Shown here: positions 1-64,000 of the stretch, piece by piece | How the letters are laid out: every line of letters starts with the position of its first letter | How positions within the stretch are numbered: position 1 is the stretch's first letter | Source: Mobula hypostoma | Taxonomy: Eukaryota | Direction of reading: 5' to 3' | Assembly: GCF_963921235.1 (NCBI RefSeq) | Contig: NC_086097.1 | Coordinates: 78,308,001 to 78,372,000 of the forward strand | DNA length: 64,000 nucleotides | Notes under the pieces: model-generated | The model's database searches: none | Seen by the model: only the letters and a program-made list of their open reading frames with translations | Told to the model about the DNA's origin: nothing | Program-made: the position numbers and the translations under genes

Positions 1-299
1 ATCAAATGATTACACCAATTAACAAGTATTTTTTGCATTAAAATAGGGAAATAGTTCTCAAAATGATTTGTTAAACTTTGGATAAACATTTGGGTGTCAT
101 TTCAAGTAGGGATGGCATGTGCAGTTGAAACTCAAATATTGTTCTTGTGCTGTGCTCTTGACCTTATTGAAGGCTAGGTAATAGGTACCAATATATCACT
201 CTGGATGCAAAGTAAACCCGATCAAGAAGGTTCTGTTTCTTTTCATTTCTAGCTACACATTAGTTACATATGAACATGTGAAATGTTACTTCAGAATTT

Positions 300-745
300 A
301 GTCATAGATAAGTACAGCACAGAAACAGGCTCTTTGGCCTATCTAGTCCATGCCGAACCTTTAAACTGCCTACTCCTGTAGATCTGCACCAGGACCAGAC
401 TCTCCATACCTGCCACCCATGTACCTATTCAAACTTCTCTTAAACATTGAAATCATGCTCCCATGCACTACTTGTGCTGACAGCTCATTCCACATTCTCA
501 TGACCTTCTGAGTGAGGAAGTTTCCCCCTAATGTTCCCTTTAAACTTTTCACCTTTCACCCTTAACCCATGACTTCTGTTTGCAACCTCACACAACCTCA
601 GTGGAAAAAACCTACTTGCATTTACCCTATCTATATCTCTCATAATTTTGGATACCTCTATCAAATCTCCTCTCAATCTTCTACGTTCCAAGGAATAGTC
701 CTAACCTATTCAATATTTCCATATAATTCAGAGCCTCCAGACCCG
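300..745 (-). mobile_element. CR1 LINE 3' fragment (end of ORF2 plus 3' UTR)
   Basis: Minus-strand ORFs ERRRLRGDLIEVSKIMRDIDRV and NFLTQKVMRMWNEL match the CR1 ORF2 C-terminus; frameshifted. Confidence 0.9.
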
Positions 746-1009
746 GCAATGGATTCTCAGAAACATCTTGTTTCACTTTACTATTCTAATTCTCTTAAAG
801 TCTCTCTATCCAAACGTCAGTTCCCATTTCCAATTCCTCATCATGAATTGGCACTGAATTCAACCACATTAAAAGCCCTTTAGTTTTTTTTCCCAATTAA
901 TTTTGCAGTTAAACTTTATTCTGCAAGGTTGTTCTTCATGAACAAAAAGTCGCAGAGCAGATGTCTGGTTTCTTTTGCTGTAACACTGCAAAACGTCCAT
1001 GCTACTGCT

Positions 1010-1245
1010 CTCAATCATTCAGTACTTGAACCATCCAGGACAACCCTTATCAGGAGAATTCAGTAACTCCAAGACCACTTCAACCATTTTGCACTGAAAT
1101 TGCCTTTCTTATTCTAATTGTGTTTTCTTGTGAATGTACCTTATTATGATGCTATGTGCCTGTGATGCTGCTTAAGTAAATTTTCTGTTGCACCTGTGCA
1201 TAACATGTACTTGTATACATGACAATAAACTCAACTTCAACTTGT
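1010..1245 (+). mobile_element. Degraded Rex1/Babar-type LINE 3' tail
   Basis: Ends catgacaataaactcaacttcaactt, resembling the aataaa plus short-tandem tails of the Rex1 copies elsewhere in the window. Confidence 0.45.
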
Positions 1246-1799
1246 AAAAAACACTTAAAATCTATACGTTCAAAAGCAAGTCAAATAATGGTAAATGCCA
1301 TTAGATGCCCTGCTGCAGCAAATTATGATCAATAAGTACTACTTTCTAAAAGTTATCTAAAATCCAAGAGTTTACAGAGAAAGCAAACCCTGCCCAAAAT
1401 GTTTTACCAAAGCAGTGTCCAAAACATTTTAGCTGAACTAAATATTTCATTGACCAGAAGCTGCCTCGGAAAAAGCAACAAACTTCAACATTCAGTGTTC
1501 TTACCAGCCAAACTTCCACCTTCAAAGTAATTGTTTCCTGGATCACAGACTGTAAATTAGGTGTCCAGGACAGAAAAATTACAAAAAGAGAAAGACTTGA
1601 ACCATATAAAGGCTAGTAACAGTTAAATACGATGAAAAAGTAATTATGGTTTTGTTGACATTTTGCTGGATGAATGTTCAAAATAAATTTAGTTCTACAA
1701 CATAGCACTATAATATTTACACAGAGGTTCCAGGAAAGGTTAGGAATTTATCAAAAACTGTTGTGAAAAAGGCTACAGAGTGAGAGTAAGGTTATAATA

Positions 1800-2360
1800 T
1801 ATATGAGCAGAATTGGGCACTTGGCCCAACAAGTCTGCTCCACCATTCCTTCATGGCTGATTTACCATCCCTTTCAACCCCACTTCCCTGCCATCTCCCT
1901 GTAACCTCTGACACCCTGATTAATCAAGAACCTATCAACCTCCGCTTTCAATAAACTCAATGACTTGCCCTCACGACCAACCATATCAATAAATTCCACC
2001 ATCTGACTGAAGAAATTCTTCCTCATCTCTGTTCTAAATGGGCATCCCTCTATTCTGAGGTTGTGCCCTCTGATCCTAGACTTATCCTATATAGGAAACA
2101 TCCTCCCCACATCCACTTTATCTAGGCCTTTCAATATTTGTTAAGTTTCAATAAGATTCTCCCTCATTCTTCTAAGCTCCAGTGAGTACAGGCCCAGAAC
2201 CATCAAATTCCCTTATACGTTAACACTTTTCATTCCTGGAAACATTCTTGGGAACCTTTTCTGGACTATTTCCAATACTAGCACATCTTTTCTTAGACAA
2301 GGAGCCCAAAACTGCTCACAATACTTCAAAGTGTACTCTGACCAGTGCCTTATAACATTG
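1800..2360 (-). mobile_element. CR1 LINE 3' fragment
   Basis: LKYCEQFWAPCLRKDVLVLEIVQKRFPRMFPGMK is a CR1 RT C-terminal region; 3' UTR similar to 27960-28455 and 63030-64000. Confidence 0.9.
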
Positions 2361-2409
2361 ACCACAGTGACTCCATCTTTTCCAGTATCGTCTGCCCAGT
2401 ACATACAAG

Positions 2410-2785
2410 TTAAGATTCAAGATTCAAAAAAACTTTATTGTCATTCTAACCATACATCAGCTCTGCAGGGCAGAATGAGACAGCATTTCTCACGGGCAGT
2501 GCAATCATAACATAACAAACGCAACACTAAATAATAAACATAACAATAAATAGTAAAACACAACAGCCACATGTCAGTTAAATCAGTTATAAGTGTCCAG
2601 TGCAAGTTAAAAGTGTCCAAAGCAGGGTCAGGTGGAGCAGCTATTTAGCAGTCTGACTGCCTGTGGGAGGAAGCTGTTTAGTAGCCTTGTGGTTTTAGTT
2701 TTGATGCTCCTGTAACGTTTGCCTGATGGCAGAAGAACAAACAGTTCATGGAGAGGGTGTGAGGGGTCTTTAATGATGTAACGAG
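2410..2785 (-). mobile_element. Rex1/Babar LINE 3' end
   Basis: IIKDPSHPLHELFVLLPSGKRYRSIKTKTTRLLNSFLPQAVRLLN is a typical Rex1 ORF C-terminus; (ttgaatc)-like tail near 2412-2427. Confidence 0.9.
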
Positions 2786-3195
2786 TACAAACTACATTTC
2801 CTTTCTGTACTATGGCGTCATTCACATTGAACAGCAATACCTCTTGAGCCTTCCAGTCAAAAACATCACATCCAAAATTTGAAAAAAAAAATCCTAGTGG
2901 CCTTGCCCACCAAAAGATGGATGACTGAGAACAAACTTAAAAATGTCAAGCTCCTGAATCCAAAACTAATAACTTACATTGGAAAAAATGAGGTATCAAT
3001 CTCAGTGTGGACAATATGCTTTTCAATTGATGAATTTAAATATCTTGGCTCTGAAAGTCAACAGATTCAGTTAAACAGAAAATTAGGAGGGTAGTCAGGA
3101 AATATTCTTACTAAGGCTACATAGAAATCTGGAATTCTCTGCACCATTACGTTGTGGTGCCAGAAAAGTTCTGAATGTATGGTACTGACTGGTTC

Positions 3196-3259
3196 TCACA
3201 GATACAATTACTATCTTAACTATATTTTCACAGATACAATTGCTATCTTTACTATATTT
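3196..3259. repeat. 32-bp tandem duplication
   Basis: tcacagatacaattactatcttaactatattt followed by tcacagatacaattgctatctttactatattt (2 mismatches). Confidence 0.85.
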
Positions 3260-3748
3260 TCTGGGTTTTTTAAATTCCATCATAAGGTCACAAACCCTCT
3301 TGTTTTTTTTAAATTTCTCTATTCCTCTAATATTTCTATGCTTTTTCAGTTCTTGTTGAACCCCAGTATTAGTATTGTACCAGTAGCATCCAGACCTTCA
3401 ACTGTCTAGAACTCAATCTAAATTGCTTTGACTCTTTCTCCTTTTCTCTTCCTTTGAGATGCTTCTTAAAAGCTAAATTGACAAATCTTTTGATCATTAG
3501 ATCAAATTACATTTTTTGCCAAATCTTGATTAATAATACATTGTTGAAGCACCTTGGGCTGTTGTGCTCCATCGATATATTTTTGCTGCTCCTCAAACTC
3601 TTGATAACTTCATTGATTATCCAAACATTACCTTGCATGAATAATTTAGAATAAACTAAATACCAGAAAATATATCCAAAATAATTGTTAGATATAGTTT
3701 CTTATATTCTGAAAACTATTTTAAATAAAGTATTTGACTTATCTAATA

Positions 3749-4147
3749 GAGAAAGTATGATGATTTGGGTGGCGGGGTAGAGATACATCTCTACCAAAGG
3801 AGGTGTAAGGTGCTCCTTCCATCCGCTACCTGCAGGTTACCCTTGGGCAAGCTGCAGTACCTGCTTAGCACCCTGATCAGGATCACATTAAGCCATGTGA
3901 GCAGGTAGTGGATGGTGATATGATCATATCATAACTCCTGGTTATATTACCACTGATGCCAGGCAGACAATCCCTGAAGAGTATTGATAATGGCTAGGCT
4001 CATCTGTCTCTTAAAGACACTGCCCAGAAGAAGGCAATAGGAAACCACTTCTGTTGAAAAATTTGCCAAGAACAATCACGGTCATAGATAGAGAGAGGAA
4101 GACAATGATCACCTATGTAAAATGATGATGATTATGATCATGATGAT
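3749..4147 (+). mobile_element. Non-autonomous retroposon (SINE-like, RTE-type 3' tail)
   Basis: Flanked by a 10-bp direct repeat ttatctaata (3739-3748 and 4148-4157); RTE-like tail ggaaaccacttctgttgaaaaatttgccaagaac followed by (gat)n. Confidence 0.7.
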
Positions 4148-4181
4148 TTATCTAATAATTATGATGATAATAAAGATCATA

Positions 4182-4666
4182 CGAGGGGTGATTGATAAGA
4201 TTGTGGCCCAGGGTAGAAGGAGTCAATTTTAGAAAACCTAGCACATTTATTTTTCAACATAGTCCCCTCCTACACGTAACACTTAGTCCAGCAGTTGTGG
4301 TGCGTCCGGATCCCTTCTTTGTAGAAGTGGTCCACAGCAAGGGTGATTGATAAGTTTGTGGCCTAGGTAAAAGGAGATAAGTTATACAGCTCTCGTTACA
4401 TTCACATGCAGTTCAACTCCTTGCGTGAGAATGCAGGAAGTTTGAAGTTAATAACTCATCTCCTTCTACCTTAGGCCACAAACTTATCAATCACCCCTGC
4501 TGTGGACCACTTTCTGGAGGTCCAAGATGCCGACTTCTATAAAGAAGGGATCCATATGCTCCACGACTGCTGGACTAAGTGTGTAAATGTAGGAAAAATA
4601 AATATGCTAGGTTTTCTACATTTGACTCCTTCTACCTTAGGCCACGAAGTTATCAATCACCTTTCG
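4182..4666. mobile_element. Mariner-derived MITE, largely palindromic
   Basis: TA|cgaggggtgattgataag ... ttatcaatcacctttcg|TA. Internal TIR copies at ~4340 and ~4480. Remnant of the mariner transposase C-terminus FYKEGIHMLHDCWTKCVNVG at ~4535-4594. Confidence 0.85.
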
Positions 4667-4849
4667 TAGATTTACATAAACAATAATTCCGGTGTAAAGG
4701 CATTATCAAAGAACTATCTTTGATAGTATGAAATTTTCTGAACTCCATTCCCTCCTAAAAAAAAGAAACACCCTTTTAACTTTCAATTCATCACTGAGAT
4801 TAGTGCTAAATTCCTTAGATAGTTAATTTGAGTACATTTAGACATGACA

Positions 4850-5998
4850 ATCAAGTGGAAAATCCCCCTTGGTCAGTACTCGGTTGAACCACCTTTCACA
4901 GCTATTACAGCCAGTAGTCTTTTTGGATAAGTCTCTATTAGCTTTGCACAACATTTTGGAGTAAGATTTTCCCATTCTTCCTTGCAAAATTGCTCAAGCT
5001 GTGCCAGATTATTGGGGAGCAGTGAGTGGATAGCAATCTTGAGAGCATGCCAGAGTTGTTCTATTTTGTTAAGGTCAAAACTCTAACTGGGCCACTCAAG
5101 AACATTTTCTTCATTTGAAGCCACTCCATGATTGTTCTGGCAGTGTGCTTTAGGTCATTGTCCTGCTGAGAAATGAACTTCCCCTCCAGTTCAAGCTTTT
5201 CAGCAGAAGCCAGCAGGTTTTTATCCAGGACCTCTCTGTATTTAGAAGCATTCATCCTCCCATCCACCCTGACCAAATTTCCAGTCCCTGCTGCTGAAAA
5301 GCATCCCAATAGCATGATGCTACCTCCACCATACTTTACAGTAGGGATGGTGTTACCAGGCTGTTGCACTGTATTAGATTTACGGCACATGTACCACTTA
5401 GTGTTGAGGCCAAGAAGTTCCACTTTAGTCTCATCCAACCACAAGACCTTCTTCCACATCTTTACAATATCTTCTATGTGACACTTTGCAAAGTCGTTAT
5501 GGGCAAGGATATGCTTTTATTTTAGCCTGTGTCAAGATGCTGGAGCAGAGATCCAATCGCAGACCCAGTACTGTGCACACAGTGATATTAATTGAGTAAC
5601 AAATCCCGAGGTGCAAACACAGTCGGCGTCAAAGTTCAGGCAGAGATCAAAAGATCCAGAGAAATCCAAAAACCAGAATTAGGAAACAGGCAGAGTCGAT
5701 ATTCAGACAGAGTTCAGATACAAATGCTAGAAAGGCTCAGGAAAATTCATTGGCACAATCTGGCAACAAACAGGTGAAAACACAGGACTGAAATACACTG
5801 AGCAATAAACAGAGAGGCAGATGATAAGTGGAGGATGATAATTGTTGACAGGTTTTGGGATTTTTCTTTTGATTTGACATGATGCACAATGTTTTGCAGA
5901 TTAGCTCAAAATCCTACTTCAATATATTTTAAATTTAGAAAATCAGACAGTAAAATGTGAAAGTAGTTTTGGGGACTGAATACTTTTTCAAGGCACTG
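4850..5998 (-). mobile_element. Tc1-family DNA transposon, partial and degenerate
   Basis: ORF 5061-5459: WKKVLWLDETKVELLG...KYGGGSIMLLGCF...QQDNDLKHT. One terminus reads cagtgccttgaaaaagtattcagtcccc on the minus strand, next to TA at 5999-6000. Interrupted at ~5530-5850. Confidence 0.9.
5530..5850. mobile_element. Possible LTR fragment inside the Tc1 copy
   Basis: Non-Tc1 sequence bounded by tgtcaa...ttgaca; no matching TSD seen. Confidence 0.4.
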
Positions 5999-6048
5999 TA
6001 CATTTTATATTACTTAATATTGTTTGTTCTTTTTCTTTCAGGAAGTTA

Positions 6049-7210
6049 ATAGAACATAGAATAGTACAGCACAGTACAGGCCCTTCGGCCCACAATGTTG
6101 TGCCGACCCTCAAACCCTGCCTCCCATATAAGCCCCCACCTTAGATTCCTCCATATACTCTAGTAGTCTCTTAAACTTCACTAGTGTATCTGCCTCCACC
6201 ACTGACTCAGGCAGTGCATTCCATGCACCAACCACTCCCTGAGTAAAAAACCTTCTTCTAATATCCCCCTTGAACTTCCCACCCCTTACCTTAAAGTCAT
6301 GTCCTCTTGTATTGAGCAGTGGTGCCCTGGGGAAGAGGCGCTGGCTATCCACTCTATCTATTCCTCTTATTATCTTGTACACCTCTGTCATGTCTCCTCT
6401 CATCCTCCTTCTCTCCAAAGAGTAAAGCCCTAGCTCCCTTAATCTCTGATCACAATGCATACTTTCTAAACCAGGCAGCATCCTGGTAAATCTCCTCTGT
6501 ACCCTTTCCAATGCTTCCACATCCTTCCTATAGTGAGGTGACCAGAACCGGACACAATACTCCAAGTGTGGCCTAACCAGAGTTTTATAGAGCTGCATCA
6601 TTACATCACGACTCTTAAACTCTATCCCTCGACTTATGAAAGCTAACACCCCATAAGCTTTCTTAACTACCCTACCCACCCGTGAGGCAACTTTCAGGGA
6701 TCTGTGGACAAGTACCCCAAGATCCCTCTGCTCCTCCACATTACCAAGTATCCTGCCATTTACTTTGTACTCTGCCTTGAAGTTTGTCCTTCCAAAGTGT
6801 ACCACCTCACATTTCTCTGGGTTGAACTCCATCTGCCACTTCTCAGCCCACTTCTGCATCCTATCAATGTCTCTCTGCAATCTTTGACAATCCTCTACAC
6901 TATCTACAACACCACCAACCTTTGTGTCGTCTGCAAACTTGCCAACCCACCCTTCTACCCCCACATCCAGGTTGTTAATAAAAATCACGAAAAGTAGAGG
7001 TCCCAGAACAGATCCTTGTGGGACACCACTAGTCACAATCCTCCAATCTGAATGTACTCCCTCCACCACCACCCTCTGCCTTCTGCAGGCAAGCCAATTC
7101 TGAATCCACCTGGCCAAACTTCCCTGGATCCCATGCCTTCTAACTTTCTGAATAAGCCTACCATGTGGAACCTTGTCAAATGCCTTACTAAAATCCATAT
7201 AGATATCCAT
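6049..7210 (-). mobile_element. Young 5'-truncated CR1 LINE with uninterrupted 366-aa ORF2 segment (RT)
   Basis: DFSKAFDKVPH, GVPQGSVLGPLLF and KFADDTK motifs; no stops across 6110-7210; atagaacatagaatag tail. Confidence 0.95.
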
Positions 7211-7274
7211 ATAAGTTTGTTTGGAGGTCTGTCCTTGTTATTTGTTTCATTAAGAAATAATTCAGAAGAACTTG

Positions 7275-7442
7275 TTGGGTGCCTTCAAGTCATCATTTTT
7301 GTGGCAATATACAGAAGTAGATTGCCGGGCCTTTCTTCTGCACAGATACTGCTGGGGCCCACTTTGGGACCCGACCAAGTTCGAACTCAGGACCATCCAC
7401 CTAAAAGTCCATTGCTGATGCCAATACACCACCGGCTGACCC
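7275..7442 (-). mobile_element. tRNA-derived SINE
   Basis: Minus strand has A-box-like ggtggtgtattgg and B-box-like gagttcgaact, followed by an RTE-like tail ggcaatctacttctgtatattgcc. Confidence 0.6.
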
Positions 7443-10405
7443 ATAGAAGAACTTACAATTGCTTTATATGAAATGAGTTTGAATATCGATGGTGATGAAA
7501 GAGCAAGGCAGTGTAGTTTTAAGTTTAATTTATATGGTGGCATTGTGGTGAAATGTTAGAAAATGAGTAGATTAATGTTCAATTTTTATTTATAATTGAC
7601 TGAATATATGTCTACATAAAGTTTAAACTTGCAGGTTGGTTAATATCTGATAGAAGCTTGTACGGATAGTTATTATTGTTATAAGTTTCTTTTTTAAGAG
7701 GAAATAAAAGTCATATATATGCTTGTATATAATTTGAAGAATGATGTGGTATAATTTTTGATATGCTGTTTTATCAGTCACTGCAGTTAGTTGAAAGTTA
7801 CTCACTACTAATAAAGCCTATCATTTTATAAGCTTTACCCTTGTTGCTCACTATATTAAACAGTCTATGAACACTACAGTTAAGAATCGTAATGGAAACT
7901 CCGCTAGGGAGGTTTTTTCCTTTCCTAAGGTCAGCAACCTGGTTGCTTTTTTGGTTGAGGCTTACTTTTGAGCAGTGACTCACTGGAGAGTTTGTTTCAC
8001 GGTGAGCAAGGAGACAGAAGTAAAATAATTCCTTCCAATGCTGGATATTCCACCTTGACAACTGCAATTGATAAGACTGGACAAGGATGCCTTTCAATAT
8101 TAACTCCTTTCCTCATCCCACACAACATTGCAATGAACCCAGCACATGGTTACCAAGACAAACAAACTAATCACATGTTATATTCCCATTATTTGTGCTT
8201 CATTGGGTGGATCTATTCCTTGACTTCCTAGAGTTGCATTTGAAACCCTCCAGAAGTGGTGGAGTCTGTGGGGAGCCAGTGGAATGGGTCCGTGTTTAAT
8301 TTTCCTGGCCACAAGTGCATCGGGGAACCAATATGAGTACAGTTGAAAATATCAATACAAAAGTGCACTGTGTGCAGAGGTATAATATAATCCCATAGTA
8401 AACCACTGTGTGGTGCATACTTTGCTACTCTCATCATTGTGTTATGACCTTTTGGATGGAATGGTGTTTGCAGACCAAGAGCCAAGCATAACTGAGGTCA
8501 AAACTCAAGTTTCCTACATATAAAATTATATTTCTGCTTAATCCAACAGAATGCTTCATGGCTGAAAGAACTTACATAGCATCATTAACCTAGAAAAATG
8601 TTCAACATCATTTTGTGGTGGTATAATCAGACACCAAAAATTTAAAAAAAAACATGGAGGTTAGGAGGGGTGAGCAAAAGCTTAAATGAAGTAGTGAGCT
8701 TTGTCGAGACCCATAAAGTTGGAGTGAGAGTGGTTTCTGAAAGAGGTTCCAGAATGGGTGGCCCAAAGGTCTGAAAGTACAGGTATCAATATGGGGAAGA
8801 GTACAGTATGTCCAAAAGACTAGTCAGAAGGTGAAGTGGTAGCGGCAGTGGAAATGGGGTGAGAGTGATTATGATTACTGAGGTAATATCATGGTGAGAC
8901 CATGAAGTGTTTTAATATGAGGATGATAATTTTAGAGTTGTGGTGCTGGAAGAACCAATATAGTTCTGATGTGTAAGTGTTAGTTACTGTGCAATGGGAT
9001 ACAGATGGGGTTTTGTATAAGTTGATCTTTAGAGAGGATGGAGGATTGCTTTCCAGGTGAATGTGAATCAGGTAAATGTTAAGGTGCAAAATGAGTAAAG
9101 GTCAAAGCAGATGCTGCAAATGGCAATTTAAAGTATAAATAAAATAACAGCATTTCTCCTTTTTAAAAATGTTTTTGGAGGTTTGTAAATACAATTTTAT
9201 ATCTAATTTCTGTTATTCGAAACAGCTGGAAAGTCTTGGTCAATGACATGTTCATAAGAGTTACACCTTATTTATCATTACCATTTACTAAAATATCTGA
9301 AAAAAAATATATAGGGAAACTGAGACCACGCAGCAGAGGTAGACAGAAGCCCTTTGTGAGTAATGGAAACAGCACACCATCTCACAAACCTACCACCCAG
9401 CCACCCTGTCAGCCAACATCTGCAGAAGAGGCTGCAGTTCTCACATTGGTTTCATTAGCCCCTTCAGAATCCATGAAACTGGAATGAAAGTAAATCAAAA
9501 GGGATAAAAGAGGAAGAGACAGAGGAGGAGGAGAAGATAGCGGTAGAGGAGAAGGAGAATGAGGTAGAGGAGAATTACTTGCATGAGAAGAAAAGAGGAG
9601 AAAACACATATTTTATTTCTGACATCAGTCAGGTAAATCTCTGTAGTGGATTTCATGTGGAAGCCCAAATGCAGCAACAAACCTTTAAAAGATCTGCATA
9701 GGAGTAGCTAACATTAACAACACATCTGTTGATCTTTGCTGGGACACAACAGATCTTGTAATAACAATGGTAAACTTCAAACATTACACATCCAGACTTT
9801 GGAATCATCTGCGCAGATTTCTAATGCAGAATTCAACGTCTCTTTCAGGATTTTTGTTTTTAATTTGCAATACATATTAGGCAATGGAAAACAGCCATCA
9901 GTACCTTTCATACCCTCACATAATTTCTGCAAGTTATTCTGGACTAAAGTCAGGGACATAGGATGAAATGTGGTCTTATTAGAACCTCACTGGTTCCATC
10001 CTGCCATGTTACCATGGCTTCAAATAAATATGCATACACTAATAAAATAAGTAAAACCAAATATTATTTCTTTCACAGCCTCCTATGCATCCTTAAAGCA
10101 GACTTTATAAGTCTCATTTCACAAATAAGTATCTTTTTAACTTACAATTATAAATTTTAAAATGTCCAAGCCCTTTTCACAAATTGACATTTGGACATTC
10201 TTTTTATTTCTACTTCTGACTTAATAGTAAAAAAAGACACAAGTGAAGCAGCAGAAGATTGTTGGACATGGGACACTGCGCTGAGGGACTCTCACACTGC
10301 AGACAGTAGAATAATCAGGCAGTAATTAGATAGCATTCTGCTGCATTTTATGAACATGACCTACCTAGTAAACATGCCACATTGTTGGGTGGATGCCAGT
10401 ATTGC

Positions 10406-10449
10406 CACTAAATCAATTGTATTAAAACACTAAATCAATTATATTAAAA
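10406..10449. repeat. 22-bp tandem duplication
   Basis: cactaaatcaattgtattaaaa followed by cactaaatcaattatattaaaa. Confidence 0.8.
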
Positions 10450-12142
10450 CAATTTGTCCACTGGCATGGCTAGATTTAGAATATTATCCGATCACATAAC
10501 CATGATGTCACATGGAGAGATGCATATTGAATAAAGAGCAGCTTTTGTGATGGTGAAAGCAAGCTGGCTGAGCAGTTCTGAAGCTCAGTCTTGTCCTTAG
10601 CACTTGCATGCTGGTTGAAGAGGAAGAAGACAATATTCTTGGCTGTTTAATTGTTCACCACCGTTCATGATGAGAGGTGGCAAGGCTGCAGAGCTTTGAG
10701 CTAATCCGCTGAATGTGGGATCACTTAGCTCTGTCCATTACTTTCCATTTCTTTCCTCATGACTCTAATCAAACTATTACTGTAGGTCAGCTCAGCTGCA
10801 TGGATCCAGCAGGACAAGAATAATGCAAGACATTCTGTTTAAAGTACTTCAGTGGAGAGGAAAATATAAATGTGATTACACACTAACCACTCATTGAATA
10901 ATAGCTGCCAACTTTTTATAACAAGCTTTTTGAAAGTGCTGAGGAAAATATTCAGTATATAATTTTACATTCCAATTAATAAAAACAGATAACTGTGTCC
11001 TAATAATATCCAAAGCCCAAACACATTTTTACTGTGGCCGGAATACTGGTCAAAATAAGTAGTGTTATAAATTCCAGATGTATTGCTGAAGGTCAAAGTT
11101 ACACTGAATCATTTGCTTTTATACAATTTGATAGCTAACAGTCTGCAACCATTCCCTATTACTCAATTTTTGATGCTGTAATAGCTTTTATAATTCAACA
11201 TCACATGACCCTATCCCTTAATAAATATGATATATTTTCATGTTTTTTTCTAATATTGGGTTGAAATAGCCACCCCAACTTGTAAATGATTTTTGAAAAC
11301 AATTTCTCCCTTGCTTATGGCAGTTGTCCAGAGAGAGGGACCACACAGGGAATGATTTATTCTGGTTCAGACATACTGGATACAGGACTTTCAAGAATGA
11401 CTGGATTTATGCCTGGGGCTATCTCAAGATGTATCTGTGAGTAGCACTTACAGGAAACTCATTAATCTCCTCTAAAATTACAAAAGAAGTAACTAAAGAA
11501 AGGCCACAGAGTACATCCAATAGCAAGTCTTTGATGGAGGTCCTTTTCAGCTGGAACCTTCTTTATAACAAGAGATATTTTTAATTAAGTCAAAACTTAT
11601 AATGTGATCTGCCACAAAGGAGGGGGGGGCGACATATCAGACAGAATTCCTGTGTGTGATCCGAATCACTGATCTGTGAAAGTAAGCATAATAACTGGAT
11701 TGGGAAATTATGACTGTCATGTGAAAAATAGTCCCTTAGGTGAATATCAGAGGTTTTAGCATTTGAAGTATAAAACGCAGCTAGGGTACACATTAACAGA
11801 ATGGAAAGTGAGTAATGAGCATATATACTCCTGAAATACATGCTAAGGATATCTACTAAATCCATGGCATTAAACGGTTAAAAGATGCATGATTGCAGTA
11901 GTGGTTAAGATACAGAAAGAAGAAATATTGATTTTGCAGACAAGAGAGATGATACAGTGATGGTACTCATGGGAAACCAGAGTGTTTAATGGGCTGAGTT
12001 ATGCTGACCCTCAATCTCGAGATTTGTAAAGAAACACTAGCTTCCTGCAGTAACAGATTCGACATCCATGCCTAGGTATTGTCATGCTGAGGTCAGGAAT
12101 GGCCTGGATGCCTGATGTTCAATAGCAAGAGTGTTTTCTTCG

Positions 12143-12270
12143 GAAAAGCAAGAATGTGCAGATGCTGAATCTGGAGCTCCAAGCACAATGCTGGAGGCAC
12201 TCAGAGGGTCAGGTACTGTAGCATCTGTGGAGGGTAATGGATGTTGAACTCCAGGTCAAGATGCTTCATT
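12143..12270 (-). mobile_element. Old Penelope-derived terminal (pLTR-like) fragment
   Basis: tgcagatgctg...cacaatgctggaggcactcagagggtcagg...agcatctgtggag resembles the Penelope terminus at 31252-31390. Confidence 0.55.
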
Positions 12271-12879
12271 GTTCCTCGGCTGTCCAAGGCATGACTGCCA
12301 ATGGTGAGACAGTGAACCATGCGCCCTGAATAAGAGAGTTTAGATTGGAGGCAGCTACAGAGGCAAGAAGGATAGCTGGGCTGAGTTTCTGACGTGCTCA
12401 AACTTACAGGGTTGAAAGGTAAGAGACTGGCAAGGTCAGCTTTACAATTCTTGAGTCCGGAGTCATTCAGCAGAATTTGATCCAGGGTAATTTAAGGCAT
12501 AAGAGAAGTGGGATATTGTAGAGGTAGGCAAGGTCATTGTAAGAAAAGTAGGAACTCTTGATGAAGATGTAGGATCCCAAAGCCAGCTCAGGCTCTATCT
12601 AGAACCCCAATTAGAGAAAACTAGAGGAAATAAAGTAACTTTAAGTAGAAAGAGTCCTTGACATATGCAAGTTTATGTTGCACAAATGTGCAATTAAAAC
12701 CATTACTTCAAAATATGTCACATATTGTTCTCCTGAATACTGAATTAAAAACTTAACTTGAAACTTACTGGCTTTTTAAGTTTTTAAATCTTGTGTAAAA
12801 AAGTTCAAAATATCATTCTGGGGAAAAAAAACACTTATTGGATGAATTATCAAACCAACTGGTCAAATGGAGTGATAAA

Positions 12880-12985
12880 GTCATAGAGTCATAATAGAGT
12901 AATACAGCACAAAAACAGGCCCTTCAGCCCAACTTGTTGGTGCCAGCTGTGTTGCCAAACGAGCTTGTCTCATCTTCCTGCATTT
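12880..12985 (-). mobile_element. CR1 3' tail fragment
   Basis: tcatagagtcataatagagtaatacagcacaaaaacaggcccttcagccc is the same 3' UTR motif as in other CR1 copies. Confidence 0.6.
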
Positions 12986-13401
12986 GTTGTGAATCAATTT
13001 ATTACTCTTGATTTTGAGATCCCTGAATATATCAGTTCTGATACCTGACCAACTGAATTTCATTGGTTAAATTATTTGACAATGTTCTTAAATCTCCATT
13101 CATTACATTTACTGTACTTATACCATTGTTTCTTCTCTTGAAGTAATTTACTATAATTAATTGAAAAGAATTTAATATACGGCACTGACCTAAGTTAAAT
13201 GCAACTGACCAAAGATATGTTCATCTTGCAAGAGTCCATTTATGAAAAATGACAAGACAAATGGACACTCCATCTTTATCATTCTCCAAGAAAGAATCAG
13301 ATTCAACTAAATTTCTCTGTTAGGTATATTCAAAAAACTTGCAAGTATTTTGCATGAAATTGCACTTTTTGAATTTCAGGTTCATACTTCTGATAGACAT
13401 A

Positions 13402-13956
13402 CACTCAGTAGCCACTTTATTACTGTCACCTGTACATCTGCCCGTTGATGCAAATACCTAATCATCAATTCAAGTAGCAGAAATTCAATGCATAAAAACA
13501 GCAAACATGGTTAAGAGGTTCTGTTGTTGTTCAGACCAAACATCAAAATTGGGAAGAAATGTGATCTAAGTGACTTTGACGGTGGAATGATTGTTGGTGC
13601 CAGATGGGGTGGTTTGAGTATCTCCGAAACTACTGATTTCCTGAGATTTTCATGCACAACAGTCTCTAGAATTTACAGAGAATTGTGCAAAAACAATAAA
13701 ACATCCAGTGAGCAGCAGTTCTGTGGGGGAAATGTCTTGTTAATGAGAGAGATCAGAGGAAAATAGTCAGACTGGTTCAACCTGACAGACAAACGACAGA
13801 AACTCAAATAACAGTGGTGTGCAGAAGAATATCTCTGAATGTACAAACACGTTGAGCCTTAAAGTTGATGGGCTACAACAGCAGAAGACCACAAACATAC
13901 ACTCAGTGGCCACTTTATTAAGTAGAAGAGGTACCTAATAAAGTGGTTGCTGAGTG
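13402..13956 (+). mobile_element. Internally deleted Tc1-family element (MITE-like)
   Basis: TA|cactcagtagccactttatt ... aataaagtggttgctgagtg|TA. Transposase N-terminal HTH remnant GKKCDLSDFDGGMIVGARWGGLSISET. Extra internal TIR copy at ~13898. Confidence 0.85.
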
Positions 13957-14489
13957 TATTTACAGACATTAATATCTTTCATGTCCCAGTGCAATTGCTT
14001 AACACAATTTAGCATTGTTTATGTATGAAGATATATTCATTGAAGCATTTCTGTCTGGAAACCTGGTCTTGATTCATTAATACAGCAGAAATTGGATAAC
14101 ATTTCAACAAAACCTAAGGATGTGCTGGGGGCACCCCATGTGTGGCCACACAATTCTGACACCAATATAGCTTGCCCACAATGCTCTATATGCATTTCTA
14201 AATGCAAAATCAAGCTTACCTTCTGTAGGTAAATGTCTTTTAAAAGCACAGGAAATGATTTAAAGTGAACTAAATTGAATGGCTTAGGGAAGTCAATCTC
14301 TTTTTTAAATTTATTTCTTAAAAAATGTGCAGGCTCTTTTCAGTTGGATGCTACTGGCAGAAATTTGTGGACAAGGTTGACTTTGGGATAAAAGCCACGT
14401 TGAAGATTACAAAGCTTGATCTTAAATAACAATTCATAATTTTTTGCATGAATTCGTTGATTTTGTTTGGAATGCATTGCTAACATAAG

Positions 14490-17400
14490 ATGAGTCATCA
14501 ATTAAAGTAAAGTTGATGAGGGAAAGATAGTGGACATTGTCTACATGGCAAAGTCCCACATGAGAGGCTACTCCATAGGGTTCGGTCACTTGGCGTTGAG
14601 GAAGAAGTAGTACAAAAATACGTGAGATGGTGTTCTACTTCTCTTATTTCAGAGGAAAAAAAAGGTTAAAAAAATGAAGGTAACAATATTCGTTCACTTG
14701 AACATCCGCGTGGTCATCTACGCATGGTGCGGAAAGAGATGGGGAGATCTTAAATTAACTTTATGTATCTGTATTTAGTTGGGAGACAGACACAGACTCT
14801 ATAGAATATATGCTATTTTTAAGGCAAGATGGTAATGATGTCATGGACCATATCTAAATTACAGAAGAGAAGATGCTTGTTGTCATGAGCCAAATTAGAG
14901 TGAGTAAGTCCCCAGGCCTGACAAGATGTTCCCTTGGACCTTGTGGGAGGCCAATGCAGAGATTACAGGGGACCTGGAAGAGGTACTTAAAATGTCCTGA
15001 ACCACAGCTGAGGTGCCAGAGGACTGAAGGATAGCTAATGTTGTTCCATTGTTCAAGATAGTCTTTAAGAATAAACCGGGAATTTTTAGGCTGGTGAGCC
15101 TGACATCAAAGGTGGATAAATTATTGGCAGGCATTTTAAGTGACAGGATTATATAAGTACTTGGAGAGACAAAACCTGATTAGGGATGGTCAACGTGGCT
15201 TTGTGCATGATAAATGATACCTAACCAATGTTATAGAGTTTTTTTAAGGAGGTTACGAAGAAAGTTGATGAAGGGAAGGTAGTGGACGTTGTCTACATGG
15301 ACTTTAGCAAGGCCTTTGACCAAGTCCCGCATGGAAGGTTACTCCAGAAGGATGAAGTAGTAAATTGGATTCAACATTGGTTTAGCAGGAGAAGCCAGAG
15401 AGTGGTAGCAGATGGTTGCCACTCTGACTAGAGGCCTTTGACTAGTGGCGTGCCCCAAAGATGGGTGCTAGGCTCCTTGCTGTTTGTTGTTGATATCAAT
15501 GAATTGGATAATAATGAGGCAAACTGGATCAGCAAATTTGTGGATGACACCCAGATATGGGGTGTAGCGGACAGTAAGGAAAACTATCAAGAAAATGGCA
15601 GATGGAATTTCATGCAGACAAGTGTGAGATGTTGCACTTTAAGAGGACAAACCAGAGTAGACTTATACAGTGAATGGTAGAGCACTGAGAAGTTTCGTAG
15701 GACAAAGGGATCTGGGAATACAGATCTATAATTCCTTGAAAGTGGCATCACAGGTAGATAGGTTCACAGAAAGAGGTTTTGGCCTGAGGCGCTGGAGGGT
15801 TCCTGTGCTGTGGAAGATATCCTGCCTCGTCCCTGTGCCGAAGATGTCGTGCCCCAGCAGTCTCAATGACTACAGACCAGTGGCATTGACCTCCCACATC
15901 ATGAAGACCCTGGAGAGACTTGTTCTGGAGCTGCTCCGGCCTATGGTCAGGCCACACTTAGATCCCCTCCAGTTCGCCTACCAGCCCCGACTAGGAGTTG
16001 AGGATGCCATCGTCTACCTGCTGAACCATGTCTACGCCCACCTGGACAAGCCAGCAAGCACTGTGAGGATCATGTTTTTTGACTTCTCCAGTGCGTTCAA
16101 CACCATCCGCCCTGCTCTGCTGGGGGAGAAGCTGACAGCGATGCAGGTGGAAGCTTCACTGGTGTCATGGATTCTTGATTACCTGACCGGCAGACCACAG
16201 TACGTGTGCTTGCAACGTTGTGTGTCCGACAGAGTGATCAGCAGCACTGGGGCTCCACAGGGGACTGTCTTGACTCCCTTTCTCTTCACCATTTACACCT
16301 CGGACTTCAACTACTGCACAGAGTCTTGTCATCTTCAGAAGTTTTCGGATGACTCTGCCATAGTTGGATGCATCAGCAAGGGAGATGAGGCTGAGTACAG
16401 GGCTACGGTAGGAAACTTTGTCACATGGTGTGAGCAGAATTATCTGCAGTTTAATGTGAAAAAGACTAAGGAGCTGGTGGTAGACTTGAGGAGAGCTAAG
16501 GTACCGGTGACCCCTGTTTCCATCCAGGGGGTCAGTGTGGACATGGAGGAGGATTACAAATACCTGCGGATATGAATTGACAATAAACTGGACTGGTCAA
16601 AGAACACTGAGGCTGTCTACAAGAAGGGTCAGAGCCGTCTCTATTTCCTGAGGAGACTGAGGTCCTTTAATATCTGCCGGACGATGCTGAGGATGTTCTA
16701 CGAGTCTGTGGTGGCCAGTGCGATCACATTTGCTGTTGTGTGCTGGGGCAGCAGGCTGAGGGTAGCAGACACCAACAGAATCAACAAATTCATTCGTAAG
16801 GCCAGTGATGTTGTGGGGATGGAACTGGACTCTCTCATGGTGGTGTCTGAAAAGAGGATGCTGTCCAAGTTGCATGCCATCTTGGACAATGTCTCCCATC
16901 CACTACATAATGTACTGGGTGGGCACAGGAGTACATTCAGCCAGAGACTCATTCCACTGAGATGCAGCACAGAGCGTCATAGGAAGTCATTACTGCCTGT
17001 GGCCATCAAACTTTACAACTCCTCCCTTGGAGGGTCAGACACCCTGAGCCAATAGGCTGGTCCTGGACATTTCCTGGCATAATTTACATATTACTATTTA
17101 ACTATTTATGGTTTTATTACTATTTAATTACTTATGGTGCAACTGTAACGAAAACCAATTTCCCCCGGGATCAATAAAGTATGACTATGACTGTGACTAT
17201 GACTATGATTTGCCTTCACAAATCAGAGTATTAAGTACTGGAGTTGAGATGTTATATTGAAGTTGTTTAAATTGCTGATGAGGCCAAATTTAGAGTATTG
17301 TGTGCAGTTCACCTACCTACAGGAAAGATATCAATAAGATTTAAGGAGTATAGAGAAAATTTACAATGACGTTGCCAACCTGAGTTATAAGGAAAGGTTG

Positions 17401-17820
17401 AATAGATAAGGGCTTTGTACCCTGGAGCATAGAAGGATAAGGGGAGATTTGATCAAGGTATACAAAATTATGAGGGGTATAGATAGGGCAAATACAAGCA
17501 GACTTTTCTCACTGTTCGGGTGAGACTGGAACTAAAAGTTATAGTTCAAAGGCTAAAGGTCAAATATTTAAGGGGAAGCTGGGTGCTAGTTTCTTCACTC
17601 AGGGTGATGTTGCAACTGTGGAACACGCTGCCAGCTGAAGTGGTGGGTTCATGTTTGATTGCAACATTTAAAAGAAATTTGGATAAGTAATTTGGATGGG
17701 AGGTGTATGGAGGGCTATTGTTCAGGAGTAGGTCAATGAGACTAGGCAGAATAACAATTCAGTATGGACTAGATGAATTGAAAAGCCTGTTTTTGTGCTC
17801 TAGTGCTCCATAACTCTAAG
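14490..17820 (+). mobile_element. Degenerate CR1 LINE (RT region to 3' UTR), interrupted by a Rex1 insertion
   Basis: Decayed motifs VYMDFSKAFDQVPH, TSGVPQRWVLGSLLF and KFVDDT. Sequence resumes after ~17207 with the CR1 C-terminal region and 3' UTR. Confidence 0.85.
15785..17207 (+). mobile_element. Rex1/Babar LINE, 5'-truncated, nested in CR1
   Basis: NDYRPVALTSHIMKTLERL, FFDFSSAFNTI, GAPQGTVL and KFSDDSAIVG motifs. One in-frame TGA at 16573-16575; the frame continues to 17055. Ends in aataaag plus (tatgac)n. Confidence 0.95.
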
Positions 17821-19124
17821 GTCCATTTGAACTATTTTTAAATAACACATCATTCTGCCAAATAGTTGTCAGTCAACCAATCAACAATACTTCATTGTAA
17901 TCTTTCAATAAATGTCTAAATATTTAATGCAGCAAGACTGTTAGAGTTAACAAGCTATCTGTAGTAAAGTAGGAATAGATTTAGCATGGTATATGCTGGT
18001 TAAAACTTGACAAAGATGTGCATTAGCAGTATAAAATGCAGCAATGATAAAAAAAACTAGTGAGTCAGTGCGGCAATAAAGATTATCTGAGCAACTCAGG
18101 GTAGTTGGATTCTGAAATATAGATAAAATTTCAGTTGAAAATGAATAAACATGCTGCTCTCAGTAAAAATCATTGAAGTTAATATTTCCAAAGAAATATC
18201 TGCCATTCATAAGAAAATTCACTGATGAACAAGGACTGACGGTAGGCAACTTGTGAATAAAAGCGAGTGCACTGTAAAATTCTAGCACTTTGTAATGTTT
18301 TGTATGCATTATGTCACTGAATTTTATCTCAGATTAATTTGTTGAATAAGGCTGGCATCACATTAACCATAGATTATGCTCACGAATGCTTTGCCTATTA
18401 GAATAGAACTCAGTCTGGGGCTCAGTTAAAACTGGTGCAAATCTTTTCCATGCACTGATGAAGCTTTTGAACATGCCACTGTGAAGATGGCTGGAAGGAC
18501 TTATGGAACCTTTGAACTTGTGTTTTTAAATAATGCTAAGCTTACTAATTTACTGATCCATGGATGATATATGAAGGTACAATGGGCTGGGATAAACTAA
18601 AATAGGGGAGTGTGTGAAAGTGTTTCAACAAATATTATTGGCCAAAAAAGCTAAACTCATTTATTGTTTTAGGAAGGAGTCCACTCATTAAGATATTTAA
18701 TCTCCATTGTCACTTCTGTAAGTATTAACAAAAGAGAATAGTGAAGACAGTAAACATGAACTTCTCTTATATAATCTTATTTTCAAAGAGAAAATCAGTG
18801 GCACTGAAGCAACCTTTATTATCAGACTATATCCAGACTAACTGGAGCATTGTCAGTCTGCGATGTTTAAAGTCAGATACCTCCCTATATCTCTGCATCT
18901 GCAGCATGTGGGAAACTAAAACAACTGTGCATCATCTCAAAGGAAGGTGTCAGATTCATACCAGTTTACATGATGGCTATCTTAATAAGGTTTGAACCTT
19001 GGGATGCAGGTGGATTAGAGACACTGTCTGCTGGTTTTCACCTCTGAGGTTTAGAATTCAAATATTTAAAGAGCTTAATAAGAAGTATACAGGGTGATTT
19101 GGGATTTTGGTAACTGAGCACACA

Positions 19125-19365
19125 CATACATAAATAAATATACACGTACATACAAATAAGTAAATGATTTGAATTGATAAACAGACAACTAGGTAGATAT
19201 ATAGATAGAAAGTCAGATAGACTAAACAACAAATTGGACAGACAGATGACCAGACAGACTAATATTCAATCTGCTTGGCTATTACATCTTTCTACATACA
19301 TCAAATAGATAAAAAGCTTTGGAAAGGACTCAACAGACAGATCCCTCTCTCTGATAGATAGAGAG
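19125..19365. repeat. Degenerate (taga)/(caga)/(taca) microsatellite-like region
   Basis: Imperfect runs of atag, acag and atac units. Confidence 0.5.
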
Positions 19366-20125
19366 AGTTTCAAAGTATTGATAATTAAAATTATGCGAAA
19401 CAACTCAAGTATTTGCTTTTATTTATCTTGTTTTACAAGGTTGGCTTAACTTTGAGGGACTCTCCCTCATCGTGTCAATCTGTCACCATTGAGCTCAATG
19501 ATAAGTCTAGTTAGAGCACATGCTCCACAACTTTACCTAACGAGACCATAGCTGGAGTATTGTGACCAGTGTTGGTCTCCTTTCCAGAGAATGTGAACAA
19601 AGATTTGTCAGTTAGGTCAATTACCCTAGTGTACTGTTGTGTTTAAAATTAATAAGAAGGAATCTCATTGAAACTTAGAGAAGTTGAGAGCAACGCTACA
19701 CTTTCAGGACTCAGGACAATACTTACCAGGAAAAATATTCTTCACTGTTTGGGAGACAAACCTGTGGCATTCTCTAACACAGAAAATGGAAAAGTTAAAT
19801 TGCTGAATGAATGTAATAGGAGTTCTAGAATCCTCTGAACTTCCATGTTTCTAATAAAATGTGTTACTTCACTTTTTCTTATAATCAATGAAAAGACACT
19901 TTCCAGAAAATGAATTTAAATGAAATAAATTCCAGAAATGAATTGATTACAGTTTTAACAACTGCACCAATATATACTTCATGGCGTGCACAAGAAAGGG
20001 CACTAATACCCTATTAACTGGAGAGTAATCTCGTATGTACTGTGACTCACAGCGCATAATAGCCAAGGATTGGATAGAACATTATATTTAGTTCAGTTTA
20101 CTAATCATAAGGATGTGAATTTATC

Positions 20126-20151
20126 TTCTCCAAATCTATAGATTTGGAGAA
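20126..20151. repeat. Perfect 26-bp palindrome
   Basis: ttctccaaatctatagatttggagaa is its own reverse complement. Confidence 0.9.
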
Positions 20152-20214
20152 CAATAGCAAGTTAACAATCTCACACTTCGTTGTTTTTTCTAGGTTTGTA
20201 GAAATAGTTCTGAG

Positions 20215-20870
20215 GGCGGGGGGGAGTTAGGAGCCAGGTTGAACTTTAGGGATGGGGATGTGAGGAAACTGGAATCTAAGAATCCACTCCACATTTGAAT
20301 GCCAGTGACGTGGACGTGGTTGGATGGTGGGATGGCAGACCAGCAAGGACATTCAGGGTCACATCATCAGTGAATCTGGAGTTCAAGGCCTGGAATTCGG
20401 GTCCTCATTTATCGTCATTAGCACATCCTTGGTCAATACGACAGATTGAAGCCCAAGGTTGATCAGAAGCCCAAATCAACTCCCGGAGATTGTTCAGCCT
20501 GAAGATAGATCAGAAGTCCATCAAGGCCCAATGGCCAGAGCCCTGATGCCGCGAATTTCTGCAAGTCCACAGGGGAAGCTGAAGGCCAAATATCTACAAA
20601 GCCACTAGCACGCTGGAGGCTGGAAGCAGAAAATGACCTGCTCTGGGGTTAGAGGGTTGTGTATGTGAATAGGGAAGAATGGGGCTTGTTTCACTTTTGT
20701 TGGTTTGTCACTTGATATGTTCTGTTTTGTTGTGGTCAAAGTGGTTCTGTCAAGCAATGTGGAATGTTCTGTTTACATCAGAATGTGGTGACATCATTGG
20801 TCGTTAATGCAAATTACGCATTGCACTGTATGTTTTGATGTACATGAGATAAATAAATCTGAATCTGAAC
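20215..20870 (+). mobile_element. Degraded non-autonomous retroposon with Rex1-type tail
   Basis: Ends tgcactgtatgttttgatgtacatgagataaataaatctgaatctgaa; the body has no recognisable ORF. Confidence 0.45.
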
Positions 20871-21069
20871 ACTTCCTGAAAGATATATTTCAATGTCACA
20901 AAACAGACTAGAACAGTGCATTAGCCCTCAAAAGTCTGTCTTGTTCTGTCATAAATTCCATACAAATTGCAGGGTCATGGAGGGTCATATATACTCTTGG
21001 AGACCAATGTAAATATTCAGAAGCAACTCCCATTGCCTGCTACAATATCCTTCTTTGTAACAAATGCTT

Positions 21070-21780
21070 AAGGATCAAGAATGACTGGCTTCCACTTCTG
21101 TTCTGTGGGCTCTAAAGTAGTTGGTAAGATCACTGCTGGATCCACATATCCTTCTACGGATAGTTCAAGAGGTGTTTGATAGTATAAGTAGATAAGTGTA
21201 TGGTGAAGCGATCCTTCCTCCATTTGCAGTAGGCCTCTCTGTTCATGATGCATGCCATGGGCTCTCAGTGTCACCTTGAATGTTCCTTCTCAGTTTGTGC
21301 AGGCCAGAGAGTCCCAAGAATCTCATGCAAAGTGAGTGTGTTCCAAGGAATTTTTGAACATATCCTTGAACCTTTTCCTCTCAGAGTACATTGTTTCAGG
21401 AATCCAATGTTGGGCATACAGTACCCTCTGACAATTAAGGTTCTCAGTAAAACCCTGGAAAGTATGGAACTCTTCCCACTTCTCAGTAGCCATGTCTCTG
21501 CAAAATTAAGGTTCAACATTGCCTTCTGTGCATTATAATAGATTTTGGACATGTGAAGAAACAGGTGTTTGAATGTTTAAAACCTCAACCTGGTACAAAA
21601 CTCCTGGTTCATTGGGCAACACCGGAAAGCAGCACCAATGCTGTCTCTGCAAAGTCCAGCCAAAGCATTGGCAATATAAACAAACCAACATGAGCATCCT
21701 CTCCTATACCAATGTCCTCAGCAATGAGAGTTTAAACATACATTGTCAGCTTTGCTGGGCAACAGACATGGCGCGACTGC
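21070..21780. mobile_element. Old RTE LINE with internal inversion
   Basis: Minus 21070-21430 gives RTE C-terminal RKRFKDMFKNSL. Plus 21470-21780 gives the upstream RTE region (KKQVFE, HQCCLCK, QLCWA). Confidence 0.65.
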
Positions 21781-22614
21781 CATTTCTGGCCCTAAGCAAG
21801 CGAAAAGGAAAAATGGCATAGATTGAAATTACTTAAAGTACCTACATACCTCTTTAAAAGGAGAATATGGAAAAATATTCTGATGGCAATCCGTTTACTT
21901 ATAATTGAATACCCTTGGATCTCAACACCTTTGTGAAATTTAAGGAAGCTTGCACGGAATAATACATGCACACAGATGTCATTAGTCCATAAATCTAATA
22001 CCGATAATCTGCTTATATATCCAAAGATGCCCAGGGAATGTAACCATACAAAAGAGCCAGTGAACAAGTAGAGTTCTTTGTACTTTCCAAAACCACCTAT
22101 GGGGATTGTATTTTAGTTTCTATTGGACCCAGGAATCTTACCTTAATGCACACAAAACAATGTTCACCTACTCCTCTATTAGTATCTGGCCTGAAGTCCA
22201 TATCAAAGCTATCTATGACATTTAATCTGCATGTATGGATGCTTTGTATACTTGCTGTATAATGGTGCAGTGCAGTAACAGTGAGAAAAATATCTTGTTT
22301 CCTGAAACTCAGAAGACAAAGGTGTGAGGCAGAAAGGTGAACCTGACACATCATCAAGAAGGCAAGTCCTTCAAAATTCTATCAGTTCATACGATGATTA
22401 TATTTATTTTCTACGTATAGAATATTTTTCAGAATTCATTTGATGAGTTGAAGGTCACTGTTGTGATTTCTTGTTAAGATTTAGTTTGATGTATTTTCTC
22501 TGTAAACTGCTTCAACAATGTTGTATAATTATTACTGTTGCAATTAGATTTAAAGTAATGAAAAGGTTCCTATTCATAGATAATTTTAATAAACAGAAAT
22601 TATGAAATCTCACA

Positions 22615-23031
22615 ATATGCACAAAATGCTGAAGAAACTCCATTCCATGAAGGGGAATAAACAATCGATGTTTTGGACAAGCCACTTCACCAGGACTAGA
22701 AAAGAAAAGGGTAGAAGCCAGAATAAGAAGGTGGGGCAGGGGGGAGGAATTACAAGATGGCAGGAGATAGGTGAGACAAGCTGAGGGGAATGATGGGTGG
22801 GTGGACGAGTGAGGATGATGGAAGAAACTGGGAGGTGATCGGTTGAAGACGTAAAGGACTGAAGAAGAAGGAATCCAATTCCTTCCGTGAACCAAGGAAT
22901 AAAGGGAAGGAGGTTGGGAACCAGGAGGAGGAGATTAACAGGTTATGAGGGTGGGGGAGGAGAAGAGAAGAGATGAGAAGATTTATGTGCATTGCTCAAT
23001 ATTTCCAGCATCTGCAGAATCTCTTGTCTCC
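22615..23031. mobile_element. Penelope-derived element with inverted terminal segment
   Basis: 13-bp TSD atgaaatctcaca (22602-22614 and 23032-23044). Homologous to the Penelope 3' region at 31290-31600; ends with the opposite-orientation terminus atttccagcatctgcagaatctcttgt. Confidence 0.8.
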
Positions 23032-23919
23032 ATGAAATCTCACAGACGTTCTACCAGCCTCCTGATTTAATTCCAGCAGGAACCTCAAAAGACAGCAAGT
23101 ATTCTATGCAACCTATTCTCTTGTCATATTTTAGGGGTATCAGTGGTCTTCCAAGAGAAAACCTTTCAATGCAACATGTATGATAACTATGGCATCCATC
23201 ATGGGCACTTCATTTTCACAGCACTCACATGGACCTTTCTTTCTAGAAAGCTTTCTTTAAAAGTTGCAAATAAAATTGGTTCATTACTTGGAAAATAAAA
23301 GGAAATAAGTTTCAAATAGAGATCTCTGAATTTTAAGGAAATTACAACAAAAGTCAGTTTATTTATTTGACAAACTTATTTTTTACCTGTTAAAATATTT
23401 TGCAATGATATGAGACATCTCATGATCCATAACTATTAAATTTCATCATACATTTGAATAGAAAGCAGCTCTGACGATCTAGATGTAGAAATACTGTACA
23501 TCAGCACTTACTTTGCAAGATAGTGAAAAGAAGATTAAGATGATATAAGCACACTAAGGTCAATCCAAAGAAACCTTACAGTCAGTGTCTACTACCTTAA
23601 TTCAAATAACCTACTAGCACAGAATAACTCATAGTGTGGGCTACATAGGTTTCTTAGAATAACTGCAAACAAAATCTGGCAAGGTGGCAGGTCTTCAAAG
23701 GCTGTAGTTTGTGATAAAAAGTGTTGATGTTTCCAAAGAAAAGTAGATTTAACGGTGACTTGTGGGTAGTAGCCACATCTCTGATGCTGACGATTTAGAG
23801 ATGTGGGATGTGCTAATGATCCTGCCATTGCTTTTCTTGGTGGTAGAGATCATAGTTGAGCAACTGAAGCACATTTTGTCAAAGTAATCCACTGCAATTA
23901 CTGTGCACTGTTTGTCTGG

Positions 23920-24200
23920 ATGGCAGTGGAATAGCTAGTAAAGTTGCTGTCCTACAGTTCCATTGATCCAGATTCATTTCATACCTCTAGTGCAGACTGT
24001 GTGGAAGTTGCAACATTCTCACTGTGATCTCATGAGTAATCCCCAGAATCTCCAATTTCCTTCCAAATCCCAAGGACATACGGGTTGGTAGTTTAAATGG
24101 CCACTGTAAATAGCCAGTAAGTGTGTAGGTATGTCAGGCAATATAAGGGAATTTGAATGTGGGAGAATGGTTACAGAAAATTTTACTGGGATTGATTTTG
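23920..24200 (+). mobile_element. Degenerate V-SINE (HE1-like)
   Basis: V-domain-like tgtgtggaagttgcaacattctcactgtg...tttccttccaaatcccaaggacatacgggttggtagtttaaatggccactgtaaatagcc after a decayed tRNA-like head. Confidence 0.65.
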
Positions 24201-25999
24201 GTCAGTTTCCTGAGCTCAAAGATGTGAGGACACATTTGATAAATGGCAAAAATCTACCCAGTAATGCCTATTGTTCATAAAATTAATGGCATTACGCAAA
24301 AAATCCCAAGAGTGCTGTTTTCAACCAGGTGCAAACAAATTTTGTTTATGAGTTTTTTAGAATGGTATTAGGGAGTTTACTACTGCCATATTAACAGCAG
24401 AAATGACAACAACACACTTCCCCTTGTTTTATGATTGCAAAACATCAAAAACCTTTTTTAACTACAAGAAGTTCACAGGTATCCTTTTTAAAATAACTTA
24501 AATGGTGGAAATCAAATAAGGAAATTGATTAAATTACAAAATAACAATTAGATGACTAAGGGGACAAATTACGTCCCTAAACAGAAGGAAAATATTACTC
24601 TCTTATTCACACAGTAGAATAAGAGATTAAAACTAATCACCATTTAAGACTTTTCACAAATTTCTTTGGAAAAACAACAGCAAATTCCATTGCACTTCCC
24701 TCATTTAACTGCTAAGAACTTTAAGAAGACTACTGGAAAGATGATGTAAACGTTCAATAATAGTTCTGTGCAAAACATATTATGTTATACAAATACCACA
24801 TGCTAAATTCCTTTGGGTGCATTCAGAAGAGTTGTCAAAGAAAAATTGGGAACTTTATCTAATTGTCGGCTAATCCACAACACCTTTGTTTTATGCAGCA
24901 AGTTACAAATTAATTGGGTATTCATTGCAATGGGGAATAAGTAAATCCAGTGTGGAAGATGATCAATTAATGATACCCAAATCAGTTCAAATAGAAGTCA
25001 CTGTACGTAACAGACAAATAAATTATGAACTTGTTTCCTTGAATTAGAATTCACAGCAGTCACTGTTGATAAGAAATGAATCTGGCATGTTATCCAGACA
25101 TGACTCATGATCCACAGCACATTGCGTTCAGATTTGTCTTTTGTCACTCAGTTTGGCCACACATAAACTTACAGCTATGTAGTATCAAGCACTTTCAGAT
25201 AACAAAGAAAAGGAACTACTGGAAATATGAAGTTTCTTTAAGTTTCCATTTAATATTGGATACTTGAAAATGACTTCTAAAAATATGAACTGGAACCAAT
25301 GTCAATTGCAAATCAGAGAGAAATGGAGAGTTTTTCTCTTTGTTTTCTAGCACCAAGCATGAAATAATCAGCAGTTACTTATACTTAACTCCGCATATTA
25401 ATTCCAGAGCTTGCAGAAGTTGAGACCAACTGGCAGCCAAAAGCTTTTAGAGGTCGTAAAAATGAACAAAGCTATACCCCTAAACACTCCCACAAAACTT
25501 TACCAAATATCCATTATAACTCAGTACAACTGAATATGAGAGAAGAGTTGATTGGCTGCAGTCACCACATTAATATAAGACAATATTAATCCTGCATAAC
25601 TTAATAATCTAAAATGGCACAAGGAAAGGAAATGGTAAATCAAGACAAGAATCTGTAACAGGATCAAACTGATGGCCAAAATATTCCAATGATAATTGTA
25701 AAGGAAATAGAAGTTACCTGAAAATATTTCATACAAATCTCCCCATTTAAAACCTTTTAGTGTTCAGTATAGTTAGATCAAATATAAATAATAAACATGC
25801 AAGAGCATAAGGATCACAGAAATGGTAATAAGATGTATGTCCTTCAAGCTTGTTCGAACAGTCAATAAAATTAAAGTTGTTTTAACTTCTAAGCTTGCTC
25901 CATCTAGGTCTCAAGATGTGACAGCTATCATCCTTTTTTATTACTTTCCATTCATGTCCTTGACATTTTAATTATGAATACACATGAACTCTAAGACTC

Positions 26000-27950
26000 T
26001 AGACTTTCCTGGCTTCCAGCGTTTCATCATTTAAAACATCACCAGATTTTCATTATTTATTGATGAATGTTCTGGACTTCAAACATCCAAAATGAATGAC
26101 CCCATAGTTCACAACTTAGAAACCTATCTGCTGCAGTTTTGCTCCTCCACTTAAGTATTGGAATCCATATGTAATACAATGCTTTTATCGACAGTGTTTA
26201 CAGTACCTCTTAACATTGTAACTTTTGGGGTGCCCCAGAACCTGTTGCTGGAGCCTTAACAATTTATAATCTATATTGATGCCTTAGATGAATGGTCTGA
26301 GTTATTGCAGCCAAAAATATTGAGGAAATAAAAATAGATGAGTCATCAATTTGTGAGAAGATTCCAAAGAACCTACAAAGGGATATAGATGGAAATGCCG
26401 GGAGAGGTGAGTAGGTAAATTTTTATGAGGGTTTAAAGTGTTTGCAAGGTATATACACTTGTTGAATAAGTATGCAAAAAGATGGCAGTTGAAAGAAAAG
26501 GCGATAGACTGTGAGGCTATTCCATTTAATTAGAAAGAATAAAAGGCGACCTTTTATTTAAATTGTGTGTGATAATTAAATATTGTTGATCAAGGGCTGC
26601 TAAATGAAGCAAGGGAGAAAACTGCAAGTTTTACTACATAATTACAATATTTTTTGGTTCTCCCTGGTTACAGATGGAAGGACAGCTACTGCTGTACTGT
26701 TGTTTAAAAAGGGAGGAAGAGATAAACAGAGTCATCACAAGGCCAGTTAGTTCAACTTCATTGGTGGGTAAATTATTGCAATACATTTTGAAAGATAATA
26801 TAAATGTTTGTTTTAAAAGACAGAGATTGCCTAACTACTTCAATTTTTTTTTTTTGAAAATAAATAAATGACAACGTTGGCAGTGTACTTGACGTTCGGT
26901 CATGGATCTCAGCAAGGCTTTTGATGAAGTCCTATATGACAGGTTGGTTAAAATGAAAGTGCATTTCGGAACAAGAGAGTGGTGAGCTGGATCCAAATTT
27001 GGTTTATTGGCAAGAAGCAGAGGTCAATGATTGAAAACTTCTTCTGTTACTCCTGGGCCTCCACATTCTCCTTTGAATTTTGATGTATATACTAATAGCG
27101 TTGACTTAAAGGTTGAGTGGACAATTAAGAAATTTGCATTTCTATAAAAATAGCTGTTGTTGTTGACAGGGAGGAGGATATTTGTTTATTTTCAGAGGGA
27201 TGTAGATGCTCTTGGGCATTTAAGTAGCAAATGCAAATTAATACAGAGAAGTCTGAGGTTTGGGTAGGTTCAAAGTTCAAAGTAAATCTGTTATCAAAGT
27301 ACGCATATGATATCATATATTACCTTGAGATTTGGCTTATTGCAGGCATTTACAGGAAAATAAAGAAATACAATAGAACTTATGAAAAACCACAAACACC
27401 AAGGATTGACAAATGACCGATGTGCAAAAAAAAAACCAGAAGTAAATTAATGATACTGAGTTGTAGAATCCTTGAAAGTGAGTCTACAGGTTGTGGAGTC
27501 AGTTCAATGTTGAGATGAGAGAAATTATTCACCGTGGTTCAGGAGACTGATGGTTGTAGGGTAATAACCATTGCTGAGCTGGTGGTGTGGAACCTAAGGC
27601 TCCTGAACATCCTGCCCAGTGATAGTTGTGAGAAGAGGGCTGGTTTGGATGATTGGAGTCCTTTACAAGGAGTGCTGCTTTCTTGCGCACAATGTTTGTT
27701 GGGCTGCAACTTGAATGTTGTGTACAGTTCTGGTCACCACATGACGGGAAATGTAATTAGACTGTAGAGGATGCAAAAGATATTTATGAGAAGGCTGCCA
27801 GGATTTGAAAATGTTAATAATGAAGAAAGATTGGATAGGATGGGGTTGTTTTCTTTGGAATTAAAGGGGCTTAAGTGGAGAATATTAAGGGATGCTTTTA
27901 GACTAGATGGGAAGGAGCTATTTCCTTGTTCCAGTGTTTAGACCAATTCC
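26000..27950. mobile_element. Cluster of old CR1 fragments
   Basis: Decayed RT motifs: ggggtgccccag..., RPVSSTSLVGKLL, atggatctcagcaaggcttttgat (MDLSKAFD), cagttctggtcacca (QFWSP). Confidence 0.65.
27262..27700 (-). mobile_element. Rex1/Babar-type LINE 3' end nested in old CR1
   Basis: gttcaaagttcaaagt tail on the plus strand; minus strand resembles the Rex1 C-terminal region. Confidence 0.6.
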
Positions 27951-27959
27951 ACTAATGTG

Positions 27960-28455
27960 TCAGACTATAAGATATAGGAGCAGTATTGGGTCATTTGGCC
28001 CATCGTGTCTGCTCCACCATTCAATTGTAGCTGAGTTTGTTCTCAATTCCATTCTCTTTTCTTCTCCTCATAACCTTTCACCTACTTAATCAAGAATGTA
28101 TCAATCTTTACCTTAAATACTCCCAATGACTTGACATCTACAGCCCTCTGTGGCAGCGACTTCTACAGATTCACCACCCTGTGACTGAAGATATTCCTCT
28201 TCATCTCAGATTTAAAGGGATGTCCCTTTATTCTGATGTGTGCCCTCAGACTGTAACTCTATCTAGGCCTTTCAGCATTTGGTATTTTTCAATGAGATCC
28301 CCCTTATCTTTCTAAACTTCATAGAGTACAGATCCAGAAACATAAAATGCTCCTCATGTGTTAAGCCTTTCATTCCCAGGACCATTCTTGTGAAATTCCT
28401 CTGGACCTTCTCCAGGGCCAGCACATCTTTCCTTAGATACAGTGCCCAATCATAA
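27960..28455 (-). mobile_element. CR1 LINE 3' fragment
   Basis: WALYLRKDVLALEKVQRNFTRMVLGMKGL and a CR1 3' UTR. Confidence 0.85.
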
Positions 28456-28456
28456 T

Positions 28457-28680
28457 ACAGTAGATTCCAGTTAAACTGGGACACATCAGAACCGGTACAT
28501 TTTGGCCCAAATAAGTGACTGCCCCAATTAGCTGAAGTTTCAAGAAATAGTTAAAAAGGTATAAAAAGATAAATGGAGTAATAAATTATGTAGTTAAATG
28601 AAATACAGAACAAATTAGAACACTATTAATACTACTACAGTACTATAAAACTGTGCGTTAGTGCCTAATAGTTATTGACG
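28457..28680 (+). mobile_element. Truncated copy of the Tigger/pogo-like MITE at 49509-50329
   Basis: tacagtagattccagttaaactgggacacatc...tactactacagtactataaaa aligns with 49507-49740. Confidence 0.75.
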
Positions 28681-29021
28681 GATATGGAGTCACTAAGTAT
28701 ATTCAAGGCTGAAGAGGTTAGATTCTTAATTTATGGGAAAAATTTAGGACTTTGGGAGTAGGACAGGAAAGTGAGTTTGAAGCCAATGGTGAGATCAGTC
28801 CTGGTTGTACTGAATAGCAGAACAGGCTCACAAGGGCTCGTGGTCCACTCAGTCTCATTTTCCCCTTATATTCGTATGAGACACTCCTGTTTGGGTTGTA
28901 AACTGTGTTGTGTCTTTCTGTAAGATAAATGGTCAGATTATCAACCAGGGCAGTAGGTCATGGGAAAATTGTAAAAGCCAGTGAAGTAGCAGTGGAGAAG
29001 TTTATTTAATTTCAGTTTATT

Positions 29022-29465
29022 TAGTTACAGAGAAAGGTTGAACAAGTTGGGTCTTTATTCTTTGGAACATAGAAGGTTGAGGGGGGACTTGATAGAGGTA
29101 TTTAAAATTATAAGGGGGATAGATAGAGTTGATGTGGATAGGCTTTTTCCATTGAGATTGGGGGAGATTCAAACAAGAGGACATGAGTTGAGAGTTAGGG
29201 GGCAAAAATTTAGGGGTAACATGAGGGGGAACTTCTTTACTCAGAGAGTGGTAGCTGTGTGGAACGAACTTCCAGCAGAAGTGGTTGAGGCAGGTTTGAT
29301 GTTGTTGTTTGAAGTTAAATTGGACAGCTATATGGACAGGAAAGGAATGGAGGGTAATGGGCTGAGTTCAGGTTGGTGGGACTAGGTGAGGGTAAGAGTT
29401 CGGTATGGACTAGAAGGGCCGAGATGGCCTGTTTCCGTGCTGTAATTGTTATATGGTTATATAGA
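29022..29465 (+). mobile_element. Young CR1 3' end
   Basis: Open ORF NKLGLYSLEHRRLRGDLIEVFKIIRG...FFTQRVVAVWNELP; ttatatggttatat tail. Confidence 0.9.
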
Positions 29466-31250
29466 TGGCTTAAGTGAATGAAACAAAAACATTGGCAGAT
29501 GGAATATAATGTGAGGAAATGGGAAATCATCCACTTTAGAAATAAAATAAAAAATGTAAATTACTATTTAAATGGACCAGACTACAAAATGTTGAAGTAG
29601 AAAGTTATCTGGAGGTCCTAGTATATGAAATACCACAAGTAAGCATGCAGGTACAGGAATAATTAGAATGACTAGTACAAAGTTGATCTTTATTGCAACA
29701 GATAGAAGATATAGCACAGAACAGTACAGTACAGTATGGGCCCTTCAGCTCATGATGTTGTACTGACCCATATAAACTTATTCCATGATCAATCTAACCC
29801 TTTCTTCCTACACAGCTCATATGAAGTATAAAAGTACAAAAGTAATGAAAGCAAATTTATAGAGTGCTAGTGAAACCACCGTTAGAACTATGCATGCAGT
29901 TTTGGTCTTCACATTTAAAGAAAATTGTGCTTGTATTGAAGGCAGTGCAGAAAAGTTTCACTGGATCAATTCTTGGGATAAAATGTTTGATGTATGAAGA
30001 ACAATTGAGCATGCTAGGCATACTGTATAATGATTGGAGAACAGAAATATACAAGATTCTGGGGAGAATCTATATGGTGGATGCTAAGAACGTGTCCAAC
30101 TAGGATGCATAGTTTCATAGTTCACAAAAAAGGGATTTCCCATATTAAAAATAGGTATGGTGAAATTTCTTCTCTCAGAGCATTGCAACTCCTTGGCATT
30201 CTCTAATTCCAGGTAGCTAGATGACAGAATTGATGGCTTTGTAGCCAAGTCTGTGGAAGATCAGATGATACAATAGGTGGGGGGGTGCAGGTAGTGTTGA
30301 GGAAGCAAGGAGTCTGCAAAAGGACTTAGACGGATTAGGAGAATGAGCAAAGAAGTGGCAGATGGAATGCAGTGTAGGGAAGTGTACGGTCATGCACTTT
30401 GGTAGAAGGAATAAAGACAAAGATTATTTTCTCAACAGAGAGTGAATTAGAAATCAGAGATGCATAGAAACTTGAGGGTCCTGGAGAAGGATTCCCTAAA
30501 AGTTAACTTGCAGGTTGGAACAATAGTAAAGAAGGCAAATGCAATATTAGTATCAGTTTCATAGAATATAAAAGCAAGGATGTAATGCTAAAGCTGTTGG
30601 TCAGACCACATTGGGAGTATTGTGAACAGTTTTGGGCCCCATATCTAAGAAAGGATGCACTGGTATTGGAGAAGATTCAGAGGAAATTTACAAGAATGAT
30701 TCTGGTATTGAAGAGGTTAATGTATGAGGAGTGTTAGATGGCTTTGGGCCTGTACTCGCTGAAGTTTGGAAGAATGAGGTGGGGAGATCCTACTGAAAGC
30801 AACCGAATATTGGAAGTCCTAGAGTGCAATAGTGTGAGAGTACTGCCTCAGAACAGAAGATGTCCATTTAGAACAGTGATAAGAAGGAATTTCTTTAGCC
30901 AGAGGATGATGAATCCTTGGAATTCATTGCCACAGACTGCTGTGGAGGATAAGTCATTTGCTATTTTTAAGGCAAAGGTTGAGTGGTTCTTGATTAGTAA
31001 GTGGATCAAAAGTTAGGAAAGGCAGGAAAATGAAGTTGAGAGGAAAAATAAATCAGCCATGATTGACTGGCAGAGTGGACTCAATGGTTTGAAACTAATT
31101 CTGCTTCTGTGTCTTACGGTGTTATTGCCTAACTGTGAATGCAAGGTTGTTGAATGTATTCAAGGTGGGGATTTATAACAATTAAACTACAAAAGAGCAA
31201 AATATGTAGTGAAAATGGGAAAATGGCATAGAGGTCAACACTGGATCTGG
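29466..31250 (+). mobile_element. Stacked CR1 fragments (older copy interrupted by a second CR1 at ~30215-31125)
   Basis: Two successive passes through the same CR1 RT C-terminal region (KKWQMECSV, QFWAPYLRKD, RRNFFSQR). Confidence 0.75.
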
Positions 31251-31251
31251 T

Positions 31252-32180
31252 AAACACAAAATAATCTGCAGATGCTGGGATCAAAGCAACACTTACAACA
31301 TGCTGGAGGAACTCAGCAGGTCGGGCAGCATCCGTGGAAACGATGTGTCGACGTTTTGGGCCAGAACCCTTCGTCAGGACTGAACAGAGAAGGGGCAGAG
31401 GCCCTATAAAGAAGGTGGGGGAGGGTGGGAAGGAGAAGGCTGGTAGGTTCCAGGCGAAAAACCAGTAAGGGGAAAGATAAAGGGGTGGGGAGGGGAAGCA
31501 GGGAGGTGATAGGAGGAAAGGTCAAGAAGGAATAGGGGAAAACACAATGGGTAGTAGAAGGAGGCAGAACCATGAGGGAGGTGATAGGCAGCTGGGGGAG
31601 GGGGCAGAGTGAAATAGGGATAGAGGAAGGGAGGGGGAGGGAATTACCAGAAGTTGGAGAATTCTATGTTCATACCAAGGGGCTGGAGACTACCTAGATG
31701 GTATACGAGTTGTTGCTCTTCCAACTTGAGTTTAGCCTCATCATGGCAGTAGAGGAGACCATGTATGGACGTATCTGAATGAATGGGAAGCAGAGTTGAA
31801 GTGGGTGGCTACCGGGAGATGGTGTCTGTTGTGGCGGACGGAGCGGAGGTGCTCGACGAAGCAGTCCCCCAATCTGCGTCGGGTTTCCCCGATGTAGAGG
31901 AGGCCGCACCGGGAGCACCAGATGCAATAGATGACCCCAACAGACTCACAAGTGAAGTGTTGCCTCACCTGGAAGGACTGTTTGGGGCCCTGAATGGTGG
32001 CAAGAGAGGAGGTGTAGGGACAGGTGTAGCACTTACGCTTACAGGGATAGGTGCCAGGTGGGAGATCCATGGGGAGGGACATGTGGACCAGGGAGTTGCG
32101 GAGGGACCGATCCCTGCGGAAAGCGGAGACAGGTGGAGAGGGAAAGATGTGCTTAGTGGTGGGGTCCTGTTGAAGGTGGC
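31252..32180 (-). mobile_element. Penelope-like retroelement, 5'-truncated (GIY-YIG endonuclease plus pLTR)
   Basis: ORF 31741-32082 FTCESVGVIYCIWCSRCGLLYIGETRRRLGDCFVEHLRSV is a PLE GIY-YIG domain. Possible 9-bp TSD ggatctggt/ggatttggt (31243-31251 and 32181-32189). Confidence 0.92.
31348..31381 (-). ncRNA. Minimal hammerhead-ribozyme-like motif in the Penelope pLTR (core GAAA mutated)
   Basis: Minus strand: agtc CTGACGA a gggttctggccc AAAA cgtc gac. G12 is replaced by A, so it is probably inactive. Confidence 0.6.
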
Positions 32181-34671
32181 GGATTTGGTTCCTTCTATCA
32201 TGGGGTCAAGTAATTTAGTTTTATAGTAAATAGATGATAACACAAATACAAAATGAATTAATAAAGTAACTAAAACTATGATTTGAACAAGTTAAAGCAA
32301 AATACCTGCACGAGGAAGAAAGATGAAAATAGTTTTCAAAAATACATAAATGTACAACGTGGTAGACAATAATTATCTTGCTCAAATTTCAAACATTGAT
32401 CCAATGCATTTTCATAATTTACCAATTAGATATCTTTGAAAAAAATTGCCACATGTGTTTATCTTTGCCCCTTCCTCCCTTTCACCAAGCAAAACATGAT
32501 TAGCGATGTAATCACACATGATACTCATGTAATTAAGTACAGAAGTTACCAAGATTGAAAGCTGGTCAATTAAAATGACCAGCTTTAATGAGTTAAAGAC
32601 CTAACTCACTTCAGGCAACTGAAGGAAACCAACTCAGCTGTGTTTGTCATTTTGTGAGTATGTATTGTTCCATGTGTCAGAAGTTATTACTTTTGTTAAT
32701 GCCGAAGTATGTATTGTACTGAAAGCTATATATCAAATTGACGACAGAATTTAATTTAGCAACAGTAGACTTACTGGAAGGTAATCTGACCTGTGAATGA
32801 ATACAGTGTTGGTCTCCATGGAGTATGGATATGCTTCAACATTTTTGTTCAACTGGTTGATCACAGGTTACCTGAAGGGATGTTAGATTTTCAATGGTAA
32901 TATTCAGATGTTCCTAAAATTAAATTACTACACCAGAAGCTAAAATCATACCATATAAAACTATAAAGAATAGATTTTCATTCATTCCTTCCAGATGAGA
33001 ACATGAGGGTTCTTGGATGCAAAGTGTAACAGATTATTTTAGTACTACAGAAATCTGCAACTGTGTTCTTGTGTTGAAAGAAGGCATCCAGAGAAGAGTT
33101 GAGAACTCTAAAAGATAATGCAAAGTTTTATGTAAACTGATGCTGATGGTGCAACTTGCAAACCACACCAGGGTTTATGACTAGAGATTTTGTTCATCTA
33201 TCCACAACAATTTCACACTCTTGCTCCAAAGCATTCTGCAGTTTTTAACCTTTCTTTAACTATTAAAAGAAGATTAGTAACAGAAGTAGAGCATATGATA
33301 GTTAATATCAACTTTGACTGCTTCTTCTATAATTTCTCCATGTAACTTCAAAAGAAAGCAATGCTCTATCTAAACTGTGGTAACCTAAACTTTGATTTGA
33401 ATAATAGGAAAGCATTAGTGTGGATTTCTCCTTGCTTTAGGTCTTTTAGACTTTCTAATTTATCCTGAGAGATAGTTAGCATTTACTGCAAAAAGGCAAA
33501 AGACATAAGGATAACTAATATATTCTTAGAATAAAATCATGGTTCATTGTCCAGTTTGAATATCTGAACATAAAATCACATCTATGCTCTAATACAATTG
33601 TTGCTTTTTTCAGCTTTCTTAGAAAGAAGATCAATAGCTTACCCCATTCCACTAAAATTTCAGCAGGGTTCTTATTTGATGACTCAATGTTTACTAAATG
33701 TATTCATCTTACCTTATTCCCCTGAGATAAAAGGCTCCATCTAGTGTTCCTCTGTAGAAATTATGAAAGTAATTGCCCATCTATAATAAGCATATTCTGC
33801 AACAGTGTGAGGAATATTTATTTATTTACTTGCTTACTTAGTTACTTACTTGATGCAAACAAGTGCTAAATGTGAGCATCACTGGCAAGAACAGCAATTA
33901 TTCTCCATCTTTAATTGCTCTTGAAGAGTGGTAGTGAGCTGGTCTCTGGAACCACACCAGATTGCAGCAAGGGTTTCACCAAAATGTGGAAGTTAAGGAG
34001 TTCAAGGATTTTGACACAGAGATGATAAATGAGTCCCTTTAACTTTCCAAATCAGGACTGTGTGCAACTTAAGGGAATGTGGAAGTATGGGTATTTCATA
34101 GAAACATAGAAAACTTACAGCACAATACAGGCCCTTCGGCCCACAAAGCTGTGCTGAACATGTTTTTACCTTATTTCCATGTGTCTTTTGCCATTGTCTT
34201 ACACAGTAGAGACAATGTGGGATACAACAGAAAAAGAAATCAAAAGATACTGCCACCACAGTGAAGTTTTCATTACTTATGTTAATTTAATATATCATAG
34301 CAGATGTCAACAGAACTGGACACAGTGTAATGAATGGGCTCCTCTCATATGAAAAGTTTATGAGGTGACACGTAGATAAAAGAATACCACACTTAATGGT
34401 AATTTTCATCAGGGAATAAAATAAGTACTGGAGGGAGAAATTACCAAAGAAATATAGGTATATCACAGTGTCTGGCCATTTTGAAGCAATACTTTAGGAG
34501 TGCTGCACCACCATGGGTGTTGCCTTTTATACGTAGCCTGAACCAGAGGTCCTGTCCGCTTCTTCAAGCAGAAATAAAGTATGTTCAGAAAGAAATTAAA
34601 GATCCTGTTTGTTTTAGATTTCTCTAAATCCAGTTTAGTTTTTCCATCTCAACCAATAGTATTAAGAAGAG

Positions 34672-34820
34672 AATACAGAAAATGCTGGAAACACTTAAGA
34701 GTCACTGTTTTAAATTGATTGTGTTTATTCTCTCTCCACCAAGTTCGTTTGATCTTCTGATTATTTACAGCATTTCATACTTTATTTCATATTTCTAGCA
34801 TATGTAGATTTTTTCTTTTC
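34672..34820. mobile_element. Old Penelope-derived fold-back remnant
   Basis: cagaaaatgctggaaacact ... ttacagcattt...atttctagcatatgtagattttt; flanked by tattaa on both sides. Confidence 0.45.
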
Positions 34821-34825
34821 TATTA

Positions 34826-35151
34826 AACATCAGGATTGTTTCGCTGATAATGACAAACTACTCCAAAAATTCATCGACGAAAAGAGAAAAGCTTTCATCA
34901 CCTTACAAAATGACCAACAATCGGCTACCGAAAGGAAACACTATCAGGAATACAAGGCTGCAGTCCAGAAGAGCACCCAAAACTTGAAAAACCAATGGTG
35001 GAGGAAGAAAGCTCAGGAAATCCAACGACTAGCAGACACCAATGACACTCGAGGCTTTTTCAACGCAAGCTATTTTTGGCCTATCCACTCACGGTCAAGC
35101 CCCTCTCAAAAGCAAAGGTGGTTCAACCATCCTGAAGAGCAATGCTGACAC
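34826..35151 (+). mobile_element. RTE (BovB-like) LINE internal fragment
   Basis: Translates as KHQDCFADNDKLLQKFIDEKRKAF...LKNQWWRKKAQEIQRLADTNDTRGFF, the RTE region between EN and RT. Confidence 0.8.
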
Positions 35152-35365
35152 CTTCACTCAGAGGGTGGTGTGAGCATGGAACAAGCTCCCAGTGGCAATG
35201 GTGGACATGGGTTTAATTGCAGCATTTAAGAGAAATTAGGATGCAAGGATGGGAGGGGTATGGAGCGCTATGGTCCACATGCATTCGATGAAACTAGCAA
35301 AGTAACAGATGAACATGGACTAGGTGTGCTGAATGTCCTTTTTCTGTCCTACAATACTCTATGTC
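35152..35365 (+). mobile_element. CR1 3' end
   Basis: ttcactcagagggtggtgtgagcatggaac (FTQRVV..WN) followed by a CR1 3' UTR. Confidence 0.8.
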
Positions 35366-35991
35366 ACTATTGTAAGACACAACAGAAAAATGTGCAAGTC
35401 ACAAAGGCAGAAGTGGAGATACAAGCTGATGACTGCACAATGCTCAACTGCACTTTCATCTCCACAGCAAACCAATTAGTCCATGTCTACATGTAGCAAG
35501 ACCAAGAGAATATTCAAGCATAGGCTGATAAGTCACAAGTAATATTTGCACTAAGTGATAATCAATGACAAAATCTAACCATTTTGCCTTGACATTCAAT
35601 GGTATTTCCACTGTCAGATGCCCAGATACTGAAAATGAATTTCATAAAAGATGAAGGTAATTAGTTGAATTTATCTTTTGATGGACTTATTGATGGTTAA
35701 CACACCTGCATGAACTTAGCACTTCTGTAGAGGAGATGTTACTTGTCATTTAGTTTGAATGGTATCTATGCCTTGCTACAAAAATGTTTAAACTAATTCA
35801 TTTGTTTAGTTGAGAATCAAAAAGTGTTTGCAATCTTCAGCGAGAATTCATACTTCTAATCTGACAACATAATTACGTTTTATTTTATAATCATCTTTCA
35901 TTTTCGATTTAACAAGGCAAGTCATGAAGAAAAGATTCTTGTTAAAATAACATGTTATATCATTGGGCTTTTAGCTATCAATTTTGCTATT

Positions 35992-36650
35992 GAGGAGGGA
36001 GGAAAAGATGGCAACGCGATGCAGCGCGTGTGGCCATTCCAAATGATATCGTATGTGTTAACAGGATGCCGTGCACAATCCTGATTTGATGGAGACAGCC
36101 TTGAGAAGCACGGAGGAATACCTGGAGAAACTTCTGAAATGCCTGCTTCGCTGCTGCTGCTACTGTGCGATCGAGAATCTCCAGTGGGGAAGGCCCCAAA
36201 TCCTCGGCTTTACCTATTGCCTGTTGCCGGGGCCGGGGTCGAAACGCTCAGCAGAGATGGTGCTCGGTGCTCAGTGTCGGAGAGCTGGTCGGAGGCTCGG
36301 AGTTTTCGGACGGACTCGGAGTCGGACTGTGGTCGGGTGCTTCCAGGATGTTGCATCGGCAAGTTTGCGGTGCTGGAGGTTCACCGTCTGCGTGAGATAA
36401 TGGGACTTTCGAGAGACTTTGAGACTTTTTATCATGCCCATGGTCTGTTCTTTATCAAATTACAGTAATGCTTTGCACTGTTGTAACTATATGTTATAAT
36501 TATGTGATTTTTGTCAGTTTTTCAGTCGGTTTGTCATGTGTTTCTGTGATATCATTCTGGAGAAACATTGTATCATTTCTTAATGCATGGATTACTAAAT
36601 GACAAAAAAGAGGACTGTGTCCTCAGAATCTAATCTAATCTAATCTAATT
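35992..36650 (+). mobile_element. GC-rich non-autonomous retroposon with Rex1-like (atcta)n tail
   Basis: CpG-rich body starting ggaggaaaagatggcaacgcg, AT-rich 3' UTR, and an aatctaatctaatctaatct tail like the Rex1 copy ending at 46375. Confidence 0.6.
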
Positions 36651-37351
36651 ATAGTTTTGTGTGCAGTTTTTTCCAATTTATATTTGAAATCATTATGAAT
36701 AATTTAAAGTCAACATTTCTACTTCAAATGAATTAGGAATACAAGATTTTAACAATTCAGAATTCAAAACATAACGGCTTCATGTCTGTGATCTTGCAAT
36801 AGAGATTAGGCACTATAAAGCATCAGCTAATATAGTTGGATATAATTTAAGCTTCATTGTTGAAAAGAATTGCAGTACTTTGTCAAATTAATAACTTAAT
36901 CAATGCATTAAATTACACATTATAGTAGTACACTAATGCTATATAAAAAGATGAATAGTTTAAATGTGCCTTGCCTTTAAGCAAGGTTTTGTTTGTTTTA
37001 GAATTGAGGTTCACAACAAATTTGCTGGCTTCAAAGATTCCTTTAAAGGAAATCAAAACTGTAATAATGGAATGTGCAGGAATTCTCCAATTTTCCCTTC
37101 AATTTTTCACAAACTTTAGGGAAGATGAACAAAAGAAAGCCCTGTGAAATTTCATCCCCGGTATGCACATATCTATTAGACAATAGTAAATAAATAATTT
37201 CTGAAGAACTGGATCTGAGTTTCATACCTGTCATTCTGAACTAAATACAATGATCACACTTCCATGGAATAATCTGGTTAATCCCAATTCAGATTATTTG
37301 GGGAGAAACTTTGGAGTTTGAATTAGCCAATTAAAACAAACTGACAATCTT

Positions 37352-37865
37352 AAATCTAAGTCAAGTTCATTGCCATATGCACAAGTGTGTGTGTGTGCAC
37401 AGTTGCAATGAAAGTGAGTAGAGAGTACAGACAGTAGAGCAGGGGACTAAGCATACATCTTTTAGGGACACCTCTGTTGATGATCAGTGACAAGGAGATG
37501 TTGTTACCAATCCCCATTGATTGAGGTCTGCCAATGCAGGAGTCAAGTATCCAGTTAGAGAACGAGGCACAAAGGCCCAAGTCTTGAAGCTAGGTGATGT
37601 GCTGGGCGGGACGATTGTGTTGAATGCCAAGCTGCAGCCGATGAATGTATGAGTTCCAGTTGTTCAGATGATCTAGTGCAGAGTGAAAAGTCTCAGACAT
37701 CACATCTGCTGTTAATTGGTAGGGAAAATCAAGCCAATCCAAATCATCTCTGAGACAGGAGTTGATTCACACCATAACCAACCTCTCAAAGCACTTCATT
37801 ATAGTTGATGTAAAATGCAACTGGATGGCCGTCATTGAGGCAGATCACAATGGTCCTCCTGGGCA
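37352..37865 (-). mobile_element. Internally deleted Rex1/Babar fragment
   Basis: SNWILDSCIGRPQSMGIGNNISLSLIINRGVPKRCMLSPLLY joined directly to a 3' tail. Confidence 0.75.
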
Positions 37866-38098
37866 CATCGTTTTGCATCCTGACATTCGTCATTGAAGTC
37901 AGAGGAAAAAGGAAGTGGCCTTGGTAAAAATCATAAGTTATTCACTGCTGCAAAATGAGTTAATAAGACGATTTAATGCTCTTTTCATCACCTTTCTGCC
38001 TCCTTGGTTTCAGGTGGGAATCTTCCTAAACAAATCCACACTGATTTCCCTTGATTACTTTTGAATCTATTGAAATGAAAGTTTATGGTGTCCCTTAA

Positions 38099-38144
38099 AA
38101 ATGATCTCCTTGATTAGCAATGCTGCTAATTAAGGAGATCATTT
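38099..38144. repeat. Hairpin: 21-bp stem with 4-nt loop
   Basis: aaatgatctccttgattagca-atgc-tgctaattaaggagatcattt (one G:T pair). Confidence 0.85.
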
Positions 38145-38307
38145 ATTATTTTAAGTGGGTGGAATCAAATAGTGTTGTGCAATCTTCAGCAAAAATACCA
38201 TGAAATCTGAGATTGAATGGTTAATTAAATCTGAAATTTTCTCATTGGCAAGAAGTAATTCAAAATGTTTGACAGATACTTTTGTAATGGATGGCTATTA
38301 CCAGTAG

Positions 38308-39945
38308 GTGTGGGCACGTGGCCAAGTGGCTAAGGCATTGGACTAGCTACCTGAAGGTCGTGAGTTCGAGCCCCAGCCGAGGGAACATGTTGTGTCCTTG
38401 AGCAAGGCGCTTAATGTCATGGTCCGGATCAGGGTCTCTTTAAATTTACTTTGTTTATGTTATGATCCGGACCGTTGACTCCCTGTTTCCCTTTGGTTCC
38501 CTGTTTTCCCGTGTCCCTCGGCCTTGGTGATTAGAGGCAATTTACTCTTGGCTGAACCGGTAGTTTATAGTCTCTGGCTTTCAGCTGTTCAGCGCGAGAG
38601 CGTTTGTAAAGTCACCAAAGGTACGGCGTGCCAATGTCATCTGGCCGGAGCAAGCCTAGTCTCTGCCCGAAGCGAGTGCCGGTAATTCACCTTTCCTCAC
38701 CAGAGCAACCCTGTCAAGTTACCTCGCCAAAGCGAGCCTGCAAAGTTTCCTCACCGAGGTGGGTCCGTCAGTTAACCCGCCGGAGGGAATCAAGAACTGC
38801 TGTCTACTGTTCCCGAGCCGAGTCGAGAGCTCGCCACTACCCGGAGGCTCCAAGTCATGTCCTGGCCCTGGCAGCATCCAAGTACCCAGTCAAGTCCTGT
38901 CCCTGGCGGCATCCAAGTACCAAGTCAAGTCCCGTCCCTGGCGGCATCCAAGTACCGAGTCAAGTCCCGTCCCTGGCCGCATCCAAGTTCCGAGTCAAGC
39001 CCTGGCCCTGGCGGTCTGTGATTCCTGTCCTACCCCCATGTCTGAATCCCTTCTCTGCCCCTCTCACCTCCAGCCCTCATCTGCAGCCCTCTCCGGCACC
39101 TCGGTCTAGTTCTATCGCCGGAGCTAGATAGGTACTGTCTTGTGTTCTTTCGTGTTGGTCTTGTCTTGTCCTCACATCCGTGGGTTAAGTCAGGCAGTCT
39201 TGCCATTGCCCTGCGGGGGGTCATGTCTTGTCTTGTCTTGTCTTGTCCTTGCCTCCGTGGGGTAAGTCAGGCCGTCTTGCCGTTGCCCTGCAGGGGGGGT
39301 CATGAGTCCCGGCCCTATGTCCTGTACCCAAGGAGGGGTCCCGACTCTGTGTTCTGTATATGTGTTCATGGTTCCATGTACCTGCTCTCCCAAGACTGAG
39401 GCTCTGTTTTTCCATGTTCCTCCTCTCCCTAGCCCACGTCATGTCCTTGCCTGGTTCTGGGGTCCAAGCCCAAGGCAAGACCCAGGTACTGGGTCCTTGC
39501 CCAGTCCCTGGCTCTGAGTCTATACCATAGCCTCTTCATGTCGCCTCTAGTTCTAGGATCCTATTCCGAGTCCTAGCCCAGACCCTTGTCCCAGCCTAGT
39601 CATAGTCCTGAGTCCTTGTCCATTTCGCTATTCCTGCTCCTGCTTTGCTCTCCTGGTATCAAACAATAAACTAAATTTACTTAACCTCACAAGATGTGTC
39701 TTGCATTTGGGTCCACCCTTGCTCCCAATGCCCCCCCAATGTCACACTTAATCACACATTGCTCTGCGATCGCACTGGTGCCAAGCTGTATGGGTCCTAA
39801 TGCCCTTCCCTTGGACAACATTGATGTCATGGAGAGGGGAGCATGGGCAACTGCTGGTCTTCCATACAACCTTGCCCAGGCCTGCACCCTGGAGAGTGAA
39901 GACTTTCCAGGCGCAGATCCATGGTCTCGCAAGACCAGTAGGTCC
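38308..39945 (+). mobile_element. tRNA-derived SINE split by a solo LTR
   Basis: A-box tggccaagtgg, B-box gagttcgagcc and CORE-like tgtgtccttgagcaaggcgcttaa; the body resumes at 39752. Confidence 0.8.
38415..39746 (+). mobile_element. Solo LTR (about 1.33 kb)
   Basis: TGTCA...TGTCACA termini; 5-bp TSD cttaa (38410-38414 and 39747-39751); aataaa at ~39665; internal ~35-bp tandem repeats at ~38860-39010. Confidence 0.88.
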
Positions 39946-40029
39946 TATGGGGTTCCACATTTAACTCTTTGCATTTTTTAATATTTCTTGATGAATTAGA
40001 CTGAAATTTTGGACCACAATAAGGAAGAT

Positions 40030-42125
40030 GATGCACAATTTGAATCTATGGTTAATAATGAGGATGAAAGCTTAAGAGTGCAGGAAGATGAAGACGGTAT
40101 GATCAATTGGACAGAGAACAATGAAAGAATTCAGTCCACCAAAATGTGAGGTAATGCATCTAGGAAGGTGCAATAAGACAAAGGAGCACACAATAAATGG
40201 ATGGATATGGCAGAGGAACATAGGAAAATGGAGTGCATGTCCTTAAAGAAAGGAAGACAAAGCAAAAGGGAGGTTAACAAAGAATATTGAATTAGCCCTT
40301 ATTAGCCAAGGCAGAGAATATAACGAGAAGCAGGATCAGGTTTACTGTCACCGGTATATGTCATGAAATTTGTTCTCTTCACATAATAATAGAAAAAATA
40401 TGAATTACAGTAAATGTGAAATGTGAATTTAAGTATATTAAATAGTTACATTAAGTATGTAGTGCAAAAATAAAAATTTTTTAAAGTAGAGAGGTAATGT
40501 TAATGGGTTCGTCCATTCAGAAATTGGATGGCAGAGGGGAAGGAGCTGTTCCTGAATCATTGAGTGTGTGCCTTCAGGCTTCTGTACCTCCTACCTGAGG
40601 GTAGCAATGAGAACAGTTCACGTCCTGGGTGATGAGGTCCTTAATAATGGAGGCCACTTTGTTGAGGCTTCGCTCCATGAAGATGTTGTTGATACAACAG
40701 AGGCTAGTGTTCATAATGGAGCTGACTAAGTTTACTACTCTCTGCAGTTTATTTTGATCCTGTGCAATATTCTTTAGTGAAATACCAAGTTTCCTCAAAC
40801 TCCTAATGAAATTTAGCCACTGTCATGCCTTCTTTGTAGCTGCATCAATATGTTGTGCCCAGGATAGAACATCAGAGACATTGACACCCAGGGAACTAGA
40901 AACTGCTCACTCTTTCCAATTCTGATCCCTTTATGAGGATTGGTGTGTGTTCCCTCACCTTACCCTTTTTGGAGTCCACAATCAGTTCTTGGATCTTACT
41001 GACATAGAGTGTAAGGTTGTTGCTGCGACACCACTCAACTAGCTGATATATTTCACTTCTGTACACCCTCTCATCACCATCTGAAATTCTGCCAACAATG
41101 GTTGTATCATCAGCAAATTTAAAGATGGCATTTGAACTGTGCCTAGCCACACAGTCATGGGTATAGACAGAGTAGAGCAGTGGGCTAAGCACACACCCCT
41201 GAAGTGTGCCAGTGTTGATTGTCAGTGAGGTGGAGATGTTATTTCCAATCAACATAGATTGTGGTCTTCCAGTAAAGAAGTCGAGGATCCAGTTGCAGAG
41301 GGAGTTGCAGAGGGCCAGGTTTTGGAGCTTTTCAATCAGAACTGTAGGAATGATAGCGTTAAATGCTGAGCTGGAGACAATGAACAACATCCTGACACAG
41401 GTATTTGTATTGTCCAGGTGATCCAAGAGCCAATGAGATCGCATCTGCTGTATACTTATTGTGGCAATAAGCAAACTGCATTGGGTCCAGGTCCTTGCTG
41501 AGACAGGAGTTAATTCTAGCTATAACCAGCTTCTCAAAGCACTTCATCACTGTAAACGTGAGTGCTATTGGATGATAGTCATTAAGGCAGCTCACTCAGC
41601 TCTTTTGGGCAGTAGCATAATTGTTGACCTTTTGATGCAGGTGAGAACTCCCAACTGTAGCAATGAGAGATTGAAAATGTCTTTGACCACCCTCGAAGGC
41701 AACGTTAATCATACTAATTCCGGTCAACTCATTACATGAAAGATGGAAGTGCATTGCTGATGTTACTTTGGAGATTTGAGAATATTGCCAAGGTTGGAAA
41801 ATTTTAAGTGAAAGATTGGATTATTTGGAACAGAGGAGACTGAGGGGAGAATTAATTAAGGTGTATGAAATTATAAAGAGCTTGAGACAAGGTGAGAAGA
41901 AAGGTCCCAATTTTCTTATCAATGAAGTTAAAAAAAAAGGACATAAATTTAAAGTAGGATTAGAGGGAAGACGAGGAAAATAAAATTCAACCAAGCATGT
42001 TGAAATCTGGAAATCTCTGGCTAAGGGGGTGGTAGAGGACAAACCACTTGTCACTTTTGAGATGTGTGCTTGAAGACCTGTGACACACGGTGCCGGAGAA
42101 CAAGTGCTGGAGGATGGGATTAGAC
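40030..42125 (+). mobile_element. Old CR1 interrupted by Rex1
   Basis: Decayed CR1 RT C-terminal sequence on both sides of 40330-41690 (aaatgtgaggtaatgcat; ttggaacagaggagactgaggggagaattaatt). Confidence 0.6.
40330..41690 (-). mobile_element. Rex1/Babar LINE, degenerate
   Basis: [40 protein letters not shown] and [10 protein letters not shown] motifs; frameshifted. Confidence 0.9.
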
Positions 42126-42292
42126 TGATTATTTTTTTAGAACATAGAAATAGGAGCAAAGTAAGCCATCTGGTCCATCAAGCCTGGTCTGCTTTTAATT
42201 AAGATCATGGCTGACTGACTGTAGACTTAGCTCCACCTACCTACTTAATTCCCCTACTATGCAAAATCTATCTGTGTATTAAATATAGTTAA

Positions 42293-43005
42293 CAAGCAAA
42301 ACACAAAATATTGGAGGAACTCAGAGGGTCAGGCTATTTTCATCTATGGATGAAAATAAACAGTCAACATTTTGGGTCAAGACTCTCATCAGGACGGAAA
42401 AAGAAAGGGGCAGTAGCTAGATTAAAATGGTGCAGATGGGAAGTGGAGAGTAAAAGCTGTCATGTGATAGGTGAGTCCAGGTGGGGGAGAAGGTACTGTA
42501 GGTAAGTGGACGAGGGTGAGAGGTGATAGGTGGAAGAGGGATAGGTGAAGAAGGAAGAAGGAAAGCTGAAGAAGGACAGGGGAGTGGCAATGGAACAAAG
42601 GGAAGGAGGTGGAATATTGAGGAGATGTAATGGGCATGTCATAATGATGGGGGGAGGGGGAGAGGAGAAGAACATGGTTGAAAGAGCCTCCAGAAAAGGA
42701 ATAAAACAAAACAAAGAGGGGGCAAAACAGAGTAGAGTAGTTACAGGAAATTAGAGAAGTCAATGGTCATGCCATTATATTGGAGACTACTCAGACAGAA
42801 TATGAGGTGTTGCTCCTTCAGTTTACATTTGATCTCATCGTGTTAGTAATGGAAACGTGCAGACATGTCAGTGTGGGAACGGAAAGTTGAATTGAAATGG
42901 ATAGCCACTGGGAGTTACTGCCTTTTGCAATGGACAGAATGAAGGTGTTTAATGAAGCAATGCCCCAGTCTGCATTGGACCTTGCTGATCTTGAAGCAGC
43001 TGTAT
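42293..43005 (-). mobile_element. Degenerate Penelope-like element 3' region
   Basis: Collinear with 31290-31880, including a decayed hammerhead-like motif (minus strand gtcCTGATGAgagtcttgacccAAAAtgttgact). Confidence 0.75.
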
Positions 43006-43867
43006 CGGAGGGAGCCTCTATTGCCTCCATAAACAAAGAATTCCACAGATTCATTATTCTCTAGGAAAAGTGGCCCATCTTCATCTCTGTCATAAATCTA
43101 CTTCGCCAAATCTTGAATCTATATCCGTTAGTTCTACGCTCACTTTGACCGAGAGAACAAGGAGGCCACCCTCAAAGTGGATCTCCAACCTGGTGAACTG
43201 CCTGTCTCACTTTCCATCTCTGATGTTTACACCACCCTGAGCAGGGTGAATGTACGGAAGGCAGCTGGTCCGGATGAATTACCTGGCCGTGTGCTCAGAG
43301 TATATTCAGGACAGTTGGCTGGGGTCTTCACGGACATTTTTAATCTGTCCCTGGCCCAGGCAATTGTCCCCACAAGCTTCAAGATCGCTACCATCGTGCC
43401 AGTGCCGAAGAATTCCACTGCCACGGGCCTGAATGACTTTCGTCCAGTTGCACTCACCCCGATCATTGCAAAGTGCTTTGAGAGGCTGGTTCTATCACAT
43501 CTGAAATCCTGTCCGCCCTCTACCCTGGACCCCCATCAATTTGCCTATCGCACCAACAGGTCAACAGAGGATGCCATCTCCACGGCACTTCACTCTGCCC
43601 CGACCCACCTGGACAGCCCCAACTCTTACGTCAGAATGCTGTTCATTGACTTTAGTTTGGCATTCAATACTGTGATCCCCTCCAAGCTGATCACCAAACT
43701 TCACCAGCTTGGTATCAGTGTATCACTCTGCAATTGGACCTTGGACTTTCTGACTAACAGACTCCAATCAGTTAAGTTAGACAAGTTCTCCTCCTCCACT
43801 CTCACCTGAACGCCGGCGTGCCTCAAGGCAGTGTGCTGAGCCCTCTTTTGTACTTCCTTTTCACCTA

Positions 43868-45467
43868 CAAACCCCATTTCCAGAAAAGTTGGGATATTTT
43901 CCAAAACACAATAAAAACAAAAATCTGTGATATGTTAATTCACGTGAAACTTTATTTAACTGACAAAAGTACAAAGAAAAGATTTTCAGTAGTTTTACTG
44001 ACCAACTTAATTATATTTTGTAAACATACACAAATTTAGAATTTGATGGCTGCAACACACTCAACAAAAGTTGGGACAGAGGCATGTTTACCATTGTGTT
44101 ACATCACCTTTCCTTTTAATAACACTTTTTATTCATTTTGGAACTGAGGATACTAATTGTAGTAGATTTGCAATTGGAAATTTTGTCCATTCTTGCTTGA
44201 TATAAGACTTCAGCTGCTCAACAGTCCGTGGTCTCCGTTGTCTGATTCTCCTCTTCATGATGCGCCATACATTTTCAATAGGAGATAGATCTGGACTGGC
44301 AGCAGGCCAGTCAAGCACATGCACTCTGTGTCTAAAAAGCCACGCTGTTGTAGCCCGTGCAGAATGTGGTCTGGCATTGTCCTGCTGAAATAAGCATGGA
44401 CGACCCAGGAAGAGACGTTGCCTTGATGGCAACATATGTCTCTCTAAAATCCTAATATACGCCTCAGAGTCAATGGTACCTTCACATACATGCAACTCAC
44501 TCATGCCGTGGGCACTGATGCACCCCCATACCATCACAGATGCTGGCTTTTGCACCTTTCGCTGATAACAATCTGGATGGTCGTTTTCACCTTTGGCACG
44601 GAGAACTCGACACCCGTTTTTTCCGAAAACTAGCTGAAATGTGGACTCATCTGCCCACAGCACACGGTTCCACAGTCTTTCAGTCCATCTGAGATGAGCT
44701 CGGGCCCAGAGAACTCGCCGGCGTTTCTGCATAGAGTTGATATATGGCTTCCTCCTTGCATAATACAGTTTCAAGTTGCATTTCTGGATGCAGCGACAGA
44801 CTGTGTTGAGTGACGATGGTTTTCCGAAGTACTCCTAAGCCCGGGTGCCTATAATTGTCACAGTAGCATGGTTTCTTAGGCAGTGCCGCCTGAAGGCTCG
44901 AAGATCACGCGCATTCAACAATGGTTTCTGACCTTGCCCTTTATGCACTGAGATGTCTCTGAATTCTCTGAATCTTTTCACAATATTATGTACTGTAGAT
45001 GTTGAAAGACCTGAATTCTCTGCAATCTTGCGTTGAGAAATGTTCCTTTTGAACTGACTAACAATTCTCTCACAAATTTTGGCACAAAGGGGTGAGCCAT
45101 AACCCATCCTTGCTTGCAAAGGCTGAGCCCTTGATGGATGCTACTTTTATACCCAGTCATGATACCTCACCTGCTACCAATTAGCCTGCTTAATGTGGAG
45201 TCTTCCAAACCGGTGTTACTTGAATATTCTGTTCACTTTTCAATCTTATTTTAACTCTGTCCCAACTTTTGTTGAGTGTGTTGCAGCCATCAAATTCTAA
45301 ATCTGTGTTTATTTACAAAATACAATTAAGTTGGTCAGTAAAACTATTGAAAATCTTTTCTTTGTACTTTTGTCAGTTAAATAAAGGTACACGTGAATAA
45401 CATATCACAGATTTTTGTTTTTATTGCATTTTGGAAAATATCCCAATTTTTCTGGAAATGGGGTTTA
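43868..45467 (-). mobile_element. Full-length Tc1 DNA transposon (IR-DR type TIRs, about 210 bp)
   Basis: TA TSD at 43866-43867 and 45468-45469. TIR caaaccccatttccagaaaagttggg... is mirrored at the right end, with an inner repeat aaaagttggga. Confidence 0.97.
44088..45107 (-). pseudogene. Tc1 DD34E transposase, about 339 codons, two in-frame stops
   Basis: One frame from MGYGSPLC to KGDVTQW*. Catalytic motifs WADES, QQDNARPH and SPDLSPIE with 34 residues between D and E. Stops at 44835-44837 and 44133-44135. Confidence 0.93.
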
Positions 45468-46798
45468 TATGACTGCGTTCCTATACATGGTTCTAACTCC
45501 ATAATCAAGTTCGCAGACGACACCACGGTGGTTGGTCTGATCAAAGGGAATGACGAGATGGCTTACATGGTTGAGGTTCAGCACCTGGCTGCGTGGTGTG
45601 CCGACAACAATCTGGCCCTTAACACCCAGAAGACCAAGGAGATCATTGTGGACTTCAGGTATGCCAGGAGTCACACTCACATCCCCACCTACATCAACGG
45701 AACTGTAGTGGAGCGTGTTCCAAGCTTCAAATTCCTTGGTGTCCACATTTCCACAGATCTCACCTGGTCCCTGAACTCCTCCATCCTGATCAAAAAGGTG
45801 CAACAGCGCCTTTATTTCCTGCGGAGCATGAAGAAAGCTCACCTCTGTCCCAGGATACTGATGCTATACCATTGAGAGCATACTCACCAACTGCATCGAA
45901 GTGTGGTATGGCAATTGTCCCGTATCGGACCGCAAAGCACTCCAGCGTGTGGTGAAAACTGCCCAGCGGATTATCGGCACCCAATTGCCCACCATTGAGA
46001 ACATCTACCACAAACGCTGCCTGGGCAGGGCAAAAAGCATTATCAAGGATGCATCTCACCCTAACCATGGACTTTTTACTCTCCTCCCATCCGGTAGGCG
46101 CTACAGGAGCCTCCGCTCCCGCACCAGCAGGCGCAGGAAGAGCTTCTTCCCTGAGGCTGTGACACTGCTGAACCTCTCATCACAGCGCCAAGCAGTGTTG
46201 CATCTGTATTGTACTGTCTCAGTACTTTTATGTTTGTGTGCTGTAGCCCTTTTTTTATTCACAGTTATTTTGTAAATAACACTATTCTTTGCATTTCTGG
46301 TCAGGTGCTAGATGCATTTCATTGGCTTTGTATCTGTACTCGGCCCAATGACAATAAGGTTGAATCTAATCTAATTTAGTTCTAGTCTGAGCTACTAATG
46401 AAAACAACTTTACTGCCTCTATCTTACTTTACTTTGCCCTTTCATTACTTTATGTTTCTATAAGATCCCCTCTCATTCTTTTAAATTCCAATGAGTACAG
46501 TCAAAGGGAATAAACATTATGAGACAAAATGTGTTCAGTATCAAGATTTCTTGTGATTTTACATGATTGTTAATCCACAAGATTCACATAAATGCAAAGA
46601 CAGATTACAAAACAAATAAATTCTGAGTCGAAACTACAAGGTACAGTTGTTGGAATTGCTACTGAGCAATTAGGCAAGAAGAAAGATCAATTTATAAACC
46701 AAAACTTTCAACAATGATCCACATTGTACCACAGTATATACTGTATAAACAAAACATTGAAGTCTTGGCCATTATCTGACATGCATACAGGTTGCTAG

Positions 46799-47325
46799 CT
46801 TCTTCTTCATGTGCCTTGCACATTACACACTTGGGCGATCATGGCTCTCCAAATCAAATGATCCCTCGCAGCGTCAATGATATCTCGCACACTTAGATCT
46901 GTAAGTTCTTTCACAGTGTCCATATATTTTCTTCTTTGCCTTCCTCTACCGCTTTTCCCAGGCATACGGCCTTGTAATGTAAGGCATTCTATTTCTCCCT
47001 TTCTGATGACATGGCCCAGGAACTTAAGTTTCCTCTCATTTAATGTTCTCATTAAAGATCTTTTCGTATGGGCACGTTGGAGTACTGTCTCATTAGTTAC
47101 CCTATCTCCATATGATATTTTCAGCATTCTTCTAAGAAACCACGTTTCTGTTGCTTCTAAGTTTCTTTGGAATTCTGGTGTTATAGTCCATGTTTCGGAA
47201 GCACACAGCAAGATTGACCAGATATAACATTTTAGTAGCCTAAGCCTTGTTGTCATAGAAATGTGTCTGTTGGTAAAAATGGGTTTCATTTTTTGGAAGT
47301 TGGTTTTGGCAATGGCAATTCTTCT
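46799..47325 (-). mobile_element. RTE-clade LINE 3' end
   Basis: Open 160-aa ORF RLRLLKCYIWSILLCASETWT...LKFLGHVIRK...GRGRQRRKYMD; (gaa)n tail. Confidence 0.9.
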
Positions 47326-47723
47326 TGCAAGATCAAAATGATAAAGCCCAAGTAAAGTAAAACTTTACTACATTATTAAACTTGTGATGTTGGTAGCTTA
47401 ACCTAGATAAAGACTATTAATCATACAACATAATTGTAATTATTATCCAATACCTCATTCTATGTAGCTATCAGCTTGTGAATACCATCAAAAAGAGGTC
47501 CAAGTCCAATTTTTCTAAATGAATTGTGTCTGAATTTTGTTTTATAAATATTATCCTTTAACTGTGATATCTATATATGCACTGGATTTGAAAAAGATGA
47601 AAGCAGCATTTTTCAGGAAATATTTTATTAAAATTATCATTGTGATGTAGATATATCAATACCTCATATTTTCTGTAGCACTAATGCATTTCTAATTTAA
47701 AAAAACACTTTACTAACAAGAAA

Positions 47724-47942
47724 TACACACAAAGTGCTCGAGAACCTCAGCAGGCCAGGCAGCATCTATGGAAAACAATAGTCGACGTTTCGGGCCGAAA
47801 GCCTTCGGCAGGACACTGACGGATCTTGGCCCGAAATGTTGACTATACTCTTTTCCATAGATGCTGCCTGGCCTGCTGAGTTCCTCCAGCATTTTGTGCG
47901 TGCTGCTTGGATTTCCAGCATCTGCAGATTTTCTCTTGTTTG
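47724..47942. mobile_element. Penelope-derived fold-back (palindromic) short element
   Basis: 14-bp TSD ttactaacaagaaa (47710-47723 and 47943-47956); inverted arms of pLTR sequence with decayed hammerhead motifs. Confidence 0.88.
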
Positions 47943-48439
47943 TTACTAACAAGAAAGAAATTTTAAAGGATTACACCCCACAGCAAGAATGTGCTGAATG
48001 CTTCAAATTTGACATTCTTCTCAGGGGTAATAGGGGCTAAATAAGATAGCCCGCCAAAACAAGTACAGGTGCTGATTAACACATTCTTATTGACAGCAAT
48101 GCAGGTAGCACACCAACTCCAAACTGTCTGGTTTTTATAACATTGGGGGAAGTATGGCAAGTCCTCTGCTGTTCTGCGATTACTATACTTCTGTTATTTC
48201 TTCCAGTATGATGTTGACTAGGTTTTTTGTTGGAAGGTCAGCTATCAGCACAACAGCATAGGGATGAATACAGAAGGGATTCTTCGAACACAAATGACTG
48301 TCTCTGCTTATAGAAGGCCTTGAGAACCAATGAAGCCAAGCTCTGCTGAAAAGAAGCTGACTAGTTGTAAAAACTGACACTGTTACTGAGCACTTGTAAA
48401 TACCTTTGCCTTCACAAAACCAAACATTTTAAACAAAAG

Positions 48440-48772
48440 TATGTGGTGTACAAGATAATCAGAGACATTGATCATGTGGATAGTCAGAGGCTTTTTCCCA
48501 GGGCTGAAATGGCTAGCATGAGAGGACATAGCTTTAAGGAAGTAGGTACAGGAGGAGATGTCGGGTACGTTTTTTTACGCAGAGACTGGTGAGTGCATGG
48601 AATGGGCTGCTGCTGGCAGTGATGGAGGCAGAAATGATAGCTTCTTTTAAGAGACTCCCGGATAGGTACATGGAACTTAGAAAAATAGAGGGCTATGGGT
48701 AAACCCAGATAGTTCTAAGGTAAGGACATGTTTGGCACAGCTTTGTACTGTAGGTTTTCTATGTTTCTATGT
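48440..48772 (+). mobile_element. CR1 3' end
   Basis: gtgtacaagataatcagagacattgatcatgtggatagtcagagg matches the CR1 at 56105-56400; ttctatgtttctatg tail. Confidence 0.85.
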
Positions 48773-49242
48773 CAAGAAAGTTAAATTCATTCTCAAAACT
48801 TGAAAGTTCAAAATCAAGTTAACAAGAATCCGTGAAAGTTTGCATTGTACATGAGGCTACTACCTGCACAGCATAACTGTCCTGGATCAGCTAAGTATAT
48901 GCCCCAGGCCCTATTCCAAAATAGGGCAAATCCGTGTGCACATTAGTGATGCTGATGAAAGATTGCACCCAGCAGTAGCAGCAGTATCCATAGTATAATC
49001 AGGTGGTAATGGTTAACATTAAGCAGCAACCCTTCAGGGTGGTCAGCACCTCTTAAAGGAGAGGTACGTAATTGCTGGAGCAGATGAGCGTATTCACATA
49101 AGCAGTAAATCTGATCAGCGACAGAATGGTACATCATGAGAGTGTGGGTTCTCAGGTGATTAGATAGTGGACAAGATGGCTTAGTGGCAGAAGTGAAAAT
49201 GTGAGAGACTAGGAAGCCTCCCAGACATATTCTTTGAATGTT

Positions 49243-49424
49243 ACAAACAAGAGAAAATCTGCAGATGCTGGAAATCCGAGCAACACACACAAAATACCGG
49301 AGGAACTCAGCAGACCAAGCAACTTCGGAAGTCCTGTGGAAGGGTTTCGGCCCGAAACATTGACTGTATTTTTTTCCATAAATGCTGCCTGGCCTGCTGA
49401 GTTCCACCAGAATTTTGTGTGTTT
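49243..49424. mobile_element. Penelope-derived fold-back short element
   Basis: acaaacaagagaaaatctgcagatgctgg...gaggaactcagcagacc followed by the inverted arm ...ggcctgctgagttccaccagaattttgtgtg. Confidence 0.8.
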
Positions 49425-49508
49425 TCCTTCAAAAGTGATGAACTCAGATAGCCAGAGGCCACTGTCTAACCCAGAGTGCAGTTTCTCTAGGAGTTTAATA
49501 ATCATATA

Positions 49509-50329
49509 CAGTGGATTCCTGCTAATTGAGACACATTGGGTCCAGTACATTTTGGCCCAATTAAGCAGCTACTTCAATTAGTCAAAGTTTCATGGAAATA
49601 GTTAAAACTATAAAGAATATAAGCTACCATTTAATTGAGTAAAAAATTATGTATTTAAGTGAAATATAGAACAAATTAGAAGACTTCTAATACTACTACA
49701 GTACTATAAAAGTATGTATTAGTTCCTAATAGTGATCAATGGAGGAATTCAACCAGTGTACACTGCCACATTTTTTTGATTGACTGTAACTGAACAATAT
49801 CACCGTGGACACCTATTGTAGATAATGGACCGTCTTCATACAATACTTTCAACAATTGCATTCTCCATATCTTCATTTTAATTAAAATATTCAAGATGAT
49901 TGTTGATACCTTCAAATTCTTCATAGTTTCAAAATTGTTGAAGTAGTGAAATCATCTTATTTTCACTCCCAGCCGTCTCTGGCATCTCTAGGTTTGAATG
50001 TTTGAAACCACAGTGAGCAAAACAGCACTGAATCATCTTACTGCTTATTTCTTGCTAACTATCAGGGACAAAAGTCACTCCTTGTTGAATACATGCACAC
50101 AAAACTGACAATTTTTTAAAACTATTTGCTCTAAGCACAATGTAATATCTAATGGCCACAAAGTGCATGTCTGTTCAGCAACAGTCTCCTGCCCAAATTA
50201 AGTGGAATAGTGTCCCAAATAAATGAAGGGAATTTTGGCTCTATTCTCTGTCGGTTTTTGTTCTTTAACAGTTGTCCCAAATAAGCAGTTGCTCCAATTA
50301 CCGATAGCCCAATTAGCAAGAATCCACTG
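49509..50329. mobile_element. Tigger/pogo-like non-autonomous DNA transposon (MITE)
   Basis: TA|cagtggattcctgctaattg ... caattagcaagaatccactg|TA. Superfamily assignment rests on the CAGT terminus and TA TSD only. Confidence 0.8.
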
Positions 50330-50909
50330 TACATGTGCCCTGCACAGGCATATGTGATTACAATACCCATGCTACCAATTACACCACTAACCTCAAACGT
50401 TTCTTCTTTCATCATACCCTCATCACTCACCTATCATCAATTTCTAACAGTTAGGATCTAGACACCTGTATTTCTTTTATCTCACTTTAGCAGAGCAACA
50501 AAATTGGCCTTTACTGATAAAAAATCATATCCTGCCAAGTCATGTTTTAGTTCATCTTTAGTTAGGCATTAATAAACATTAATTAATCTCATAGTCACAT
50601 CATATAACTTGCACATATAGAAACATAGAAACATAAAAAACCTACAGCACAATACAGGCCCTTTGGCCCATAATGCTGTGCTGAACATGTACTTACTTTA
50701 GAAATTATCTACGGTTACCCAAAGCCCTCTGTTTTTCTTATATTCTTTTTATTTTTTATTACAAACAAACAAACAAAAATACAGCACATCCACAAAAACC
50801 ACGACCTTGGCAAAATCAAATTAACTATTGAGCAGCAAAAGGGAGAAAAATATAAAGACAGAAGTAAACATACACAGCAGAGGTACACTGCACCAAAAAA
50901 CCTCAGTCC

Positions 50910-53900
50910 TCACCCAATAAGAAAGTCCAATACAGGGCCCCATATCCTTTCAAAGATGTCCCCTCTGTCCTCATTACACAGCCTCAGTCTCTCCAAATGT
51001 AAAGTATTTGCCAGTTCTCTCAGCCACAGATCGTACGTAGGCACAGAGTCCATTTTCCACATTTGCAGGATGAACTTCTTAGCAATCACCATTCCAAACA
51101 ATACAGCCATTTTTTCATACGTATTGGCTGAAGATAGGGAGCTTGTTTCTCCAAGGACGGCTATGAGAAGGTCTGGTTCCCACCGCTTCTCAAAAGCCTC
51201 AGAGAAACAGTGAAAAGTACTTCTCCAGTATGCATAAAGCTTACAACATGACCAGAATGAACATGACAAGTTAATGTTCACAGATTTACATTTATTACAA
51301 ACTAGTGAAACATCAGGGTAGAAACTGTGCAACTTTTCTTTGGAATAATGGAGTCTATGTATTGTTTTGAACTGTATAAGTCTGTATCTGACATTGACCG
51401 AACAATCATGTATACTCTTTAAACATTCATCCCAGACCTCCTCTGTCAGTTCTATACCCAATTCATCCACCCATGCCTGTTTAAGACCTGCAGTATTCAC
51501 CCAAGCTCCATTATGTAGGATCTGATAAAAATAGGATACCGCACTACGAGAAACAGGATCAAATTTATTTATTGCCTCCAGGGATTCATGTTTGTCTAAA
51601 ACTTCGAAGTTAGGTATATATTTCCTAACATAATCTCGAATCTGTAAATATCTAAAAAAAACTAAATGCAGGGATATTGTAAACTGCTTGTAACTGTGCA
51701 AATGAGGCAAAGTTTCCATTAACATATAGGTCACCTACACCACAGATGCCTCTCTGTTTCCAGGTAGAAAAAACAGTATCATTCAGGCCAGGCAAAAAAG
51801 AATGATTGTCACAAATCGGAGTGTCAATATAAGTTTTTGGGGCCCTAATGTGTAATTGAATCTGCTTCCAAATTCTTATAGTGCTGCCAACCACGAAGCT
51901 GTGACTTATTAACTGCAGTGGGGCTATTAAGGAGAGCTGGTAAGGAAGTCTTCTTACAAAGCATTCGCTCTATGAGTAACCATGCTGGGCATGAGTCTGA
52001 GGTAGAGGGTGGGCCTTTTTTCCACCATGCAAGAATGGATAGGTGGGCAGCCTAGTAATACATTTTAATGTCCGGTAGGGCAAAACCACCTGCTTCCTTG
52101 GGCTTTGACAAGTATTTTTTTAGTAATTTTAATGGCTTTATAATTCCAAATGAAGGGTATAATAATTGAATCCAATTGCTTAAAATATGACAGAGGAATA
52201 AAACATGGAATTGACTGGAAAAGATTAAGAAATCATGGCAGTACAATCATCTTGATTGTGTTAACCCTCCCCACCAAAGAAATTGGAAGGGTTTTCCAAA
52301 AGTCAATATTGCGTTTAACCTGCTCAAATTTGTTTCGCCAATTCACTTGCAAAAAGGTCATCTGGGTTTTTTGTAATAGTCACACCAAGATAGGAAAAAT
52401 TATCGTAAGTTATTTTAAAGGGAATGGACTGTAAATACGCTGTATTAACCACTGCAGTGACTGACATTAGTTCACTCTTTTCCCAATTGATAGAGAAACC
52501 TGAGAAACTACCAAGATTATTAATTAGACTCAGAAGGGCGGGTATTGATGATTGTGGGCTGGAGATATATAAAAGGATATCATCAGCATATAACAAAAGG
52601 TGATGTTTATGCCGATGCATATCAATGGGAGATATCAAAGGGTCCTGTCGGATGCTAACAGCCAGTGGCTCAATGATAACTGCAAACAAAAATGGAGAAG
52701 AGGGGCAGCCTTGACGAGTCCCATGATAAATTGTAAAAGGGGAGGAAATATTCTGAATAGTGATAATAGAAGCCGATGGGTGTGAATAAATTATCTCAAT
52801 CTATTTAATGAAAGATGGTCCAAATCCAAACTTCTTAAGTGCAAACATCATATATGGCCATTCCACTTGGTCAAATGCACGTTGCACATCTAGTGAAATG
52901 ACCACAGCCTCTTCTGCATGTTTTGTATATAAAATATTGAAATGATGATGCAAATTGAAATACATATGTCTACCTGGCATAAAGCCAGTTTGATCTGGAT
53001 GAATAATAGAACGAATACATTATTTTAATCTATTGGCCAGGACTTTCCCAAGAATTTTGGTTTCAATGGGCAGCAGCGAAATGGGGCGAATGATGAAACC
53101 ACCTCGGCATCATGGCCGGGTTTTGGAATCAGAGAAACATTGGCTTTACGTAAAGTGGGTGGCAATCTGGAAGCTGTCCTAGAGTGATTCAACATTCGTA
53201 AGAGTAGAGGTGACAATTTTGGACCAAATACTTTGAAGAATTCCATGCTAAAACCATCCGGACCCGCTGCCTTATTATTGGGGAGGGAAGAGATTACCTT
53301 CTTGATCTCATCTAGGCTTTTATCAGCATCAAGTGTATTTACTGAATCTGTTGACAGTGTGGGCAGATTCAGATTATCAAAAAATGCTTCCATAGCTTCA
53401 ACGTCCAGATTGCCTTGTGATTGGTAAATATTAGCATAGAACTCCGCAAAACACTTATTAATTTTTTCCGGGTCTGTCAATAAAAAGCCATCTTTCGCCT
53501 TTATATGATATATGGCCCTGAAGGCCTGCATCTGTCTTAACTGGCGGGCTAATAACTTATGGGGCTTTTCACTAAGCTCAAAATACCTCTGTCTGACTTG
53601 CGTCAGTAGTTTTGAAACACTCTTGGACATTATAGAATTATACTCATACCATAAAGCAGTAATCTTACTAAGTAGTCTGCTTCCTGGTTTATTTTGTAAG
53701 AAGCTTCCAGATTTGCCAACTGATCACCTACTTCAGTTAACCTTTTCTTGAATGTCCTTTTTTCCGCTGTCTCATATGCTGTTATGTAACCTCTAATAAC
53801 CACCTTCATGGCCTCCCAAAGAGTGGAATCATCAACACCACCCACATCATTGGTGCTTAAGTATAGATCTATCTTATCTGAAAGATAAGAGAAAAAATCC

Positions 53901-54694
53901 TTATCCTTTAGCAAAGCATTATTTAAACGCCAACTATATTCACCTCTTTTGTGGTTCAATTTGAGTATAAGGGAGACAGGAGCATGATCCGATATAAGTA
54001 TATTATGGCAAGTGCAACCGACTATTGACGAGACCAATTTCGAATCTAACAGAAAATAATCAATCCTAGAGTAGGATTTATATGCTGCAGAGAAATATGA
54101 AAAATCCTTCTTCATGGGATTAAGAAGCCTCCAAATATCCACCATGTTATACAATTGCATGAGATTATCAAGTGTTACACTATTTTTAAGTGAACAAACT
54201 TGGGGACGTTGTCTATCTAGTAGGGAGTTTAAGATGCAATTAAAGTCTCCACGTACAATTATGTTATAGTCAGACAGATTAGGTATGGCCTTAAAGAGGT
54301 TCTGAATAAAGAATTGGATCATCAAAGTTGGGCCCGTACACGTTCACTAGTGTCAATGGTATAGAATTTAATATTCCACTTACTATTACATATCTGCCCA
54401 TCTGGTCAGTGATAGTTTATGTATGAATAAACGGTATGGTCTTTTTATTAGGATTGCAACACTGCTAGTTTTAGTACTAAAGTTCAACTGGTAGACCTGA
54501 GATGCTCAGGAGGGACAAAGCACTTTCGCTGCTGTTTTCTTAATGTGCGTTTCTTGGAGAAAACAAATATCAGCTTTGAGTGTACGAGGATATGCATACA
54601 CCTTCCCTCTCTTCAGTGGACTATTCATTCCCCGTACATTCCAGCTGACAAGTTTAGTCTCACCAATGCTGTGCATATGGGAATTAGATGTCAT
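50910..54694 (-). pseudogene. L1 ORF2p (APE endonuclease, RT, C-terminal Cys motif), multiple frameshifts
   Basis: LVSWNVRG, FLQETH, SRIDYFL, ISDHAPV, KAAGPDGF, LYADDILLY and CNKC...SFWSC. Confidence 0.93.
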
Positions 54695-55107
54695 ATCTGC
54701 TGCTTAACAAAAAAAATATGCTGTATGGTCGTGGCATAACACAAACTGGAACTAGAACAAATAGATGTGCTGTAACAACCCCTTGAGAAACACAAAATAC
54801 CCTCCCAAAAATAAAAACACACCAGGAGTAGTACTTCCATACCCCTAACCTAGAGTCAAAACTATATCCAAGAGCCAACACATGGCCCGGAATAGTGAGA
54901 TAACTACCCATTACTCACTAAACACGGGAGAAACACCTCTTCACAAATACACTATGAAATATAAAAATAAACAATAACAATTAGTCCTCACCCACATCTT
55001 AAAGTGAGCTTATTTTTCAGTTCCTCATGCGCTGAACTAACAAACAGTCTCCAGATGAAGCTGCCATCGATCAACGACAAATCCAGTAACCCATTGTTAA
55101 TCCATTT

Positions 55108-55968
55108 TTAAGTTGATACGATGTCCAAATGCCAACCTTTAACTTCTCGGCTCAGGAACTCCTCCGCTACAGCTGCAGTGCTGAATGTACTGGTGGTATT
55201 GTTAACTGTAACCACAAACCTTTCCGGATACTGGAATCCACACCTAATTTTCCTGGCTTTGCATTTCTCCTTAATGTGCTGAAAATCTTGACATTTCCTC
55301 ATGGTAGCCGAGGTTAAATCCGGGTAAATGAACACCAGGCGCCCGTCATATAGCAGCGGAGCTCTCTCCCTGGACAATCGTAGCACCAGCTCTTTAACCT
55401 GGTAGTGGTGTAGCCTCGCAATAATAGCTCTTGGCCTACCATTTTCAGCAGGTGCTAGGCTCCAGTAGGCATGGTCCACTTCAATCGGCTGGTGGGAACG
55501 TTCTTCCCCCAGCAACGTGGCTACAAATTCTGTCGGCGTATTGTTTTCGGCTTTCTCCGGAACCCCAATAATGCGAATGTTTTGACGGTGAGACCGAGCT
55601 TCAAGGTCATCCAACTTAGCCTATAGCTGTGTGGTTTGGGATATTAGGCTTTCAAGCCGCCTCTCCAACTCATCGATTCGCCTCTCATACGATTTGGCGG
55701 TATCCTCAATTAAAGAAACATGCTTACTGACTTCAGTTAGAGCCGCTGTTAGGTTCATGATTGACTTACTATGCTCTGCATGTCTCCCGTCTACCAAACT
55801 GTACAGTTTGTTTACTGCCACAAGGACTTCTTCAATGGTAGTTGGGACCGGGGCCCCAGCAGCATTGGCTTTAGCTTCTCCTGGGCCCACTAGCTTCACG
55901 GAGCCCTCGTCAGGATCTTCTTCTCGTGCACCCTTTTCTTGTTTCTTCCCTTTACCTGGCTTCGTCAT
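55108..55968 (-). pseudogene. L1 ORF1p (coiled coil plus RRM/CTD), one in-frame stop
   Basis: MTKPGKG...YERRIDELERRL...*AKLDDLEARSHRQNIRIIGVPE...RPRAIIARL...FIYPDLT; TAG at 55621-55623, same frame on both sides. Confidence 0.92.
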
Positions 55969-58900
55969 TTCATTCAGCCTGTTACAGCTCACTTCAGTCT
56001 CTTAAAAAATAAGAATTAACTGCTGTTTGGGTGAGGCAAAGGTGAAGGTAGGTGCAGCTCCTGGGACACACGTCCACTCCATACCAGGACCCCACGTGAC
56101 ACCCCCCTCTGTTTTTCTAAGCTCCATGTACCTGTCCAGGAGTCTCTTAAGAGACCCTATCGTATCCACCTCCACCACCATCGCTGGCAGCCTACCCCAC
56201 GCACTCACCACTCTCTGCGTAAAAAACTTAGCCCTGACATCTCCTCTGTACCTACTTTCAAGCACCTTAAAACTGTACCCTCTCGTGTTAGCCATTTCAG
56301 CCCTAGGAAAAAGCCTCTGACTATCCACATGATCAATGCCTCTCATCATCTTATACACCTCTATCAGGTCGCCTCTCATGCTCTGCCGCTCCAAGGAGAA
56401 AAGGCCGAGTTCACTCAACCTCTTCCCATAAGGTATGCTCCCCAATCCTGGGAACATCCTTGTAAATCTTCTCTGCACCCTTTCTATAGTTTCCACATCA
56501 TTTCTGTAGTGAGGTGACCTGAAATGAGCACAGTACTCCAAGTAGGGTCTGAACAGGGTCCTATGTAGCTGTAACATTACCTCTCAGCTCTTAAACTCAA
56601 TCCCATGGTTGGTGAAGGCCAATGCACTGTATGTTTTTTTAACCACAGAGTGCCCTATGAATTCGGACCCCAAGATCCCTCTGATCCTCCACACTGCCAA
56701 GAGTCTTACCATTAATACTATATTCTGCCATCATATTTGGCCTACCAAAGTGAACCACCTCACACTTATCTGGGTTAACCTCCAACTGCCACTTCTCAGC
56801 CCAGTTTTGCATCCCATCAATGTCCTACTGTAACCTCTGACAGCCCTTCACTCTACCCATAACAGCCCCAACCTTTGTGTCATCAGCAAATTTACTAACC
56901 CATCCCTCCACTTCCTCATCCAGTTCATTTATAAAAACCACGAAGAGAAGGGGGTCCCAGAACAGAATCCTGAGGCACACCACTGGTCACCAACCTCCTT
57001 GCAAATTATGACCTGTCTACAACTACTCTTTGCCTTCTATGGGCAGGCCAAATCTGGATCCACAAAACAAGATCCCCTTGGATCCCATGCCTCCTTACTT
57101 TCTCAATAAGCCTTGCATGGGTACCTTATCAAGTGCCTTGCTGAAATCCATATACACTACATCTACTACTCTACCTTCATCAACATGTTTAGTCACATCC
57201 TCAAAAAATTCAATCAGGCTCGTAAGGCACGACCTGCCTTTGACAAAGCCATGCTGACTATTTCTAATCATATTATGCCTCTCCAAATGTTTATAAATCC
57301 TGTCTCTCAGGATCTCTCCATCAACTTACCAACCACTGAAGTAAGACTCACTGGTCTATAATTTCCTGGGCTATGTCTACTCTCTTTCTTGAACAAGGGA
57401 ATAACATCTACAACCCTCCAATCCTCCGGAACCTCTTCCGTCCCCATTGATGATGCAAAGATCATTGCCAGAGGCTCAGCAATCTCCTCCCTCACCTCCC
57501 ACGGTAGCCTGGGGTACATCTCGTCCAGTCACGGAGACTTATCCAACTTGATGCTTTCCAAAAGCTCCAGCACATCCTCTTTCTTAATGTCTATATGCTC
57601 AAGCTTTTCAATCCGCTGTAAGTCATCTCTACAACTGCCAAGATCCTTTTCCGTAGTGAATACTGATGCAAAGTATTCATTAAGTACCTCTGCTATCTCC
57701 ACTGGTTCCGTACACACTTTTCCACTGTCACACTTAGTTGGTCCTATTCTCTCATGCCTTATCCTCTTGCTCTTCACATACTTGAAGAATGCCTTGGGGT
57801 TTTCCTTAATCCTGTCCGCCAATGCCTTCTCATGGCCCCTTCTGGCTCTCCTAATTTCATTCCTTAGCTCCTTCCTACTTAGTTTGTTATACCTTTCGTA
57901 AGCTTTTCTTTTCTTCTTGACTAGATTTTCAACAGCCTTTGTACACCATGGTTCCTGTACCCTACCATCCTTTCCCTGCCTCATTGGAACGTACCTATGC
58001 AGAATCCCATGCAAATATCCCCTGAACATTTGCCACATTTCTGCCATACATTTCCCTGAGAACACCTGTTCCCAGTTTATGCTTCCAAGTTCCTGTCTGA
58101 TAGCTTCATATTTCCCCTTACTCCAATTAAACACTTTCCTAACTTGTCTGTTCCTATCTCTCTCCAATGCTAAGGTAAAGGAGATAGAATTGTGATCACT
58201 ATCCCCAAAATGTTCTCCCACTGAGAGACCTGACACCTGACCAGGTTCATTTCCCAACACCAGATCAAGTACAGACTCTCCTCTTGTAGGCTTATCTACA
58301 TATTGTGTCAGGAAACCTTCCTGAACACACCTAACAAATTCCACCCCATCTAAACCCCTTGCTCTATTTGGAAAATTAAAATCTCCCACCATGACAACCC
58401 TGTTATTATTACACCTTTCCAGAATCTGTCACCCTATCTGCTCCTCGATGTCCCTGTTACTATTGGGTGGTTTATAAATAACACCCAGTAGAGTTATTGA
58501 CCCCTTCCTGTTTCTAAACTTCCACCCACAGAGACTCAGTAGACAAACCCTCCATGACTTCCTCCTTTTCTGTAGCTGTGACACTATCTCTGAGCAGCAG
58601 TGCCACTCCCCCACCTCTTTTGCCTTCCTCCCTGTCCTTTCTGAAATATCTAAAGCCTGGCACTCTAAGTAACCATTCCTGCCCCTGAGCCATCCAAATC
58701 TCTGTAATGTCCACAACATCATAGTTCCAAATACTAATCTATGCTCTAAGCTCTTCCCCTTTGTTCATGATGCTTCCTGCATTAAAATAGACATTTCAAA
58801 CAATCAGTCTGAGTGCATCCCTTCTCCATCACCTGCCTATCCTTCCTCTTGCACTGTCTCCAAGCTTTCTCTATTTGTGAGCCAACCACCCCTCCGTCTC

Positions 58901-59405
58901 TTCAGTTCAGTTCCCATCTAGTTTAAACACATTGCTAGATATTCAACTGCAACAATCATATTGTCTATCACTGATTGGCACACCTTCTCTCTTGGAGCAG
59001 CTGATTATTTGGGACAACTCAAAGAATAAAAACTAATCGAGTATGTTGCAATTACTTTGAAGTCATACAGTTCCAATTTAATCGGAGAATAAAACATATC
59101 CAACAATAATTTTTTTACTTGTTTTATAGACAAGAATTAGTTTGGTTAGCCAAAGTCATGACATAAAGCTCCTTTCTGTGCAAGGCTTCAGCCTAGAGAA
59201 CTCTCCCAGTACTTTCTTCAAATTTCCTTTGGAATGATTGTCTTAAGTAATTTTGGAATTTTATCATGGTTAAGTGAGCTGTAAGTGCTCACCACTGATT
59301 GCAAGGTCTGTCCTATTGTTGGCTTCTGTGGTTCAGGTTGGAAAATGCTCTTTGTAAACTGTGGGCATACAGTACATGACCTTCTGTTGAGAGCCTTTAT
59401 ACACA

Positions 59406-59438
59406 TCCTCCTCCTCCTCCTCCTCCTCCTCCTCCTCT
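59406..59438. repeat. (cct)n trinucleotide microsatellite
   Basis: About 10-11 perfect tcc/cct units. Confidence 0.9.
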
Positions 59439-61220
59439 TTCTTCTTGTACTGGCTCATCCTTCTAGATATTACATCTGCTTATTCTCCCAGTTACAGTGT
59501 ACTTCACGGAGGATATGTACGAATGAATATACACCTGGTCATTTTTGGCTTATGAAGGAGCATTGAGATTCATTGACTCGCAGGACTTCTTAAAACGCAT
59601 CTAACATTTGCTTACTAACAACATCCAGACAGTAACTGACTACTCTCATCTGGAGTATTACTTCATGAACAAATAAATAGACATAATACATCTGCTCAGC
59701 TGGTTTTCATTTCATGATTTTTAACTTTTCTATGTGGGTTAGTCTGGTAGGATTTGTTTTTGTCAATATTTTCAAACAAACATTAAAAAATAATGGAAAG
59801 TAGCAATGGTAAAATCAGTATGATTCCACTGCAACTTGTGAAAGATAAAGGTATATTTTCATGGAAACTGGAATAGGTCAGGCCGCCTGTTCTGCCATGT
59901 TATTATCTACGGCATCTTAATTTGTTATAAAGTCAAACTTTCACCAACTTTGCCTCCTTTAAGTGTCCTTATATCATAAGAATAAAGCTATCAATAAGAC
60001 AACTACATTTATTCTGCATATGATAATGGAAAACATTGAATCATAAAAGATTATGATATGGAAGGAAGCAATTCAACCAATCAGGTCAATGGCAGCCAAA
60101 ATTTTAGCAATTTTGATTATTCTTCTTTTTCAATGCTCAATCTAGAGCCTTGAAGACTATGACTTTTCAAGTATTTATCCAGATCCATTTTAAATGTGGG
60201 ATTTCTGCTCCACCATACTTCCATGTGATGAATCCCAAACCTCCATTCATCTACAAGTGAACAATCTCAATGCCTTTCTAATATTTCAGGATTTTTCCTT
60301 GAAAACTACTATTTGCATTCTACATTTTCATAGCTTTTGTGTTGCTATATTCTTCGGGATTATTTTTCATAGTTTCAATGTGACCTGTGAAAGGAAGAAT
60401 AGGTAATGACGTATGTGACAAACTGTACAATATCTTATACTGTACTTAGTACCATTTAACTTAGTGTTTTCTTAATTCATAATCCTCTGGTTTATAGCTT
60501 GTTATTCTAAATAGTAGCAGCATTTTGGCACCTTCTTCAACTTTACACCTCCCACAATCAAAACAATTTATGTACTTATAAAGCTAACAACATTGAACCA
60601 AAGCTGCAGTAAATCCACAGTGATTATACTTACACAACAGTTCCTCAGATTCTCAGAAGAATTTCAACTGTTCTCAACTAGAATAATACTAATTAGTGTT
60701 AAAACTATGTCTGAACCTTTTTTGACAGATACCACAGCATCCTTTGTCTAAATCATCCATGTATAACCTAAGCTTAGAACTAGCAATAAAAGATGCTAAA
60801 GGTACATTGCTATTGGCTAATTGGAAAACAGAGATTTTGCCAAATACATAAGCTCTGGCTTTTTCAAACAAGAAAAATATTTTCCTTTAGATTTGCACAT
60901 TTTAATGTCCCAGGGTAACGATCTCCACCTCAAACCAATTCCCAGATTCATGCTGACATTAAATGAAGAGACAGCAGTAAATTACTTTCTTCCTATTCCC
61001 ACAGCCAACCTGATACCTGCAGTTATATTCATTCTGGGAATAATAACTAAGTTCCTTGCTCACAAATCTCTGAACAATGGAGCTAGGACATAACTACAGA
61101 GTAAGTCATAGACATTCTTGGTGATTTGAGCAGAAAACCCATTGTATAATGGATTGAGCAACACACATCAAAGTTGCTGGTGAACGCAGCAGGCCAGGCA
61201 GCATCTCTAGGAAGAGGTAC

Positions 61221-61256
61221 AGTCGACATTTCGGGCCGAGACCCTTCGTCAGAACT
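61221..61256 (-). ncRNA. Minimal type-I hammerhead ribozyme motif (core intact)
   Basis: Minus strand: AGUU-CUGACGA-A-GGGU(CUCG)GCCC-GAAA-UGUC^GACU, giving stem I AGUU/GACU, stem II and a loop-less helix III. Confidence 0.7.
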
Positions 61257-61262
61257 AACGTT

Positions 61263-61298
61263 AGTTCTGACGGAGGGTCTCGGCCTGAAACGTCAACT
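61263..61298 (+). ncRNA. Minimal hammerhead-like motif (variant core)
   Basis: AGUU-CUGACGG-A-GGGU(CUCG)GCCU-GAAA-CGUC^AACU; stem I pairs perfectly, but position 9 is altered. Confidence 0.55.
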
Positions 61299-63032
61299 GT
61301 ACCTCTTCCTAGAGATGCTGCCTGGCCTACTGCATTCACCAGCAACTTTGATGTGTGTTGCTTGAATTTCCAGCATCTGCAGAATTCCTGTTGTTTGCAT
61401 ATAATGGGTTGAGTAAGGTTGATGTATCACTAAAGGAGTGTGAGGCTGCTTGTGTTTATTTAAACAATTTACCCTATTTCAAAATGTCAGCAAACAATTG
61501 ATATTTTATTGTGAATGTGATGTTGTTTTACAAAGGTAGTAGACCTATGACTGTAAATATGTAAACCTAAAAATATACATCTGCTCCTTCTATTCAATGA
61601 TTGCATTATTCGTTTTCATAACATCAGGTCAAAGAGCATTCTACAAAAAATATTTTTTTCATCTTAATGCATGGACGTCACAATCAAAACCAGATTTAGT
61701 TTGCCAGTGAGGTACAAATGTACTAACAAATACAACATCTTAAATATTGCATATAAGGAAGAACAAGGAAGAGAAGAAGCTGTCCGAATCTAATGGGATG
61801 TATTGTAGAGGCACTTGAAATGCAAGGAATGAGAAAAAAATATCAGGCTAATTTTAGAAAATCAGCTGAGAAATGGCTCTCTGTTCCCTTAGCAAATTGA
61901 ACATGTATCAGGATAGCAATTACAAGACAAACTAATGCACCCACCTTTAAGACTCAAAATATCTTTTATTCATTGCAATTCATTAGGCAATCTTGCCATA
62001 TGGTGAACAAACATTCATTGCACATACTGCTAATGTATTCCAGAGATTAACATCCCACTGCAAAATGAATTTCTCACTGGCATCAAAATAATTCCTTTCA
62101 TTTGTTGAATATATTCCCCACTCTTAAGTTTTCCATTGCCTGTCAAATTTGGTAACCTATCTATTTGAATAGCTTCTTATCCTCCATTATGCTAAAGCTC
62201 AATCATATTCTCATAAAGAGTATACTTTCCCACAGCTTTCAAAAGAAATTCTAACTTTCCAAGTCAACCATGATTTCTAGAGGTCCTTAAGACAGCCATT
62301 AATCAAGTGACACACCCTGAATTTTAGGCCTAATTCAATATTCTCCACCAGTATTGTGGATTATCATCAGACACAATAATCCAGATGGATCCAAGAAAGT
62401 CACATTTTCATGATGAGAAATATGCTTTACTGCTTCTTATCATTCATCCCAGTTGTACAGCCTAAATTATTAGGGTTGTTTGTACTGGTATTCATGGATA
62501 GTCTGGATTGTGATTTTTTTATGATCATTAGCTGTTATACAATGTGTGCCTCTACCTTTCAACTTCTCTTGGTGAAAAATTCAAAGAGATCAGATTATTG
62601 TAGGTAATCACACCTGTAATAAGGTTAGAAGAGGCCATTTGACCCAATTGTGCTCATTCGGTTTATTTTGAAAAAGCAGTCATGCATGGTCCACAAGTGC
62701 ATTTTTGTCCATAAGTCTTATCCTCATCTTAAAATGCCTGAATAACTCTCTTTTCCAGCGGTGTTCCAAATCCTGAACATGCTAACCAAAGGGGGAAAAA
62801 AATCTCCTTACTTCCCCTGTGATTATTAAATGCAACATTTCTAGTTGATTCATCACTCACCAGATCATCCAAGCTTATTTCATATATAAAAACCCTCTTT
62901 GTTTATAAAACCTCAACACTTTCTTTGTTTCAAGGACAACAAGCCTTCTCATTTTCTTTAAATAATGATGTCCAAAGTTAAAAGTTGTAACTTCATTCGG
63001 TAACTAACCAATAGATTTTAACATTTTACTGT

Positions 63033-64000
63033 TAGACCATAAGACCACAAGACCATAAGATATTGGAGCAAAAGCAGGCCATTCAGCCCATTGTGTCTGC
63101 TCCACCATTCAACCATGGGATGATCCAATTCTTCCAGTCATTCCCCACTCCCCCTACCCTTTGATGCCCTGGCTAATCAAGAACCTATCTATCTCTGCCT
63201 TAAATGCACCCAATGACTTTAATCGCTTGTGGCAACAAATTACACAGATTTACTACCCTCTGACTAAAGTAATTTCTCTGCAGCTCAGTTCTAAATGGAC
63301 GCCCTTCAATCCTGAAGTCATGTCCTCTTGTCTTTGACTCCTCTACCATGGGAAATAACTTTACCATATCTAATCTGTTCAGGCCTTTTAACATTTGGAA
63401 TGTTTCTATGAGATCCCCCCTCATTCTCCTGAACTCCAGGGAATACAACCCAAGAGCTGCCAGATGTTCCTCATACGGTAACCCTTTCATTCCTGGAATC
63501 ATTCTTGTGAATCTTCTCTGAACCCTCTCCAATATCAGTATATCCTTTCTAAAGTAAGGAGCCCAAAACTGCACACAATACTCCAAGTGTGGTCTCACAA
63601 GTACCTTATAGAGCCTCACATCACATCCCTGCATTTATATTCTATACCTCTAGAAATGAATGCCAATATTGCATTCACCTTCTTCGCCACGGACTCAACT
63701 TGGAGGTTAACCTTTAGGGTATCCTGCACAAGGACTCCCAAGTTCCTTTGCATCTCTGCATTTTGAATTCTCTCCCCATCTAAATAATAATCTGCCCATT
63801 TATTTCTTCCACCAAAGTGTATGACCATACACTTTCCAACATTGTATTTCATTTGCCACTTCTTTCCCATTCCCCTAAACTATCCAAGTCTTTCTGCAGG
63901 CTCTCTGTTTCCTCAACACTACCCACTCCTCCATCTATTTTTGTATTATTGGCAAAGTTAGCCACAAATCCATTAATCCCATAGTCCAAATCATTGACAT
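63033..64000 (-). mobile_element. CR1 LINE 3' portion (runs off the window end)
   Basis: KKWQMKYNVGKCMVIHFG, LVRPHLEYCVQFWAP and LEFRRMRGDLIET; (accataag)n tail. Confidence 0.93.

Follow-up and report, generated by a model that had tools for sequence, protein, structure and literature searches.

A putative Penelope-like fold-back insertion in the ray Mobula hypostoma, with hammerhead motifs on both strands that look like decaying passengers

The window analysed here, a stretch of 64,000 nucleotides from Mobula hypostoma (contig NC_086097.1), contains a fold-back insertion whose two palindrome arms, 61157-61259 and 61260-61362, are 103 nt long each, 94% complementary and separated by a spacer of 0 nt. 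The palindrome, together with a one-sided tail, is enclosed by a target-site duplication (TSD), the left 14-bp copy of which (61145..61158) pairs with the right one (61400..61413) at 13 of the 14 positions with one mismatch; among 3000 pairs of 31-nt zones drawn at random with identical spacing, none reached 14 nt with at most one mismatch. The final two nucleotides of the left copy are in addition complementary to the right arm and match the template of the Penelope-like element (PLE)—a 2-nt microhomology—so that the insert proper covers 61159-61399 (241 bp) and the tail measures 37–39 nt. All three elements of the original prediction, i.e. a near-perfect palindrome of about 206 bp at 61157-61362, a tail of about 37 nt and a 14-bp TSD, were thus recovered.

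Within the insert, which forms a single hairpin without any ORF and in which each PLE copy is down to 101–140 nt, the left arm (61159..61259, minus strand) is the inverted, tail-less and 5'-truncated PLE end, as seen from the comparison of the arms, whereas the right arm (61260..61360, plus strand), delimited by the same comparison and by the family letters in public contigs, is the direct 5'-truncated one. The PLE tail (61361..61399, plus strand) accompanies one arm only and is outlined by the window copies and by the contig ends, the 3' ends of the PLE family in public contigs accumulating at 61396-61400. The sense 3' end of the left arm lies at an internal boundary, 37–39 nt before the end of the tail. 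The head-to-head junction (61259..61260) has no spacer, both arms halting at the identical template nucleotide, 7 nt upstream of the core C3 of the hammerhead motif. The arms differ at six sites, all of them transitions and four in CpG context. The right arm probably holds five of the six differing letters as derived changes, three of these being minority letters in the family: in the run X1, the right-arm A at 61295, 61329 and 61334 is outnumbered by the family letter G, accounting for 80%, 97% and 71% of the depth, respectively. None of the public runs is on record as RNA. The run X15, which is RNA only by conjecture and has no coverage of the unique flank, shows raised G fractions at these three positions, but an origin by editing was rejected, since such fractions occur in DNA runs, too.

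Concerning the relatives in the window, it holds seven insertions of the PLE end sequence with eleven arms, and a profile built from these eleven arms retrieved no further copy in the window. An independent fold-back of a related subfamily is located at 47710..47956 (plus strand), having a 14-bp TSD, a different junction and a 40-nt tail, and an older sibling at 22602..23044 (plus strand) combines a long inverted arm with a short tailed one (tail of 37–39 nt) within a 13-bp TSD. All three TSD-bounded inverted insertions (TSDs of 14, 14 and 13 bp) differ in their junctions, and in all three one tail-less arm ends 37–40 nt short of its partner. The junctions of the copies 49244-49432 and 22602-23044 are asymmetric or contain inserted letters. 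A TSD was sought for 49244-49432 with no result, and for 31250-32200 with only doubtful candidates.

It is the last-mentioned copy (31250..32200, minus strand) that links the fold-back to a protein. It represents a 5'-truncated PLE with a GIY-YIG/CCHH endonuclease fragment, preceded by a CX3CxxC linker, and a hammerhead-plus-tail end sharing 72% identity with the right arm of the fold-back; judged by that identity, it belongs to a related subfamily and is not the direct parent. The frame 31744-32187 (minus strand) exhibits the GIY-CxxC-YIG motif plus His residues, the Pfam GIY-YIG match of the copy (E=0.024) being under the curated cut-off. All 14 longer relatives of this sibling protein align at 59–85% identity, 11 of the 14 being named from rays or sharks and the best ones originating from Hypanus and Mobula; these nearest named proteins would by themselves make a ray the probable host. 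One of them, P0007, contains both RVT_1 (E=0.008) and GIY-YIG (E=0.00025), both under the cut-off, with a CX4CxxC linker upstream of the GIY-YIG instead of the sibling's CX3CxxC, and a sequence search with P0007 against the PDB gave no match. A CX2-5CxxC linker at this place has been described as a mark of the Neptune/Nematis-type PLEs (PMC8557442), so that the linker motif points to a parent PLE of that type. Read from the sequences, the fold-back is best described as two 5'-truncated ends of an EN+ PLE placed head to head, linked to the GIY-YIG domain via the sibling. The PLE origin and the minimal type-I hammerhead identity assigned previously are both supported. Pattern scans gave no match in either viral contigs or prokaryotic genomes; the 66 metagenome loci they yielded were taken as chance, since the alignment did not exceed 29 nt for any of them.

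The layout of inverted copy, tail and TSD is already a published PLE pattern. PLE insertions typically have a 5'-truncated copy in inverted orientation next to them and, at one end, a tail of 30–40 bp (PMC8557442), and rotifer PLEs are reported with inverted pLTRs, TSDs and palindromic junctions (PMC3846280). The complex EN+ PLE insertions described in these sources share with the present one the head-to-head inverted copy, the tail at one end, the palindromic junction, the short TSD and the hammerhead in the pLTR; unlike them, both copies here are reduced to 101–140 nt, forming one 241-bp hairpin with no ORF, and the TSDs of the window insertions, 13–14 bp, compare with 8–10 bp in the rotifer examples reported there.

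There are two hammerhead motifs in the insertion, 6 nt apart, facing outwards on opposite strands. The minus-strand motif (61221..61256, predicted cut between 61225 and 61224) is a minimal type-I hammerhead with an intact core, matching C3-U4-G5-A6-N7-G8-A9, G12-A13-A14, A15.1 and U16.1-H17; it has an extra A between A9 and G10.1, and the G10.1-C11.1 pair is present. The 4-mer of its helix III reads AUGU and is no longer self-complementary, owing to CpG decay at 61228. The plus-strand motif (61263..61298, predicted cut between 61294 and 61295) is damaged, A9 being changed to G at 61273 and C11.1 to U at 61286, leaving a G10.1-U11.1 pair, with the helix-III ACGU intact. The palindromic 15.2-16.2 needed for a dimeric helix III is thus absent in the core-intact copy and present only in the core-damaged one, the computed helix-III duplex amounting to +2.6 kcal/mol for AUGU and -1.7 kcal/mol for ACGU. 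With regard to the original prediction, the claim that the minus copy keeps every core nucleotide was borne out by the position check, and a motif does exist on each strand, the plus copy failing on its core; the palindromic ACGU helix III applies to the plus copy and not to the minus one.

Among the checks proposed with that prediction were a search with Rfam hammerhead models by Infernal and a descriptor scan. No Rfam hammerhead model matched, either locally at E up to 10 or at the gathering score across the window; the Rfam matches to rliD and microRNAs, located on the hairpin, were rejected as below their gathering scores. The minimal-hammerhead descriptor, on the other hand, had 61221-61256 (minus strand) as its sole match in the whole 64 kb, against a background of 2 matches in 200 Markov-1 simulated windows, the plus copy giving no match; the full descriptor was passed by one of the nine hammerhead-region arms in the window. 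Over eight window arms, stem I/II pairing was retained in 89.7% of the cells, slid controls reaching at most 51.7% and 198 of 500 shuffles being as high, and one compensatory stem cell was counted in this small sample. Four of the six differences between the arms of the fold-back fall inside the 36-nt motif, i.e. there is no depletion (for enrichment P=0.12), and at 2.9% divergence a 12-nt core would be expected to escape change in about 70% of cases. Both hammerheads look more like passengers in decay than like an RNA switch at work, the decay appearing neutral as far as six arm differences can tell.

In comparison with the metazoan minimal type-I PLE hammerheads (PMC4209133), both the 4-bp helix I and the extra nucleotide between 9 and 10.1 are shared, as are G10.1-C11.1 in the minus copy and the palindromic 15.2-16.2 in the plus copy. 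The differences consist in the helix II of 3–4 bp, the spacing of only 6 nt between the motifs and the loss of one hallmark feature in each copy of the fold-back. For Schistosoma, pairs of minimal hammerheads on opposite strands have been reported 100–700 bp apart (PMC4209133).

As RNA, the element folds at -194 kcal/mol (plus strand) and -200.5 kcal/mol (minus strand), with z of about -25 and -28, and 0 of 200 shuffles on each strand folded as well. The transcript would form a duplex of about 100 bp with four (plus) or two (minus) mismatches, and the geometry anticipated earlier—the antisense arm first and then the ribozyme, whichever strand is transcribed—was confirmed. Forcing the hammerhead fold costs 59.5 (plus) and 53.2 (minus) kcal/mol in the full element and 50.8 (plus) and 46.4 (minus) kcal/mol in the nascent RNA, the stem-I pair probabilities in the hairpin being about 1e-34 to 1e-37. 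The competition between the duplex and the ribozyme, proposed in the original prediction, would accordingly be decided by 46–60 kcal/mol in favour of the duplex, a penalty at which masking would be complete.

In order to view the family beyond the window, the contigs of four out of 24 listed public runs were compared with 61236-62200, a reference made up of 24 nt of the left arm followed by the right arm and the right flank. The PLE-end family is very abundant: in the run X1 the summed contig depth was about 1e7 for the arm and 15.2 for the flank, a ratio that is not a copy number. It should be noted that, with 24 nt of the left arm in the reference, the left ends of joints are visible only within 61256-61259, and the exact-centre form is not directly countable. 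Eleven of the 15 joints listed (out of 86) come from X1, with depths of 21–67, i.e. 1–4 times the flank depth, and each of these 11 resumes elsewhere, between 61288 and 61376; such a scatter indicates other fold-backs with other centres and not a family with a fixed centre. Junctions with inserted letters or asymmetry are seen in the contigs as well. Two of the joints recur across runs, 61257->61338 in X1 and X5 and 61257->61304 in X1 and X9. Of the 62,176 X1 contigs aligned to the reference, only 90 extend past one of its ends, and among the contigs listed none spans the whole stretch. As to the locus itself, a contig of organism B crosses the border from the flank into the tail with 9 differences in 824 nt, indicating that the insertion is common to organism B. 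In organism C, a contig meets the flank precisely at 61400, the 2131 nt before this point not matching the element; the flank diverges by about 5% (41 differences in about 795 nt), and the contig probably represents an empty site.

Taken together, the identity of the parent as an EN+ PLE and the role of the hammerheads as passengers are held with high confidence, whichever mechanism made the junction. As for that mechanism, a single retrotransposition event of an EN+ (Neptune/Nematis-type) PLE by dual priming, followed by neutral decay, is the account we favour, and it seems reasonably probable. The PLE RT-endonuclease would nick the two strands of the target at a distance of 14 nt, thereby creating the TSD, and each nick would prime a cDNA on uncleaved PLE RNA. 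One cDNA would begin at the outer start site, thereby including the tail, and the other at the inner start site 37–39 nt upstream, aided by the 2-nt microhomology. Synthesis of both would end at one shared point a little upstream of the hammerhead, for which the simplest candidate is the 5' end of the RNA. Joined head to head, the two cDNAs would give the order observed, in which the tail-less inverted arm is followed by the direct arm and its tail, with a TSD on either side. The hammerhead would be found on both strands only because it lies inside the copied 101–140 nt, and the later changes would be those of neutral decay, chiefly CpG deamination.

The steps of this scheme have their closest analogue in the Anolis Poseidon element PAc. 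Its protein is reported to cut and extend both strands in vitro, with two RT start sites bracketing the tail and the hammerhead upstream of it; it is a predicted dimer that uses mainly uncleaved RNA as a template, and its hammerhead cleaves only in the presence of the protein (PMC11167929). The ray element would resemble PAc in these start sites, in the position of the hammerhead, in the processing of both strands and in the uncleaved template, although the window sibling has the CX3CxxC linker of the Neptune/Nematis type and Poseidon is described without it. The searched text of the anole study (PMC11167929; Frangieh) does not discuss inverted insertions, and the mechanism behind inverted PLE junctions is stated to be unresolved in another source (PMC8557442). 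Hammerhead cleavage as the cause of the truncation was considered and rejected, since the arms retain the whole motif and 61295 is never a resume point among the joints listed (15 of 86 and 12 of 93).

The same element could also have arisen by self-priming, the cDNA or an antisense template snapping back at the point of truncation and being copied back, with the second end resolved at the inner site and the hammerheads still being passengers. A symmetric centre with zero spacer is what such a snap-back would leave, and it would likewise account for the stem-I position 61266, where both arms—the position and its mirror—have an identical non-CpG T, in contrast to the C of all five sibling arms, belonging to other subfamilies, that have a letter there; these two features fit the snap-back just as well as they do dual priming. 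Self-priming on an antisense template has, moreover, been proposed for the palindromic PLE junctions of rotifers (PMC3846280). Many junctions are, however, asymmetric or have inserted letters, and the tail-less end coincides with the second RT start site seen in vitro, which is a direct consequence of dual priming. Self-priming is thus regarded as a possible but rather unlikely origin.

Considerably less probable is a MITE-like, non-autonomous family of palindromes sharing one fixed centre, which would be mobilised as a unit, either as RNA via PLE proteins or as DNA. The compact size and the TSD would suit such a family, two near-symmetric short fold-backs do occur within 64 kb and the two joints mentioned above recur in more than one run, but the centres of the window fold-backs differ, the 11 distinct X1 junctions among the joints listed reach only 1–4 times the flank depth and contigs crossing either reference end are as rare as given above. 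In addition, a terminal inverted repeat would be present at both ends, and the tail is confined to one.

The original prediction went further and suggested a possible self-masking ribozyme and dsRNA substrate; its strongest reading would be a selected ribozyme or exapted dsRNA element in which cleavage would be switched by the duplex or which would feed Dicer. The intact minus core with its rare descriptor match, the masking energy of 46–60 kcal/mol and the presence of the insertion in organism B speak in its favour. The energy gap itself is, nevertheless, excessive for a switch, so that on the modelled energies masking would be burial. Neither copy joins an intact core with a palindromic helix III, this helix being lost in the minus copy and the core damaged in the plus one, and, the motifs lying on opposite strands, a single transcript never carries both, which precludes a dimer within one RNA. 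A schistosome minimal PLE hammerhead has been reported without detectable activity as a monomer and with low activity as a dimer (PMC4209133). The motif shows no substitution deficit, the junctions vary between copies and the insertion is probably missing in organism C; no sign of selection for masking was seen in this element, and a masking function is considered highly improbable. An artefact of the assembly is just as improbable, and so is a rearrangement into a fold-back at the DNA level following a simple insertion, for even though none of the contigs listed spans the whole stretch, the six arm differences follow a CpG-decay pattern, a clean 14-bp TSD encloses the entire unit and the identical anatomy recurs with other TSDs.

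The hairpin may still have consequences as RNA. Read-through RNA would zip into the hairpin of about 100 bp with the ribozyme buried, and a duplex of this length with 2–4 mismatches makes ADAR editing a plausible by-product if the locus is transcribed. By analogy, heavy editing is reported for a lizard Penelope and for a palindromic frog Harbinger of about 200 bp (PMC5625713). These Xenopus and lizard ADAR substrates share with the fold-back a self-folding repeat of about 200 bp that needs no partner copy; the Xenopus Harbinger differs in being a DNA transposon whose consensus is itself palindromic (PMC5625713), the palindrome here being newly made at each insertion.

The position of the arm 5' ends deserves a comment of its own. 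Five of the 11 window arms start 0–7 nt upstream of the core C3; these come from three insertions and are not independent. In the window copies running through the junction point a pyrimidine tract is found there, followed by AG in two of the three, and the loose-end consensus of X1 at 61260 is pyrimidine-rich with an agreement of 0.61. By sequence, the pyrimidine tract with AG at the upstream edge of the hammerhead resembles a splice acceptor and, by its general consensus, also an initiator. For the intron of the Drosophila Penelope, the 3' limit has been placed at helix I (PMC4209133) and the 5' side 46 nt downstream of the start site (PMC2377424). A wider reading, put forward only tentatively, would see the micro fold-backs as run-off products made by both subunits of a dimeric PLE RT on one short RNA, whose 5' end would be fixed at the upstream edge of the hammerhead, be it initiator- or splice-acceptor-like. 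The ray genome would then be a very large record of the unsolved step of PLE inversion, and it would have in these hairpins its principal built-in substrates for ADAR.

The single locus, a decayed member of a family that is very abundant, is of little weight by itself. Full-text literature searches, covering mostly papers outside subscription journals, brought up no description of this ray PLE family or of the masking of PLE hammerheads by a fold-back. A self-masking ribozyme under selection would be something new, the evidence pointing against it. The clustering of the arm 5' ends bears on the origin of PLE inversions, and the arm-end positions together with arm-shared variants, compared over a large number of copies, could discriminate between dual priming and snap-back. 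Should the tentative run-off reading prove true, the self-made hairpins of about 100 bp would be an equivalent of inverted Alu repeats, produced at each insertion; and if such hairpins are routinely transcribed within introns or UTRs, they would constitute an abundant source of dsRNA in elasmobranchs, comparable to the palindromic Harbinger reported in the frog (PMC5625713).

Concerning the 5′ ends of the arms, five of the 11 arms of Penelope-like elements (PLEs) in the window start 0-7 nt upstream of the hammerhead core C3 (61260, 47814-47816, 49330), at points that differ from the hammerhead cut site; because of this clustering, a defined RNA 5′ end or a stop of the reverse transcriptase (RT) near C3 is suggested. 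In stem I, the two arms of the fold-back have the same T (61266, mirrored at 61253), which is not in a CpG context; the letter is C in five sibling arms. Since several of the contigs compared with the right arm start at 61267, there is a hint that C is the family letter at 61266 and that both arms were copied from one template.

The other PLE copies in the window include an asymmetric fold-back (49244-49432), around which a target-site duplication was sought and none found, as well as a tail-less copy, 42290-42973(-), for which a partner copy was not found. A strand-switch joint (61287/61352) from another locus is present at a depth of 31.7 in X15—a public contig run only guessed to be RNA—which is a slight indication that RNA libraries contain fold-back copies.

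As for the remaining repeats, the element at 43866-45469 is bounded by long terminal inverted repeats of about 216 nt (94-95%). Its transposase frames, on the minus strand, are broken and presumably Tc1/mariner-like judging from their motifs, and the element seems to have landed within the remnant of a LINE-like RT. A GC-rich 35-bp tandem array accompanied by a repeat pair spaced 77 bp occupies 38850-39297, and 50910-56001(-) holds broken pieces of a two-ORF retrotransposon, which we take from its motifs to be L1/Tx1-like.

Matches of 69-85% identity to the PLE endonuclease fragment are found in four public ray proteins (P0001, P0003, P0009 and P0010), whose names describe them as kinase-domain, mucin-2, chitinase-domain or receptor-transporting isoforms. 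Nearly the whole length of P0001 reads as PLE RT/endonuclease; the PLE sequence in these proteins would reflect either misannotation or exonisation.

The three run-through PLE copies in the window carry a pyrimidine tract directly before or inside stem I (31381-31400, 22696-22715 and 42396-42415 (-)), followed by AG in two of them, and the consensus of the loose ends at 61260 in X1, another public contig run, is likewise rich in pyrimidines. The tract resembles a splice acceptor or an initiator, and its position parallels that in Drosophila Penelope, where the intron end coincides with helix I (PMC4209133).
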